This document shows, one piece after another, positions 1 to 64,000 of a stretch of DNA of 64,000 bases. The stretch is taken from the NCBI GenBank assembly GCA_963696385.1, contig CAVOKF010000005.1:1024001-1088000 (forward strand), given 5' to 3'. The translations under genes and the position numbers were made by a program. The notes under the pieces were generated by a model. The model worked only from the letters and a program-made list of their open reading frames with translations, was not told where the DNA came from and did not search any database. Every line of letters starts with the position of its first letter. Within the stretch, counting starts at the first letter, position 1. This stretch comes from an uncultured delta proteobacterium (lineage in GTDB: Bacteria; Myxococcota_A; Polyangia; Polyangiales; Polyangiaceae).

Positions 1-272
1 CCGCCGACTCCCGCGCCACGTCGCAGTGCGGCAGCCTCACGTGGGCCACCCTGTCTTGCGCTTCTTGCACCGACCAGAGCTGCTGCCCCGTGGCCAAGCT
101 GTGCGGGCCGGTCGCGGGCTGCGTCCCGTTGAGTGCATGCAGGGCTGCTTGCGATGCAGGCGACACGACGTGCGCGGGCGGATGTGCGACGACCTACGAG
201 GGCGCGATATCGAACTACAACGCAATTCTCAATTGCCAGGTTGACTACTGCGCGCAGAGCTGCCCGCGCTAG
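1..272 (+). CDS. Cys-rich hypothetical protein, C-terminal part (5' end outside window)
   Basis: Frame 3 is open from position 3 (ADSRATSQCGSLTWATLSCASCTDQSCCPVAKLC...CQVDYCAQSCPR*); the Cys spacing is typical of myxobacterial secreted proteins. Confidence 0.7.
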   Translation, partial: ADSRATSQCGSLTWATLSCASCTDQSCCPVAKLCGPVAGCVPLSACRAACDAGDTTCAGGCATTYEGAISNYNAILNCQVDYCAQSCPR

Positions 273-308
273 TCGGCCCGGCCGCAGCCAGACCCTTTTG
301 CGCGGCGC

Positions 309-1637
309 ATGCTCGACCGATTCTTGCCTCACCCATCCCCGTTCGAGCGCTTGCTGGCGCGCGGCTTGCGCCCGTTCGCGAAGGTCGAACCGGCGGAGGC
401 CGTCACCGCGTCGGGCATGCTGGTCATCGTGCTGTTGTTGATGACCGCGTATTACTTGCTCAAGACGGCGCGGGAGCCGCTGATTTTGCTCCAGGGCGGA
501 GCGGAGGTGAAACTCTACGCCGAGGCGGGGCAAGCGCTGCTCCTGATCGGGGTGGTGCGGGCCTACAGCGCAATCGCCCGACGTGTCGGGCGACTCAAGC
601 TTCTGGCCACCGTTTACCTGTTTTTCGCGTCGAACATGGTGGTGTTCGCGGTGCTGGCCCGCACCCGGATCCACATCGGCCTCGCATTCTTTCTCTGGGT
701 CGGGATTTTCAGCTACACGTCCATCGCTCAGTTCTGGGCATTCGCCGCCGACATTTACAGCGAGGACCAAGGCAAGCGTCTATTTCCGATCGTCGGGGTC
801 GGTAGTTCAGTGGGCGCGGTTGTCGGCGCGCGCGCCGCAAAAGCGATCGTGCCTTTCGGCGCATACGCACTCATGTACGGCGCTGCGCTGCTCGTGGTCG
901 TGTGTGTCCTGCTGCTGGCTTGGGTCGACCGGCGAGCCCGCGCCGACGATGCGAAGGCTGGAGGTCACGCCAAAGTGCAGCCCGACGAGCCGGTCGGGGA
1001 CGACACCCCTTTGCGTCTTCTCGCCCGCGACAAGTACCTGATCCTCATCGGGGCGCTTACCTTGATACTCAATTGCGTCAGCGGCTTGGGCGATTACATT
1101 CTGGACCGCACCCTGCTCTCGCACCTGGGTGACGCCCGGGCCCTCGGGATGTCGCCCACGACATTTATCGGATCGTTCAAGGCCAGCTACTTCGGCTGGT
1201 ACAACCTCGTCGGCGTCGTACTGCAGCTGTTCGTCGTGTCGCGCATCCTTTTGCGGTACGGCGTTCGCGGGGCACTTCTCTGCCTACCCGTCGTCGCATC
1301 GATGGGCTTCTGCGCGTTCACGCTGGTGCCGGTGCTGCCCCTCATCCGCGCAGTCATGATCGCCGAGCGAAGTCTCGACTACTCGCTGACCAACACCTCC
1401 CGCAACGCCCTGTTTCTCGTCGCGACGCGCGTCGAGAAATACGTGGGCAAAACGCTCGTCGATACGGTCGGCGCCCGATCGGGGGACGTCGTGTCGGCGT
1501 TCGTCGTCTTGCTGGGGACGCGCATTGGAATGCCGACGGCGGGCTTCTCCGCGATCTGCGTGTGTTTCACCGGAGCTTGGATTGCGGTCGTCGTGGCGAT
1601 TGGGGTCGAGCACCAGCGTCGAATCGCGTCTTCCTGA
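309..1637 (+). CDS. TLC/NTT-family ATP:ADP (nucleotide) antiporter-like MFS transporter
   Basis: About 12 hydrophobic segments; motifs YYLLKTAREPL, FFLWVGIF..IAQFWAFAADIY..QGKRLF, ERSLDYSLTNTSRNALFL, KY.GKT.VDT..AR.GD. Confidence 0.8.
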   Translation: MLDRFLPHPSPFERLLARGLRPFAKVEPAEAVTASGMLVIVLLLMTAYYLLKTAREPLILLQGGAEVKLYAEAGQALLLIGVVRAYSAIARRVGRLKLLATVYLFFASNMVVFAVLARTRIHIGLAFFLWVGIFSYTSIAQFWAFAADIYSEDQGKRLFPIVGVGSSVGAVVGARAAKAIVPFGAYALMYGAALLVVVCVLLLAWVDRRARADDAKAGGHAKVQPDEPVGDDTPLRLLARDKYLILIGALTLILNCVSGLGDYILDRTLLSHLGDARALGMSPTTFIGSFKASYFGWYNLVGVVLQLFVVSRILLRYGVRGALLCLPVVASMGFCAFTLVPVLPLIRAVMIAERSLDYSLTNTSRNALFLVATRVEKYVGKTLVDTVGARSGDVVSAFVVLLGTRIGMPTAGFSAICVCFTGAWIAVVVAIGVEHQRRIASS

Positions 1638-1866
1638 AGTTGCATCGAGTCCGCGCGCGCGGGCGGCAGCGGTTGACGAGACGAGGATCCACCTTCACTT
1701 CGGGCGAACCGTCGGAAAAAAAGGGTCGGAGCGCCAGCGTCGGATGAGAACGTGGACCGTCCGGCGCACACCCTCCGTGGGGTCCGAGACGAGCCGGGCT
1801 TGGGTCCCTGCGACGACCCGTCGCAACCGACGTGAAGGGCGCATCAAATTGCGCCGCACCGGAGAT

Positions 1867-1883
1867 GCTAAAAAGTGCATCAA
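1867..1883 (-). promoter_or_regulatory. KdpE-box-like direct repeat (TTGATG-CACTT-TTTAGC)
   Basis: Half-sites with 11-bp periodicity resembling E. coli TTTATA-N5-TTTACA, in an AT-rich island. Confidence 0.45.
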
Positions 1884-2060
1884 GATATATTCGATCGATA
1901 CGATTTCCGCAGTGACGGGGATCGCGCCGCACCGCGCGTAGCCTCGTAATTGAGGCAGTTTGTAGGGTCATGTTTCGAGACCGAGTCCAGATCAAGACGT
2001 GAAGATTGCATATGTTTTAACTCATCGCGCGGCGCCGCATTTACTCCATTGGGGTGCACT

Positions 2061-2077
2061 TTTATCAAATTTTTAGT
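2061..2077 (+). promoter_or_regulatory. KdpE-box-like direct repeat (TTTATC-AAATT-TTTAGT) upstream of porin 1
   Basis: 11-bp spaced half-sites about 160 bp before ATG 2236; extra TTTACT at 2040. Confidence 0.6.
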
Positions 2078-2235
2078 GCCCGATCGCCTACTGTCCACAC
2101 GGGTGCGAGGCCGCTGCAAGACACGGTTCTGTGGTCGGTGAACTCGCCCAGCGGCGACGGCGCCGCCGCGCGTTCTCGCCGGAGGCCGCGCCCGGCGGTG
2201 CGCCGGTGCGCCGCGCCCTCATCAGGAGTATCAAG

Positions 2236-3777
2236 ATGCTTGGCTCGCTCTCTCGCGCTCGTTGCGCGTGGATCGTCGCATTCGTGGTCTGGGGGGCGGA
2301 GTCGGTCGCGTACGCGCAGTCGACCGTTCCGCGGGAGTCGGCGCCAGCCCCACCGGCGGTGCCGCCGGAGCCAACGACGACTCCATTCTCGGCACCAGCG
2401 CCGCAGTCGCCCCGTCCGTCCGAGCCGACGCTCGCCTCCGCTCCCACGCAGAGCACGGCGCCTCTGCCGGCCGGGCCGGCTGCGGCGGCCTCGGTCGAGA
2501 AGCCGGCGGAGCCGTTCGCGTTCGGCGACTTTGCTTGGCTCAACGGGGCGAACCGGCAGCACAAATCGCTGCTCGACAGCGAATATTTCACGGGCAGTTT
2601 CCTGCTCGATGTCAACTATGCCTACGGGTTCAATCGGCCCATCGACGACACGGTCGTCGGATCGACTGCGATCTCTCGATACAACGAGGTGACGCTCCAA
2701 TTTCTCGGTTTTGGCGGGGACTTCCACTGGGGCAACACCCGCGGCCGATTCATGACGCAGTTTGGCACTCGGTCGACGCAGATCCCCCGGAACGATGGGA
2801 GCATCCTTCGCGGGCAGTTCGATCTGGCGACGGCGCTTCGGTACGTGAGCGAGGCATACGGCGGCCACCACTGGGACGTGTGGCACGGCGTCAACCTCGA
2901 CGTCGGCATTTTCATGTCCTACGTCGGGCTATTTTCGTACGCGAGCTTCGAGAACTGGGCGTACCAGCCGTCCTTTACGTCCGACAACACACCTTGGTTC
3001 TTCAACGGCGCCCGCCTCCAGGCATTCCCGACCGACAAGTTCAAGGCGGAGCTCTGGCTCATTAATGGATGGCAGACGTACGGCAAGTTCAACGAGCTGC
3101 CCGGAGTGGGGTTTCAGGTGCTTTGGCGCCCGGACGAGTCGTGGGAGTTCGTCTCCAACGGCTACGTCGGCTGGGACACCCAAGACGACCCGGGCCGGAT
3201 GCGGTTCCACAGCGACAACAGCATCGAGCTTCGGTACTTCAATTCGCCGGGCTCACTGCTTCATCGAGCCGCCTTCTCGGTGACGGGCGACATCGGTGGC
3301 GAGCAAGGCGATGGCGTCACCCCCTTCGGCGGCGGCGGCAAAGAGGGGGGCTGCACGGAATCGACGCCGTGCACGCAGAACTTCGTGAGCGGAATGGTGT
3401 ACCACCGCATGTGGTTCTGGGAGGATCACATCGGGTGGACGTTCGGCGGGGGCACCATGCACAACCCCGGGCGGTACCTCGTCCTTGCGCCCACCGGCGC
3501 GGCGACGCCGGGCACGCCGGTCACGGGGTTCGACATGAGCACGGGAACGAAATTCGACGCGTGGGACGCTTCGACGACCATCCAGTGGATGCCCAATGAA
3601 CTGGAGACGTGGGAGATCGAATATGTCCACCGTGAAGCGAGCGTTCCGTACTTCGCTGGACACGGCGGAGTGACCTCGCCGGATGGATACACGACGACGA
3701 CCGTGCCACGCGGATGGCAGCCGGACCTGGTGCGATCCGAGTCCAAGATCATTGCCGCTCTTCTCATCCGATTTTGA
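2236..3777 (+). CDS. Outer-membrane beta-barrel protein (BBP2/OmpL-like porin), paralog 1
   Basis: RBS AGGAG at 2224 then ATG 2236; signal peptide ending AYA-Q; Pro-rich linker; motifs GIFMSYVGLFSY, YQPSFTSDNTPWFFNG, WLINGWQ; C-terminal IRF beta-signal. Confidence 0.85.
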   Translation: MLGSLSRARCAWIVAFVVWGAESVAYAQSTVPRESAPAPPAVPPEPTTTPFSAPAPQSPRPSEPTLASAPTQSTAPLPAGPAAAASVEKPAEPFAFGDFAWLNGANRQHKSLLDSEYFTGSFLLDVNYAYGFNRPIDDTVVGSTAISRYNEVTLQFLGFGGDFHWGNTRGRFMTQFGTRSTQIPRNDGSILRGQFDLATALRYVSEAYGGHHWDVWHGVNLDVGIFMSYVGLFSYASFENWAYQPSFTSDNTPWFFNGARLQAFPTDKFKAELWLINGWQTYGKFNELPGVGFQVLWRPDESWEFVSNGYVGWDTQDDPGRMRFHSDNSIELRYFNSPGSLLHRAAFSVTGDIGGEQGDGVTPFGGGGKEGGCTESTPCTQNFVSGMVYHRMWFWEDHIGWTFGGGTMHNPGRYLVLAPTGAATPGTPVTGFDMSTGTKFDAWDASTTIQWMPNELETWEIEYVHREASVPYFAGHGGVTSPDGYTTTTVPRGWQPDLVRSESKIIAALLIRF

Positions 3778-3908
3778 GGCCTCCGCAGGCGAATCTGGGT
3801 GAGCCGAGTCGGGCTCGGAGAGGTCCGTGCGCGTAATAGAGGAGCAATTTCTGCGTCGTAGGCTCTGGCGGCGCACCGTAGGCGTCGGGTAATCGAATGG
3901 AGAGCGTC

Positions 3909-4538
3909 ATGAAAGCGGCAATGGACTCTTCGACTTGGATCCGCCTCGGCGGCGTTTTGCTGGCCGTGGCGATTGCGTGCTTGGTCGTTTCGGCCGGCTG
4001 CTCTGCGACGGCCGATGGGGACCGATGCGATCCGCTCCTCAGTCACGACGAGTGTGCGAACTCGCCGACCGAGCAATGCACCTGGATCACATCCACGAAC
4101 CCGGACGGCACGCCGACCCCCGCGAACGCATGTGCCGCCGGCTTGGCATTTTGCTGCGCGCAAGACGCGAACGGCACCATCACGAGCACCTCGGCGAACT
4201 GCCAATTTCTGGCGCAGTGCCAGAAGGCGACGTACTGCCAGACCGACCCGGAGCCGGACGCGGGAGACGACGGGGGCCTCACGGCATTCGTGACCGGGCA
4301 GTTCTGCCGGCTCGGGACCCCCACAACGCCGGAACCCGACGCGGGGTCGTCTTCACCCGATGCATCAGACGGATTTTCCACAGCGGACGCGGCGGACGGG
4401 TCTTCCGCTCTTGATACGGGGTCCTCGGCACCGGACGCGGCAGACGGGTCGGACGCGGCAGACGGGTCGGATGCGGCAGACGGGTCGGACGCGGCAGACG
4501 GGTCTACGCCGGACGCAGCAGACGGTACCGGGGATTGA
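3909..4538 (+). CDS. Cys-rich lipoprotein with acidic DAADGS-repeat tail (partner of porin 1)
   Basis: Lipobox VSAG-C; GDRCDPLLSHDEC...FCC.D.NG.IT...CQ matches the protein at 13249; start could also be 3897 or 3921. Confidence 0.75.
   Translation: MKAAMDSSTWIRLGGVLLAVAIACLVVSAGCSATADGDRCDPLLSHDECANSPTEQCTWITSTNPDGTPTPANACAAGLAFCCAQDANGTITSTSANCQFLAQCQKATYCQTDPEPDAGDDGGLTAFVTGQFCRLGTPTTPEPDAGSSSPDASDGFSTADAADGSSALDTGSSAPDAADGSDAADGSDAADGSDAADGSTPDAADGTGD
4434..4529 (+). repeat. 18-bp coding tandem repeat GACGCGGCAGACGGGTCG (DAADGS), 4 tandem copies plus 1 degenerate copy
   Basis: Read directly from the sequence. Confidence 0.9.
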
Positions 4539-4659
4539 GTGTCCGCGCGGGGGGACCACGACGGCGCAGCAGACACCCGATCCGGGGAGGCGATGAAACG
4601 CCGAGCGCGACCGCGGACCCTGCTGCGCTTTTTCGTGTGGGTGGACACAGATGGGGAAG

Positions 4660-5088
4660 TCATTGGGCGGTCGCATCGGACGGCACGGTCGCATCGGACG
4701 GCACGGTCGCATCGGACGGCACGGTCGCATCGGACGGCACGGTCGCATCGGACGGCACGGTCGCGTCCGGACTGCCGCCGCTGTCCTCCGGGTTGAACGC
4801 AAGGGCCTGGCATGTCGGGACATCGGCCCCGCAGGGTCCGCTGGAGCATGCGTAACCGGGGCCAAGGGACATGGCGCACTCGGTATCGGTGCTGCAAAGC
4901 GTCAGACATTCCTTGCCGAGCCCGGTGCACCCGCCGTCGGTCGAAGGCAACGACTCGGACAGACACCGGAGCCCCGACCCGCAGTCGCCGTCTTCTGTGC
5001 ACGACACGCCTTGGAGCCCGGAGCTACCCGGGCCGCATGCGACGAGAACAACGAGAACGGCGACTGCCAGCGAGGCCGTTCGGTGCAT
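4660..5088 (-). CDS. Cys-rich lipoprotein with DATVPS-repeat tail
   Basis: MHRTASLAVAVLVVLVA-C lipobox; SCTEDGDCGSGLRC and CSTDTEC motifs; upstream starts at 5145 or 5163 possible. Confidence 0.75.
   Translation of the reverse strand: MHRTASLAVAVLVVLVACGPGSSGLQGVSCTEDGDCGSGLRCLSESLPSTDGGCTGLGKECLTLCSTDTECAMSLGPGYACSSGPCGADVPTCQALAFNPEDSGGSPDATVPSDATVPSDATVPSDATVPSDATVPSDATAQ
4668..4771 (-). repeat. 18-bp coding tandem repeat (CGGTCGCATCGGACGGCA on +), 5 perfect copies plus a partial one; encodes DATVPS
   Basis: Read directly from the sequence. Confidence 0.9.
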
Positions 5089-5167
5089 CGCCGCTACCGC
5101 TACTGCGAATGCCGTGAAAGGTCGACTTCGAGGTGAGACGCCCATACGCCAGGCGGTGGTCACCCAG

Positions 5168-5665
5168 TCACCGCCGCCGCGCCGCGAAACGTTGCGCGCG
5201 TTCGACCAGGCGTTGCGCTTTCTCGCGGTCGTCGATCAGGACCGTCACGACGTACCCATCGCCGGTTGAAGTCGCTTTGATATCAACCCATGACCCGGGC
5301 AATACGTAGGGGTCGTCGGGTATCGCTCGGGCGCTGCCGAGGGTGACCAGGGACTCGTGGCATTCGGCGCTGCGCTCGAGCGCATCCGCCGATAGGATGG
5401 CCTTCGGTCGAAAGCGCAAGCGGGCTCCCCGGAGCCGCATGGACCGGTCCATGCCGGACGGGACGTAGAAGTAGGCCGGCTCGACGCCTTCGAGATCCGA
5501 TGTCGAAAGGGCCAGAGCGTCGACGGCCTCGTCGGGGTGGTCGCAGCGCGAAGCGATCTCGCGGGCGCGGTCGACGGGCGTACGCATGTCCGGCCAAATA
5601 GGATTGTACGCGCAGCCCACCCAGGCGATCGAGACACCCGCGATCCAAGGCATCGTTCCGTTCAT
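5168..5665 (-). CDS. Uncharacterised lipoprotein, CH/DPY family paralog A
   Basis: Lipobox WVG-C; RLRGARLRFRP, ERSAECH, IPDDPYVLPGSWVDI, GDGYVV, ERAQRF. Confidence 0.8.
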   Translation of the reverse strand: MNGTMPWIAGVSIAWVGCAYNPIWPDMRTPVDRAREIASRCDHPDEAVDALALSTSDLEGVEPAYFYVPSGMDRSMRLRGARLRFRPKAILSADALERSAECHESLVTLGSARAIPDDPYVLPGSWVDIKATSTGDGYVVTVLIDDREKAQRLVERAQRFAARRR

Positions 5666-5767
5666 GATGCGTCGAGATCCATCGGAGGCGTGCTAGCCGA
5701 TGGTCGCTACGGCGCGCCGACAGGCCGTTTCTCGCGATTACGAAATCTGTCTGAAACAAATACCCGA

Positions 5768-6352
5768 TTATTCGGCCAGCGCGCGCGCTCGCTCGATGAT
5801 CTGCCGGGCGGCTGTAACGTCTCGGGCCGTAATCGCGATGCGGAATCCGTCGCCTGTCGCGGACAGAGCGACGCGCGCGTCGTCAACGAACAAGGGGCTC
5901 GTTCGGTCCGCGACACGGTCGCCGACCACCGCATGGTGGGCCAAATGGCACTCAAGAACGCGGCCCAGTGACTGCTCAGTCATTCCGGGGGCTGCCCGCA
6001 GGTACACGGCGACGCCGGCGGGTTGAAGAATCGGGTCCTTCGGATAAGGGCGTACGCTGAGCGGCTCGATGGCGGCGATTCGGTCGCGACGGGCGAGCGG
6101 CCCCTGGTCGCGGTCGGACTCCGGCACCTCGGCGCATGTGGCTTGTTCGACTTCGCGCAGCCGCTCGGCCGCGGCCCAGTGGCTGTAGGTGGTCGCGCCG
6201 AATGCACCCGGCGGCGACAACCCGTTCGCCGCTAGCTCGTGGTTTTCGGCGGTCGTGCGGCGAATCGAGTCGGATTGCGTGGCGCAAGCGCCTGTCGTGA
6301 GACCCGCGAACAGCGCAGCAAGGACCAACACGAACGAATTCGCTCTCATCAT
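5768..6352 (-). CDS. Uncharacterised lipoprotein, CH/DPY family paralog B (most divergent)
   Basis: RBS GGAG; lipobox TGA-C; GVAVYLRAAPG, GRVLECH, GDGFRI, IIERARAL. Confidence 0.8.
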   Translation of the reverse strand: MMRANSFVLVLAALFAGLTTGACATQSDSIRRTTAENHELAANGLSPPGAFGATTYSHWAAAERLREVEQATCAEVPESDRDQGPLARRDRIAAIEPLSVRPYPKDPILQPAGVAVYLRAAPGMTEQSLGRVLECHLAHHAVVGDRVADRTSPLFVDDARVALSATGDGFRIAITARDVTAARQIIERARALAE

Positions 6353-6458
6353 GAACAACTTCCATCTCCGCGCGCGACAAGGGTTGCAGGGGTGCTCGCC
6401 GTACCCGACACACTAGCCACGAAATACATATTCGATGCGCAAATAGACTGCCTTGATT

Positions 6459-6475
6459 CGTAATGAAACTATAAA
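6459..6475 (-). promoter_or_regulatory. KdpE-box-like direct repeat (TTTATA-GTTTC-ATTACG) upstream of paralogs B and A
   Basis: 11-bp spacing, co-oriented with the gene starting at 6352. Confidence 0.55.
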
Positions 6476-6698
6476 CGCTCGCGAGCGCGCACCTTTGTTT
6501 CGACGCCGCGCGGGTCGCGGTTTCGTGGGCGGACTGGATCCAGACCGGCAGCGGCGTGGATTCGCGAAGTTTCGTTGTCGATTGCGGCGTTCAGCAGATG
6601 AGCGAGAGCTCCGTGAGGGCGCATTCGGGCCTGCGGACCTGCTTGAGAGCGGCTCGGATCACGCGCCATCAACGTGACCCGAGATGCGCCGATGTGCG

Positions 6699-6715
6699 AA
6701 TAAAAATGGGATAAA
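6699..6715 (-). promoter_or_regulatory. KdpE-box-like direct repeat (TTTATC-CCATT-TTTATT)
   Basis: 11-bp spaced half-sites in the divergent intergenic region. Confidence 0.6.
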
Positions 6716-6780
6716 TAGTTGGGGTCTTGTCATCCGGCGCCCGTAATATGGATCGCTTGAGCCCCCCGTCCGTTTCTCAA

Positions 6781-6797
6781 TTTACGGCCTTTTGATT
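6781..6797 (+). promoter_or_regulatory. KdpE-box-like direct repeat (TTTACG-GCCTT-TTGATT) upstream of regulator 1
   Basis: 11-bp spacing, about 67 bp before ATG 6864. Confidence 0.55.
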
Positions 6798-6863
6798 GCC
6801 CGCCGCACTACAAAGAAAAGCGCCGATGATTCGCCGATGCCCCCCCCAGGCTGGTGTTCCGCG

Positions 6864-7571
6864 ATGAATGGGCAGTTCGCCGCGGAGCCTTTGGTCCTTG
6901 TGGTCGAGGACGACCTTCCGCCCGGGCGATCGATCGTGTCCAACCTGATCGGCTTCGGCTTTCGCGTCGAGCAAGCGCCAGCGCGTGTCAGCGCGCTCAC
7001 TCGAGCGGTCGGCCATGAGCCCGACATCGTCGTGCTCGACGCTGTCCACCTGGGCGCGGACGCCGTGAGGTTGATGGCGAGGATTCGCGCTTGGACCGCC
7101 ACGCCTATCGTGGCCATTGTCGACGCATCGCGACCGAGCCAGCGAGGGGCCCTTCTCGACGCGGGAGCGAACGATTACATCGTTCGCCCCTTCGCGTGGA
7201 CGGATCTCGCGGGACGCTTGCGCGTTTGGCTTCGCCAGAAGGGTCGAATGCACGCGCAGCGCTTTGCATTGCACTTGGCCACCGAGCGGCTGCGGATCGA
7301 TCGGGATCGCCGCACCATCGTCGTCGAGGGCCGCGAGGTACACATCACACCGCTTGAATGCAAGCTGCTGCTTATTCTGGCGCACAATCCGGGACGGGCG
7401 ATGACCGAAGACCAGATTCTGGCTGCCGTCTGGGGTCCGAAGGCGTCGCCCCGCGCGCAGTACCTGCGGGCCTATGTACGGCATCTCCGGCTCAAGTTGG
7501 AGAAGGACCCGACCCGGCCGAAGTACCTGGTGAGCGACGCGGGCGGAGGTTATCGATTGAACCTCGGCTAA
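6864..7571 (+). CDS. OmpR-family response regulator, KdpE-like, atypical receiver (regulator 1)
   Basis: Receiver LVVEDD..IVVLD..DAGANDYIVRPF; winged helix ITPLECKLL..VWGP..QYLRAYVRHLRLKLEKDPTRPKYL..GYRL as in KdpE; start 6837 also possible. Confidence 0.85.
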   Translation: MNGQFAAEPLVLVVEDDLPPGRSIVSNLIGFGFRVEQAPARVSALTRAVGHEPDIVVLDAVHLGADAVRLMARIRAWTATPIVAIVDASRPSQRGALLDAGANDYIVRPFAWTDLAGRLRVWLRQKGRMHAQRFALHLATERLRIDRDRRTIVVEGREVHITPLECKLLLILAHNPGRAMTEDQILAAVWGPKASPRAQYLRAYVRHLRLKLEKDPTRPKYLVSDAGGGYRLNLG

Positions 7572-7904
7572 CGCCTGGGCTCTGCGCGCGGCGGACCGTC
7601 CGCGTGTCTGCGGTCGCGTCAAAGAGCGCTCTGTCCGGCGCTGAGCGCGGCATACGGTCTCGGTCATGGCCAATGCAATAATCGCATTAGCACAGCCTGC
7701 GGCCTGTCAACGAGCCGTACATTTCGATACGCGCCTCATCGGCGAATCGATTGGAGTACGAAAACACATAGCCCTCAAACGGACATCTGCGCGAAATGTT
7801 CGTGTGGGATCGGCTGTCCCAGCGGGCCGGCCGAAAGGGCAGCGACGACCCCTTGCCGGCTGCGATTGGGGAGCCCCGCCCGGTCGCGCGCCACACCCGG
7901 CGCC

Positions 7905-7921
7905 AGTAAATAACACGTAAA
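7905..7921 (-). promoter_or_regulatory. KdpE-box-like direct repeat (TTTACG-TGTTA-TTTACT)
   Basis: 11-bp spacing; about 125 bp upstream of the + strand lipoprotein genes but in reverse orientation. Confidence 0.55.
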
Positions 7922-8045
7922 ATGTACGACCAGACCCCCCCGTGCGCCTCGAAATGGCGCACCCGCCCGGAGTAACCTCACCGTTCCGAGGATGGCTTCG
8001 ACCGCGCGCCGGCTCGGAACGGCAAACAAGTCGCGCCTACGCGAA

Positions 8046-8780
8046 ATGTCGCACACCCACGGCCGCAGCGTGACTTTCGGGACCCACTGGCGTGGCGAGG
8101 CCTTGCTGCTCGTGAGCGCGTTCTCGATCGTTGGATGCGAGCCCGATGTGCAGGTCACGAGCAAAATGGCGGCGGACTTCCAACCCGCGCAGCACGCGGT
8201 GTCGGTTTTTGGCGTTTACAAGGATGGGCAGCTGAGCTCCGATTCGTGGGGGGCCGTGAAGGCGCAGCTTTCGCCCGTCTTCGGGGGAGCGATGTGCGAG
8301 GCGGCGTACACCGAATCCTTCATCACCGCGAACCCCGCGCTGTCGGCGGCCATCGCCGACGTGAGTCGCGACAACGGGTTCTCGGACGCCTTGCTGGCGA
8401 AAATCGCGGTCGGAGCCCGCGGCGACCTCGTGCTCGTGCTGACCGTCGCCGGCCAGCTGCCCACGCACCCGAAGGTTTCGCTTCCCAAAGAGGCGGAGTC
8501 GGGCCATCAAGCATCCCCCATGGGACCTCGCTCGACGATGGGGCGTCCCAAGCTGGAGGACCCAAACGCCATCGACTTGGCAGCGACGCTCTTTTCCGTC
8601 CCGGAGCACCGATCGGTTGCGGTCGTGGGCATCCGATACACCGGCCGGAACATCGACGAGGGCGTTGCTCAATTCGTTGCACGTCTCGCCCAAGCGCTTC
8701 CCGGCGCGAGATGCGCGGACTGGAACTGGGCCAACAAGCCGGACGCGGAGAGCGTCCGGCAGACCGCCAACCAAGACTGA
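8046..8780 (+). CDS. Uncharacterised lipoprotein
   Basis: Hydrophobic signal ending SIVG-C; normal globular composition; start 7992 possible. Confidence 0.7.
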   Translation: MSHTHGRSVTFGTHWRGEALLLVSAFSIVGCEPDVQVTSKMAADFQPAQHAVSVFGVYKDGQLSSDSWGAVKAQLSPVFGGAMCEAAYTESFITANPALSAAIADVSRDNGFSDALLAKIAVGARGDLVLVLTVAGQLPTHPKVSLPKEAESGHQASPMGPRSTMGRPKLEDPNAIDLAATLFSVPEHRSVAVVGIRYTGRNIDEGVAQFVARLAQALPGARCADWNWANKPDAESVRQTANQD

Positions 8781-8939
8781 CACGTCGATCGGGGGCGGTG
8801 AACGGGCGCGGCCGAGGGGCCCTGCCTGGTCGTGGATCATCGGGTGGAGATCGCGAGACTGCTGGGTCCCGCACCGCGGGCTAGCCTGCCCAGCCTCTCG
8901 GTTGCGTAACCTTCCGAGCGCCCGGACGTAACCTCCACC

Positions 8940-9470
8940 GTGGGCGTCAACGCAAACAAGGCCAAAGGCAGAGGGGCTTCGCTCGGGGCAATGGTCACCG
9001 CGCTGGGGCTCCTGGCCGGCGCTTGCGCCACGCCGGTGTCCTTGCCCGCGCGCGCGGCGAGCATGGCAGCCAACGAGTGCCGGGATGCGCTGCCCGCGGA
9101 AGAAGAGGCGCGAGCGATCGAGTCGATCCAGGTTCTCGAGGCCCGTCCGAAGTTCCATCAGAACGCGTGCAACGGTGTATGTACGGTCTGGGGCGTCTAC
9201 CTCGTCGTGCGGCCGCCGGGAGGCGTCGATCCCGAGCGCTTCGCCAGGATACTGCGATGCCACAACCTCCGCGTGCTCGACGGCGAGGTGGACGCGTCGC
9301 GGATACCGAACGACCCGTATGGCCTGCGCGACTCGTGGCTCGAGATCGAGGTGAAGCCCGACGCAGGCAATTACATCGTGACGCTGGTCGGCGACCATGT
9401 CTCGGACACGCTGCGCATCTTGCAGAGGGCGAAAGCCTACTCGGCAGCGCACCGGGCGGGAACGCTCTAG
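8940..9470 (+). CDS. Uncharacterised lipoprotein, CH/DPY family paralog C
   Basis: Lipobox AGA-C; GVYLVVRPPGG, ARILRCH, IPNDPYGLRDSWLEI, AGNYIV, LQRAKAY. Confidence 0.8.
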   Translation: MGVNANKAKGRGASLGAMVTALGLLAGACATPVSLPARAASMAANECRDALPAEEEARAIESIQVLEARPKFHQNACNGVCTVWGVYLVVRPPGGVDPERFARILRCHNLRVLDGEVDASRIPNDPYGLRDSWLEIEVKPDAGNYIVTLVGDHVSDTLRILQRAKAYSAAHRAGTL

Positions 9471-9679
9471 CCGCCGCTTCGTAGACGCATCGGCTCGTGC
9501 GCACGAGCGCGGTCATCGCACGGACGGACGGCCTGCCGTCGTCGTGGCGTGGAGCATTCGCCCGCCTGATTCGGGTCGGGGCGGAGGATTGGCGTGCGCA
9601 GTACGGAGGGTGCGTCAGGATCCTGGGGTGACTTCGTCTACGGGCGGGGTAGGCTCCTGGGCTCCTCCGAGGTGACCCC

Positions 9680-10204
9680 ATGGGAATCCATCCGCTAGCG
9701 ATCTCGACGGCGTCCGGTTTGGCCTTTGTGTTCGCGTGCGAGACAGGCGTACCGCCCGCGACGGCTGCTGCTGCTGCAGAGCACGAGCAGTGCGATTCCC
9801 GAGTGACCGCCCCCGCGGCGACGCAGCTCCTGCAGGCGAACGCCGTGCTGCGCATCCAGCCGCTTTACCATCACATCATCGTGAACCCGAACAACGCCGA
9901 AGAGCGGCCCTCCGGCGTCAAACTGGTACTCCGTCCGCCGACCGGCGTGACCGCCGAAGAGCTGACCCGAATTCTGCAATGCCACAGCGCCCGTGTGCTC
10001 CTGGGAAAGGTCAATCCAGCCGAGATACCGGACGACCCGTATTGGCTTGCCGACCGATGGCTGGACATCCAAGTGACACCGGAAAATGGCAACTTCGCCG
10101 TGACGGTATGCGCCGACTCCGTGGACGACAATATCGAGGTGCTAGGCCGCGCAACCCGATATGCGCACGAGCACATGCTTGCCATCGAGGAAAGCATCCC
10201 GTAG
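9680..10204 (+). CDS. Uncharacterised lipoprotein, CH/DPY family paralog D
   Basis: RBS GAGG; lipobox VFA-C; GVKLVLRPPTG, TRILQCH, IPDDPYWLADRWLDI, NGNFAV, LGRATRY. Confidence 0.8.
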   Translation: MGIHPLAISTASGLAFVFACETGVPPATAAAAAEHEQCDSRVTAPAATQLLQANAVLRIQPLYHHIIVNPNNAEERPSGVKLVLRPPTGVTAEELTRILQCHSARVLLGKVNPAEIPDDPYWLADRWLDIQVTPENGNFAVTVCADSVDDNIEVLGRATRYAHEHMLAIEESIP

Positions 10205-10394
10205 CATCCGAGGCATGGACGGCATGGCGCCCGTTCGCCTGGACGCGGCAGGCGTCCTGGCCGGCCCGGGGGGCCCTCGCCCGCGAGTTCGCCCAGGCTG
10301 CGTGTTTCGGAGCGCGGCATCGAGGAACGCGAGCGAATCGCTGGCTCGGCGACGGTGAGGGCGGGGGCCGTCGCCAGCGTCCGCATCGGGTAGG

Positions 10395-11177
10395 TCAGTC
10401 TTTGCGGAGACGATATCCGATCCCAGGCTCGGTCAAGAAGTAGTACGGCCGGGCCGCGTCGATCTCGAACTTGCGGCGCAGCTGGCCCATGTACACGCGA
10501 AGGTACTGCGTGGCGTTCGTGTGCGCCGGGCCCCAGACGGCCATCATGATCTGCTCGTGCGTCAGCACCTCGCCGGCCCTGCGCATCATGGTCTCGAACA
10601 GCTTGTACTGACGCCGCGTGAGCCGCACCTCGTGCCCGCGCACGAACGCCTGGGCCTTGCCGAAGTCGATGCGGAGCGGCCCGACCTCGAGCGCCGAGCC
10701 CAGCGAGTGCGCGCTCGCGCGCTGGCGGTGACGAAGCCACACCCGGACGCGGGCGAGAAGCTCGCCCGTTGCGAATGGCCTCGTCAGGTACTCGTTCGCG
10801 CCCGAGTCGAGCGCCGGGATCTTGTGGTTCTCGTCCTCAGGTTCAGCGAGGATGAGGATGGGCGCATCCGACCACGCCCGGAGGCTGGTGGTGACCTGGA
10901 TGCCGTTTAGGTCCGGCAGGCCGAAGTCGACGATGACGATGTCGGGGTTGTATGCGGTCGCATGCGCGAGCCCCTGCCTTCCGGTGTCGGCTTCGATCAC
11001 GCGCATCCGCTGGTCGCAGAGGACCGTGCTCAGATAAGCGCGCGCGCGTGCGTCGCTCTCGGCCAGGAGAACGAGCGGCGTGACCGCGCGCTTCGCGCGC
11101 GCTTGGACCGGAGGGCCGGACCTCGGGATCGCGTTCGACGGATCGTCGTCCAGAACGACGGCAAGTGAGGTCTGCAT
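10395..11177 (-). CDS. OmpR-family response regulator, KdpE-like, atypical receiver (regulator 2)
   Basis: PDIVIVDFGLPDLNGI..LRAWSDAPILIL..ALDSGANEYLTRPF; VWGP..QYLRVYMGQLRRKFE.D.ARPYYFLTEPGIGYRL; RBS GGAGA. Confidence 0.9.
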   Translation of the reverse strand: MQTSLAVVLDDDPSNAIPRSGPPVQARAKRAVTPLVLLAESDARARAYLSTVLCDQRMRVIEADTGRQGLAHATAYNPDIVIVDFGLPDLNGIQVTTSLRAWSDAPILILAEPEDENHKIPALDSGANEYLTRPFATGELLARVRVWLRHRQRASAHSLGSALEVGPLRIDFGKAQAFVRGHEVRLTRRQYKLFETMMRRAGEVLTHEQIMMAVWGPAHTNATQYLRVYMGQLRRKFEIDAARPYYFLTEPGIGYRLRKD

Positions 11178-11187
11178 GGGATCTCTC

Positions 11188-11274
11188 CATTTTTATCTCT
11201 GATTTGCGCGGAGCGTCGGCATTTTCATCTCAGATTTGCGCAAGCTCGGCGCCACGATTTTCCACGTTTTTGCG
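11188..11274 (+). promoter_or_regulatory. Three direct repeats with ~33-bp period (CATTTTTATCTCTGATTTGCGC / CATTTTCATCTCAGATTTGCGC / degenerate third), each a TTTATC-N5-TTTGCG-like box
   Basis: The first two 22-mers differ at 2 positions; TTTGCG at 11203, 11235 and 11269. Confidence 0.6.
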
Positions 11275-11439
11275 CCGAATCACCGAGGCTCCTCGCGCCC
11301 TCTGTCTCGGCGGCGCTGTTGGAATAACCGCAGAATGCGAGGGCATGTATGTCGTCACGGTTTCGACCGCACGGCGTGGTCGTGATCCGGCCTTTTCCAC
11401 ATTCGCTATCCCAATTTTGATTCCGCCAGGAAGCTACAA

Positions 11440-11456
11440 TTAACGTCTTTTTTATT
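11440..11456 (+). promoter_or_regulatory. KdpE-box-like direct repeat (TTAACG-TCTTT-TTTATT) upstream of porin 2
   Basis: 11-bp spacing; about 160 bp before ATG 11617, the same distance as for porin 1. Confidence 0.6.
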
Positions 11457-11616
11457 TCGTTGCGTCCTAAGGAAGCACTCGTAGCTCACTGAAGCCACGG
11501 GTCGAAGGCCGTCGCCGCAAGGCGACCTAGCCGTCACCGCCGCGGCTCCGGCGCATGAATCCTCACGCGTCGATGGCGGTCCCTTGTCTTCGTCGAAAAC
11601 GCGAGGAGTTCCATCT

Positions 11617-13221
11617 ATGAAACGTAAGTCGAGCCTTCGCAGCCTGCGCTTCGGTACCGTCTTGGGCGCGCTGTCCATCTCCGTGGAGAGCGTGGCGTTC
11701 GCGCAGCCACCTCCCGCCGAGACGCCTCCGCCCGCGGCCCCGCCGCCCGCTGCGGCGCCCGCGGCCCCGCCGCCTGCAGCTGCGGCCGCCCCTGCGCCGG
11801 CGGCCCCCGCAGCGACTGCGCCGCCCGCGGCCCCGACCGGGTTCGCCGCGCCCCCCACGCCTGCCGCGCCCGCCGCTGCGCCCCCGCCGGGCCCGTTCGA
11901 CGGCATTGCCCAGACGGAGAGCCCGCCCTTTGCCCTGGACTTCGGTTGGATCAACGGTACCAGCCGACAGAAGAAGCCTGTGATCGACACGCCGTTCTTC
12001 ACCGGCGAGTTTCTCGTTGACGTCAACTACACCCAGTCCAAGGCCAACCCGATCGACCATACCGTCATCGGGTCGACGTCGATCGCGCGAGACAACGAGG
12101 TCTCACTCGCCTTCTTGGGCCTCGGCGGCGACTTCCACATCAAGAACACGCGTATGCGCATCATGACGCAGTTCGGGTACCGCGCCGTGGAGATTCCGCG
12201 CAACGACTTCAGCACCTTCCATGGGCAGTTCGACTTGCAGAACACGCTCCGATACATCAGCGAGTGGAACGGCGGATACCACTGGGATGTGCTCCACGGC
12301 ATCAACGTCGACGCGGGCATCTTCATGTCGTACGTCGGCCTGTTCTCGTACACCGCATACGAAAACTGGATGTACGTCCCGTCGTATACCTCGGACAACA
12401 CGCCCTGGTTCTTCAACGGCATCCGGACGCAGATCTTCCCGACCGACACCCTGAAGATCGAGCCTTGGATCATCAACGGCTGGCAGTCGTACGCCAAGTT
12501 CAACGACATGCCCGGCTTCGGTGGCCAGGTGATGTTCCGTCCCGTCGAGTGGATCTCGATGAACTCGAACGACTACTTCGGCTTTGACGCCCAGGACCTA
12601 TCGGGCCTTTACCGCTGGCACACGGACAACAGCTTTAACATCCGATACTGGAACAACCCGGGCGCGTCGGTCATCACACGCCTCGCCGCGTCGTACACCT
12701 TCGACGTCGGCGGCGAACACGGGGACGGTGTCGCGTTCTCCGGCAAATCGCCGGAGTTCCAATGCAGCGTCGCAAAGCCCTGCCCGGCGCGCTTCATCAG
12801 CGCGATGACCTACCAGCGCGCCTGGTTCGGCGACCAGTTCGCGGTCACCGTCGGCGGCGGCTGGATGACCAACCCCAGCCGCTACCTCATCCTGACGCCG
12901 ACTGGAAATGCCCAGCCCCTTCCCCAGCCCGAGAGCACGGCACAAGTCGCGTACGTCCCACCCACGAGCCCGTATGACATCAACTTCGGCTCGAAGATCA
13001 CCATGTGGGACTACGAGGCCGGCTTTCAATACATGCCGAGCGACTATTTCACGCTGGACGTCGAGCTGAACCATCGGGGATCGAGCGTTCCGTTCTTCAA
13101 CGGTCACGGCGGCGACACCTCGCCCGACGGCTACATCACGACGCCTGCGGGTCCGGGCTGGCGGGCGGACCTGCAGAAGTCCGACGACCGAATCATCATT
13201 GCTTGGCTGGTCCGCCTCTAA
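11617..13221 (+). CDS. Outer-membrane beta-barrel protein (BBP2/OmpL-like porin), paralog 2
   Basis: RBS GAGGAG; signal AFA-Q; Pro/Ala linker; GIFMSYVGLFSY, PSYTSDNTPWFFNG, WIINGWQ and GHGG.TSPDGY shared with paralog 1. Confidence 0.85.
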   Translation: MKRKSSLRSLRFGTVLGALSISVESVAFAQPPPAETPPPAAPPPAAAPAAPPPAAAAAPAPAAPAATAPPAAPTGFAAPPTPAAPAAAPPPGPFDGIAQTESPPFALDFGWINGTSRQKKPVIDTPFFTGEFLVDVNYTQSKANPIDHTVIGSTSIARDNEVSLAFLGLGGDFHIKNTRMRIMTQFGYRAVEIPRNDFSTFHGQFDLQNTLRYISEWNGGYHWDVLHGINVDAGIFMSYVGLFSYTAYENWMYVPSYTSDNTPWFFNGIRTQIFPTDTLKIEPWIINGWQSYAKFNDMPGFGGQVMFRPVEWISMNSNDYFGFDAQDLSGLYRWHTDNSFNIRYWNNPGASVITRLAASYTFDVGGEHGDGVAFSGKSPEFQCSVAKPCPARFISAMTYQRAWFGDQFAVTVGGGWMTNPSRYLILTPTGNAQPLPQPESTAQVAYVPPTSPYDINFGSKITMWDYEAGFQYMPSDYFTLDVELNHRGSSVPFFNGHGGDTSPDGYITTPAGPGWRADLQKSDDRIIIAWLVRL

Positions 13222-13248
13222 GCGCGGCTTGGAATCTCGGAGATCACC

Positions 13249-13944
13249 ATGAAGCCTACAAAGACTGTGAAGAGCACTTTCATGACCCCGATCCATCTCG
13301 CTCGCCTAGGTGTGCTGCTTGCGGTTGGCTCAGTCGCGCTCGCCCTGGCGCCAGCCGGCTGCATCGGCGGATGGGCCTACGGCAACGTTCCCGAAGGCGA
13401 CCGATGCAATCCGTACGACAGCCACAACGAGTGTAAGAGCGGCCTGGCCTGCACCGTCTCATCGTGGCAAGTGGCCAACCAGGGCCTCGTGTCGGCCCAG
13501 GGAACCGTCGTCCCCTTCCTCACCGCAGGCTCCGGGCCCACGCTCCCGTTCTGCGCCGAAAACTACTGCTGCCCGGTCGACAGCAACGGCAACCTCACGC
13601 CAAGCAGCAACCCGTATTGTCAGGCGGGTTGCAACGGCGGAGCGGCGTCGATTTGCACCGCACTCGGAAACAACACGACCGCCCCTTACATTGGTGTGTG
13701 CGATTTCGCGGATGGGGGTGTGTTGCCGCCGGAGGAGGACGCCGGCGACGGGGGCACACCCGAGGCGTCCGCGGAGGCGAGCACGGAGGCGAGCACGGAG
13801 GCGAGCACGGAGGCGAGCACGGAGGCGAGCACGGAGGCGAGCACGGAGGCGAGCACGGAGGCGAGCACGGAGGCGAGCACGGAGGCGAGCACGGAGGCGA
13901 GCACGGAGGCGAGCACGCCCGCCGATGGAAGTAGCGGAGACTGA
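13249..13944 (+). CDS. Cys-rich lipoprotein with (EAST)12 tail (partner of porin 2)
   Basis: RBS GGAG; lipobox PAG-C; GDRCNPYDSHNEC...YCCPVDSNGNLT...YCQ homologous to the protein at 3909. Confidence 0.8.
   Translation: MKPTKTVKSTFMTPIHLARLGVLLAVGSVALALAPAGCIGGWAYGNVPEGDRCNPYDSHNECKSGLACTVSSWQVANQGLVSAQGTVVPFLTAGSGPTLPFCAENYCCPVDSNGNLTPSSNPYCQAGCNGGAASICTALGNNTTAPYIGVCDFADGGVLPPEEDAGDGGTPEASAEASTEASTEASTEASTEASTEASTEASTEASTEASTEASTEASTEASTPADGSSGD
13774..13917 (+). repeat. 12 perfect copies of the 12-bp unit GAGGCGAGCACG (EAST), coding VNTR
   Basis: 144 bp read directly. Confidence 0.95.
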
Positions 13945-14119
13945 GAGGCACTGCTGACAGCACGAACCGCCGTCGCCTCCCTTGCTATGCGCATGAACGC
14001 GTGCGCGCCCCAGGGGAGGCGATCGCTGGACCCTGAGCGAGCTCTCTGTTCTTTTCGGTGGCGGGTGCGGTCCCTTGCGATCGACGTCGATGCCACTTTG
14101 TGTAACATCCGGACCGCAG

Positions 14120-14646
14120 ATGCGGCGATTCCTTGCTTGGTCGTGGGCGGCATCGATGGCTCTCTCGGGCTGCGGCTCGTGCTCGTGGTTTCCGCTTCTG
14201 CCGGACAAGCGGACGACCGTGGACCACGCGCATGAGCTCGACGAAACGTGTGCGCAGGATGCTGGACCGTTGGCGGCTGATGCGCTTTCTCCCTCCGTCA
14301 TCGAGAGTGTCCAGGCAGCCTATATCCACGTGAACCAGGAGCGGGGGGCGACCTACGCCTGCGCGGTGCGGAGCTGCACATGCGGCCGACGGTGACCATC
14401 CCCGTCGGCGTGCTGCAGCGCGCTCTCGAGTGCCATGAAGCGGCCGTCACGTTGGGAGACGCGCCGGAGCTCCCCGAAGATCCGTACGTCCTGCCTGGTT
14501 CCTGGCTCCAGATCGACGTCAGCGTCACGAACGAGGGGCTGATGGCGGCCGTGCTCACGAACACCCCTGACGACGCGCGGCGCGTCATAGAGCGAGCGCA
14601 CAGGTTCGCGCCCTCCGCGCGTCTGGTGATCGCGCCACGGCCGTGA
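14120..14646 (+). CDS. Uncharacterised lipoprotein, CH/DPY family paralog E, frameshifted in a G6 run (14343-14348)
   Basis: N-part MRRFLAWSWAASMALSG-C..PDKRTTVDHAHEL..C matches paralog A; one extra G joins it to GDLRLRGAELHMRP..QRALECH..LPEDPYVLPGSWLQI. Confidence 0.75.
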
Positions 14647-14718
14647 TGAATCAGGGTCCCATGCGGCCGCGTCGCCAAGGGTGCGCGGGGGACGGGTGTC
14701 GACGAGGGCGCCGAACGG

Positions 14719-15006
14719 TCAGCCCCCTTGCGGGTTCACGCAATCGGCCTGCGCCTGCGGAGGGGCTCCCCTAAACTGGGCATCGCCTCCGGCATCGTTC
14801 GTGATAGTGACCGTGCAGGTGGAGCCCGTTACCACGACGGTGGCCTGTCCGGGCGTCGGGGAAGCGCCGCAGAAGCAAACGGTGGACCCATCGCTCGCGG
14901 TGACGACGCAGCAGGTGTTGAGGGGTGGAAAGGATGCCGCACCCGTGCAAGAGAGCGCACCTACGGAAAGAGCCAGGCCGAACAGCGCGGGGATGCTCGT
15001 TCTCAT
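14719..15006 (-). CDS. Small Cys-rich lipoprotein (95 aa)
   Basis: MRTSIPALFGLALSVGALS-C; TCC, CFC and two further Cys. Confidence 0.65.
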   Translation of the reverse strand: MRTSIPALFGLALSVGALSCTGAASFPPLNTCCVVTASDGSTVCFCGASPTPGQATVVVTGSTCTVTITNDAGGDAQFRGAPPQAQADCVNPQGG

Positions 15007-15580
15007 CGCAGACCATCTTGCCCCATGGAGTTCGGGTTCGCCAAGGCTCTCGCCCGAGCCCCGTGAGGCCTGCCTCTCGGTCTCCCTGTTCCCTGCGCGA
15101 TTCGCCCGGACCCGAGGGGCCATGGATCTTCGATGGGCTTTCTGGCGCTCCGGAAGTTCGTCGACAGAAGCGAAAGCAGCAAGCACGAGGGGTGGCCCCA
15201 TGGAAATTGGGAATGGATATGAGTCATGGGTGGATTATCAAGTTTCACTTGGGCGCGGTTCGCGGCCGACGTCCACGGGAGCGGTGAGTGCCGCGTGGGT
15301 CGGCGTTCGCATCTTTTTTTCTGCCGTCCCGAAGCACTCGTAAACGGCGTGCAGCCTTCGGGGCCGCGACGTTGGCCAGGGCCACGGACGACTCCCGCGC
15401 GGGCAGCTCAGGGAAAGCCACCCGTCGCTGACCCCGACCGGTAAGCGAACGCCCATCTCGCGCGTGGCGAGGACAACGGGCGGTAGCGTGTGGACGCTGG
15501 CGGCGGGGGGGCCCTTGACGAAGGGCCCGTGCCTCGGCGAAGCTTACTCTTCATACGTTCGGGCGCGCGGGGCAGTGTGC

Positions 15581-17263
15581 ATGTCAGAATCGGAGACCGA
15601 CGCCGACGAACAGCTCGCACGCGCTCGCGCCCGACTGGGCACCACGCTACGGGGCAAGTACCGGCTCGATCGCATTCTGGGCGTGGGCGGCATGGCCGCC
15701 GTTTACGCGGCAACCCATCGCAACGGCAATGAATTCGCCGTCAAGCTGCTGCATCCGGAGCTGTCGCTCAGCAGCGACCTGCGGAACCGTTTTCTGAGGG
15801 AGGGGCAGGCGGCTGGCGCGGTTAAGCATCCGGGCGTCGTGTCCGTGCTCGACGACGACGTAGCCGAAGACGGCACGGCGTTCCTCGTGATGGAGCTTTT
15901 GCGCGGCGAATCGGTCGAAGCAGTGTGGGAGCGCCTTGGCAAACGCCTGGCCGGTCGCTTCGTCGTCGACATCGGAGTCGAGCTGCTCGATGTGCTTGCG
16001 GCCGCCCACGAGCGCGGCGTCGTCCATCGGGACATCAAGCCGGCCAACCTGCTTCTCACGCTCGACGGACGACTCAAGGTGCTCGACTTTGGCATTGCCC
16101 GTCTCCGCGATGCGGCTTCGGCGCAAGCCACGCGCACCGGGATCACGATGGGGACGCCGGCCTTCATGGCGCCCGAGCAGGTGCTCGGCAAGACCACCGA
16201 GATCGACGGGCGGACGGACGTGTGGGCGGCTGGCGCCACCCTTTTTACGCTCGCTTCGGGGCGCCTGGTGCACGAGGCCGACACGGTGCAGCAAATCATG
16301 ATTGCGGCGGCCACGACGCCTGCCCCCTCGCTGGCGAGCGTCCTGCCGGGCGCTCACCCGTCGCTCTGCGCGGTCGTGGACGGCGCGCTTGCATTCGCAA
16401 GGGGCGACCGCTTTCCCGACGCGGCGTCGATGCGCGATGCCTTGCGCAAGGTGTCGGCAAGCCTCTACGCCGGGGCCTCGCCTCAGCGGTCGCTGCTCGA
16501 GCTGAGCGAGGCGGCGAGGAAGTCGGCCGAGTCGACGCCGCACTCGATCCCGGCCCACCCGTCGTCGCCCGCGCCGGCCCCCGTCGCCTTGGATCGAGCG
16601 CCCGCCGCGTCGGTCCCGTACTCCGTCCCTGTGCACGCGCCGTCGCCCGGGCCTTCGCCCGCCGCGTCGGGGTGGGTGCCTCCGCCCCCGCGGCCCATTC
16701 CCCAGCCGCTCGCGGTCCGTCACGGGGGCGCCGTGTCCGAGTTCGTGACCGCGCAACCGGTGTCGCGCGATTCGCCTTCCAAGAGCCTGGCGCGCGCGAA
16801 CTCTAGGCTGGTGGTGGTGCTCGCGTCTTTGGTCGGGGCGTTGGTCGTTATGGCGACCGCTACAGTGGCCGTCGTCGGCTCGCGATCCTCGACGAGCGCC
16901 CCTGCCGTGCCGGTGGTGGCCAGCACCCCCACCGCCTCCGCCACCGCGAACAGCCCGAACAGCGTCGAGGTCAATGTCATCAATTACCCGAGCCCGACGT
17001 CGAAGATCGTCAACGCGCCGCCCGTAGCACCCGCGCCCGCCGGATCCGGGCCCGCCAAGCCGGAGGCCCCGACCTCGATGCCCGAGGTCGTCGCCGGCTC
17101 GGCCGGTGCCGCGACGCCTTCGTCGGCCTCGCCTCCGGCGCGTCCGATGGCCCCGCCGGCTGCACCGGCCATACCCGCCAAGCCGAGCCCCTCGGCAAAG
17201 CCCGCCTGCTTCTATTACGAAAACGGGATCAAAAAGTGGCGCCGGGAGTGCCTCTCGCAATGA
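15581..17263 (+). CDS. Eukaryote-like Ser/Thr protein kinase with TM helix and Pro-rich extracytoplasmic tail
   Basis: LGVGGMAAVY, AVKLL, HRDIKPANL, DFG, GTPAFMAPEQ, DVWAAG. Confidence 0.95.
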   Translation: MSESETDADEQLARARARLGTTLRGKYRLDRILGVGGMAAVYAATHRNGNEFAVKLLHPELSLSSDLRNRFLREGQAAGAVKHPGVVSVLDDDVAEDGTAFLVMELLRGESVEAVWERLGKRLAGRFVVDIGVELLDVLAAAHERGVVHRDIKPANLLLTLDGRLKVLDFGIARLRDAASAQATRTGITMGTPAFMAPEQVLGKTTEIDGRTDVWAAGATLFTLASGRLVHEADTVQQIMIAAATTPAPSLASVLPGAHPSLCAVVDGALAFARGDRFPDAASMRDALRKVSASLYAGASPQRSLLELSEAARKSAESTPHSIPAHPSSPAPAPVALDRAPAASVPYSVPVHAPSPGPSPAASGWVPPPPRPIPQPLAVRHGGAVSEFVTAQPVSRDSPSKSLARANSRLVVVLASLVGALVVMATATVAVVGSRSSTSAPAVPVVASTPTASATANSPNSVEVNVINYPSPTSKIVNAPPVAPAPAGSGPAKPEAPTSMPEVVAGSAGAATPSSASPPARPMAPPAAPAIPAKPSPSAKPACFYYENGIKKWRRECLSQ

Positions 17264-18774
17264 TGCGATCCGTCTTTGGATGGCCGCGTCGCAGCGGTCT
17301 GGTTGCGGGCGGGTTGTGGATCGGGATCTACGCCAGCGCCTGCCAGATGCTATCGGGCATCGGGGCAAAACCACCGACCGTAGACGAATGCGCAACGGCC
17401 GACGAGACCGCTCAGGCGCTTCGGAAGAACGGCAACCTCCGCGCGGCCAAGCAGCAACTTGCCGTGTGCGTCAACAGCGCCTGCCCGGCGCCGGTGCGCG
17501 AAGACTGCACGGAGAGGACGACCGAAGTCGACAAGGCGATGCCGACGGTTCTCTTCGATGTCAAGGACAGCTCCGGAATCGGCGTCACCGCCGTCGGCGT
17601 CGTCATGGACGACGTGGCGCTCACCGATCACGTCGACGCTACCGCGTTTGCAGTCGACCCCGGCAAGCACCGCTTTACGTTCACGGCCGCGAACGGCGTT
17701 GCGGTCCAGAAGGAAGTCGTCGTCCGAGAGGGCGAGAAAGGCCAGTTCGTCACGGCGGCGTTCGGGCCGCGCGCGGTCGGTTCCGAGGTCGCCGCCGGGG
17801 CCGACGCGGGCGTCGCGCACGGTCCGCCGCCAATCGGTGACGACCAGAAGGCTGCCGCGCGGCTGCTCGGCACCGAGGGCGTTACGATGTCGCTCGCGGG
17901 CGATTGCGCCGGCGCCGTCGATCGGCTCGCGCGAGCGGAGGCGCTCGTGCATGCTCCCACCACGGCACTGCCGCTCGCCCGGTGCCAGCTCACCCTCGGG
18001 AAGGTGGTCGAGGCCATCGAAATCTTGAATCGCTTGGTGCACGAGGCCCTATCCCCCGACGCCCCCAAATCGTGGCTCGAAGCGCGAGCTCAGGCTCCGG
18101 CCCTGCTCGCCGCGGCTGAATTGCGCGTCGCGAAGCTTCAAATCCACGTCGAGCGAACGACCGACGCCGGGGGTGCGGGAAGCGACATCCAGCTTGCGGT
18201 CGACGGCGAGTCCGTCCCGTCAATCCTGATCGACCACGACCGGCCGACCAACCCCGGTCCGCACCGCGTCACGGTGGTGGCGGCGGGCTTCGTGCCCGCC
18301 GAGGCCGACGTGACGCTGGTCGACGGGCAGTCCCAGGCCGTGTTGCTGCGCCTGGAGCCACAGCCCGCCGCGCTGGCGATCGCGGGAGCGGTCCCCGGGC
18401 CCGCCCAGCCATCGGCAGGAGCCGAGTCGGCCGCGACGCCGAACCGCCTGCCGGCCTACGTGGCGTTCGGCGCGGGCGGCGCCGCAATCGTCGTCGGAAG
18501 CGCGTACGGCGTGCTCGCCTTCCAGGCCAAATCGCACCTCAGCTCCGCGTGCAGCGACCTGGTTTGCCCGACCTCGTCGCAGGGCGACATCAACGCCTAC
18601 AAGAGCGATCCGGTCATCTCGACGGTCGCTTGGGGGGTGGGCCTCGCGGCCGCCGCGGCGGGCGTCTACTTCTGGGTCTCTGCCGGACACCCCAAGCCGC
18701 CATCGGCGGCGGGATTGGCCGTCCGCCCCGTCCTCGCGCCCGGAGCCGCAGGCCTCGTCGGGACCTTCCAATGA
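17260..18774 (+). CDS. TPR/PEGA-like domain protein with C-terminal TM segments
   Basis: ATGA overlap with the kinase; DPGKHRFTF and NPGPHRVTV PEGA-like repeats; TPR-like helices; typical myxobacterial kinase neighbour. Confidence 0.7.
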   Translation: MMRSVFGWPRRSGLVAGGLWIGIYASACQMLSGIGAKPPTVDECATADETAQALRKNGNLRAAKQQLAVCVNSACPAPVREDCTERTTEVDKAMPTVLFDVKDSSGIGVTAVGVVMDDVALTDHVDATAFAVDPGKHRFTFTAANGVAVQKEVVVREGEKGQFVTAAFGPRAVGSEVAAGADAGVAHGPPPIGDDQKAAARLLGTEGVTMSLAGDCAGAVDRLARAEALVHAPTTALPLARCQLTLGKVVEAIEILNRLVHEALSPDAPKSWLEARAQAPALLAAAELRVAKLQIHVERTTDAGGAGSDIQLAVDGESVPSILIDHDRPTNPGPHRVTVVAAGFVPAEADVTLVDGQSQAVLLRLEPQPAALAIAGAVPGPAQPSAGAESAATPNRLPAYVAFGAGGAAIVVGSAYGVLAFQAKSHLSSACSDLVCPTSSQGDINAYKSDPVISTVAWGVGLAAAAAGVYFWVSAGHPKPPSAAGLAVRPVLAPGAAGLVGTFQ

Positions 18775-19904
18775 GTGCGGTGCGATCCGGCTTCTGGGCC
18801 GTCCTGCGCGTACTCGTGCCCCTCGGGGCGCAAGGCTGCATGCTGCTCGTGGGCACCAACGACTACACGACCGACGGTGGGGCGTCGGCGATGAATGCGG
18901 GCGGGGCGTCGGCGACGAGCGCAGCGGGCACGGGGGCGTCGGCGACGAGCGCGGCCAGCACGGGGGCGTCGGCGACGAGCACGGCCAGCACGGGGGCGTC
19001 GGCGACGAGCACGGCCAGTGCTGGGGCAACCGGTGACGACGAGGGGCCGGGGATGGATGCGTCGTCGCCCCAGCCGATCACGCTGCAGGGGGCCTGCACC
19101 AATCTCGAGACCGCCCTGTGCAACAAAATCGAGAGTTGCGACCCATTTTACATCACGGAAACCTATGGAACGGTCGCTGGTTGCGTTCAGCGCAGCCTCC
19201 TCGCGTGCCCGCTCATCGCGGCCGCGCCGAGCGACATCGAGGCCTGTGCGCAGTCGACCCCAGCGGAAACCTGCGATCAGCTGTTCAGCAACAACGAACC
19301 CGCCGCGTGCAACTACGTGGGTCCGATGCCACAAGGCGGGGCGTGCAGCCAAAACGCTCAGTGCGACACGCGGACCGAGTTCTGCGAGGGGGATCCGGGC
19401 CAGACTTGCGGCGTGTGCGCGCCACGCGTCGGGGCCATGGGGGCGTGCAGCGACGACTCGGTCTGCCAGCTGGGCCTGTCCTGCGCGATACCGAGTGGTG
19501 ACACCCTCGGCACGTGCGCCGTGCCGGCGGCCGCGGGCGAGGAGTGCGACGACAACCAGCCGTGCGCAGGGACCCTCGTCTGCACGGAAAATGGCGTCTG
19601 CGGGCTGGCGCTCGAGGTCGGCGCAGCCTGCGCGAGCCAGGAGTGCGACGAGTCCCAGGGTGTCTTCTGCGATACCGAGCTCGAGGTCTGCACGCAGTAC
19701 CAGGCGGCTTCGCCCGGTGACGCGTGTGGCTTCTGCGCGGCATCCGGCTTCTGTCGAACCGACTCCGACTTGGGGACCGGAACCTGCCTCGCCGCGGCCG
19801 CCGACGGCACGGCGTGCGACGCGACCAACGGCCCCCTGTGCACGCCGCCCGCCGCGTGCACCAACGGCCTATGCGAGCTGCCGGTCGCGCAGGTCTGCAA
19901 CTGA
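18771..19904 (+). CDS. Cys-rich lipoprotein (disulfide-repeat type)
   Basis: ATGA overlap; lipobox AQG-C; repeated G..C.....C..GL.C motifs. Confidence 0.8.
   Translation: MSAVRSGFWAVLRVLVPLGAQGCMLLVGTNDYTTDGGASAMNAGGASATSAAGTGASATSAASTGASATSTASTGASATSTASAGATGDDEGPGMDASSPQPITLQGACTNLETALCNKIESCDPFYITETYGTVAGCVQRSLLACPLIAAAPSDIEACAQSTPAETCDQLFSNNEPAACNYVGPMPQGGACSQNAQCDTRTEFCEGDPGQTCGVCAPRVGAMGACSDDSVCQLGLSCAIPSGDTLGTCAVPAAAGEECDDNQPCAGTLVCTENGVCGLALEVGAACASQECDESQGVFCDTELEVCTQYQAASPGDACGFCAASGFCRTDSDLGTGTCLAAAADGTACDATNGPLCTPPAACTNGLCELPVAQVCN
18879..19022 (+). repeat. 30-bp coding repeats beginning GGGGCGTCGGCGACGAGC (GASATSxAxT), about 5 copies
   Basis: Read directly; Ser/Thr/Ala linker. 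Confidence 0.85.
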
Positions 19905-19927
19905 CGCGGGGCGATCGGAAGCTCGAG

Positions 19928-22900
19928 TTACTCCCCGGGTGCGGTCGCCGGATGGCTCGACAAGCCCGGCAGGCCGCCGTCCATCTCGGCGAGCTCACGT
20001 TGCCCCCGGTCCAGGTCGGCGCTGGAAGAGAAGCGCTTCTTGATCCACACCGTGACATCGTCGAAAAGCGAGTAGGCGACCGGCGTCGCCAACAGCGTGA
20101 GAGCGAGCGACAGCGTCTGCCCTCCCACGACGACGCCGGCGGTGGCGCGGTTCATCCCCGCGCCGATGCCGCGCGAGGTGATGAGCGGGATCATCCCCGC
20201 TACGAAGGCCAGGGTCGTCATCAGGATCGGGCGAAGTCGGTCGCGGTTGGCCTCGAGGATGGCGTCGAGCCGCGTCCTGCCCTCGGCGCGCAGATGGTTT
20301 GTGTGATCCACTTGGAGGATGGCGTTCTTCTTCACGACGCCGAAGAGCACGATGATGCCCGAGCATCGACAACAGGGACAGCTCCTGTCCGAACAGAAGC
20401 AGCGACAGCAGTGCGAAAGGCACGGTGAGGGGAAGCGACAGCATGATCGTGATCGGGTGCAGCCACGACCCGAACTGCGCCGCCAGGACGAGGTACATGA
20501 AGATGAACGAGAGGCCGACCGCCATTGCGAAGCCTTTCACGGCGCGACCGGTCTCTTTGGTCAGCCCCGCCGGCACCGCGTGGTACTCGGGAGGCAGGTG
20601 CTGGTCTCCGATGATTCGGACGAGCGCATCCGATACCTCGCTTTGGCCGACGCCGGGAGCGACATTGGCCGTGATCGTGACCTGACGCTGCCGCGCGAGC
20701 CGGTTGATCAGCGACGGACCGGTCGTGGGGACGAGCTTCACGACCGACGAGAGCGGCACGGTCTTGCCGGTCTTGGTCTGCACCGTCATGACCGAGATCC
20801 CGGCCAGATCGGCCCTGTACGCAGCGCCGGCGCGGGCGCGGATATCGTAGTCGTTGCCCCCCTCCTCGTAGGTCGAGACCTTGAGACCGCCGACCAGAAG
20901 CTCGAGTGCGTTGGCCACGTCGGCTACATCGACGCCGAGGTTGCCGGCGAGCTCGCGGTCGATCTCGACGTGCACCTCGGGGTTGCCGACGATGAGGTTG
21001 GAGTCGACGTCCACCGCCCCCTTGGCCTGCCGGAAGCGCGCCGAGGATCTGGCTCGTGTAGCGGGAAAGCTGGTTGAGGTCGGGCCCGCTCAACGTGTAC
21101 TGGACCTGAGCCTGCGACTGACCGCTCGAGATCTGCGCCGTCTGAGACACGTCGATGCGAAGGTTCTTGGGCTGCAGAGGGATGACCTCCTTGCGGACTT
21201 TGTCCATGATCGCGAACTGGTCATCGCGCCGGTTGCGCGGGTCGACGAGGTGGACGAAGATGTTGGCCAAGTTGCGGGTGACCGACGAGTCGTTGCCGAT
21301 GGTGACGAGAGTGTGGTCGACGCCTGCGATGGCGCGGATGTCGCGCGCCACACGCTCGGCCTGAAGCCGAGTCTCGGCGAGGCTCGTCCCCTCCGGCGCG
21401 CGGACGTTGACGTCGAACTCGGCCACGTCATTGGGTGGGGTGAAGCCCTTGGGCACGGCTGCGGCGAGCGGGACGCACGAACCGAGCGTCGCGCATGCCA
21501 GGACGACGACGACCCAGCGGTGCTGCATGACCCAACTCAAGACGACCATGTAGAGCGATTCGATCGGCCGATAAAAACCGTCGACGAGCCGCTCCAGCAA
21601 GGACTTGTCGGCCGACCGTCCGTCGGCCGGGGGGCCGTGGAGCCAGCGCGCCGCGAGCATCGGCGTGAGCGAGAAACTGACCAGGAGCGAGACGAGGATG
21701 GCGAAGGCCATCGTCAGGCCGAAGCTTTTCAGGAAGCGCCCGATGATCCCGCTCATGAAGGCCACAGGAAGGAACACGGCCATCAAGGACAGCGTGGTCG
21801 CAAGCACGGCGAGGCCGATGTCGCGCGTCGCGAGGACCGCAGCCACGAAGGGCTTCTGCTTCTTCTCCTCGATGAAGCGGACGATGTTCTCGAGCACGAC
21901 GATGGCGTCGTCGATGACGATGCCGACCGCCAGCGCCAACGCGAGGAGCGTGATGATGTTGAGCGTGAAGCCCATCGCCCACATCAGAGCGAAGGTGCCG
22001 ACGATGGACACGGGGATGGCCAATGCGGCGATGACCGTGCTCCGCCAGTTGCCGAGGAAGATGAGCACGATCACGGCTGCGAACAGGGCACCCAGCACGA
22101 GGTGCTCTTTGACGGCGTTGACGCTGGTGCGGATGGAGGCCGACTCGTCGCGCACCACCTTGAGCTCGGAGCCCGAGGGAAGCGACTTCTGAACCTCGGA
22201 GAGCCTCGTTTTGACCGAGTCGACGACGGCGACGGTATTCTCGCCCGACTGTTTGCGGATGGATAGAACGACGCTTTCCTTGCCGTCCTCGACGGCCGAG
22301 GTCTTGGGGTCTTCGACGCCGTCCTCCACCCGTGCCACGTCGCCGATGCGCGTCGGATGGTCCTGGCTCTCCCGGATGACGATGCGGCCGATCTTGGCCA
22401 CGTCGTCGACGCGCCCCTCGACACGCAGAGACAAGCTCTTCGGGCCGGTCTCAATCTGCCCGCCCGGAACGCTCAGGTTCTGCTGCGCGAGCGCGCGCTC
22501 CACGTCGACCGCGGTGAGTCCGGCGGCCTCGAGCTTGAGCGGGTCGAGCCAGACGTTGATTTGCCGCCTCTTGCCGCCGAGGATGTTGACTTGTCCGACG
22601 CCGTTGATGCTCTCGATTTGGCGGCGCACGCGCTTGTCGGCGAGCTCGGTCGTGTCGCGGATCGTGCCGGGGCTACTCAGCGTGACGTACAGAATGGGGG
22701 ACGCGTCGGGGTCGACTTTGGAGACGACCGGCTGGTCGATTCCCTTGGGTAGATCGGGCAGCACGTTGTTGATGTGGTCCCGCACCTCCTGCGCCGCGAC
22801 ATCGGCGTCCTTGTCGAGGTTGAACGTGATGATGACGAGAGAGACGCCCTGGCTCGAACGTGGATCGCAGCTCGTCGATGCCGCTGATCGTGTTGACCGC

Positions 22901-23110
22901 TCCTTCGATCTTGTCGGTCAGCTCCGTCTCGATCTCCTCGGGGGCCGCGCCGTTCTCGGTCGTCGTCACGACGATGGCGGGGAAATCGATCTTGGGGAAC
23001 TGGTCGACCCCGAGCGAGAAGTAGCCGAAGGCGCCGATCACGATGAACACCAGCATCAGCACCCAGGTGAAGACCGGTTGCCGGATGCACAGCGACGCGA
23101 GCCATTGCAT
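19928..23110 (-). CDS. RND (AcrB/AcrD/AcrF family) efflux permease with 3 apparent +1 frameshifts (~22857, ~21042, ~20358)
   Basis: [51 protein letters not shown]; the pieces join when one base is removed at each site. Confidence 0.9.
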
Positions 23111-23134
23111 GCTTGTTCCCTCGTAAACTGCGGG

Positions 23135-24238
23135 CTATTCGGTCTGCACCCCGTCGAGGGCGCCAGGCGGCGGAGACACGACGACGCTGTTCCCCTGTCT
23201 TCACGCCGTCGGCGATGGCCACGAGATCTCCGACGCTCGGGCCCGACCTGCACGACGCGCTCTTCGAGGTGGCCATCCACCACGGCGAACAGACTGTCGT
23301 TGTCGCCGTGGTGGACGAGCGCCTTCTCGGAGACGACCGGCAACGTCACCTCGCCCACGGGCAGCTGTGCGGTCACGAACATGCCCGGCAGAAGCGCGCG
23401 GTCGTGGTTGTCGGTCACCGCCTCGACCACGAGATCGCGCGTGGCCTCGCGGATCTCGCCGCCCATGTACTTCACCGTCGCGGTGAAGGTGCGGCCGGGC
23501 AGCGCCACCGTCTCGAACGAAACGGCGAGCCCGGCGTGCACGCTGCCGACGTTGGCCTCGGGCACGGTGAGCTCGAGGCGCAGCGGGTCGTCGACCAGGA
23601 GCGTGACGACGCGCGTATCGGCGTGCACGTAGTCGCCGACGTGGACGAACCGCTCGGCGATGACGCCGCTGAATGGGGCGCGGATGGAGGAGTCGGTGAG
23701 CGTCTGCACGGCCTGCGGCGGCACGGACGTGCGCGGCCTCTTCGCTGGCAGCCTGGGTCTCGCAGCTCGTGCTCTGCTTGTCGTACTCCTGCTGGGTGAT
23801 GGCCCCTTTGGCGAGCAGGCCCACGTAGCGCTGGCAGTCGGCCCTCAGATTCTTGAGCTGCTCGGTGGCGCTCTTCGCGTTGGCTTCCGCCTCGGCGCGC
23901 GAGAGGGCGGCCGAGCGGGCGTCGAGCTGGGCCAGGATCGCTCCATGGGCGACGTGGTCTCCCCGCTCGACGAAGGTCTTGGTCACCCGGCCGGCGGCGT
24001 TGGCGGCGAGGTCGGTGCGTTCGTTGGACGACAGCACTCCGGTCAGGCGCAGGACCTTGGGGACGGGCTGCTCGGTGACGAGCACGGTCTCCACATGGAT
24101 CTTGGCCGCGGGCAATTTGCGCTCGACGGCGGCGGCCGATCCGCTCGTGCATCCTGTGGCCCAGACGCCGCTCGCGCATCCTGTGGCCCAGACGCCGATC
24201 GTGAAGCCGTGAACGGCGAGCGAGAGCGATCGATTCAT
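23135..24238 (-). CDS. RND membrane-fusion (periplasmic adaptor) lipoprotein with apparent frameshifts (~23717, ~23240, ~23190)
   Basis: GRVTKTFVERGDHV..GAILAQLD, IRAPFSGVI, LLPGMFV; corrected C-terminus ..GDSVVVSPPPGALDGVQTE*. Confidence 0.85.
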
Positions 24239-25572
24239 GGCGTCTGCCCGACGAGCTGTCCTGCGTCCAGCCGCAGCGCCACGCGCGCGTAAGCCAGGTC
24301 CGCGTCGGCCTGAATGCGGGCCACGTCGGCGGCGAATGCATCCTGGCGCGCTTGCAATACGTCGAGCTGGGTCGCGACCCCGTTCTCGTAGCGGTCTTCT
24401 GCGAGGGAAGCGGCGAGCTTGGCGGCAGTGACCTGTGCGCGCGACGATCGCGCCGACTGGATGTCGGCGCGAATCTGCTGCCAGTCTTGGAATACCGCGT
24501 CCTCGGCGGCCTGCCGCGCGCGATCCTCGTTGGCGCGTGCGGCTGCGGCGACCGCATTCTGGGCGCGGATTTGCGCGAGGATGGTGGTATCGAGCTTCCA
24601 CGACGCGGCAACCTGCAATAAGTAGATGGCGGAGTGGCCTCCGACGAACGCGGTGGCATTGGTGAACTTCTCCTGCGCCGAGGCAAAGACCGTAGGAAGC
24701 CACCCGGTTTTCGCCGCTTGCGCACCGAGCTCGGCCTCCGCATGGGTCGCCGCCGCGCTCAGCACCGACGGCACTCCGTCCGCCATTCCCGTCCAGTTCG
24801 CGAGGGATTGCTCCTCGTGCAGATCGTCTTCGGGAAAGGAGGTTACCGGCTCTGCGACAAGCCCCGAGAGCGAGTAGAGGTCGCGCCGGGTGTTGGTCAC
24901 GGCGAGCTCGGCCGCGGTCACGCTCTGCTCGGCCTTCGCTTCGTCGGCCAGAGCGCGCTGAACGTCGAGTTCGGAGCCGGTGCCGCTCTCCTTGCGGTCG
25001 CGCGCGAGACCCACGTTGTGTTGTGTGACCTCCACGTTCCTTCGGGCCGAGAGCAGCACGGCTTCAACGCCCACCAGCGTGTAGTAGTCATGCAGCACGC
25101 TTTTTTCCACGGTGAGTTCTGAATTGGCCTCGTCGGCGCGCGCGCCGTCGAGTACTGCGCGCCCAGCGGCCCGGCGGTCCCAGTTGGCGATGTTGATGAG
25201 CGGCACAGTGAGCAGCACGTTGCCGTCAAACTGATTCTGCGGTTGGATAATCCCTCCGCCGGGCAAGGACGCTGCGGGAACGGCGGTCAAGGAGGCTGCC
25301 GGAAGGAGTGCCCCGATCGAGACGAGGTACTGGTTTCTCGTGTAGGTCGCCCCGGCGGAGACGTTGGGTAGAAGGTTGCCTGTCGAGACGTCCAATTCGG
25401 CGTCGCGCTGCGCCGTCGTTGCGTGGGCGGCGCGGTTCTGCGGGTTCCACGTCTTGGCGTGCGCGAGGAACTCCGTGACCGGCTGCAGAGCAAGTGCGGA
25501 GCGTGTCGAGAGGGTATACACCGCCGCCAGGGCCAGCCCAGCGCCGAGGTGACGAAGGAGCGAATGCGTCAT
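24235..25572 (-). CDS. TolC-family outer-membrane efflux protein
   Basis: Signal peptide; LLPNVS and WLPTV repeats; RYENGVATQLDVLQA; first gene of the RND operon. Confidence 0.9.
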   Translation of the reverse strand: MTHSLLRHLGAGLALAAVYTLSTRSALALQPVTEFLAHAKTWNPQNRAAHATTAQRDAELDVSTGNLLPNVSAGATYTRNQYLVSIGALLPAASLTAVPAASLPGGGIIQPQNQFDGNVLLTVPLINIANWDRRAAGRAVLDGARADEANSELTVEKSVLHDYYTLVGVEAVLLSARRNVEVTQHNVGLARDRKESGTGSELDVQRALADEAKAEQSVTAAELAVTNTRRDLYSLSGLVAEPVTSFPEDDLHEEQSLANWTGMADGVPSVLSAAATHAEAELGAQAAKTGWLPTVFASAQEKFTNATAFVGGHSAIYLLQVAASWKLDTTILAQIRAQNAVAAAARANEDRARQAAEDAVFQDWQQIRADIQSARSSRAQVTAAKLAASLAEDRYENGVATQLDVLQARQDAFAADVARIQADADLAYARVALRLDAGQLVGQTP

Positions 25573-25587
25573 AGCGCGGTCGGACCA

Positions 25588-25604
25588 TGCAACGAGAAGT
25601 TGCG
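25588..25604. promoter_or_regulatory. Putative TetR operator 1 (TGCAAC-GAGAA-GTTGCG)
   Basis: Inverted repeat just upstream of the tolC-like start; matches the second copy at 25710. Confidence 0.65.
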
Positions 25605-25709
25605 ATAACGACCGATGCCGGAGCGCATCGAGGCGTTGCTCTCGATTCGTGCGCCTTTAAAAAAAGGCGGACCGCTCCGCCAGCGGCGGGGTGGGGCGGC
25701 CCCGGTTCG

Positions 25710-25728
25710 CCGCAACGAGTGGTTGCGG
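25710..25728. promoter_or_regulatory. Putative TetR operator 2 (CCGCAAC-GAGTG-GTTGCGG)
   Basis: Perfect 7-bp inverted repeat upstream of the TetR start. Confidence 0.65.
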
Positions 25729-25758
25729 CAAACGCGGCACGGGCACACGTTAGAAGCC

Positions 25759-26424
25759 ATGGCCATACGGCAGAACGCGAAAAGAACGCCTCGGGGGGCG
25801 CGTACGGTCCGCACAGGGGGGCGCAGCGCGCGCATCGTCGCCGAAGTTTTGCGAGCGGCCGCCGCGGAGCTGACCCGAGTGGGCTACGCAGCCCTTCGGG
25901 TCGAGGATGTGGCACGAGCCGCCGGGGTCAATAAAACCACCGTGTACCGGCGCTGGCTCACCAAGATGCAGCTCGTGTCCGAGACGCTCGCGCGCGAACG
26001 CGAGCGCTGCGTCGTCACCCCCGATACCGGGTCGGTACGCGAGGATCTCCGAATCATGCTTTCTGCGTTCATCGAGCAGGGGCGCACGCCACTGGCGCGG
26101 GCTTGGTGGTCGGAGCTCGGCAATACCGAGGTGCGGGCGATCATGCGTGGCTTTCGCCATCATTTCGAATCCCAGTGGGCCAAGGTCATCGCCCGCGCGA
26201 TGGCCCGGGGCGAGCTGCCGGCCGATACCTCACCGCTCTTTCTGGTCGAGATCGTCGTGGCACCGGTCGCAGGGCGTCTGGTGCGCGGCGAAGAGTTGCC
26301 GACCGATGAATTCTGCATCCAAATTGTCGACCTCGTGCTGGCCGGCGTCGCTTCGCTCGCATCCTCGCGCCGCACCGCCGCACCGCCGCGCCATAGCCTC
26401 GACGATCGACCGGTGGCCCGCTAG
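25759..26424 (+). CDS. TetR/AcrR-family transcriptional regulator
   Basis: GYAALRVEDVARAAGVNKTTVYRRWLTK HTH; PDTGSVREDL; divergent from the RND operon. Confidence 0.9.
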   Translation: MAIRQNAKRTPRGARTVRTGGRSARIVAEVLRAAAAELTRVGYAALRVEDVARAAGVNKTTVYRRWLTKMQLVSETLARERERCVVTPDTGSVREDLRIMLSAFIEQGRTPLARAWWSELGNTEVRAIMRGFRHHFESQWAKVIARAMARGELPADTSPLFLVEIVVAPVAGRLVRGEELPTDEFCIQIVDLVLAGVASLASSRRTAAPPRHSLDDRPVAR

Positions 26425-26636
26425 CGGCCCCGACCGCGATGACCTGCCATGGGCGACCGCGATCCGTCGAGGATCCTTACGAGCCGCGCGGTCTCTGCTA
26501 AGCCTCAGTGTCGCGGCGGCCGAAGCGCGGACGTCCCTCGTCGATCCCGAACGAAACGCCCATCGAATCACGGGAAAGAAAGTGGGAAACGAGCGCCCCA
26601 TCCGTTCGTTGAAACCAGTGAAGAGGAGGACGACCC

Positions 26637-27152
26637 ATGAGCAAGAAGAGTGCAGCCGTCGCAGTCTACGCCACTCACGACGAAGCGGACGCGGCCATCA
26701 AGTCGCTTCAGAAATCCGGTTTCGATATGAAGAATCTCTCCATCGTGGGCAAGGACTTCCGTACGGAGGAGCACGCCGTCGGCTATTACAACACCGGCGA
26801 TCGCGTGAAGTTCTGGGGAAAGACCGGTGCCTTCTGGGGTGGCCTCGCTGGAATCCTTTTTTCATCGGCATTTCTCGTCATCCCGATTGTGGGCCACATC
26901 ATCGTCCTCGGTCCGCTGGTGAGCTCCATCATTGGCGGGTTGGAGGGTGCGGCCGTCGTCGGGACGACGAGCGCGCTTTTCGCCGCACTGACGGGGCTCG
27001 GGATTCCAAAGGATTCGGTGATCCAATACGAAAACGAAGTCAAGGCGGGGAAGTTTCTCGTTCTTGCCCAGGGTACAGAGGAAGAGGTCGCTCGAGCCAA
27101 AACCATCCTCGGTGCGTCGAGACCCGCGACACTGGCGATTCACGCGACCTGA
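26637..27152 (+). CDS. General stress protein-like membrane protein (YflT/DUF1269-like)
   Basis: RBS GGAGG; VAVYATHDEADAAIKSLQKSGFDMKNLSIVGKD; Gly-zipper TMs; LGIPKDSVIQYE. Confidence 0.75.
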   Translation: MSKKSAAVAVYATHDEADAAIKSLQKSGFDMKNLSIVGKDFRTEEHAVGYYNTGDRVKFWGKTGAFWGGLAGILFSSAFLVIPIVGHIIVLGPLVSSIIGGLEGAAVVGTTSALFAALTGLGIPKDSVIQYENEVKAGKFLVLAQGTEEEVARAKTILGASRPATLAIHAT

Positions 27153-27172
27153 ACGCTGTCACACCGGGGCCA

Positions 27173-28360
27173 TCACCGAAACGACACGCGTGTGCCTTCG
27201 TGCACCGAAGCGCCGGGGTGCATCACGACGATGACGTCGGTTTCAAGGCCGCTGACGATCTCGGTCTGCAGCAGACCGCGGTGACCCATCTGCACGTCGC
27301 GAATCACAGCGCGCCCTCGCCGCACGGTGAACGTGGCCCAGCTGGCACCTTGTCGAAAAAGAGCGCTCGCCGGCACTTGCATCACGTCCGGTTTCGACCA
27401 GACGGTGATCTCGATTTCGGCGGCGAACCCGTCGCCGAGGGCTCGCCAATCCTCTGACGGCCCCTCGGGGTCCAGAACGACATTGACCCGCTGCTCGTCG
27501 ACACCAAGGGCAGAAGTCTTGGTGAATGCCGAGGGCTCCACGCGACGCACTTTCGCCCTCAGGGGGGGCTCGCTGCCCCAATGAACGAGGCGGGCGGGCA
27601 TCCCGGGTCGAACTGCAACCGCGTCTTGCGACAGGACCTCCACGACCAGCTCCAGCGCTCGCGGATCCCCCACCTCGATGAGGGCCGTGCCCGCCTCCAC
27701 GACGCCCTCGCTCTTGTGCAACACGTGAAGCACTTGACCGTGCACCGGTGAAGTCACCTCGAACTGCTCGGAGGGGCGAGCGCCAGGCAAAAACGTTTCG
27801 ATCGCCGCCCGGGCTTGCTCGATGTCGTGTGCGGCGACTTTTTCGGAGAAACGAGCCGACGCAAGCTCTGCTTCGCGCATGCGAGCGTCGGCCGCCGCCT
27901 GATCGAGCTGCGACGCCGGCAAGGCGCCCTGCTTGGCGAGCGCCTCGACGCGGGCCAGATCGCGATGCGCCTCGTCGTCAGCCGTCTCGGCGCGGGCCAC
28001 CGTCGCGCTGGCCTGCCGTTGCGTGTCGATCGCCGAGGCGAGACGTTGCTCCGCCATTTGGCTCGATCGCGGGTCGAGCAACGGGCTCGGCAGCGGCAGC
28101 AGTCGAGCCAGCACCGTCGCCGGTTCGACTGCGTCTCCCTCGTGAAGATCGATGCGCGCGAGGGTTCCGGCGACCGGGGCCGACACGATGTAGCGTTCCC
28201 GAACCCGGGCGCGGCCTTCGTTGACGATCGTGACGTCGAGCGGTCCCCGTACAACGCGAGCCACATCGACCTGCACGGGACGCTCGCGCAAGGCGACCGA
28301 CACCCCTGCGAGCAGGGCCGCGGCCAGGAGAATGCTGACGATCCGAAATGGCCATTTCAT
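27173..28360 (-). CDS. HlyD/MacA-type periplasmic adaptor of an ABC exporter
   Basis: MKWPFRIVSILL TM; VSAPVAGTL, VTSPVHGQVL, FTKTSALGVDEQRVNV. Confidence 0.85.
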   Translation of the reverse strand: MKWPFRIVSILLAAALLAGVSVALRERPVQVDVARVVRGPLDVTIVNEGRARVRERYIVSAPVAGTLARIDLHEGDAVEPATVLARLLPLPSPLLDPRSSQMAEQRLASAIDTQRQASATVARAETADDEAHRDLARVEALAKQGALPASQLDQAAADARMREAELASARFSEKVAAHDIEQARAAIETFLPGARPSEQFEVTSPVHGQVLHVLHKSEGVVEAGTALIEVGDPRALELVVEVLSQDAVAVRPGMPARLVHWGSEPPLRAKVRRVEPSAFTKTSALGVDEQRVNVVLDPEGPSEDWRALGDGFAAEIEITVWSKPDVMQVPASALFRQGASWATFTVRRGRAVIRDVQMGHRGLLQTEIVSGLETDVIVVMHPGASVHEGTRVSFR

Positions 28361-28371
28361 CGCTGCACCCC

Positions 28372-30729
28372 TTAGTCGCGGGCTTTGAGAACCATCACCA
28401 GATCGAGGCGATCCGACTGCCTTCGGACGACCATGGCGCTCAGCAGCGCAGCCAGCAGGACCACGCAAGCAGCACCGACGTACGAAGCGGGCATGATGGA
28501 AACCGGAATCCGTATCAATTCCCGGTCGATCGTCGACAGCGTCAGGCCACCGATCACTCGACCGAGGTACAAGCCGGGAGCGATTCCGAGAACGACCTGG
28601 ATCACCTGCTCTCCGAGCAGGACGAACGCGAGCTCGCTTCGCGTGAATCCCAAAATTCGCATCGTCGCGAGATCTCGACTCCGCAGCTCGAAGGCAATGC
28701 GCGCATTGTTGTAGACGACGCCCACCGCAATGGCTGCGGCGAAGACGGCCAAGACGACCTTCATCACCACGAGAACATCGCCTTCCTCGGCGCGCACGAG
28801 TCCGCGGTCGACGCTCGGACGGCTGACCGAGGCCACAGCGGGCAAGCCGTTCAGCCGCGCCGAAACCTCGTCGACGTCGCCCGGGTCGACGGCGAGGAGC
28901 ACGACGTTGGCCCGCGGCGTCTCCCCCATCAGGTGCGCCAGCGCCGTGGCATCCATGTACGCCGCGATTCCCAGGAAATCGTCGACGAGCGCGGCGATGG
29001 GAACGCGGACCTTGCGGCGATCGGACTCGAGCACCTCGATGTCGATCTCGTCGCCCGCACGAACGCCGAGCGCTTCGCCGAGGGGTCGAGACAACGAGAG
29101 ACCGGCTGCAGGCAGCCGCAGCGGGCGGAAGTCGGTGCCGAGCACCCGGTATAGGTCCATCCCCTCGGCAAGACCCAGGATCGTGGTCGTGCGAGTGCGG
29201 TGACCTGCCCGCAGGCGTACGGGGACCTGGCGCTCGCCTTCGGCGTAGCGGACTCCGGGAATGTGAGCGGCATCGCGCACTGCCCGCCACGGGTGGGAGT
29301 CATCCAGGGTAACGGTGACGGCTTCGCGGTGCGAGACCTCGAACTGAAGCCGAAGCATCTCGTCCATCGAGTCGCCCATGACGCTGCCGGCAACGACGAT
29401 GGCGGTCGCGAAGGCAATGGACCCGGCGGAAAGCAGCATCCGCCACGGTTGGCGCTGCGCATCCCTCAGCACCATGCGCGCAACCGGACGGAGCAGGGCG
29501 TAGACGCGGTCGAGGCGCGTTCGGTGGTAGCTCGGCGGGGCCTCGGGCCGCATGGCTTCGGCGGGCGGAATGCGGACGGCCCTCTGTACGGCCGAGAAGG
29601 CGCCTGCCACCCCGGCCACGACGGCCACGCTGGTGGCCTCCGCAATCGCCCGTGCATCGAACCGAAAGAGGTAGATCGGAAAGCGAAAGTACCGCGCGTA
29701 CACGACCAAGATGCTTTTGGCCCCGACCTCTCCCAGAACCCAGCCGAAAACGACTCCCAGGGCGCAGATCGCCAGCGCGAATTGCAAGTAGTGGGCGGCA
29801 AGCTCTCGTGTCCGATAGCCGAGCGCCTTGAGCGTCGCGATCTGCTCGCGCTGGGAACCGACGATACGAGACAGGAGCACGTGCAGAAGGAACGCCGCGA
29901 CGCCGAGAAAGATGATGGGCAACGTGGTCGCCGACCGTCGGAGCTGCCCGATTTTCTGCTCCACCAACTTGCTCGAGGGCTGATCGGCGCGACCCACGGA
30001 ACCGAGGCTTCCGTACGGCTCCAAGATCGTGTCGACGCGAAGAAGGGTCTCGGGCTCGTCGGCGCCCACGGCGAGCTGAATCGTCGCGTCATTGAAGCCG
30101 CCGGTGAGCCCCATGGACTCCGCCAGTGCGTCTTCGTCCATCCACGCGATTCCGAAATGCCAGGGATCGGGCAGGCCGGTGCGCGGCTCGGATGCCCACA
30201 CGAACTCCGGCGAGACGGCGATACCGACGACCTTGAGCTTCGAGAGTCGCCCGTCGATGACGGCTGTCACGGTCGATCCGGGGACGAGACCCCAGGTCTC
30301 GGCGAACGTTGCGCTCAGCAAGATCTCGTCGGACCTTCCCGGCTCTACGTGTCTTCCGGATAGGATCCGCGTCTGGTTGAGCCGGTCCTCTGCGGGCCAG
30401 TGCACCGAGACGAAGTGAAGGACGACGGCTTCGTCGCTCGTTTCGATCCTCGCTCGAAAGTCGCCGACGACGCGTCCCTCGACGGTCGCGACACCCGGCA
30501 GCTCCCGGAGACGATCGAGCACGGCAGCGGGCGCCCGCTTGAGGCGGGCGAAGACGTCGGCGAAATGCGCGTCTTCGTAGAAGGCGTCCTTCGACGCTTG
30601 CACCGACGCCGCGGCGGACACAGCGGCCACGAAGCTTGCGATGCCGCATCCTATGACCAAGGCGATCGTGAGGCACTGGTTGCGCAGGCGCCATAGGTCA
30701 CGGATGAGCTTGAGATGGATGGTTCTCAC
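28372..30729 (-). CDS. ABC exporter permease (MacB/FtsX-like, two repeats)
   Basis: GTG start overlapping the ATPase stop; [13 protein letters not shown] and [13 protein letters not shown]tsX motifs; ends VLKARD. Confidence 0.85.
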
Positions 30730-31445
30730 CAGGCGATTTCGCTTGGGGTCTTGCGAACCGCGTTGACTCGGTCGCTCTCGATCCGTCCGTCTGCGAGAGT
30801 CACCACGCGGTGGGCCATCTCTCGGATGGGGGCATTGTGCGTCACGATGGCGACGCTCGCTCCCGTTTCGCGGTTCACGCGTTCGAGCACCTGGAGCACG
30901 ATCCGTCCCGTCGCCGCGTCCAGAGCGCCGGTCGGCTCGTCGCAAAGCAGGATTTCCGGCTTCTTGACCACGGCTCGTGCAATCGCTACCCGCTGCTGCT
31001 CGCCGCCCGACATCTGGGAGGGATAGTGATCGCGGCGCGCAAGGAGTCCGACGAGACCCAGGGCGTCGTCCGGGGACATGGGCCGGTCGGCCATGTCGGC
31101 GACGAGAGAAACGTTCTCGCGCGCCGTCAAACTGGGAATCAAGTTGTAGAACTGAAAAATGAAGCCGATATGACGGCGTCGGTACTGCGTCAGTTCCTCC
31201 TCGGTCGGATGCGACAAATCCCGCCCGTCGTACGCGAGCGTGCCCGAGGTAGGAACATCGAGTCCCCCGAGGATATTGAGAAGCGTGGACTTGCCGCTTC
31301 CCGAGGGCCCGAGCAAGACGACGATTTCGCGCCTGTGCAGCTCGAAATCGACGCCGCGAAGCGCATGCACCTCGACCTCGCCCATCGGGTACGTCTTCAC
31401 GAGCGCCGACGCGCAGATGGCGATCTCGCTCGCGTGCTCAGTCAC
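30726..31445 (-). CDS. ABC transporter ATP-binding protein (LolD/MacB-like)
   Basis: [38 protein letters not shown]. Confidence 0.95.
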
Positions 31446-31709
31446 GATGCCTGCCAAAATCGCCGAATGGCGATGGCGAGGAGCGGTGGTGGGCTTCGGC
31501 AGCCGGGTCGAAGAAGCGCGGGCGCGGCACGGCAAACGGAGTCCTATAAACCATGGGCTTGTCTTGGGCACCACGAAGAAGGGGCTGCCGACCGTGTCCG
31601 TTCCGAACGACCGGACGGAGCCCACCGCCAGACGCGCGCGTCACCCCTCCGGGCAGGCGCGCACCCCAAGCTAGACTGAGCTCGACGTGTGACGTGCCGG
31701 AGCCGAGCG

Positions 31710-32159
31710 ATGAAGCGCACAGTTGTCGTGATCACCGCCGTAGCCTCGCTCGCCTGGACGCCGCCGGCGCCCACGAAGACGTCGGGCTGTCGCGTCGACG
31801 GACTCCTGCCGGACCGGTCCTGCACCCCCGGCGCAGTCGCCACGACCTCGATCGCCGTCGTCTGCCACACGTCGACACGCGGTCGGCGCGACGTCTCGCG
31901 AACCGTGCGTCGCCGCGTCTTGGAGGCCTACGGTCTTGCCCCTCGGCAGCCGCCGGGCGCTTACGAGATTGACCACTTGATCCCCTTGGAGCTCGGAGGC
32001 TCGAACGCACCTGCGAACCTCTGGCCCGAAGCGGCGCCGGGGTTTCACGACAAGGATCGCGTGGAGAACGAGCTCCACGCCCGCGTCTGCGCGGGCGCCA
32101 TGACCCTCGAAGCGGCCCAGCGGGCGATTGCCGCAGATTGGCGGCAGATCGCGCGCTGA
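31710..32159 (+). CDS. Secreted HNH-endonuclease-like protein
   Basis: Signal peptide MKRTVVVITAVASLA; YEIDHLIPLELGGSN..NLWP; several Cys. Confidence 0.7.
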   Translation: MKRTVVVITAVASLAWTPPAPTKTSGCRVDGLLPDRSCTPGAVATTSIAVVCHTSTRGRRDVSRTVRRRVLEAYGLAPRQPPGAYEIDHLIPLELGGSNAPANLWPEAAPGFHDKDRVENELHARVCAGAMTLEAAQRAIAADWRQIAR

Positions 32160-32313
32160 GCGACCGGGCACGAGCGACACGCATGGCCGTCAAGTGCGTG
32201 ACGGTGCCATCGGCTCGACGGCGGATCCCCTTACCGAATCCAAGGAAATGGCGGCTCCCGTTGCCCGACGAGTCGAGCGGCGCGGGCGTGCTCTTTGCAC
32301 CAAGCGGTGTCCC

Positions 32314-33120
32314 ATGACTCCGTCGAGGCCCAACGTCGTGATCGCCACCCCCTGTTACGGAGGCCTCATGACGCACGTCTACGTGAACTCGCTGCTGAGG
32401 CTGATGGGCTCCCAAGAAAAGCAGGGGTTCGGCCTTGGGCTCTTCGCCGCCGCCCACGACTCGCTGATCACCCGAAGCCGTAACGCGTTGGTCAAAAGTT
32501 TCCTCGACGCTACGGCCGCGACCCACCTACTGTTCATCGATGCGGACATCGGCTTCGAGCCTTCCGCCGTGCTTCGCCTACTCCAGTTCGACGTGGAGGT
32601 GGCGGCCGGCATGTATCCGCTCAAAGTCGTCGACTGGGCGAGGATTCGAGCCACTGTGGGTCCGGATACGACGGAGGAGACGCTGCGCGAGTCGGGTCTG
32701 CACTTCGTCGGGGTTCCGTGTACGGGCAGCGAGCGTGAAGAGCGCGGGGGCTTCGTGACAGGTCAATACGCCGGCACCGGTTTCATGATGATCCAACGCA
32801 ATGCCATCGAGCGCATGGTGGCCGCTTACCCCGAGACGGCCTACCGCGCGATGCACACCTATCCCGCCCAGATTCCGCAGGGCGCACCGTATTACAACTT
32901 GTTCGACTGCATGATCCATCCGGAAACCGGCGCCTACCTGAGCGAAGATTTTGCCTTTTGCCATCGCTTCCGGAAGCTCGGCGGCAAGGTGTGGCTCGAC
33001 ACGACGAGTCGGCTCACCCACGTGGGGTCGATGGAGTTTGTGGGGAATGCCGCCGCGGAGATGACGAAATGCGGCGTGGCGCTAAGCCTCGACGATCACG
33101 AAGTCGCCGCAGCCGAGTGA
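32314..33120 (+). CDS. GT-A fold glycosyltransferase-like protein
   Basis: VIATPCYGG, SLITRSRNAL, THLLFIDADI (DxD), GTGFMMI, YLSEDFAFC, LTHVG. Confidence 0.75.
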   Translation: MTPSRPNVVIATPCYGGLMTHVYVNSLLRLMGSQEKQGFGLGLFAAAHDSLITRSRNALVKSFLDATAATHLLFIDADIGFEPSAVLRLLQFDVEVAAGMYPLKVVDWARIRATVGPDTTEETLRESGLHFVGVPCTGSEREERGGFVTGQYAGTGFMMIQRNAIERMVAAYPETAYRAMHTYPAQIPQGAPYYNLFDCMIHPETGAYLSEDFAFCHRFRKLGGKVWLDTTSRLTHVGSMEFVGNAAAEMTKCGVALSLDDHEVAAAE

Positions 33121-33283
33121 GTCGGGACGTCGACCCGGGCGCCGTCCAGCTCACAGCTCATCCGGGACCGATACGGCAAAGCCGTTCGGGCGCCGCCGAC
33201 TCCGGCGAAACGTTGAGCGCGCGCGGGAGCCCTCCGTACCTCTCGAGTCGGGTTGCTGCCGCAGAGCTGGCTGACGTCCCCGC

Positions 33284-34075
33284 GTGCCTTGGACGACGAA
33301 CCCCAATTCGAAACAATCGGAGACGCTTAAGTCGCTGTTGCCGTCACTCCGTGCCATCCTGTTTGCGGTGCAAAGGGCAACGTCCACGCACAGCAGCCGA
33401 GAGTTCGAGACCGAGCTTCGCGAGCTGCAAGCCCGCCTGCTCGCGATGGGCACTCGGTGTGAACGGGTCGTCGAGTTGGCGTTCGGAGCGTTCTGCGGGG
33501 GGGCCTTGGAGGTCGCGCGGGAGCTCGAAGTGCTCGACGCGCGCATCGACCGCGACGAGCTCGAGATCCACGCGCTCATCGTCCGGATGCTGGCGCTGAG
33601 GCAGCCGGTCGCCGACGATCTTCGGTTCTTGACGACCGCGCTGCGCCTTATCACGGACCTCGAACGCATCGGCGACGAGGCAGTCAATATCGGCGAGCGG
33701 ACGGTCCAACAGGACAGTCCCGGGCAGCCGATGGCCAGCGGCGAACTCTCCTCGATGGCCGATGCGGCGCTGGACATGCTGCACCGTGCACTCGATGCCT
33801 TCCTGAGGTGGGACGACACCGGAGCCTACCAAATTCTGGGCTGCGATGACGCGGTGGATCGGCATTGTGCAGCCATCATCGGCGCGATGATCGCCCATAT
33901 GTCCGAGCACCCCGCGGAAATGCAGGCCGGTCTGCGGGTGATTCGGGTGGCCAAATACCTCGAGCGCATTGCCGACCATGCGACCAACGTGGCCGAAGAG
34001 GTGATTTTCATGGTTCGAGCGGACGACGTTCGCCACGGTCATTGGCAGGTCTCGGCCGGATCGCGGCCGGGATAA
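33284..34075 (+). CDS. phoU: Phosphate signalling protein PhoU
   Basis: LALRQPVADDLR, DLERIGDEAVNI, KYLERIADHATNVAEEVIF; start uncertain. Confidence 0.9.
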   Translation: MPWTTNPNSKQSETLKSLLPSLRAILFAVQRATSTHSSREFETELRELQARLLAMGTRCERVVELAFGAFCGGALEVARELEVLDARIDRDELEIHALIVRMLALRQPVADDLRFLTTALRLITDLERIGDEAVNIGERTVQQDSPGQPMASGELSSMADAALDMLHRALDAFLRWDDTGAYQILGCDDAVDRHCAAIIGAMIAHMSEHPAEMQAGLRVIRVAKYLERIADHATNVAEEVIFMVRADDVRHGHWQVSAGSRPG

Positions 34076-34169
34076 TCGCACCGAGCGCGACGCCGCCCTG
34101 TGTGAGAGGACGACGGGGCCTCTAGCGGGGGGACCCTCCATGCGTTGGCCCGGGCTGCTTGAGATCCGG

Positions 34170-37100
34170 TTACCGGAGCGCGGCGACCTCCGCTGACAGT
34201 CGGGCCACCGACACAGGCGTGGGTGTCTTCAGCTCGGGCGCGAAGACCGCGACGCGCAGCTCCTCGAGCGACCAACGAAGCAGCTGGACGGTCTCCTCGG
34301 CGCGGGCCGTCGCCTGCTTGGCGAAAAACGCGGCCCACACGGGTGCGACCAGGGCGAGCTTTTCGGAGTCCTTGCGAGGGTCGGCGATGGCGCGTCCGAG
34401 GCGCGCTCGCGCGGCGCGCAAATAGCGCGGGAAGTGATCGAGGCGGGCCAGCGGAACCCATGTCAAAAGATCGAGCGGGAAGAGCAACGCGACGTGGGCG
34501 CGGATCTCGGCAACGGCCGCACGGGCGCCGGCGTGCTTCGCAGCGCTCTGCAACGCCAGCAGCGTAGCGTCGAGCTCCGACGAGGTGCGCGCGATGGACT
34601 CGGTGAAGAGACGAGCCGTCGCATCGATGCGGGGCGTACCCGCCGCGAGCAGATCGTCGAAGGCCCGCTTCGTCCGTGGAAGGGGCGCTGGGTCGCCCAA
34701 CCGAAAGGCCTCTTCGACGATTCTCGCGACGACCCTCGACCGAAATGCGTCGTGATCGGCTCGCGTGCGCAAAGCGCCGCCGGGATCGGCGAAGCACGGT
34801 GGAACTCGGGAGGCGAGCGCAGCGATGCGCCCGCGGGCGCCAAGAGCGACCAGCCGCCGAACGCCGGCGCGAGTGGCCGTCTCGGCCGCGCCCGGCGACT
34901 CGAGCAACGACAGGTCGACACACGTCTGCCGATCGACGAGCGCAGGGTACGCGCGGACCTGCGTGCCGGACACCCATCGTACGACGAACGCCTCGAGCTC
35001 GCCGAAGTCCCAGGTCGTGACTCCCGTGCGCTCCCAGCGAGGAGCGGGAGCCGCTTTTTGCCAGGCCGCTCGCGCGTGCGCGCCATGCTCCTGGAACAGC
35101 CGGTCCATGTCTTTGCTCTGCGCGATGACTGTGCCGTTCTCGCCGACGACGCGGCACATGAGCCGCAGGTAATTGGGCACGGCATCGGGGCGAAACGATT
35201 CCTCGGCGACGTTCACCCCGCGACACTCGGCGATGGCCGCCGCGAGCGCCGGAAGCATCGGACCCTTGAAGGGCTCCAGGCGCATAGCGAGCTCTTCGGA
35301 CAGTTTCGCGATGGAGCCGAGTTCGCGCCGGATCGGGCGCGCGAGATCCTCCAGCAGCGCTGCGATCTTCTCTCGATGCCACCCCGGAATCGTCCAATCG
35401 AGTTCGCGCGGATCGAGCTGTGGCAGGAGTACGAGGGGGACGGTCAGCGCGATGCCGTCGTCGTCGGCCGAGGGATCGAAGCGGTAGGCCACCGGCAGCT
35501 CCACCCCGTGCAGGGTGATGGCGTCGGGGTAGTCGGACGGCACGAGGCTGGGGTCGGTCGCGAGGATGTCTTCGAGCGAAAGGACCAGGGCGTTCGGGTC
35601 TTCGCGCTCGGCGGTCTCGCGCCATGCTTCGAACGTCTTGCCGTTGACCACCGATGGGGGCACGCGCCGGTCGAAGAAGGCCATCACCGCGTCGTCGTTG
35701 GCCATCATGTCGCTTCGCCGCGCCTTGTCGCGTAGCCGTGCCGCCTGCTCGTAGAGGTCCTTGTTCTTGGCGGCAAATGCGCCTCGCGTCCGGTACTCGC
35801 CACGCACCAGCGCGTGGTCGATGAACATGCGCCTCGCTTCCGCAGGCGAGACGCTGGCGTAGTCCACGCTGCGGTCCCGAAAGACGGGAAGGCCGAAAAG
35901 CGTAGCCTGCTCTCGGATCGAAGCGCGCGCGGATTTCTCGGACCAGTGCGGATCCGAATAGCTTCGCTTGAGCAGATGCGGCGCGGTCTCGAGCAACCAC
36001 TCCGGCTCGATTTTCGCCGCCACGCGCGCAAATAGCCGTGTCGTCTCGACGAGCTCGAATGCCATGATCCACGCTGGGGGCTTGGACGCGAGAGACGACG
36101 ACGGGTGAAGGGCAAACCGTGTCTGCCTGGCTCCCGAGTAGGTGCGATGTTCGGCGCTGTACAGGCCGACCTTCGAGGGTAGCCCGGTGAGGATGGCGAG
36201 GTGCAACGCATCGGTGCGCTCGACCGCGAGGGGCGCTGCTTGGGCGTCGGCCGTTCTCGCGCGACGATGCGGCTCGGTTGCCGCGAGACCCAGCTCGCGC
36301 ACCACGTCGTCGATCTGCTGGTGTACGTCGCCCCACTCGCGAATGCGAGCGAACGAGAGAAAGTTGAGTTTGCAAACCCGCCGTAGGTGGGCGATCCCCT
36401 TGTTCTCGGCCTCGCGGACGAACGTCCACATCCGCAAAAGGCCGACGAAATCCGATCGCTCGTCGCGAAAGCGCTCGTGCTGCTGGTCGGCCCGTTGCTG
36501 CGCGTCGCGCGGACGCTCGCGTGGGTCCTGGATGTTGAGCGCTGCCGCGATGACGACCGATTCGGGCAGGCAGCCTCGGTCGGCTCCTGCGAGAATCATA
36601 CGGCCGATGCGTGGGTCTACCGGGAAGCGCGCCAGACGCTCACCGACGGCGGTGAGTTCGCGCCGTGCGCCCAGGGCGCCGAGCTCTTCGAGTACCCGGT
36701 ACCCTTCCGTGATCGATCGAGGCTCCGGCGGATCGAGAAATGGAAAGTCTTCGACGTCACCGAGTCCGAGAGACTTCATCCGCAAGATAACGCCCGCCAG
36801 ACCCGTGCGCTTGATCTCGGGGTCGGTGAACGCCGGCCGCGCCAAGAAGCTGGGTTCGTCGTACAGGCGCAGGCAAACGCCGTCGCGCACGCGGCCGCAG
36901 CGTCCTCTGCGCTGGTCGGCGCTCGCCTGGGAGACCGCTTCAATCTGCAAACGGGTCGTGCCCGAACGGGGATCGTAACGCGAAATCCGCGCGCAGCCGG
37001 TGTCGACCACGTACACAATCCCCGGGATGGTCAACGACGTTTCGGCGACGTTGGTGGCGAGGATGACTCGTCTTTCGGGGATACTTGCGAAGACCTTGGC

Positions 37101-37910
37101 CTGGTCGGCGCCCGAGAGGCGCGCGTAGAGGGGCTGTACGACCGTGTGGCGGAGGCCTCTTGCGGCAAGCTCCTTCTCGGTCTCCCGGATCTCGCGCTCG
37201 CCGGGCAAAAAAACGAGGATGTCGCCGTGCGGGTCGAGCGACGTCACGTTCACGACGGCATTCGCGACGGCCTCGGGCAGATCCGTATCCTCGGGCGGCG
37301 GTTCGTAGAGGACGTCGACCGGGTAACTACGCCCTTCGACCGTGACGATCGGAGCCCCGCCGAAAAAATCCGAAAACCGCTCGGTCTCGATCGTCGCGGA
37401 GCTGACGATCACTTTCAAGTCAGGCCGTTCGGGCAGGATGCGCTTCACCCACCCGAGGAGGAAATCGATGGTCAGGCTTCGCTCGTGCGCCTCGTCGATG
37501 ATGAGAGTGTCGTACCGACGAAGCAGCCGGTCGCCGTGGATCTCCGCGAGAAGAATCCCGTCGGTCATGAACTTGACGTACGTGCCTGGCGACGTTCGAT
37601 CGTCGAAGCGGACTTGGTAGCCGACCTCGGTCCCGAGGGGGGTTCCGATCTCGCTCGCCACGCGCGCGGCTACGCTCGTGGCTGCAATGCGGCGGGGCTG
37701 TGTGACGCCGATCCGTCCGACGACGCCCCGGCCCATGGCGAGCGCAATCTTGGGCAGCTGCGTCGTCTTGCCGGATCCCGTCGCGCCCGCGACGATGATG
37801 ACAGGGTGCTCGTCGATGGCCGACGCGATGTCCCGCACGCGCGACGAAATGGGAAGCTCGCATGGGAAACTCAGGGGCGAGCCGGTGTGGATGGGAGGCG
37901 CGCCGCTCAT
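34170..37910 (-). CDS. hrpA: ATP-dependent RNA helicase HrpA
   Basis: GATGSGKTTQLPK, TQPRRIAA, DEAHERSL, SAT, TNVAETSLT, QRRGRCGR; C-terminal DUF3418-like region ending LEELRVAVFAPEL. Confidence 0.95.
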   Translation of the reverse strand: MSGAPPIHTGSPLSFPCELPISSRVRDIASAIDEHPVIIVAGATGSGKTTQLPKIALAMGRGVVGRIGVTQPRRIAATSVAARVASEIGTPLGTEVGYQVRFDDRTSPGTYVKFMTDGILLAEIHGDRLLRRYDTLIIDEAHERSLTIDFLLGWVKRILPERPDLKVIVSSATIETERFSDFFGGAPIVTVEGRSYPVDVLYEPPPEDTDLPEAVANAVVNVTSLDPHGDILVFLPGEREIRETEKELAARGLRHTVVQPLYARLSGADQAKVFASIPERRVILATNVAETSLTIPGIVYVVDTGCARISRYDPRSGTTRLQIEAVSQASADQRRGRCGRVRDGVCLRLYDEPSFLARPAFTDPEIKRTGLAGVILRMKSLGLGDVEDFPFLDPPEPRSITEGYRVLEELGALGARRELTAVGERLARFPVDPRIGRMILAGADRGCLPESVVIAAALNIQDPRERPRDAQQRADQQHERFRDERSDFVGLLRMWTFVREAENKGIAHLRRVCKLNFLSFARIREWGDVHQQIDDVVRELGLAATEPHRRARTADAQAAPLAVERTDALHLAILTGLPSKVGLYSAEHRTYSGARQTRFALHPSSSLASKPPAWIMAFELVETTRLFARVAAKIEPEWLLETAPHLLKRSYSDPHWSEKSARASIREQATLFGLPVFRDRSVDYASVSPAEARRMFIDHALVRGEYRTRGAFAAKNKDLYEQAARLRDKARRSDMMANDDAVMAFFDRRVPPSVVNGKTFEAWRETAEREDPNALVLSLEDILATDPSLVPSDYPDAITLHGVELPVAYRFDPSADDDGIALTVPLVLLPQLDPRELDWTIPGWHREKIAALLEDLARPIRRELGSIAKLSEELAMRLEPFKGPMLPALAAAIAECRGVNVAEESFRPDAVPNYLRLMCRVVGENGTVIAQSKDMDRLFQEHGAHARAAWQKAAPAPRWERTGVTTWDFGELEAFVVRWVSGTQVRAYPALVDRQTCVDLSLLESPGAAETATRAGVRRLVALGARGRIAALASRVPPCFADPGGALRTRADHDAFRSRVVARIVEEAFRLGDPAPLPRTKRAFDDLLAAGTPRIDATARLFTESIARTSSELDATLLALQSAAKHAGARAAVAEIRAHVALLFPLDLLTWVPLARLDHFPRYLRAARARLGRAIADPRKDSEKLALVAPVWAAFFAKQATARAEETVQLLRWSLEELRVAVFAPELKTPTPVSVARLSAEVAALR

Positions 37911-38490
37911 GCGGCGCGTGGATTAGCACCTGCGTAGTCGGCGGTGTTGCGGACCTCGGCTTGTCGCCGTCGTGCGACTCCGTCGGCCTCCGGATGAGCC
38001 ATGCCGATCTCGTCGGTCCGCAACGCAGTGAAGACCGTGGCGGGCCTCTCGACGGGCCGTGACGACCTCGCTGGGTCGTTGGCGCACAAGAGGCCGTGAT
38101 GTGCGCGGCATCGCTTCGCGAATTCCGATGCGTGCCCTTGCGTCAACGGTCGAGGCGTGGCGGCTCGTGCGCCCGGTTCTGACCGGACTCGCCCTGGCTC
38201 ATTCTCTGGCAGTCGCCCTACAGGTTGTCGCCATCCATACTATGAAGATCGGAATCCATCTGTGGCGCAAGGCGTGCCCGAGGAGCGACATGCGGGCTCC
38301 TGAACCATCCCCTGAAATCCAAATTCTCGTTACGGCAAAAGAATGCGCTCACGTAGGAACAGTGCGCCGTTCAAATCGGAGATTGGCGCGACGGATTCCG
38401 AATCTCTGCCTTCTGTTGAACCATTATGAGCACTGTAAACCCTGAACCATTGGGGAGCGCGCAACACGTGACCCGGAGCAGCCACCCGCG

Positions 38491-39288
38491 ATGATGAGTC
38501 GTCGACGCCGAAGGATGATTCGGTCTTCGCTGGCGTTGCTCGCTGTGCTGTCGACGGGTGGAGCTTGCGTGAGCGGCAACGCCGTAATCGACGCGCCCGG
38601 AGGCGACAGCGGAGCGGCCGAAGGGACACGCAGCGGTGCCACGGTCGGAAGCGCAACGTCGACGGGTCCCTCGACGGAAGCCCTCGTGGGTGGTTCTTCG
38701 TCGGGGACCCCCCGGGCGGGCAGCTCGGGGGACTCGGTGGGAAGCACCGGCACGGCGAGCTCCGAAGGCACGAACGGCGTTGCCGCAAGCGGCATGAGCG
38801 GCGCTTCCGAGGGCAGCAACACGAGCGGCGGGGCGGACAGTGCCGACGGCGGCTCCGCGGATGGCGGCGCCTCGGGCAGCATGAGCGCAACCAGCGGCAC
38901 GACCGAGGTCTGCACGAGCGGTGTCTTCTATCAAGGGACGCCGGGGCCGACCATGGACCCGGGAGACACCTGTCCGACCTGCCACAGCAACTTCGAGATC
39001 GCCGGCACCGTGTATCCGACCGCTGACGAACCGACCGATTGCGATGGAGTGACCGGCAGCACTCTCTCGGTGGTGATCACAGACGCGAAGGGCAACGTGC
39101 AGACTCTGGCCGTTAACGCCACCGGCAACTTCTATTCGATGGAGGCGGTCGCCATGCCGTTTCATGCGAAGGTGATCTCGAAGACCACCGAGCGAGACAT
39201 GGTCGACGCCCAGTCGACCGGCGATTGCAATTATTGCCACACGCCAACGGGCTTCAACGGCGCACCCGGTCGCATCATGGCGCCGTAG
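38491..39288 (+). CDS. Diheme c-type cytochrome lipoprotein with Ser/Gly-rich linker
   Basis: Lipobox GGA-C; CPTCH and CNYCH heme-binding motifs. Confidence 0.75.
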   Translation: MMSRRRRRMIRSSLALLAVLSTGGACVSGNAVIDAPGGDSGAAEGTRSGATVGSATSTGPSTEALVGGSSSGTPRAGSSGDSVGSTGTASSEGTNGVAASGMSGASEGSNTSGGADSADGGSADGGASGSMSATSGTTEVCTSGVFYQGTPGPTMDPGDTCPTCHSNFEIAGTVYPTADEPTDCDGVTGSTLSVVITDAKGNVQTLAVNATGNFYSMEAVAMPFHAKVISKTTERDMVDAQSTGDCNYCHTPTGFNGAPGRIMAP

Positions 39289-39548
39289 GCCGCGAGCTCG
39301 GTCGCCGGGTCCCCCGGCTGTGGCGACGCACCCGGCTTGGCTCGCGTCGCCCCCCCACACGATTCGCGCCACCGTGGAAGCTCGATTCGCGCGCCGACAC
39401 GCGTACCGGTCGGCATCTTCGATTCGCGGGCGCATGGGAAATCCCAATCGGTCGAGCGTGAATCGCGAGTCCGCGGTTCTTTCCATGGCTCGTCGGCACA
39501 CAGAAAAAAAGGGCACGATCCGCAGGGTGGGCAGCGTAGACAAGTGCG

Positions 39549-40904
39549 ATGATTTCTGTCCGGACCGCTCTGGTTGCGGGCGAAACCATCGACGAAGCTC
39601 GCACCCAGATACGCCTGGCATGGCCGATCGCACTTGCGCAGTTCGGCATGGTGGCCCTGAGCCTCGTCGATACTGCGTTCGTCGGTCGCGTCTCGCGCGT
39701 CGAACTTGCGAGCGTCGCTCTCGGACGTTCGCTGTCGTTCGTGATCTCATCGATCGGGTTCGGCGTCGCCTCGGCGATCGACCCGCTGGCGGCCCAGGCG
39801 CTCGGTGCGGGCGAGCCGGACCGCGCCTGGTGTGCCCTCACGCGGACGGTTCGCGCCGTCACCCTGCTGAGCGTGCCGGCGGTGGCCGTCACGGTCGGTG
39901 CTACCTGGCTGCTGTCTTGGGCCGGTGTTTCTGCCGAGGTGGTCGTCCGCACGCGGACGTTTCTTGTGGCGCAGATCCCCAACCAGATCGCCCTGACCGT
40001 CTTCTTTGCAGCGAAGTCCTTTCTCCAGGCGCGCGGCGAGACGCGCCCCGCGCTGGTCGGCTCAGCCCTTGCCAACGTCTTGAACGTTCTGGTCTGCGCG
40101 GCGATTGTTCGGGGAGACGATTCTCTGCATGCGCTCGGTCTGCCGGGGTTGGGCCTTCCCCGGCTCGGCGCAGTCGGAGCGGCGATTGCGAGTGACGTTG
40201 CGGCGCTGGTGTTGATGGGCGTCGCTCTCTTCGCGGCGCGGCCGTTCCGTGTGCCCTTTGTCGGTGATGAGGTGAGCACCACCGAGGTCTTTCGGCTCGG
40301 CATCCCGATCGGGCTGCAGTTTGCCGCGGAAATCGGCGTCTTTTCGCTCGCCGCATTGCTTGCCGCCCGGTTTGGTGACGTCGCGCTCTCGGCGCATCAG
40401 ATCGCGCTCGGGCTGGCGAGCTTCACGTTCATGGGCGCACTCGGCGTCAGCGGCGCGACGGCGGTACGCGTCGGCCTCGCCATCGGAGCGCGCCAATCCC
40501 CCCGCCGTCCGGGCTTCGTGGGCATGGGGCTGGGCTCGGGGGCGATGATTGTGGGCGCGCTTGCGTTCGCGGCGATTCCGGGCACGGTGGTGCGCATCTT
40601 CACGGACGACAGCCTCGTCGTTCGGGTGGCGGTGCCCCTCGTCCGCGTGGCAGCGGCCTTTCAGATGTTCGATGGACTTCAAGTGGTGGCGGCCGGAGCG
40701 CTTCGTGGGGCAGGAGACGTGCGGCTGCCGTTCGTTGCGACCGTCGTCGCGCACTGGTGTGTGGGGCTGCCCGTTGCGATCGTCTTTGCGTTCGCCGGTC
40801 ATTTGGGCGTCGTCGGGTTGTGGTTGGGCCTCACTGTGGGGCTCGTGGCGGTGGCGATCGCGCTCGCGGTCCGCTTCGCGATCCTGTCGCGAGGTTACGG
40901 GTAA
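39549..40904 (+). CDS. MATE-family efflux transporter (NorM-like)
   Basis: LAWPIALAQ..VDTAFVGR, RLGIPIG..AEIGVF, AHQIAL, FQMFDGLQVVAAGALRGAGD. Confidence 0.9.
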   Translation: MISVRTALVAGETIDEARTQIRLAWPIALAQFGMVALSLVDTAFVGRVSRVELASVALGRSLSFVISSIGFGVASAIDPLAAQALGAGEPDRAWCALTRTVRAVTLLSVPAVAVTVGATWLLSWAGVSAEVVVRTRTFLVAQIPNQIALTVFFAAKSFLQARGETRPALVGSALANVLNVLVCAAIVRGDDSLHALGLPGLGLPRLGAVGAAIASDVAALVLMGVALFAARPFRVPFVGDEVSTTEVFRLGIPIGLQFAAEIGVFSLAALLAARFGDVALSAHQIALGLASFTFMGALGVSGATAVRVGLAIGARQSPRRPGFVGMGLGSGAMIVGALAFAAIPGTVVRIFTDDSLVVRVAVPLVRVAAAFQMFDGLQVVAAGALRGAGDVRLPFVATVVAHWCVGLPVAIVFAFAGHLGVVGLWLGLTVGLVAVAIALAVRFAILSRGYG

Positions 40905-41068
40905 TCGGGCAGAAGCAGCGCTTTACCGCCCTGATCGGCTCGACATGGCCCCGCTGTCGCTTCCAGCGCCCTCAAGCGTTCGCGGTTGACGAGACGCCGA
41001 GGTCGGGCTGCAATCGCCTGGAAGTGTCGCCACGACGCGCGACGTAAGCGAAGCGGAGTAATGAGAGC

Positions 41069-42013
41069 GTGCTTCGAGAGGGCGACATTCTGGCCGGCAG
41101 GTTTCGCATCGAGAGGATATTTGTGGGGCGTGGCTGTGCGCCTCTGGTCCGCGCCTGGGACACGCTGCTCGAACAGACGGTGGCGGTTTTCTTCCCGCCC
41201 CATCGCGAGGGTGAGGACACACTGACCCGACTGTCTCGAACGGCGAGAGCGGCCGCCGAGATCAACAGCGATCACATGCTCCGGCTTTTTCACGTGGGCA
41301 CCCTGGATACGGGCGAGCCGTACAGCGTATTGGAATGGCTCGTGGGCAGCGATCTCGGTGTGTGGCTGCGCCGGAAAGGAGCCCTGCCCATCAAGCAGGC
41401 CGTCGACTTCGTCATCCAGGCTTGCGACGCGTTGGCGGAGGCTCATTCGCGCGGAATCGTCCATCGAAACATCAAGCCGGGTTATCTATTCGCCGCCGAG
41501 CGGCCCGACGTGGAGGCGTCCGTCAAGGTTCTCGGCTGGGATCTCTCGACGACGCTGCGCTCTGCGTCCGCCAAGCAGGCGATCTCCGATGCCGAATCGC
41601 GATCCGACCCGCCCGAAGCGACGTTGAGCGGAACGCCGCTGTACATGTCCCCCGAGCAGCTGAGGGGAACTCGGGATGCCGATGAGCGCACCGACATTTG
41701 GGCGGTCGGCATCACGCTGTGCAGGCTCGTTACGGGTCATGCACCCTTCATGGCCAACTCGGCTGCGGGCATTGTTTCGGCGATTGTGTCGGGCAAGCGG
41801 CTGCGGGAGCGATTCCCGCGCCTGCCGGCGGGTCTCGAAGCCGTGATCCTCCAGTGTCTCGAGACGGACCGTGCAAAGCGTTATCCGAACGTACCGGAGC
41901 TCGCAGGGGCGCTTCTGGATTTCGGATCAGACCGCGCAAAGCCGCTGGTCGAGCGCATTCGCACGTTGCCCCAGCGCGGTTCGTCGCGTCGGCCGGAGGA
42001 TGGAGCGCAATGA
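41069..42013 (+). CDS. Ser/Thr kinase-fold pseudokinase
   Basis: C-lobe GTPLYMSPEQ and DIWAVG retained; VAVK is VAVF, HRD is HRN, DFG is GWD. Confidence 0.8.
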   Translation: MLREGDILAGRFRIERIFVGRGCAPLVRAWDTLLEQTVAVFFPPHREGEDTLTRLSRTARAAAEINSDHMLRLFHVGTLDTGEPYSVLEWLVGSDLGVWLRRKGALPIKQAVDFVIQACDALAEAHSRGIVHRNIKPGYLFAAERPDVEASVKVLGWDLSTTLRSASAKQAISDAESRSDPPEATLSGTPLYMSPEQLRGTRDADERTDIWAVGITLCRLVTGHAPFMANSAAGIVSAIVSGKRLRERFPRLPAGLEAVILQCLETDRAKRYPNVPELAGALLDFGSDRAKPLVERIRTLPQRGSSRRPEDGAQ

Positions 42014-42015
42014 CG

Positions 42016-43722
42016 TCATGGGAGCGCTGACCCGGCGCCCGTGTGCACACCGGCGCCTTCATCGCCATCCGATGCGACCCGCCAGATCGTGCCGTTGCCG
42101 TCCTCGCTGACGAAGAGCGCTCCGTCGTGGGCCACGGCGACCCCAACGGGGCGGGCCCAGACCGCAGCGTCATCCACGACGAAGCCCGTCATGAAGTCCT
42201 CATAGTCACCCGTTGGGACGCCGCCCTGCAGCGGGACCGTGATCACCTTGGGCCCCGTGCGCTTGCCGCGGTTCCACGACCCGTGGAGCGCTGCGAACGC
42301 GGCACCCCGGTACCGCGGCGGAAAGGCCTTCGCGTCGTAGAAGGTCATTTGCAGCGAAGCCGAGTGAGCTTGAAGTAGGACGTCGGGCACGATCACGGTG
42401 CTGGCGAGCTCGGACCTCTCGCCGGCATGCCGTGGGTCTTCCTGATCACCGAGGTAGAACCATGGCCAGCCGTAGAACCCGCCGCGACGCACGCGCGTGA
42501 TGTAGTCGGGGACGAGATCGTCGCCGAGCCCGTCCCGCTCGTTCGTGGAGCACCAGAGGTCACCCGTGCCTGCGTGCACGGCGAGACCCACGCAGTTGCG
42601 GATGCCGCTCGCGTAGACATGCCTGTCCCGGCCATCGGCATCGAACACCAGCACGTCCGCGCGGTCGCGCTCGTCGGAGTCGCCCTCGGCCACGTTGGAT
42701 CCGGAGCCGACGGAGACGAACATCTGCTTGCCATCGCGGGAGAACGCCACGTCGCGTGTCCAGTGCCCCCCTTGCACGTCGGTGAGCGACGCGACGACGG
42801 TTTGCGCTTCTCCGCGAGCCGTCATGTCGCCGTTGGCATACGGGAAGCGAACCACCGCGTTCGTCTCGGCGACGTAGACCCACTTCGGGTCGGGCCCGGG
42901 CGGATAGAACGTGATTCCGAACGGCCGGTCGAGTCCCGATGCGAAGATCGAATTCCTCTCGACTGCGCGAGCGCCATCCGCAGCGCGCAGTGCGCGTACC
43001 CTGCCAGCCTGGCTCTCGGCCACGAACAGGTCACCCCGGGGGGAAACGCGAAGCAGACGCGGTCCGAGCAAATCGTGCGCGAAGACGTCCACGCGGAAGC
43101 CGGCAGGCACGTACGGGTCTGCGCCTGGAGGCGGCGCAACGACGTTCGGACCGTTCTGGGCCGAAAGGGTCGCGTACGGCGGTGGTAGGTCGGCGGTCGT
43201 GATGTGGCGACGCACGCCGGGTCCGTCGCCTCGGTAGTCGCCGAAGGCGGCGGGTCCGGTGCGCAGGCCAGGGGACGCGGGGGGGGCGGTTGCGTGCGCC
43301 GCGGCTGCGGGCGACGAGGTGTCGCCGGGCGCGAGTGTGGCTAGGTAGTCGACGACGGCGCGCCGTTCGAACTCGTCCGGGATCGCCGTCGGCATCGTCG
43401 TGCCCGGAACCCGCTGCGCCGGGGCGGCCAGGAAGCGATCGAGCGTTGTGCGGTCCCATGTGAGCTGCGCCTCGCGCAGGGCTGGCGAATACCCGAAAGG
43501 CATCGAGGCCGCCTTCCGCCCGAGGACGCCGCCGAGTCCGGGACCCTGTGCGGAACGCTCTCCGGTCGAGTGGCAGAGGGCGCAGCGCTGCTCGAAGATT
43601 AGGCGACCGGATTCGGCCGCATCCTGGTGCGGCGCCGGCGGTCGATGTTGGAGGCGCGCGGAGGCGACCACGCTGGCACCGAGCAGCGCAAAGCATGCAA
43701 CGGGCGCGAGGCGACGCATCAC
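42016..43722 (-). CDS. Cytochrome c2-like domain fused to glucose/sorbosone dehydrogenase (beta-propeller)
   Basis: Signal peptide; CALCH..GPGLGGVLGRKA..PGTTM; GIRNCVGL, NERDGLGDDLVPDY, GFYGWP, HGSWNR, RPVGV. Confidence 0.9.
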   Translation of the reverse strand: MMRRLAPVACFALLGASVVASARLQHRPPAPHQDAAESGRLIFEQRCALCHSTGERSAQGPGLGGVLGRKAASMPFGYSPALREAQLTWDRTTLDRFLAAPAQRVPGTTMPTAIPDEFERRAVVDYLATLAPGDTSSPAAAAHATAPPASPGLRTGPAAFGDYRGDGPGVRRHITTADLPPPYATLSAQNGPNVVAPPPGADPYVPAGFRVDVFAHDLLGPRLLRVSPRGDLFVAESQAGRVRALRAADGARAVERNSIFASGLDRPFGITFYPPGPDPKWVYVAETNAVVRFPYANGDMTARGEAQTVVASLTDVQGGHWTRDVAFSRDGKQMFVSVGSGSNVAEGDSDERDRADVLVFDADGRDRHVYASGIRNCVGLAVHAGTGDLWCSTNERDGLGDDLVPDYITRVRRGGFYGWPWFYLGDQEDPRHAGERSELASTVIVPDVLLQAHSASLQMTFYDAKAFPPRYRGAAFAALHGSWNRGKRTGPKVITVPLQGGVPTGDYEDFMTGFVVDDAAVWARPVGVAVAHDGALFVSEDGNGTIWRVASDGDEGAGVHTGAGSALP

Positions 43723-44168
43723 GGCGAGCCCATCAGCCCCGTGCCGAAAACCGCAACGTGTGCGTTCATGCGGCTCCCTTCCACCAGCGATCGACGGGGC
43801 CCGATCCGGCAGCGTTCAGCTGGATCGCTGCGGCGATATCCCCTATCCCGAGAGGCCGTACGACGAGCCCGCGCAGCAGACCGTCGTGACCTCGGCACGC
43901 TCGGTCCAGGAAGTGGCTGCCGGTCCATGCGGGATGATCAGGCACGTAGGTGTCGTGCGGTCACGGAGGTAACGCTCGATGGCTCGGGAACGCTCTCGGG
44001 CTCGTTCACACGGTCACTTTACCGACGAACGAGGGGGACACCAAGGACGTCGGACGATGGCGCCGACGCCAAGATGCGCTGATCCGCGGCATCGCCCTGA
44101 CCGATTTTGCTCGGTTTGGGTATTCGCAAACGGGCGAGACTGAGGACAACAACGACTATGGAAGGAAG

Positions 44169-44525
<357 letters not shown>

Positions 44526-44635
44526 TTCTTTTAGACATCCTCAACGTCACCCAAGCATACACAGCACGCGGCTGGCCGCCACCGCGTCAACCCGGTCGCT
44601 CGCCGGGCGGTTCGAGTCTCGGCCGAAGGGGTGCC

Positions 44636-45280
44636 TCAGCTGGGGGCCAGTGCCATCACTCGTCCGGCTTCGAACCAGATGGGGTCGAAATCCACGGCTT
44701 CGGCGGCGAATCGGGCGCAGGAGAGGCGCTCGGCTTCCGCATGCGCTTGGTGCCACCGCTCCTCGGTCAGCGGAACCGCGTCGCGATTGACCCAGAGCCA
44801 GGCAAGGGCCGTCGCGTCGCACTGAAGCTCGGTCCACGCGCGTTCTTCGAAGGGACCGTGGTTATGGAAGTGCGCCCAATCGTGAAGGCCCCAGAAGAGG
44901 CCACGTAGGCTGTCGGCGGCGAGCCACATTAAGTCGGCCGGCCGCTGCCGGTGCGAGAACAATTGATTGGTCGCCTCGTCGATAGCCCAGGGCGCGAGTG
45001 CTCGCGCTTCGTCGTCGAGCCCGAGCCCGAACACATGCACGCGCGCCATCTCGGAGGGCAGGAACTCACAAGGCTGCCGAAGGACGAAGGCCATCCCGGC
45101 AGGGTTGGTCCCGTCGATCGGCGAATCACCCCAGCCGATCGCCGGTCGTCGCCATTCGAGCTCGTCGCTGGGGCACCAACCAAAAGCGTCGAAGACGTGG
45201 GACGGCGCCATTCGATACGCGGGCGGAGTGCGCAAACGTACGATTCGGACATCCGATACCTCGAACGCGGCGCGGTTCAC
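44636..45280 (-). CDS. Hypothetical protein with zincin-like HDWAH...ELQCD motif
   Basis: GLHDWAHFHNHG..WTELQCDATAL; start uncertain (45280 or 45325). Confidence 0.6.
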   Translation of the reverse strand: MNRAAFEVSDVRIVRLRTPPAYRMAPSHVFDAFGWCPSDELEWRRPAIGWGDSPIDGTNPAGMAFVLRQPCEFLPSEMARVHVFGLGLDDEARALAPWAIDEATNQLFSHRQRPADLMWLAADSLRGLFWGLHDWAHFHNHGPFEERAWTELQCDATALAWLWVNRDAVPLTEERWHQAHAEAERLSCARFAAEAVDFDPIWFEAGRVMALAPS

Positions 45281-45375
45281 GCGGTCGGTGTAACATGAGT
45301 CGAGGGAAGGCGAACTCGCTCGCACTTTGCGCAGTCGGGTGTGCCGAGCTAAGGCTCCCGACTCAAGGACCCGCG

Positions 45376-46020
45376 ATGTCTCCGACGCAACCGTTGCCGC
45401 CGAAGAAAGAGGTCGCGTTGGCCTTGCTCGAACGATCGAGCGTGTACGTTCATCTGGATCCTCGGCAGCAGGCGGCCGTCGTCCCGCCCTGGTTCAAGAA
45501 GCAGCCGCAGCTCGTTCTTCAGGTCGGCCTCAACATGCCGGTTCCCATTCCGGATCTACGCCTGGACGACGAGGGCATTCAATGCACACTCAGCTTCAAT
45601 CGTGCGCCGTTCTTCTGCGTCGTGCCCTGGTCGAGCATCTTCGCGATGGTCGGTGAGGATGGCCGAGGGATGGTGTGGCCCGACGATGTGCCCGTCGAGG
45701 TGGCACGCCAAGCGCAGGAGCGGGCCGACGGCCCCGTTCGTCGAGAGCCGTCGAAGCCGACGCCTCCGCCGCGGGAGCCCAAGGTCGAAGCCGTGGCGAA
45801 GCCAAAGCGTTCGCGCAAGCGTCCTCCGCTGGCTGCCGTTCCGGGCGGAGGCGAGGACGCCACCGGCAGCCGTGCGCACGCCAAGCCCGAACGCATCGCT
45901 CCGCCCGCGGCGCGGCCTGCCGTCGCGCAGCCGGACGTCGCGCGGCCCTCGGCGTCCGGGGCCGCCGGATCGGCACGCAAAAAGCGAGAGTTGCCGCCGT
46001 ATCTTCGCATTGTGAAGTGA
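45376..46020 (+). CDS. sspB: ClpXP adaptor SspB
   Basis: VVPPWF..LVLQVG..DL..DDEGI..TLSFN..VPWSSIFA; disordered tail ending PYLRIVK (ClpX-binding motif). Confidence 0.88.
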   Translation: MSPTQPLPPKKEVALALLERSSVYVHLDPRQQAAVVPPWFKKQPQLVLQVGLNMPVPIPDLRLDDEGIQCTLSFNRAPFFCVVPWSSIFAMVGEDGRGMVWPDDVPVEVARQAQERADGPVRREPSKPTPPPREPKVEAVAKPKRSRKRPPLAAVPGGGEDATGSRAHAKPERIAPPAARPAVAQPDVARPSASGAAGSARKKRELPPYLRIVK

Positions 46021-46087
46021 CAGAGCCCTCACCCTTCGAAGGCTGTCTTCAGGGGGCCTTCGCCAAGCCATCGACGAACGGGTTGCC

Positions 46088-48208
46088 CTAGGCAGTACGC
46101 TCTTCCGTCAAGCTCGGCGCCGTCAAACGCGGCCCTTCGTTGAGATTGAGACGAACAGGCAGCACGACCATCGGCATGCCGGCGTGCTGAAGCCGCCGCT
46201 GAATCATGAATGCACTTTCGTTGTGCAAGATGCGCGTCACGAACGTGTCCTCATCGAAGATCAGCTGGCCCGCAACGAAGAGCGCGCGCGGAAATCGATG
46301 GATGACGTCCGCCGCGATGCGCTCGGCCTCGACGGCAACCTCGATACCGGTCGAGAATTGGCTCTCGGCGGGCAGCCCCAGCCATTTTGCGTACTGGACG
46401 TATTGGTCGAGTGCTTTCTGCACTCGCGCCTCCAGCTCGTGAACCTCGGATATGCCTTTGAAGTTGCCCGAGTCGATCACGGCCACCGAGCAAAACACGA
46501 TCCCCTTGAAGTGACCGGGAAACATGCGAAGAAGGGTGAGAAGCGCGTGTCGCCCAAGTCCGCCGTACCCACCGACGAAGAGTACGGCCACTGGTTTCGT
46601 GCGGTCGATTTCGTTCGCGGTGTCGATCCCATCGGTGACGGCCGGGCTCTGCAGGCGCGAGCCTTCGCCGAGCGGGTCCGCAAGCTCGACGTCGAGCCGG
46701 CGAATGGCGATGACCACTCGCGCGTAATGGCGCTTGATTCCCAAACAGAGGGTTACGAGCAGGCCGGTCACGACGAGCGTGAGCCAGCCGCCGGCCGTGA
46801 ACTTCTCGAACACGGTCACGATCAAGATAGTCAAACAAAGGCCCAGGCCGACGATGTGAATCGGCAAGTGCTTGTACCAGTCTGGCTGTTCCTTCCGGTG
46901 CTGCACCCAGAAGCGGGCCATGCCCAAGTTGGACAACGAAAAAGTCAGAAACACGTTGATCGAATACATGACCACGAGCTTCTCGACGTTGCCGTGGGTA
47001 TAGAGGAGCGCCGCGATCGAGGTGCCGCCCATCAGCATGACCCCGTTCTGCATGCTGAGCGTCTCGGAAAGTGCCGCGAAGCGGTGCGGCAGCCATGAGT
47101 CGACGGCCATGTTGGCCATGACCCGCGGGCCATCGACGAAACCGGCCTGGGCCGCGATCAACAGCAGACCGGCTTCCGACGCGAGGGCGACGGTCACGAA
47201 CCACTGGCCGACCTGCCACCCGCCCAGGTGCCACCCGCCGGTGACGCGCTCGAGCAACACGGCATTCATCGTCTTGTCCTCGTCCGGCATCGCGTGGACG
47301 AGCAGATAAGCGAGGATGATGCCGCCTGCCGTGACGGCCAAAGACGTGGCCATGAGTCCCATGGTTCGTTTGGCCGTGCGCACCTTGGGCTCGCGCATGA
47401 TCTGCACGCCGTTCGAGACGGCTTCGATCCCGGTGTACGTACCTCCTCCGAGCGAATAGGCGCGAACAAAGAGCAAGAGCGCTCCCAACGTACCGAGGGA
47501 GCTCACCGTATGCCCGTAGTTGACGCTCGTCTGGTGTGCCACCGACGTGATCTGGCTCAGATTGCCGAAGATCGCGATGACGAGCAGGATTGCGTGCGTG
47601 ACGATAAACGCGATAAAGACCGGCAGGATAGCCTGTACGGATTCCTTCACTCCGCGAATATTCAGTACAGTCAATGCACCGATGGCGACAATCTCGACGA
47701 CGAGCTTCGTGCGCTGCACAGGGTCGAGCCAAGAGCCGACGTCGTCGGCGTTCAAATGCAACGCTGCTTGACCGAACCACGAGCGCGGAACCATGCTGAA
47801 GATGGCGTCGCCGCCCGACGCGATGGACGTCGTGATGGTGAGCACATAGTCGACCAACAGCGCGCCCCCGCTGACGACTCCGAAGCGCGGCCCCAACAGC
47901 TTGGTGGCCACGACGTACCCGCCGCCACCCGATGGAAAGTGTTCGATGATTCGCGAATAAGCGTACGAGATGATGAACACCGTAACGGCGGTGCCGAGCG
48001 CCAAGCCTACGGCGAGCGACGAATAATCGTGTCCATTCGCCACCAATTCCCGAAACGCGGCTTCCGGTCCGTACGCCGACGACGAGAGTCCATCCGCCCC
48101 AAGTCCGACCCATGCCAGCATGGCAATGAGCGAAATGCTGTGGAAGGTATGCGCAGAATGAACGTCCTTCGGGGCACCGAACAAAAGAGTCCGTAACTTC
48201 TTCTGCAT
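46088..48208 (-). CDS. KimA/YdaO-like APC-superfamily K+/H+ symporter
   Basis: GADGLSSSAYGPE, FPSGGGGYVV, LLVDYVLT, YTGIEAVSNG match KimA TM motifs including the Asp/Tyr/Glu K+ and proton residues; cytoplasmic C-terminal domain. Confidence 0.8.
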   Translation of the reverse strand: MQKKLRTLLFGAPKDVHSAHTFHSISLIAMLAWVGLGADGLSSSAYGPEAAFRELVANGHDYSSLAVGLALGTAVTVFIISYAYSRIIEHFPSGGGGYVVATKLLGPRFGVVSGGALLVDYVLTITTSIASGGDAIFSMVPRSWFGQAALHLNADDVGSWLDPVQRTKLVVEIVAIGALTVLNIRGVKESVQAILPVFIAFIVTHAILLVIAIFGNLSQITSVAHQTSVNYGHTVSSLGTLGALLLFVRAYSLGGGTYTGIEAVSNGVQIMREPKVRTAKRTMGLMATSLAVTAGGIILAYLLVHAMPDEDKTMNAVLLERVTGGWHLGGWQVGQWFVTVALASEAGLLLIAAQAGFVDGPRVMANMAVDSWLPHRFAALSETLSMQNGVMLMGGTSIAALLYTHGNVEKLVVMYSINVFLTFSLSNLGMARFWVQHRKEQPDWYKHLPIHIVGLGLCLTILIVTVFEKFTAGGWLTLVVTGLLVTLCLGIKRHYARVVIAIRRLDVELADPLGEGSRLQSPAVTDGIDTANEIDRTKPVAVLFVGGYGGLGRHALLTLLRMFPGHFKGIVFCSVAVIDSGNFKGISEVHELEARVQKALDQYVQYAKWLGLPAESQFSTGIEVAVEAERIAADVIHRFPRALFVAGQLIFDEDTFVTRILHNESAFMIQRRLQHAGMPMVVLPVRLNLNEGPRLTAPSLTEERTA

Positions 48209-48366
48209 CTTGCCCTCACGTTCTTTCCTTCCACTACTTCCAATTCCCCCCCAGCGATCCTTCGTGGTCTAAGGGGGCATCGGTAGTGAGGCGAGTGCGG
48301 GCACAGCGCAGCCACTCTAATGCAGTCGCAGCGGCCGTCAAACACGGAACGCCGCCGACAAGTCGA

Positions 48367-50226
48367 TCAGGGGACCGGACCGTCGGTCGGTCGGTCGCCG
48401 CCGGGCAGGAGCTCCCGCAAGGTGGCGCGAAGTTCGGGCGGCCCCCGATCCATGGCTTCGCGCGCGAGATCGACGATCTTGCGAGACGGCGCGCGTCGGA
48501 CGGCAGCCACGGCAGCCGCCCTGTCGACCGACGTGCCATGCTCCAATATGCCCAACACGAATTCGGTAGACTCGCTCGTATCGCATCGAACGAGGGCCGT
48601 GAGCGCCGCCGATCGAACGCTCGGCACCGAGGACTCATCGAAGATTCGCCGCAGTGGGTCGAACGCGTGCGCGAAGTCCAAGGAGGCTAGGGTATTCGCC
48701 GCGTCGTCGACGAGCGCGGGATCGCCTTCCCGCAACGCGGCCCGCACCGTCGCGAAGCTCCGTTTGAAGGGCAGTCTCGCAAGCGCGTCGAGCACCGTCC
48801 GTTTGACCCCGAGGCCGCCTTGCGCGAACAGGGCCTCGAGGGGCGAAAGGACGGCGTAGTGAGCGACCCGCCCGAGTCGCGTGGCGAGATGCATCTGGGG
48901 AGCCTCGACGGAGGCTTCCCGTGCGGCGCCTTCGACGTGCAGCGCAGCCAACCGTGCCACCATGGCCGCGCGGCGTGTGGCATCGACGCAATGCGAATCG
49001 ACCATGATGCCCGCGCACGCCTCGGAAGCGCTTCCACGCTGCTCCCACTCGAGGACATCGGCGTGCCAGACGTGACTGACCGTCAGGCTGTTGCTTCGCG
49101 CGCCGCGCTGCAGCGTCGCCCCGGTGGGCTGCGCCGGGTCGGTGGTGGCGGCGTAACGCAGCGCCGCGCGCGCGTAGTGTTCGCGCCGTACGGGATCGAG
49201 GTCCAAGCCCGCCAATTCAGTGTAAATCTGGCCGACACGTCCGAGTTGCTCGACTTCACCGAACGCGAGGATGGCTGACAACAGAGCGTTCGCAATCGTC
49301 GCCGGGGGCGATCCCCGCTGCATTTGCTGCTTGGCGGCCGCGCGCCACAGCTCGCCCTGCCGCGTCGTGTAGCCCTGCGCTTGGTCGGTCATCCGCAGTG
49401 AGCGCGCGTAATCCGCCGCGTCGCGGGCAAACGTCGCGGCCGCACTGAATTCCGACTGCTCGACCGAATCTTCGATCGCCGAGTCGAAAAACTCGAAAGC
49501 GAAGTTGCGAAGGCGGTCCTCGCGCAGGATTCGAGTGGCGTTGGCGTATCCTTCGAGGACATTCTCGAAGGCTCCGTTCTCGCGTCCGACCTGAATGAGC
49601 ACTTGGAAACAGTCGAACGCGCGTTCGCGCCGACCGATGGCTTCGAAATGGTCAGCCGCATGCTCAAGCCGCCGGACGCACGACGCGAAGCTCTCTCGTG
49701 CTTGTACGCCGTCGTTGCAGCGGCGTGCGCAACGAGCAAGGTTGAAGAACACGAGCGCCACGACGTACGTGTCGCTGCCCTCCGAATCGCGTGCGAGCCG
49801 CGCCCAGAGCGTCCGCGCCCGATCCCAGTCAAACGCCCTTTCTCGGTAGATCGCGGCGGCTGCGATCCGTCCGGCGCACTCCATTTCGCCCGCCGCGTCG
49901 GTGAGTCGCCCTTGGGCCTCCGCGGCCACGGCGCGGTCGAGGGGGGGCACGCGAGACAGGATTGGGCGCACCCTGCACCACGCCGACTCATCGCTCGACG
50001 CCGCGTGCGCAAGCACCGTGAGCGCCGAGCGCGTATCGCCCACTTGGACGAAGGCCCGTTCCAACGGCAAGAGCAAGGTGCGATATTCGCGTTCGGAGAT
50101 CTGAGTCCTGCCCGCCGCCGAGACGAGCAGGGCGATCGCTTGCTCCACGTCGCCTTTTACCGTCGCGGCTCGAGCCTGTTCCCGCAGAGCCGCTAGGTGT
50201 TCGGGCATGCCACGTCGGACGGTCAA
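48367..50226 (-). CDS. TPR/HEAT-repeat helical protein
   Basis: Ala-rich helical repeats; C-terminal HEAT-like VRSAALTAL; start TTG 50226 or ATG 50208. Confidence 0.7.
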   Translation of the reverse strand: MTVRRGMPEHLAALREQARAATVKGDVEQAIALLVSAAGRTQISEREYRTLLLPLERAFVQVGDTRSALTVLAHAASSDESAWCRVRPILSRVPPLDRAVAAEAQGRLTDAAGEMECAGRIAAAAIYRERAFDWDRARTLWARLARDSEGSDTYVVALVFFNLARCARRCNDGVQARESFASCVRRLEHAADHFEAIGRRERAFDCFQVLIQVGRENGAFENVLEGYANATRILREDRLRNFAFEFFDSAIEDSVEQSEFSAAATFARDAADYARSLRMTDQAQGYTTRQGELWRAAAKQQMQRGSPPATIANALLSAILAFGEVEQLGRVGQIYTELAGLDLDPVRREHYARAALRYAATTDPAQPTGATLQRGARSNSLTVSHVWHADVLEWEQRGSASEACAGIMVDSHCVDATRRAAMVARLAALHVEGAAREASVEAPQMHLATRLGRVAHYAVLSPLEALFAQGGLGVKRTVLDALARLPFKRSFATVRAALREGDPALVDDAANTLASLDFAHAFDPLRRIFDESSVPSVRSAALTALVRCDTSESTEFVLGILEHGTSVDRAAAVAAVRRAPSRKIVDLAREAMDRGPPELRATLRELLPGGDRPTDGPVP

Positions 50227-51035
50227 TGAGCCGGAGGAAAGCTTTGGCGTGCTTGGTGACGCCTAGCGCGCCTGGACAAGGCGAGCACACTCTCGACCAG
50301 GCCGATGAGCACGTAGCACGACAGCAGCCAGACCAGGACGAAGGCGGGGCGCGTTTGCAGGCTCACGATGGCGCTGGAGCCGACGGTGAAGGCCACGAGC
50401 CCGAACGTTCGCAAGTTGAGCCGAACGTCCTTGAAGCTACGAAACTTGATCGTCGAGACCATGAGGAAGCTCATGAAAATCGTGAGGGCGATCATGGCCC
50501 AGACGTACTTTGGACCGAAAAGGCGAAGCTCGTCGCCCATGGCATGGTTGGCCAGCACCAAGGAAATGAGGATCCCCGCGGCACCCGGGACGGGCAGCCC
50601 GACGATGTACTGCCCCGGCTTGGTCGGTGCGCCCTTGTCGCCCATCGACAGGACGTTGAACCGCGCGAGCCGCACGGCCGCGGCGGCGGCGAAGATGTAG
50701 GATGCCACGAGTCCGGGGAAAGGCCGCTGCCACAGTGACCACTTGTAAACAAGGATGGCGGGTGCGACCCCGAAGCAGACGACGTCGGCCAGCGAATCGA
50801 TCTGGAGCCCGAAAGCGCTCTGAGTCTTGGTGAGCCGAGCCACCCGTCCGTCAAGCGTATCGAAGAACAGCGCAAAGACGAGCAGCAGCGAGGCCCGGTA
50901 GTAGTCGTCGTCGCCCTGGGCCGTCGCGGTGATGCGAACCGAGTCGAATCCGCAAAATACGCTCGAGAGCGTGATGATGTTTGGCAAGAGAAACAGCGTC
51001 TTGCGCAGGTCGAGTTTGCGGCGAGGGGGCGGCAA
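50223..51035 (-). CDS. pssA: CDP-diacylglycerol--serine O-phosphatidyltransferase
   Basis: LLPNIITL, FDTLDGRVARLT..SAFGLQIDSLADVVCFGVAPA, RLARFNV, GLPVP; start uncertain. Confidence 0.9.
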   Translation of the reverse strand: MPPPRRKLDLRKTLFLLPNIITLSSVFCGFDSVRITATAQGDDDYYRASLLLVFALFFDTLDGRVARLTKTQSAFGLQIDSLADVVCFGVAPAILVYKWSLWQRPFPGLVASYIFAAAAAVRLARFNVLSMGDKGAPTKPGQYIVGLPVPGAAGILISLVLANHAMGDELRLFGPKYVWAMIALTIFMSFLMVSTIKFRSFKDVRLNLRTFGLVAFTVGSSAIVSLQTRPAFVLVWLLSCYVLIGLVESVLALSRRARRHQARQSFPPAH

Positions 51036-51133
51036 GCGATTGGCTCTACGGGATCCTCCCGCAGAACCGGCGGGGGGTAAAGGCGCGTGATTAATTGGCC
51101 CGGGTGGAACGCGCGCTCTACGCTGCCGGTTGG

Positions 51134-51916
51134 ATGAGACCGCACGTGCCTGTCCGTGCTCTGGCGACGCTCGTTCTGGTCTTGGTTGCCGGCTGCGCGC
51201 GCAGCGCCGAGGAACGGCAGCTCGACGCGATGCGAGCCGACATCGATCGGATCCAGCAAGAACGCGATCAAGAGGATCGGTCGAGTCTGCCGTCTGAGAC
51301 CGCCGAGGCTCCCTTGGCCGGAAGTGTGGACAAATCGAGCGCTCCGGCACCGTTGCCCGCAGCGGACGTCGTTCAGTTGGGTGTCTCCGCCGACGATCCG
51401 CCCGCCGACTACGCCGACCCCGACGACACGACACCGCGCCCGCGCATTCGCGTGTTGGGCTCGCCGCGCGTGAACGGGCGCGACATCGAGCAAGTCGACG
51501 ACGTGAGTCCGAACGGCGTCCGATCCCCTTCGCTCGATCCCGAGGCGAAACGGGCGTACGACGCGGCTTTGACGCTCGTGGCGGCCAAGAAATACGAGCC
51601 TGCGCTCGACCTACTGGCCGCATTTCTCGTCAAGTGGCCCGATCATCCGTACGCCGACCACGCGATGTATTGGCGAGGCGAATGTTACTTTGCGGGCGGC
51701 GATTACGCGCGCGCTTCCGAGCAGTTCGAGGGAGTTCTCGCGCGGTTTCCCGCCGGCAGCAAGGTGCCCGACAGTCTGCTCAAGCTCGGAATGTCTCAGG
51801 AGAAGCTCGGAAACTCGGCCAAAGCGCGCGATTGCTTCCAACAGCTGGCCAAAGAGTTTCCGCAATCGGACGCCGCGCGGCGTATTCCGGTCGGATCCGC
51901 AGGAAGCAGCCGATGA
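51134..51916 (+). CDS. ybgF: YbgF/CpoB-like TPR lipoprotein
   Basis: Lipobox VAG-C; coiled coil; YADHAMYWRGECY, KVPDSLLKLG, FPQSDAA. Confidence 0.8.
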   Translation: MRPHVPVRALATLVLVLVAGCARSAEERQLDAMRADIDRIQQERDQEDRSSLPSETAEAPLAGSVDKSSAPAPLPAADVVQLGVSADDPPADYADPDDTTPRPRIRVLGSPRVNGRDIEQVDDVSPNGVRSPSLDPEAKRAYDAALTLVAAKKYEPALDLLAAFLVKWPDHPYADHAMYWRGECYFAGGDYARASEQFEGVLARFPAGSKVPDSLLKLGMSQEKLGNSAKARDCFQQLAKEFPQSDAARRIPVGSAGSSR

Positions 51917-53302
51917 TATCCCGGTGCTTCGGGCCGTGCGTCGCCGGTGCCCTCATCTTGATTCCCGGAGTGGCCCGGGCTCAAGCTGCACCTTCGGCAC
52001 CAGGGGCCCCAGCGGGCGGTGGCGGCGCGATCGTTCCGAGTCCCGTTCCGCCCGCCAATCCTTCGCTGCCGGGGTCCACGTACGTCCCGATGCCGGGTCA
52101 AGGCGCGTACGGCAACCCCCAGTCGCCGAACGGGACTATCGGCGGCGGAAACGCGACCGAATCCAGCGCACACCCCGTGACCGGCGACGAGGAAGACTCG
52201 TTCGACCTCGGGTCGCGCGGCGGCGACGGAAGCGCGTTGCATGGGTCCACCGACGGCCCCATCTTCCTGCAGGGCTATCGACCCCACGGCATCGCCAGCG
52301 CCACCGGCGAGGTGCCGCCTTCGCACGTCGTGCGCCGCGGAGACACGCTTTGGGGCCTATGCGACGAATACCTCGGAAATCCGTACCAGTGGCCGCGCGT
52401 CTGGTCGTACAACCCGCAGGTCAAGAACCCGAACTGGATTTATCCCGGCGATGAAATTCGGCTGAAGCCCCCGAGCGAGTCGGCTGCGGCACAGCCGGCC
52501 ACGTCGTCGAACCAGGCGAACGGATTGAGGCTCGTCGAACGGCATCGGAACGTGCCGAACGGCACGGTATTTCTACGGGATCAGGGCTGGATTCACGACG
52601 AATCGGACGACGTATGGGGTGAGATCACGGGGGCTCCGACCGACAAGATGTTCCTGTCGGATTCGGATGAGGTGTACTTGACGATTCGGCGAGGCCACGA
52701 CCTCCGACTCGGCCAGCAACTGACGATTTTTCGGACACGGACGACCCAAGCCGCCGGAGCGATCGTTCAAGTCCTGGGCACCGTACGAGTCGATGATTGG
52801 AATGACAGGGAGCGAACCGCGCGGGCGAAGGTCATCGAGTCGCTGGACGTCATCGAGCGCGGCGCACGGATCGGCCCTGTGGTGCGCATGTTCGCGATCG
52901 TCGAGCCGAAACGCAACGACATCGACCTGCAAGGTCACGTGCTCGCGAGCCTGCACCCTAATGAGTTTTTCGGGCAGAATCAGGTCGTATTCATCGACAA
53001 GGGGCAGGCCGCGGGCCTAAAAGCGGGCAACCGTCTCTTCGTGATGCGTCGCGGCGACGCATGGCGTCAGACACTGCTCACGGCCGACATGAGCTTCCGG
53101 GTGTCGGCCGACGACGAGCGTCCGATGCCTCCGATGGAAAAGAACTCCGGGGTCGGATCACGACGACCGAAAGTATCCCGAGGAATTCATCGCCGAGCTT
53201 CGGGTCGTCGACCTGAAGAAGGACAGCTCAGCGTGTCTTGTGACCCAGGCGAAGAGCGAGATCGAGCTCGGGGATGTCGTGGTCGCGCGAAAGGGATACT
53301 GA
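51913..53302 (+). CDS. LysM peptidoglycan-binding protein (TsaP-like), apparent +1 frameshift at ~53144
   Basis: HVVRRGDTLWGL..YLGNPYQWPRVWSYNPQVKNPNWIYPGDEI; corrected end ..YPEEFIAELRVVD..IELGDVVVARKGY*. Confidence 0.8.
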
Positions 53303-53417
53303 ACTTCACGCCGGCAAGCGACAACGAGCCGTGCACCCCGGCGATCGAGCCGCGCCGAGAGCGAGGGACACCGGGTGGACGGCGCGGTGCGCTCCACGGG
53401 CGCTATAAAGGAGACCC

Positions 53418-54206
53418 GTGCGTTTCGCGATCGATCGGTTGTGCGCCGCGGCCATGCTCCTGTCGCTCGTCGCGTTTGGCGGCCAACGATCACCGGTCGG
53501 GCTCAGCGAAAACGATGAGCCCACCGTCGTCGATTCGTTCGACGACAACGGCGACGAAGTGGACGAGTCGTCGAACTCCGACGAGCGGCCCCTCCTATCG
53601 CAGGCCGATGCAGGACGCGTTCGTCCTCGTGGCCATTGCCCGTCGAGTATGGTGAAGGTCGGGGTCACGTGCATCGATCGCTACGAGGCTCCCAACCGTC
53701 GTGGCGCCAAGCCGCTCGTGATGCAGTCCGCAAACGATGCCGTCGCATGGTGCTCCGCCCATCAGAAGCGCTTGTGCACGGAGGACGAATGGATCAGCGC
53801 CTGCGAAGGCGACGAGCACCGCACCTATCCTTATGGCCGTGACCACGTCGACGGGCGGTGCAACGACGACAAGCCGTGGCGACAAGTTCACGAGGCGACA
53901 CTGGCGAAGTGGCCCGCGACGGAGGCGCGCGTGCACGCTCAGGAGCTGTACCAAGCGGTTCCGAGCGGCTCGAAGCGCGAGTGCGCGTCGGGCTCCGGCG
54001 TGCACGACCTCACGGGGAACGTCGAAGAGTGGGTCGTGCGCACGCGCGAGCACGCCAACCCGTGGCCATACTTGCTCGCTGGTTGCTACTGGTCGGGCTG
54101 CTACGGCGGCTCCAAACCGACGTGCCATTCCACCAATGATGCACACGGACCGGATTTTCGGTTTTACGAAACCGGGTTTCGCTGTTGCCGGGACGTCGAC
54201 CGTTAG
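53418..54206 (+). CDS. FGE-sulfatase (SUMF1-like) domain secreted protein
   Basis: CIDRYE, KRLCTEDEW..AC, YPYG, GVHDLTGNVEEW, TGFRCC. Confidence 0.85.
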   Translation: MRFAIDRLCAAAMLLSLVAFGGQRSPVGLSENDEPTVVDSFDDNGDEVDESSNSDERPLLSQADAGRVRPRGHCPSSMVKVGVTCIDRYEAPNRRGAKPLVMQSANDAVAWCSAHQKRLCTEDEWISACEGDEHRTYPYGRDHVDGRCNDDKPWRQVHEATLAKWPATEARVHAQELYQAVPSGSKRECASGSGVHDLTGNVEEWVVRTREHANPWPYLLAGCYWSGCYGGSKPTCHSTNDAHGPDFRFYETGFRCCRDVDR

Positions 54207-54354
54207 GCGGGTTACCGCAAATCGTGGATTGGATCAGGCGCACCCATGGCTTGATGCATGAGCTTCGATGGGTGGGAGCGAGATCTTCTGGTTCGTTCAT
54301 TTTCTGACGATGCCTTCGTCGGAAGCCGGCGTGGGCCGTGTCGCCCGTTCGCGC

Positions 54355-55089
54355 TCAATCGTACCGTTCGCTGTGAACCTGCTCTCGCGCGACGTCGAGA
54401 TCCCTCCTCAAGATGTCCCGAACCGAGCCCACCATGCGCTGCAATCCGCAGACGAACACGTGCGGCGTGCCTTCGCCCCGCGACGCCAAGTCGCGCCAGA
54501 GTTCTCGGACGTGGGCCTGGACGTAACCGCGTCGTCCCGCCCATGTGGCTGCGGGCCGGGACAGCGTGGGTTCGAAGCGAAACGCCGGGTACCCCGCGGC
54601 CAGGTCCCTCCACTCGGATCCGTAGAGTAGGTCCGAATCGTCTCGCACCCCGAAAAGGAGCCACAGGGGGGCGACCGACTCGGCGGCGACGGCGGCGCGA
54701 ATCATCGATCGGAGAGGGGTGATACCCGTTCCGGTCGCAATCATGAGCGAGGGCGGGGCGCCTACTGGAGCGCGGGTGAAGAAGCCTTGAGGTCCGTCGA
54801 ATCGAAGCTGCGCTCCGGGCTCGAGAGCGTGCAGCCATGTCGAGCCCAGACCTACCCGGGTGACCGCGATCTCGAACCGCGGGGACCGCTCGGGCGCCGA
54901 GGCGATCGAGTACGATCGCTTCAGAATCGGCGCATTCTCGTTGGCGACGGGAAGCATCACGCTCACCCACTGACCGGCCTCGAACTGCAATGCTCGCCCA
55001 TCCAACCGGTCGAAGACGAGCTCGCGAACCGTCGGCGACAGAGTTCGCGATCCCACGAGCCGTGCTTCGAATGGGGGAGGAATCGGCAT
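54355..55089 (-). CDS. FAD/NAD(P)-binding ferredoxin-reductase-like oxidoreductase
   Basis: FEAGQWV, RSYSIAS, GPQGFF, ATGTGITP, VFVCG, HSERY. Confidence 0.88.
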   Translation of the reverse strand: MPIPPPFEARLVGSRTLSPTVRELVFDRLDGRALQFEAGQWVSVMLPVANENAPILKRSYSIASAPERSPRFEIAVTRVGLGSTWLHALEPGAQLRFDGPQGFFTRAPVGAPPSLMIATGTGITPLRSMIRAAVAAESVAPLWLLFGVRDDSDLLYGSEWRDLAAGYPAFRFEPTLSRPAATWAGRRGYVQAHVRELWRDLASRGEGTPHVFVCGLQRMVGSVRDILRRDLDVAREQVHSERYD

Positions 55090-55094
55090 GTGGA

Positions 55095-55748
55095 TTATGG
55101 GTGCACCTTGGGCGACCCGCGCGCGGGGCCCGTCATGGCCGGTAGAGAGAGCGCCTCCGGCCGGTACGCGTACGCTGGCTTTACCCGCGACAAGGAGCGC
55201 AGCGTCCGCTCCATCCGGAGCAGGGCGTTCAGGGTTTCGGACGTGGAGAGAGAGGTCGCGCGCGCCGCTGCGAGCACACGATCGATCGCCGTGTTGGCCG
55301 CGAGCGAATGGAACACAGCCCCCGGCAGCAACGCTACAACCAGAGGGCGGTCCGTCCCGACCACGCGTCCATCGAACAGCTGGTCGTGTCCCGCGTCGAG
55401 CTCGGCGCACGACTCGTCGTCGAGCAGAGACAAAGCGAGCTGGGCGCCGCTCCAGACGTCGATGAGGATGCGACCGTCAGCCCGGAAAAGTCCACGGTGT
55501 GCTCGCTCAAGGGCCGGCAACCAAATGCGCTCCTGCGCCGTTAGGTCGGCTTCGACCGCACGCCCGAAGCGACCGTCGGTCACCGCGTCGCACCAAAACG
55601 CGCGGCTGCGCTCCTCGAACCAGGCGTCTTCGGGTGCGAACGCGCCGGTGCGCACCTCGAAGGCGGCGCGCATCGCGGCGACTCGAGGAATGTGCGCCGC
55701 TGCGCCTCCCAGTTGAACGATTCGACTCACGGCCTCGAGCAATCCCAT
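55095..55748 (-). CDS. Hypothetical protein
   Basis: 217-aa ORF with plausible composition, directly upstream of the oxidoreductase. Confidence 0.6.
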   Translation of the reverse strand: MGLLEAVSRIVQLGGAAAHIPRVAAMRAAFEVRTGAFAPEDAWFEERSRAFWCDAVTDGRFGRAVEADLTAQERIWLPALERAHRGLFRADGRILIDVWSGAQLALSLLDDESCAELDAGHDQLFDGRVVGTDRPLVVALLPGAVFHSLAANTAIDRVLAAARATSLSTSETLNALLRMERTLRSLSRVKPAYAYRPEALSLPAMTGPARGSPKVHP

Positions 55749-55789
55749 GGCGCGCTCGGGCTGGTGTACGCTGAGTGAGTCTGGTTCGC

Positions 55790-56185
55790 ATGGAAAACCG
55801 CGTCTTCATTCCCCAGGCCGCGCTCGATCGGTGGATGAGCGACGGATCGGCCGATCTGCGCGAGGGGGAGCTCATCGTTACGGCCGGCGTGGCCGGTGTC
55901 GCGCCGGAACTCGCCTCAGCCTTGGCGCCGGGACGGCGTTTTCGCTTGGCCGAAGCCATTTACATCGTGCGCGAGTTGGCCGCCACGGGTGATCACGACC
56001 TCGTCGGTCGAGTCAAGGGCCGCACCGAGCTCGATGAACTAGGCGCTGAGATCGTGCAAACGTCGATGCTCGTCGGAGACTCCGCCTACGACATCGAGCC
56101 AGGTTGGCTTGGCGTTCCGGCCGTGACGCCCGAGGCCGAGGCCGAAGTGGGCGTCGTCGAAGTGGCGAACGCGGTCGTTACGTAG
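55790..56185 (+). CDS. Hypothetical protein
   Basis: MENRVFIPQAALDRW..LVGRVK..LGAEI..SMLVGDSAY; first gene of the ccsA-hemA run. Confidence 0.7.
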   Translation: MENRVFIPQAALDRWMSDGSADLREGELIVTAGVAGVAPELASALAPGRRFRLAEAIYIVRELAATGDHDLVGRVKGRTELDELGAEIVQTSMLVGDSAYDIEPGWLGVPAVTPEAEAEVGVVEVANAVVT

Positions 56186-56199
56186 CACGATCCGTTGGC

Positions 56200-57021
56200 G
56201 TGACCCTCCAGCTCGCAAACGCACTGTTCGCTGTGACGGTGGTCGCGTACCTGGCTGCGTCGCTGCTATTTGTAGCGGATTTGTTCGGCTGGGCCGGCCA
56301 AGCCAGAACGTGGGCGCCTCGGTTGGTGGCCTTCGGCGTTCCGTTTCACGCCGCGCACATCGTCGTTTGGTCCGTCGTCTTGCACGTCTGTCCGGTCGAA
56401 GGCATTCATTTTTCGCTCAACGTCGCATCGCTGTTGGTATGCGCGGCGTACCTGGTCGTGCGGCGGCGCTATCGCGTGGACGCGGTCGGCGCGTTCGTCG
56501 CCCCGCAAGCGCTCGTGTTCCTGCTCGCATCGCGTTTCGTGGGGCCGGTCGATGCCGAACCGCGGTTGAGGAGCGCCCTCTTGCCGTTCCACGTGATCAG
56601 CAACCTTCTCGGGATCGCTCTCTTTACGCTGGCGTTCGCCGCGGCGGTCGCCTACTTGCTGCAGGAGCGCCGCCTCAAGCAAAAGTGGCTTGAGGCGGTC
56701 GAGCGCCTTCCCGCCGTCGACGCGCTGGATCGCGCCGAACACCGCTTCCTCGCAGCGGGTTTTCCACTGCTCACGATTGGCGCGCTGACCGGGACGATTT
56801 GGGCGCGCGAGGTCGAGGCGGGCGGTGCCGCCGACATCGCCCGGGCCGTGCTCTCGTACGTCTCCTGGGCGCTCATCGGAGTCGTGCTGCTGCTGCGCGC
56901 TTCGGCCGGGTGGCGCGGTCGGCGCGCAGCCGTGGGAACCATATTGTGCTTCGGATTGACGGTGCTCGTGATCGTCGCATACTTGGTCAGGAGCATCACC
57001 GGCGCGGGCGGACACGCATGA
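56200..57021 (+). CDS. CcsA/HemX-like cytochrome c assembly membrane protein
   Basis: About 8 TMs; FHV, YLLQERRLK, GFPLLTIG..GTIWA, GWRGRRAA; upstream of hemA. Confidence 0.85.
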   Translation: MTLQLANALFAVTVVAYLAASLLFVADLFGWAGQARTWAPRLVAFGVPFHAAHIVVWSVVLHVCPVEGIHFSLNVASLLVCAAYLVVRRRYRVDAVGAFVAPQALVFLLASRFVGPVDAEPRLRSALLPFHVISNLLGIALFTLAFAAAVAYLLQERRLKQKWLEAVERLPAVDALDRAEHRFLAAGFPLLTIGALTGTIWAREVEAGGAADIARAVLSYVSWALIGVVLLLRASAGWRGRRAAVGTILCFGLTVLVIVAYLVRSITGAGGHA

Positions 57022-58382
57022 TCCTGGTGGTGGGTCTCTCGCATCGTACGGCGCCTCTCGACGTTCGCGAGCGTCTGGCCGGGGGTCCGGCGGCACTTCC
57101 TGCGGTGCTGGCCCGGTTGGCTGCGCGCTCGGAGCTCGAGGAGTCGATGTTCTTGTCGACCTGCAACCGCGTCGAGGTCGTCGCGCGCGTCCGACGAGGC
57201 TTGGCGGGGCTGGATGGCGCGCGTCGCGCGATTCGCGAGGAGCTTGCCCAGCAAGGGGGAGCCGTCAGCGGGGACCATCTCGCGCCGTATTTGTACGAAA
57301 AGCGCGACGACGATGCCGTGCAGCACATCTTTCGCGTGGCGGCGAGCCTCGACTCGATGGTCCTCGGCGAGCCGCAAATCCTCGGTCAAGTGAAGGACGC
57401 GTACGACGCTGCAATCGCCGCAGGCACTCTCAAGGGGACGCTCGCGCGTTGCGTCAGCCGTGCCTTCTCGGTGGCCAAACGCGTTCGCACCGAAACGAGC
57501 ATCGGCGTGGGGACGGTGAGCATTTCGAGCGTCGCCATCGATCTGGCCCGGCGCATTTTCGGCGATCTATCCGACCGAACGGTACTGCTCATCGGCGCCG
57601 GGGAGATGGCGGAGGCAGCCGCGAGCAGTCTGGTCAAGGGGGCGCGAACGCTGCGCATCTGCAACCGGAGCTTTGACCGAGCCGCGTCACTCGCGAGTAC
57701 GATGCAAGCGTCGGCCGTGCCATGGGGCGAACTCGCGGCGGAGCTCGTCAGCGCCGACGTGGTCGTCGCGAGCACGGCCAGCCCGACCTACGTCGTGACG
57801 GTCGAAATGGTCAAACGAGCGATGAAGGCGCGCAAGGGTCGAACGCTGCTTTTTGTCGATATTGCGGTGCCTCGCAACGTCGAGCCGGCCGTTCATGGGA
57901 TAAATAACGTGTACGTGTTCAACGTTGACGACCTCGAGCAAGAGGTTGCACGTGGCCTCAAGGCGCGACATGCGCAGGTCGAAGTCGGCGAGCAGATTGT
58001 CGCCGAAGAAGTCTCCCGATTCTTTGCCTGGCGGCGAGGACTCGAAGTGCAGCCGACGGTCGTGGCCATGCGGTCGAAGGCGCGTGCGGTGTTTTTTTCG
58101 GAGTTCGAGCGATCGCTCGGTGGCCGCCTCAAGCACCTCGCCGAGGGCGACCGGGCGGCACTGACTCAAATGCTGGAGAGCGCGCTAAACAAGCTGCTTC
58201 ACACCCCGACCACCCGGCTGAAAGCGCGTGCCGCCGAAGGGGAGGACGGGATGGAGCTCGCGGCAGCCATGCGCTTTCTCTTCGACCTGCAGGAGATTGC
58301 GGTGGCCAAGGAACACGAGGAGGGTGAGGTGGCCGCGACTTCTTTTGCCTCAGCCGAGGGCGACGAACGGCTCCCTCACTGA
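57018..58382 (+). CDS. hemA: Glutamyl-tRNA reductase
   Basis: GLSHRTAP, STCNRVE, SLDSMVLGEPQILGQVK, IGAGEMA, DIAVPRNV. Confidence 0.97.
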   Translation: MILVVGLSHRTAPLDVRERLAGGPAALPAVLARLAARSELEESMFLSTCNRVEVVARVRRGLAGLDGARRAIREELAQQGGAVSGDHLAPYLYEKRDDDAVQHIFRVAASLDSMVLGEPQILGQVKDAYDAAIAAGTLKGTLARCVSRAFSVAKRVRTETSIGVGTVSISSVAIDLARRIFGDLSDRTVLLIGAGEMAEAAASSLVKGARTLRICNRSFDRAASLASTMQASAVPWGELAAELVSADVVVASTASPTYVVTVEMVKRAMKARKGRTLLFVDIAVPRNVEPAVHGINNVYVFNVDDLEQEVARGLKARHAQVEVGEQIVAEEVSRFFAWRRGLEVQPTVVAMRSKARAVFFSEFERSLGGRLKHLAEGDRAALTQMLESALNKLLHTPTTRLKARAAEGEDGMELAAAMRFLFDLQEIAVAKEHEEGEVAATSFASAEGDERLPH

Positions 58383-58589
58383 CGGCTGTGGCGAGGGCGC
58401 CAGCTAACGCGGTTGGCTCTTGGCACGGGCCGTGGCATCGGTGGTCTCGCTGGATCGCGGCCCGCGTGCGGGGTCCGGCCGCATTTCGTGATCCATGGAT
58501 CTCCGGGCGAGGGGAGCCGGCGTGACGATCGGAGCGCGCGCCGGAGGGGGTCGTCCTCTTCTCTCGACGGCTATGACGCACTTGTGGGC

Positions 58590-59495
58590 TCAGGCGAGTC
58601 GTCGACCCAAGGCGAGCCCGAGCGCCTCGGCATGCGTCTCCGATGCGGGCCACGGGACGGTTCGTTCGGCCTCGCGGTAGCGGCCGCCGTCCAAATCGGC
58701 CACGAATGCACGCAGGCGAATGTCGTCTCCCACGCGATCGGCGTGGGCTCCCAGGGGCATCTGGCAGTCGCCGCCCAGGGAAACGAGAACACCGCGTTCC
58801 GCGGCTACGCACGTCGCCGTCACGGGGTCGTGGAATCGACGAAGGAGAGTTCGCACACTCACGCCGTCGTCACGACATTCGATAGCCAACGCGCCCTGCC
58901 CGGGAGCCGGCAAGGATAGCGGCAGGGCCAGTACCTCGGTCTTGCGGTGTCCAAGGCCCAGCCGGACCAACCCGGCGCCCGCCACCACGATCGCGTCGTA
59001 CTCTCCCGAATCGACCTTGCGCAGACGCGTGTCGACGTTGCCACGCAGCGACACGATCGTGATGTCGGGGCGCAGGCGCTTCAGTGCCACCGCGCGGCGC
59101 AAGCTCGACGTTCCAATGCGAGCTCCAGCCGGCAGGGCGTCGAGCCGCCCGTGGCGCGGGGCGATGAGAACGTCGTGTGCGTCTTCGCGCGCAGGAACGC
59201 ACGTCACGACCAATCCTGGGGGAAGCTCGGCGGGGACGTCTTTCATCGAGTGCACGGCGAAGTCCGCGCGGCCGTCGAGGAGGGCTTCCTCGATTTCCTT
59301 GACGAACAGCCCTTTGCCCCCAACCTCCGAGAGCGGCCGGTCCTGGATCCGGTCCCCGCTCGTGACGACTTGCAGCTCGGTGGTCTCGACGGATGGTTCG
59401 ACGGCTCGGAGGCCCGCCACGAAAGCGCGGCACTGCGCTAGCGCCAACGCAGACCGCCGGGTCGCGACGGTGAGGCTTCGCTCGGAGACTCTCAT
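58590..59495 (-). CDS. hemC: Hydroxymethylbilane synthase (porphobilinogen deaminase)
   Basis: ATRRSALALAQ, GGKGLFVKEIE, AVHSMKDVP, GTSSLRR, RGNVDTRLRK, GGDCQMP. Confidence 0.97.
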   Translation of the reverse strand: MRVSERSLTVATRRSALALAQCRAFVAGLRAVEPSVETTELQVVTSGDRIQDRPLSEVGGKGLFVKEIEEALLDGRADFAVHSMKDVPAELPPGLVVTCVPAREDAHDVLIAPRHGRLDALPAGARIGTSSLRRAVALKRLRPDITIVSLRGNVDTRLRKVDSGEYDAIVVAGAGLVRLGLGHRKTEVLALPLSLPAPGQGALAIECRDDGVSVRTLLRRFHDPVTATCVAAERGVLVSLGGDCQMPLGAHADRVGDDIRLRAFVADLDGGRYREAERTVPWPASETHAEALGLALGRRLA

Positions 59496-59516
59496 AGCCG
59501 AGTAGGTGTAGCCGAC

Positions 59517-60302
59517 TTGCCACGGGGTCGCCGATGGCCTAGCTGTGGCACGGCTGTGCTAGTTCGTGCCCGCTGGTCGCCGATCGCCTTCGCAGCCACA
59601 GCTACCGTGCTGCTTTTCTCGACTGTCGCGCGAGCGCGAGCGCGAGCGAACACGCCCGACCCCATGACCATCGACGTCCCCGGGTACGGCGAAGCTTACT
59701 ATTACAAGCCCCGTACGCGCGCGCGGCGGCCCATCTTGCTTTACCTGCATGGACGAGGAGGCAGCGCTTTCGAGGACTGTCGCAAATGGGCTCGAGTGGC
59801 TCGTCAATTTGGCTGGATCGTGTGTCCGGAGGCTCCGGCGGTGGGCGAAAACGGGGGTCGCACCTGGAACAACGATGCCGGTACGGCGAAGAAGGTCGTC
59901 GATGCGACAGTCGCGGCGTTGATGGAACAATACAAAGGGCGGATTCGAACGCGCGGGGACGTGCTCATCGGATTTAGCGAGGGAGCCTTCGTCGCCCAGC
60001 AAATCGGCCTGCGCGATCCCGCTCATTGGAGCCGCTGGCTCATTCTCGCTGCGAACGATGAGTATTGGTACGGCGACGCACCGCAGCTTTTGGAGCAAAA
60101 CCGTTCGAAGATTCGGCGCGTGTACCTCTTTACGGGCGAGAACGACGACGTTGCCGAGAATACGAAGCGGGCCGGCGAGATGCTCAAGAGCGCGCGAATC
60201 CCGGTGCGCGTCCGCATCGCGCCGGGCCTCGGACATGAAATTCCCGCCGACCGCATGATCACGAACTACCGGCGTCCGCTGCGCTGGCTCATTCGAGGTT
60301 GA
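59517..60302 (+). CDS. Secreted alpha/beta-hydrolase (esterase-like)
   Basis: YLHGRG, GFSEG nucleophile elbow, GENDD, GLGHE; start uncertain. Confidence 0.75.
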   Translation: MPRGRRWPSCGTAVLVRARWSPIAFAATATVLLFSTVARARARANTPDPMTIDVPGYGEAYYYKPRTRARRPILLYLHGRGGSAFEDCRKWARVARQFGWIVCPEAPAVGENGGRTWNNDAGTAKKVVDATVAALMEQYKGRIRTRGDVLIGFSEGAFVAQQIGLRDPAHWSRWLILAANDEYWYGDAPQLLEQNRSKIRRVYLFTGENDDVAENTKRAGEMLKSARIPVRVRIAPGLGHEIPADRMITNYRRPLRWLIRG

Positions 60303-60373
60303 CGAACGGTCGACCGGTGGCACGTCCGATTCGGGCATAAACCACCGCGCCCAGGTGGACCGTATGAAGGGGC

Positions 60374-61492
60374 ATGCGCTGCGTGCCCACTCCGGCCGAG
60401 AAGGGATCGACCCATCCGGAGCGAGCCAACTTCGACGCGGTTCGACATCTCGGGCGTCGTTTCGCCAGTGCGCGCGTGCGCGAAGTGCCGCTGCTTCGTG
60501 CCGCGGAGCTCGACCAGCGCGCCGACCCGACCGGCAGCACGCGAGTCTGGCTCGCCCTGGAAGCGCTCCAGGTCACCGGAAGCTTTCACGTGCGAGGGGC
60601 GCTCGTGGCCCTGGAGCGAATCGCGGCGACGGCCAAAGACTGGCACATCGTCGCTCCCAGCGCTGGCAACCACGGAGTTGCCGTCGCGTACGCGGCCTGT
60701 GTCCTTGGCATGTCGGCTACTGTGGTGGTTCCGCGCACAACCGCACGAACGAAGCGCGAGAAGATCGAGCGGTACGGCGCGGAGCTCGTGGTTGCGGCGA
60801 CCAATCTCTACCGAGACGCCGAAGCGCTTGCGAGCGAAATGGCCTTCTCGCGAGGCGCCGCGTTCGTCGCACCCGGTGCCGACGTCGACCTAGTGACGGC
60901 GAACGGCGGGTCGCTCGGAATCGAAATCGTCCGAGCTCTTGGCCGCGTTCCCGAAAGGGTTCTCGCACCCATGGGCGACGGCGGGCTCGCCACGGGCCTC
61001 GCCTGGGCGTTTTCGGCCGACGCGCACGCCCACCCGGATCGCGCTGTGTGGGGGGTTCATCCCGAGGCCCGATGGACGACAGGCGTTTGGCTCGACAGCG
61101 AGGACCCCGCAAACCATATTGACGCCGACGCTCCGACCCTCGCCGAGGAGCTGGGCCCCGGGATGTCGGCCGAAGGGATGGCCCAGGCGCGCGCCTCGCT
61201 CGCGGGCATCGTCGTGGCGCAAGAGGCCGAGATCGCGGCGGCCATGGCGCACGCGTATCACGACATGGGCATCGTTCTCGAAGGCAGTGCGGCCGTGGCT
61301 CTTGCGCCCGTGCTCTTCGGGCTGCCTGCGCATGTGCGCGGCGGTAATCTGGTCGTCGTGCTCACCGCGAGGAACGTCGATCCGGAACGTCTGGACGCCG
61401 TGCTTGTTCGGGCGAGCTTGGCGACGACCCCCAAAGTGGACGATGGCAGCCGCCATTCAGTGGGTCGATCGAGTGGCCATCGCGAGACCTGA
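60374..61492 (+). CDS. Threonine/serine dehydratase-like fold-type II protein lacking the PLP lysine
   Basis: LQVTGSFHVRGA (canonical SFK.RG), SAGNHG, GDGGL, LEGSAA. Confidence 0.75.
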   Translation: MRCVPTPAEKGSTHPERANFDAVRHLGRRFASARVREVPLLRAAELDQRADPTGSTRVWLALEALQVTGSFHVRGALVALERIAATAKDWHIVAPSAGNHGVAVAYAACVLGMSATVVVPRTTARTKREKIERYGAELVVAATNLYRDAEALASEMAFSRGAAFVAPGADVDLVTANGGSLGIEIVRALGRVPERVLAPMGDGGLATGLAWAFSADAHAHPDRAVWGVHPEARWTTGVWLDSEDPANHIDADAPTLAEELGPGMSAEGMAQARASLAGIVVAQEAEIAAAMAHAYHDMGIVLEGSAAVALAPVLFGLPAHVRGGNLVVVLTARNVDPERLDAVLVRASLATTPKVDDGSRHSVGRSSGHRET

Positions 61493-61510
61493 TAGGCTGT
61501 TCGAGCGATC

Positions 61511-63527
61511 GTGACCTACTCGGCCTCCGCTCCGTCGTTGCCCAAAGCGAAGGTCGTCGTCGATCAGCTCTTGCACGACAACCTCCTCAAGCCCGATCAG
61601 CTCGACGGGATCGCCGCTCGTCTGCAATGGTCCGGTGAGCGCGTCGAGGAGGCCATTCTCGAGCTTGGACTGATGACCGAGACCGAGATGCTCAAGTCGC
61701 TGGCCGCACATTACAAGGCGCATTTCATCTCGGCGGAGAAGCTCGCGAAGGCCGATGTACCGCGCTCCCTCGTCGCGATGATTCCTCAGCGCTTCGCGGA
61801 GAAGGTCGGTGTGTGTCCGGTGGCCTTCGACCCCAAAGCCCACGCACTGAGCGTCGTAACGGCCGACCCAGCGGACCTCGAGTCGCTCTACGAGGTACAG
61901 CTGGCGTCGGGAGCGCGCGAGGTGAGAGCGGTGCTGGCTCGCCCCGCTGCGGTCAAGGCGCTCATTGCCAAGGTGTACGGGGGCGATGCACGCGCCTTTG
62001 CCGTGTTCGAGCGGCAGGCCAACGTGCAGCTCGGGGCGTTGTATGAGCGTGGGAATCTCATCGTCGACAGCGGAGACGTGGGCCCCGTGGCGCGGTCTAC
62101 GCCGTCGCCGCACCCGCCCGTGCTCGAGCTGCCGTCGAAGGCGGCTCCCTCGAGAGCCAACGTTGCCAAAGCGTCCGACGCTCGGAGCTCGAAGCCGCCG
62201 GTCCAAGCGCCGCCGGTTTCGAGCGACAAGGGCGTGTCGGAGGCCTCGTTCGTCGAACTGCTTCACGTGCTCGTCAGTTTGCTCGAGAGCTCACGCGCCG
62301 ATCTGCAGGGACACTCGGCTCAAGTCGCCCGACTCGTTCGACGAATGGCCGAGAAGATGGGGCTCGACACCGCGACGACCGCCATCCTGGTCGCGGCGGC
62401 GTTCATCCACGATCTGGGCAAGGTCGGGCCCTACCATCTGACGGCGTTCAACTGCAGCGAGTACGACGGGCACAAAGTCGCGGCTCAGAAGGCGCATGGC
62501 GTCCCCGCGCGGCTTCTCGAGCCCGTGCGCCTTCCGGTCGAGACGATGGACTCCGTGAATCACATGTACGAGCGCTTCGACGGCAAGGGATTTCCCGACC
62601 GGGATGAGCGGAAAAGACATCCCATTGGGATCGCGCCTTTTGGCGATCTGCGACACCTTCGCCGATCTGACAAGCAACCCTCGCAATCCGTTTCGCGCCA
62701 CTCTGTCGCCGCAGGACGCGTGCGCCGTCCTCGCCAAGTACAAGGACCGAGTCTTCGACCCGAACCTCGTGGATTTGTTCAAGGCGACCATCCTCGGGGA
62801 GGAGCTCACGTCGCGTTTGCTGGCCACTCGTTCCCAGTCGCTCGTGGTCGACACCGATCCGGAGGAGACCATCGTTCTCGAGCTTCGCATGAGCGAGCAG
62901 GGGTTTGTCGTCAAGACGGCACGCACGGCGGAGCAGGCGCTCAAGGTGCTCGCGGAAGGTGAAACCGACCTCGTCGTGAGCGAGATTGACTTGGGGGCGA
63001 GCGACGGGCTCGCCCTCATCGCCGAGGCTCGCAACCATCCGTGGGGCAAAGACGTTCCGTGGGTCGTCTATACCCGACGCCAGGAGCGAGCCATTGCGCA
63101 GAAGGCGTTCGAGCTCGGGGTGCTCGACTACGTGACGAAACCTGCGTCGGCCGACGTGCTGGTCGCCAAGCTCAAGGCCTTGCTCGATCAGCGCACGACG
63201 CCGCGCAATCATCAGGGCGTCAGCGGATCTCTTCGCGAGATGGGGCTTGCGGACATGGTGCAGGTGCTCTTTCACGGGCGAAAAAGCGGAAGTCTGAAGA
63301 TTCGGGCTCGCGACGGGGCAGGGGAGATTCACTTCGCGGAGGGCAACGTCGTGGATGCCCTGTGGCGCGAGCTGCGCGGAGAAGAGGCATTTTACGCGAT
63401 GCTCAAGGTCGCGGAGGGGGAGTTCTCGCTGGACCCTTCGTTTCGCGCGAGCGGTCGAGTCATTCACCATTCGAGCGAAGCGCTTCTTCTCGAAGGAATG
63501 CGGCGTCTCGACGAGGGCCTGAGCTGA
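61511..63527 (+). CDS. T2SSE_N/MshEN-like + HD-GYP-like + receiver + DUF4388 signalling protein, apparent +1 frameshift at ~62599
   Basis: N-terminal GspE-N-like region; GHSAQVA..IHDLGK..ERFDGKGFP(D)GMSGKDIPLGSR; receiver domain; SGSLREMGLADMVQVL..RKSG. Confidence 0.8.
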
Positions 63528-63529
63528 GA

Positions 63530-64000
63530 TCACTTCTTCGGCTTCACGAACTCCACATCCCACTCGACCGTGACGTCGCTCGGGGCGGCGTACGGAGGAA
63601 ACCAAATTTTCTTGAATGCATCGGCCGCGCACGCGCCCACAGGTTGCCCGGCGTAAGGCGCCGGAACACTCACCTGCTTGACGTGACCGTTGCGGCCCAG
63701 CGTGACGCTGGCCTTGGTCGCGCCCCAGGGACCGTTGGCTTGCCCATCGTCGTCGGTCGCGGCACCGCAACTGGCCTTGATCGACCGGGCCGCGCGCTTG
63801 AGCTCCGCTTCGACGGCCTCGCGATCGTACGACGTCGTATCGCCGGACGGATGCTCCGTCGCGTCGCCGCTCGACGCGGCATTCGGACTCGAACTCGACG
63901 GGGCCGCCGCTTCCCCCGCGTCTCTTTCGCCGGCCGGCGGAAGGCAATCGCTGCCCTGGAGCACCGTGCCCGCCGGGCACGTGGGGGGCGAGTTCGCTCC
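63530..64000 (-). CDS. Hypothetical exported protein with TonB-C/AgmX-like C-terminal domain (5' end outside window)
   Basis: Frame open to the window edge; ..VTLGRNGHVKQVSV..VGACAADAFKKIWFPPY..VTVEWDVEF. Confidence 0.65.
   Translation of the reverse strand, partial: GANSPPTCPAGTVLQGSDCLPPAGERDAGEAAAPSSSSPNAASSGDATEHPSGDTTSYDREAVEAELKRAARSIKASCGAATDDDGQANGPWGATKASVTLGRNGHVKQVSVPAPYAGQPVGACAADAFKKIWFPPYAAPSDVTVEWDVEFVKPKK

Follow-up and report, generated by a model that had tools for sequence, protein, structure and literature searches.

What do two regulators resembling KdpE control when they lie among genes for exported proteins, with neither a sensor kinase nor a potassium pump adjoining them? 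The question is raised by a 13-kb cluster (positions 1860–15006) in a 64,000-nt stretch of myxobacterial DNA (the window), which contains 14 genes encoding two BBP2 porins, ten lipoproteins, and two OmpR-family regulators.

Gene layout of the cluster

The gene order and strands proposed in a first-pass annotation agree with the ORF list and with third-position GC. Its claim that everything except the regulators is exported was also borne out, as 12 of the 14 genes encode either a signal peptide (the two porins) or a signal peptide followed by a lipobox Cys (the ten lipoproteins), judged from the translations by eye. The gene porin1 (2236–3777, plus strand) encodes a BBP2-family outer-membrane barrel with a signal peptide (PF07642, E = 1e-35) and an N-terminal spacer rich in Pro, Ala, and Thr; it has an ortholog in L001, a related locus that is syntenic with the entire cluster. 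It is followed by CysLP1 (3909–4538, plus strand), encoding a lipoprotein with a Cys-rich domain, no Pfam match in a Pfam search, and an acidic tail of DAADGS repeats (16 acidic and no basic residues). On the minus strand, B (5768–6352), a divergent member of the A–E lipoprotein family, heads the unit B–A–CysLP, which continues with A (5168–5665), of the same family, and a Cys-rich lipoprotein gene (4660–5085) that is syntenic in L001 and encodes a PSDATV-repeat tail; this protein presented a weak match to TIGR04201, below the NCBIfam cut-off. The regulator gene RR1 (6864–7571, plus strand) is followed by a plus-strand unit in which LP8 (8049–8780), encoding a lipoprotein of unknown family with one paralog in the genome and present in six of 36 related loci, precedes C (8940–9470) and D (9680–10204), both of the A–E family. 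The second regulator gene, RR2 (10395–11177), lies on the minus strand, whereas porin2 (11617–13221; PF07642, E = 6e-33), encoding a BBP2-family barrel with an N-terminal spacer rich in Pro and Ala (alignment A4), CysLP2 (13249–13944), and E (14121–14646) lie on the plus strand. CysLP2 starts 27 nt after porin2 and encodes a lipoprotein with an 8-Cys domain and an (EAST)n tail, likewise with 16 acidic and no basic residues. The last gene (14719–15006, minus strand) encodes a small Cys-containing lipoprotein; it is syntenic and present in L001–L004 and L035.

Relative to its L001 ortholog, the A–E family gene E lacks one nucleotide within a run of G near 14337, so that it looks frameshifted in the window; it is read across this gap. 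A short version of E was rejected, the gene starting at 14121. A 1044-nt contig from an independent DNA run (X4) carries the extra G and is otherwise identical, and E is intact both in this contig and in L001. As evidence for transcription, contigs of one RNA library matched parts of the cluster with no differences at 4839–5033 (within the minus-strand Cys-rich lipoprotein gene), 6016–6396 (covering part of B), and 6452–6676; the greatest depth was seen for porin2, with relatives counted in, although this single library may contain DNA and cannot rank the genes.

KdpE-type boxes and orphan regulators

A direct repeat of T-rich hexamers with an 11-bp period had been noted in the intergenic regions, and its recurrence proved to be real and non-random. 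In the 6.9-Mb genome, TTTA-N7-TTTA was found 18 times at the 11-bp period, as compared to 2–11 times at each of the periods 7–10 and 12–19; in the 36 related loci (503 kb), it was found 45 times, as compared to 0–5 times at periods 9, 10, 12, 13, and 14, with some sites counted twice because L004 and L016, as well as L002 and L032, overlap. Among these 45 sites, 33 are located at −50 to +700 nt before an ORF for a porin, regulator, kinase, A–E family protein, or KdpA. Three of the 18 sites in the genome fall within the cluster; counted among the 18 are the kdpF promoter, the region ahead of a kdp-linked KdpE paralog, those ahead of porin1, B|RR1, LP8, porin3, and RR3, and a further three that surround a cassette encoding a DUF4118 kinase. 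The E. coli KdpE half-sites described in PMC3264566 are TTTATA and TTTACA with 5 bp between them, i.e., two T-rich hexamers spaced 11 bp start to start; the box described here is equal to this site.

With a scoring matrix trained on other genomes only, seven of the 30 sites with scores >16 in the genome fell within the 13 kb of the cluster. Upstream of porin1, we identified a box at 2056..2080 (plus strand; TTTATC-N5-TTTTAG; score 27.4; top 0.06% of 5242 gene upstreams), 156 nt before the start, which keeps 25 of 25 bases in L001 while the whole region is 78% identical, and a weaker box at 1864..1888 (minus strand; score 17.8), which keeps 20 of 25 bases, a degree of conservation similar to that of the intergenic DNA around it. 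The divergent B|RR1 region contains the genome maximum (6696..6720, minus strand; score 29.1; 20 of 25 bases in L001) and a second, box-like site upstream of RR1 (6776..6800, plus strand; score 18.1), all 25 bases of which are kept in L001 against 69% identity for the whole region. Another box (7902..7926, minus strand; score 25.9; 22 of 25 bases) lies approximately 125 nt upstream of LP8, and a box-like site (11435..11459, plus strand; score 22.1; top 0.2% of gene upstreams; 24 of 25 bases) lies 158 nt upstream of porin2. Adjoining the RR2 start, the segment 11187..11241 (plus strand) contains two 22-bp direct repeats (11188–11209 and 11220–11241), each with TTT(A/C)-N7-TTTG; in L001 the first is kept (24 of 25 bases) and the second is absent. 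Overall, five of the seven boxes in the cluster keep 22–25 of 25 bases in L001, where the intergenic DNA is 69–83% identical. Each transcription unit begins with a gene that bears a KdpE-type box, TTTA-N7-TTTA: the genes heading units (porin1, B/RR1, LP8, and RR2/porin2) rank in the top 0.04–0.2% of the 5242 gene upstreams, while internal and flanking genes are not among the top-scoring upstreams in the same ranking, which also placed no KdpE-type box upstream of the small lipoprotein gene at 14719–15006.

Both regulators contain Response_reg and Trans_reg_C domains (Pfam), and their best NCBIfam match is KdpE, at 156 bits for RR1 and 197 bits for RR2, in both cases below the equivalog cut-off of 325 bits. 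The description of these regulators as orphans stood: neither a kinase nor a pump adjoins them, none of the 74 histidine-kinase-like ORFs of the genome lies in the window, and kdpFABC and kdpD, which the annotation had found absent from the window, are on another contig. Unlike E. coli KdpE, RR1 and RR2 deviate at the receiver Ser/Thr and Lys, and they belong to a set of eight KdpE-like regulators in this genome. RR1 retains the receiver Asp but has Val for Ser/Thr and Arg for Lys; all nine members of the RR1-like clade, with its atypical receiver, lack the Lys, and eight of the nine lack the Ser/Thr. RR2 has Ala for Ser and Arg for Lys, whereas its L001 ortholog (91% identical) has Ser and Lys at these positions. 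Because receiver residues are replaced in the RR1-like clade and in RR2, RR1, RR2, or both may act without phosphorylation or be impaired. The recognition-helix regions of RR2 and of RR3, by comparison, are almost identical to that of the kdp-linked KdpE paralog. A KdpD-like DUF4118 kinase is encoded 125 kb from the cluster; this paralogous kinase has no KdpD N-terminal sensor, Usp, or GAF part and may, therefore, sense something other than K+.

Porin–lipoprotein modules and their association with kdp

The core module combines a BBP2-family barrel with a small, polyanionic-tailed lipoprotein that is rich in disulfides. In many cases an A–E family gene lies ahead of the porin gene, an arrangement also found in family f17. 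A Cys-rich lipoprotein gene is located 3′ of the porin gene in L001–L005, L008, L014, L024, L030, L033–L035, L047, and L054. The internal duplication and divergence that had been proposed are reflected in three porin plus Cys-lipoprotein pairs, 13 A–E family genes, and the eight KdpE-like regulators; none of the three pairs adjoins kdp in this genome. The unit extends beyond the 13-kb cluster, to the third module, the DUF4118 kinase cassette, and kdp elsewhere in the genome.

A–E were found to be paralogs, as annotated, forming one family without a Pfam entry (phmmer; alignment A1, with D as the reference, as also for the structure model), of which B is the most divergent. The invariant residues of the family (two Arg and a Cys-His) do not point to a K+ site, and a structure search found no clear relative of the fold (top match, the ArgR C-terminal domain, Z = 5.0). 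An A–E family gene lies immediately 3′ of the DUF4118 kinase gene in L007, L014, L031, and L036, which would fit a sensing lipoprotein. Searches of Pfam, NCBIfam, and the PDB gave no match for the lipoproteins.

The porins gave no solved relative in a profile search, and their structure model was poor (pLDDT 50.8). For the porin2 barrel with the CysLP2 domain, complex prediction gave a median ipSAE of 0.52 (runs 0.24, 0.74, and 0.52), as compared to 0.00 for the best of three controls, with at least 38% of contacts in common between runs and a partner pLDDT of at least 50. In calibration, 116 of 157 solved complexes attained the mark used, as did 2 of 215 mismatches; scores of 0.60 or lower included only 18 of these solved complexes, yet both mismatches that passed. 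The proposal that the lipoproteins partner the barrels thus receives weak support, and from a run-dependent score, for CysLP2 binding to porin2. Barrel–lipoprotein pairs are familiar from RcsF, which pairs with OmpA, OmpC, and OmpF; the likeness is that of a small lipoprotein encoded with a barrel and possibly bound to it, but the lipoproteins here have no homology to RcsF (no Pfam, NCBIfam, or PDB match), and their binding has weak in silico support.

The gene families recur together not only in the 36 related loci but also in more distant Myxococcota (12 loci), in line with the co-occurrence expected for a system. Among 151 Myxococcota genomes sampled, 27 carry kdpA, and in nine of these a BBP2 porin gene lies within 5 kb of it; in eight of the nine, the porin gene adjoins or is inside the kdp operon. 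The porin gene is the first gene of kdpABCDE in six loci, and a seventh has the order porin, CysLP, kdpABCDE. This last order is found in L047, with a porin of the subfamily found in the window (E = 2.6e-250), while in L027, L030, and L033 kdpA is divergent from an A–E family gene followed by porin and CysLP genes. The suspected link to potassium was thereby strengthened, both by these neighborhoods and by the match between the boxes and the genome's own kdpFABC promoter. The BBP2 family is not K+-specific; it occurs in 66 of the 151 genomes, and 50 genomes with BBP2 gave no kdpA match. Both porins in the window score above the Pfam cut-off for the BBP2 putative porins (PF07642; TCDB 1.B.66), whose function is listed as unknown in a published family analysis (PMC4827864). 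What sets them apart is their subfamily, whose members have a Pro/Ala-rich N-terminal spacer of approximately 100 residues and always a Cys-rich lipoprotein encoded downstream; in this genome it occurs in three copies, all away from kdp. The system, which the annotation called a candidate undescribed one, is undescribed as regards the two lipoprotein families; for the porin, a passage on Leptospirillum already notes a BBP2 gene downstream of kdpABC (PMC7231039), the same adjacency found here in Myxococcota.

A proposed branch of the Kdp regulon and its alternatives

We consider it somewhat better than an even chance (approximately 0.55) that these genes form a branch of the Kdp (potassium-limitation) regulon which has been multiplied and dispersed and whose products let more cations cross the outer membrane. 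Under potassium shortage, KdpE and its paralogs would be activated by KdpD, by the KdpD-like DUF4118 kinase, or by both; once bound to the boxes, they would induce the operons for porins and lipoproteins as well as kdpFABC. More K+ (or cations) would then enter the periplasm through the channels and supply the inner-membrane pump. Cations may be concentrated close to the pore by the acidic tails, and the A–E lipoproteins may be accessory or sensing parts. In E. coli, the known KdpE regulon is essentially kdpFABC alone, whereas the predicted targets here are outer-membrane and lipoprotein genes. The logic resembles that of PhoB-controlled OprP and OprO of Pseudomonas, a nutrient-limitation regulon with its own outer-membrane channel, in combining an OmpR/PhoB-family regulator, direct-repeat boxes, an outer-membrane channel, and a high-affinity inner-membrane transporter; the differences are that the substrate would be a monovalent cation and that the channel comes with putative lipoprotein partners. 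The separation of all three modules from kdp counts against such a branch, as do the weakness of the complex score and its variation between runs. The same holds for the occurrence of BBP2 in genomes without a kdpA match, the replaced receiver residues, the parts missing from the paralogous kinase, the poor porin model, and, for the A–E family, its invariant residues and the want of a clear structural relative.

The separation from kdp would also suit a rival reading in which the same regulatory architecture served another signal (acid, osmotic, NH4+, or Mg2+), with KdpE paralogs and a truncated DUF4118 kinase diverged to sense another envelope cue and with modules serving that response rather than K+ uptake. 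The missing sensor, Usp, and GAF domains of the cassette kinase and the conserved atypical receiver of the RR1-like clade point the same way, as does the origin of the related genomes and runs (peat, wetland, and soil), given the published discussion of K+ uptake as a means by which acidophiles resist acid (PMC9543262; PMC7231039). We nevertheless regard another signal as rather unlikely, since the boxes in the cluster are the same as those at the genome's own kdpF promoter, and KdpE itself should therefore reach them; in addition, RR2 and RR3 agree with the kdp-linked paralog in their recognition helices, and the same porin subfamily, with its CysLP, forms part of a kdp operon in L047 and adjoins kdp in L027, L030, and L033.

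Co-regulated envelope remodelling, in which barrels and lipoproteins would play structural or protective roles (e.g., charge buffering or envelope stabilisation) under Kdp-type stress with no solute flux, is less probable still. It would suit a cluster in which ten of 14 genes encode lipoproteins, with no transport-related family among them in Pfam or NCBIfam, and in which long acidic Ser/Thr-rich tails and Pro/Ala-rich spacers resemble surface or linker material; the published family analysis likewise gives BBP2 no demonstrated substrate, yet groups it with OprB/Opr-type channels (PMC4827864). A porin gene heading kdpABCDE, or preceding it with CysLP, is what would be expected of a step in the pump pathway. 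Strongly disfavoured, and very improbable in our judgement, is a chance assembly of unrelated exported neighbours whose T-rich repeats are the AT-rich DNA usual in promoters. Such tracts are expected in promoters of a 65% GC genome, and a scan for the sigma-70 consensus found two sites, as compared to 1.6 expected, but chance would leave the specificity of the 11-bp period (18 vs. 2–11 in the genome; 45 vs. 0–5 in the related loci), the box at the kdp promoter, the conservation of boxes above background in L001, and the recurrence of the gene families across 36 and 12 loci without a reason. As a branch of the Kdp regulon, the potassium-type regulators and operators on multiplied genes point to a dedicated outer-membrane step of potassium scavenging; relatives keep these channel and lipoprotein genes inside the kdp operon, and this peat-soil myxobacterium has multiplied them.

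Gene content of the cluster and predicted porin–lipoprotein pairing

A total of 14 genes were identified between window positions 2236 and 15006, after ORFs in this stretch of ~65% GC had been sorted by third-position GC and read as translations; their order and strands agree with those proposed in the first-pass annotation. In both porins the barrel comes after a signal peptide and then a spacer of ~100 residues rich in Pro and Ala; they matched PF07642 (BBP2; gathering score 26.2) with 124 bits (porin1; E 1e-35) and 114.9 bits (porin2; E 6e-33), and both were recovered in a genome-wide search that found four BBP2 genes in the whole genome. A porin AF2 model contained ~17 strands at a mean pLDDT of 50.8, too poor for a fold search. 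A gene encoding a Cys-rich lipoprotein is located 3′ of each porin gene, after a gap of 131 nt (porin1–CysLP1) or 27 nt (porin2–CysLP2). CysLP1 and CysLP2 share eight conserved Cys (pattern EGDRCNP..SHNEC..C..FCPENYCCP..NPNCQPGCNGG..IC) and end in acidic tails made of Ser/Thr-rich repeats (59 residues in CysLP1, 66 in CysLP2), each with 16 acidic and 0 basic residues. The five paralogous lipoproteins A–E are built on one common domain with invariant R85, R97, C101, H102, G109, and P120 (D numbering). All 10 lipoproteins of the cluster presented a lipobox with an invariant Cys at the end of the signal peptide (as judged by eye from the translations).

None of the ten lipoproteins had a match above cut-off in Pfam or NCBIfam, and 19 CysLP members matched 0 Pfam families. 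Against Myxo_Cys_RPT (TIGR04201, cut-off 25 bits), the separate Cys-rich lipoprotein at 4660–5085 reached only 17.1 bits, and CysLP1 and CysLP2 had no match. The AF2 model of D (pLDDT 81.5) gave no Foldseek match in the PDB at E ≤ 0.001, an ESM Atlas search with D returned only Myxococcota "hypothetical protein" clusters, and PDB profile searches with porin, A–E, and CysLP alignments found nothing below E 0.2. The best match in a wide VIA-align search, the ArgR C-terminal domain (Z 5.0; rmsd 2.9, 78 residues), is inside the tool's stated noise range, and no fold was assigned to A–E. The cluster is flanked by a TLC-like membrane protein gene (309–1637; 29.9 bits against a cut-off of 21 for the TLC ATP/ADP transporter family, weak but above cut-off) and by a Ser/Thr kinase gene (15464–17263), both without a KdpE-type operator box; the TLC-like gene is syntenic in L001, the relative that shares synteny across the entire window cluster.

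The first-pass annotation had proposed that lipoproteins partner the barrels, and such pairing was predicted for one combination, porin2 with CysLP2, with the tool verdict "weak support". Complex prediction with the porin2 barrel (residues 100–534, 21-row alignment) and the CysLP2 domain (residues 39–170, 19-row alignment) gave ipSAE values of 0.24, 0.74, and 0.52 (median 0.52), as compared to 0.00 for the best of three controls, with at least 38% of contacts common between runs and a partner pLDDT of at least 50. The tool's mark is reached in 116 of 157 solved complexes and in 2 of 215 mismatches; scores of 0.60 or less include only 18 of the solved complexes plus both mismatches that passed. 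Because this prediction stands together with a near-constant adjacency of porin and CysLP genes, CysLP is likely to bind the porin.

The frame of E starts at 14121 and breaks near 14337, where a G run is 1 nt shorter than in the L001 ortholog, in which E is intact. A contig from an independent DNA run (X4; 1044 nt) contains the extra G and is otherwise identical to the window; E was therefore rejected as a pseudogene or truncated gene. Further genes are split over two overlapping frames, namely an AcrB-like gene (window 19928–22917, minus strand), kdpD (C6:309313–312052), and porin3 (C7:1207364–1208984). Since the E gap is absent in the independent contig and several other genes are split likewise, these split frames are probably assembly indels or strain variants, not decay; together with the frameshift in E, they suggest homopolymer indel errors in the assembly. 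Other differences between runs include one base of the non-coding LP8–C spacer (window 8816) that is absent from contigs of DNA runs X1, X4, and X8. Low-complexity stretches also differ in length between runs, the DAADGS tail of CysLP1 (window 4432) being one 18-nt unit shorter in an X1 contig and the Pro/Ala-rich spacer of porin2 (window 11781) 12 nt longer in an X8 contig.

The stretch was present, in part or whole, in 20 runs from 14 studies labeled as soil, peat, wetland, or plain metagenome. Contigs from a metatranscriptome library (X20) matched with 0 differences at 4839–5033 (Cys-rich lipoprotein), 6016–6396 (5′ portion of B plus the sequence ahead of it), and 6452–6676 (spacer between B and RR1), while RNA-library contigs over RR1, D, RR2, and the porin2/CysLP2 junction presented 5–19 differences and probably originate from relatives. 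Contig depth was greatest over porin2; since contigs cannot rank genes and the RNA library may hold DNA, these matches give no more than a hint that the cluster genes are transcribed in situ.

Operator boxes, regulators, and kinases

T-rich hexamers at 11-bp spacing recur in the intergenic regions of the cluster, as initially annotated, and period counts, matrix ranks, and conservation in L001 all bear out this pattern. Genome-wide, TTTA-N7-TTTA was found 18 times at 11 bp, as compared to 2–11 times at each of periods 7–10 and 12–19; these 18 sites include window 2061, 6701, and 7907, the kdpF promoter (C6:316870), a site 5′ of a kdp-linked KdpE paralog (C6:318232), sites upstream of RR3 and of porin3 on C7, and three sites around a kinase cassette (C5:1159–1166 kb). 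Across the 36 related loci, which span 503 kb, 45 sites were found at 11 bp, as compared to 2, 3, 5, 0, and 1 at periods 9, 10, 12, 13, and 14, respectively, a few sites being counted doubly because two pairs of these loci overlap; 33 of the 45 lie just 5′ of a porin, regulator, kinase, A–E-family, or kdpA ORF. With a weight matrix trained solely on other genomes, seven of the 30 sites genome-wide that scored >16 lie in the window cluster, and the regions upstream of porin1, B/RR1, LP8, and RR2/porin2 ranked in the top 0.04–0.2% of 5242 crude gene calls; operon-internal and flanking genes scored at background level. Five boxes are kept in L001 at 22–25 of 25 bases, against a surrounding intergenic identity of 69–83%; two boxes were no better than background, and one of two 22-bp repeats beside RR2 is absent. 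The window motif is identical in form to the E. coli KdpE site described in PMC3264566, with TTTATA and TTTACA 5 bp apart. Predicted KdpE-type operators, with two TTTAYA-type hexamers at 5-bp spacing, precede porin1, B/RR1, LP8, and RR2/porin2 and are also found in the kdpF promoter. Scans of window 1600–15500 for sigma-70 promoters (2 sites; 1.6 expected) and for terminators (15 terminator-like sites; 9.0 expected) were uninformative for this organism.

High-scoring boxes were also observed far from porin and A–E genes (C4:790173, C5:1196930, C8:654093, C8:165610, and C5:331424), one of them 195 nt 5′ of the gene that comes after an AcrB-like one; these may be extra regulon members or chance matches. 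In four related loci (L005:11799, L006:11839, L018:8058, and L024:1709), a box coincides with the start of a short (~300-residue) kinase-like ORF beside a CysLP gene, and this soluble mini-kinase seems to be a regular regulon member.

RR1 and RR2 both contain a receiver domain and a winged-helix Trans_reg_C domain above Pfam cut-offs, which places them in the OmpR/PhoB family; the best NCBIfam match of each was KdpE (NF007820; 156.3 and 197.4 bits, respectively), below the equivalog cut-off of 325 bits. Neither is encoded with kdpD or kdpFABC, which the first-pass annotation had correctly described as missing from the window: none of the 74 kinase-like ORFs of the genome lies in the window, and kdp is located on contig C6. 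The phospho-acceptor Asp is present in RR1, RR2, RR3, RR4, and the kdp-linked paralog. Judged by the canonical set of Asp, Ser/Thr, and Lys, the receivers of RR3 and of the kdp-linked paralog are canonical and those of RR1 (Val and Arg) and RR2 (Ala and Arg) are not. Among nine RR1-like clade members, Lys is missing in all nine and Ser/Thr in eight, one member also being without Asp. A canonical receiver is found in 10 of 13 RR2-like clade members, the window RR2 being an exception, with Ala and Arg where its L001 ortholog (91% identical) has Ser and Lys. The recognition-helix stretch TQY[LV]RVYM..LR.K.E is common to the kdp-linked paralog, RR2, and RR3, with slight differences in RR1 and RR4.

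The kinase cassette on C5 (C5:1159838–1165062; locus L037), 72 kb past the window end, carries at least three KdpE-type boxes. It encodes, at C5:1159838–1161433, a DUF4118-HisKA-HATPase kinase that corresponds to KdpD minus its KdpD, Usp, and GAF parts, along with RR4 (the closest RR1 paralog), the RR2-like RR5, a soluble HisKA-HATPase protein (~300 residues), and an A–E-family protein. The orphan RR1 probably receives its kinase input from this cassette.

Related loci and the link to kdp

Elsewhere in the genome, C6 carries kdpA, kdpB, kdpC, and kdpD, with one KdpE-like gene 5′ of them and another after kdpD. A third module on C7 comprises porin3, CysLP3, and an A-like–methyltransferase fusion gene, followed by two D-like genes and RR3. 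The fusion gene, located right after CysLP3 (C7:1205019–1206536, i.e., L038:7019–8536, minus strand), encodes an exported-looking protein of 505 residues with an A-like domain and a class-I SAM methyltransferase domain; an equivalent fusion gene is carried by L034 (E 4e-238). A total of 13 A–E-family matches and eight KdpE-like regulators were found in the genome, which, with three porin modules, bears out the proposed internal duplication. Dispersed A–E copies (on C8, C4, C1, and C3) and an LP8 paralog (C7) had no porin or regulator among their neighbors, and among these copies only that on C1 has a box-like site (score 14.9).

An A–E profile search of 1.84 billion representatives yielded 912 clusters (50% identity) at E ≤ 0.001, the named relatives all being Myxococcota "hypothetical proteins"; the same profile, applied to species genomes, retrieved 36 loci from Polyangiaceae/Myxococcales MAGs, bar one labeled Acidimicrobiales. 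The porin–CysLP pair recurs in L001–L005, L008, L014, L024, L030, and L033–L035. A cassette of an RR2-like gene divergent from an RR1-like gene and a kinase gene occurs in L005, L007, L008, L014, L024, L031, L032, and L036, and an A–E-family gene lies directly 3′ of the kinase in L007, L014, L031, and L036. The most telling arrangement among the related loci is that of L027, L030, and L033, in which kdpD-kdpB-kdpA is divergent from an A–E-family gene followed by porin and CysLP. In L018, fragments (A–E, a porin piece, an RR2-like gene, and a short kinase-like ORF) lie ~6 kb from kdpAB.

Of 151 evenly sampled Myxococcota genomes, 66 have BBP2, 27 have kdpA, and eight have the A–E family. Co-occurrence of the homologs in other genomes, on which the original proposal depended, was found in the 36 related loci and in more distant Myxococcota. 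A BBP2 match (one weak) was present in 16 of the 27 kdpA genomes, and in nine the two genes are within 5 kb of each other. The porin is the first gene before kdpABCDE in six loci (L045, L046, L048, L050, L051, and L052); L047 has the order porin, CysLP, kdpABCDE, L049 has kdpABC, porin, kdpD, and in L053 the porin is 4.2 kb upstream of kdp. In family f17 (L054 and L055), an A–E-family gene is immediately 5′ of the porin. In a quick porin tree (SH-aLRT, midpoint root), porins that adjoin kdp branch off at several levels, some of them in clades neighboring that of porin2, which fits an ancestral kdp link followed by duplication; we do not claim an order of events.

A possible outer-membrane route for potassium

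These data show a conserved gene set, other genomes in which it is physically linked to kdp, a KdpE-type operator ahead of each transcription unit, and a lineage in which both modules and regulators have multiplied. In the interpretation that we favor, K+ limitation would activate the window genes, the acidic lipoprotein tails would concentrate cations, cation flux through the barrels would feed KdpFABC, and the A–E lipoproteins would have an accessory or sensing role. A more far-reaching reading, to which we assign a probability of roughly 0.3, is that Myxococcota possess a dedicated three-part outer-membrane K+-scavenging device upstream of KdpFABC, consisting of a BBP2 channel, a disulfide-rich lipoprotein with a polyanionic tail concentrating cations at the pore, and an A–E lipoprotein acting either as a gate of the channel or as a reporter of periplasmic K+ to a KdpD-like kinase without sensor parts; this device may have been multiplied in peat-dwelling Polyangiaceae (three channels, 13 A–E genes, and eight KdpE paralogs) as an adaptation to K+-poor, acidic water.

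Against a role in K+ uptake, most BBP2 genomes are without kdpA, the receivers of the local regulators are atypical, and the paralog kinase is without the KdpD sensor parts. The main rival explanation, that the same architecture answers another signal (acid, osmotic, or another cation), appears rather improbable to us. This rival is hard to tell from K+ here, because K+ uptake itself is discussed as a device for acid resistance (PMC9543262).

With regard to the K+-scavenging reading, K+ uptake at the inner membrane is carried out by Kdp, Trk, and Kup, and outer-membrane passage of K+ at micromolar levels is usually attributed to general porins. Literature searches for potassium-selective porins retrieved no paper; broader ones on kdp and porins, K+ limitation, and the KdpE regulon yielded only one mention, and no study of a Kdp-linked porin, the CysLP family, or the A–E family was found in them. 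That mention, a passing one in PMC7231039, places a BBP2 gene beside kdpABC in Leptospirillum; PMC4827864 lists BBP2 function as unknown, and the consulted passages of a Caulobacter KdpE-regulon preprint mention no porin. The logic of such a regulon has been described before; in these searches we found no earlier account of the outer-membrane module, of the lipoprotein families in it, or of the expanded set of regulators.

BBP2 emerges as a frequent kdp-operon member in one phylum, accompanied by two lipoprotein families without database names, and the operator sites provide a simple handle for testing the predicted regulon. If the K+-scavenging reading is true, outer-membrane K+ entry would be a regulated, specific step, not a passive leak via general porins. 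The enlarged gene set of Polyangiaceae from peat and wetland also provides a concrete genomic marker of adaptation to habitats that are acidic and poor in nutrients.
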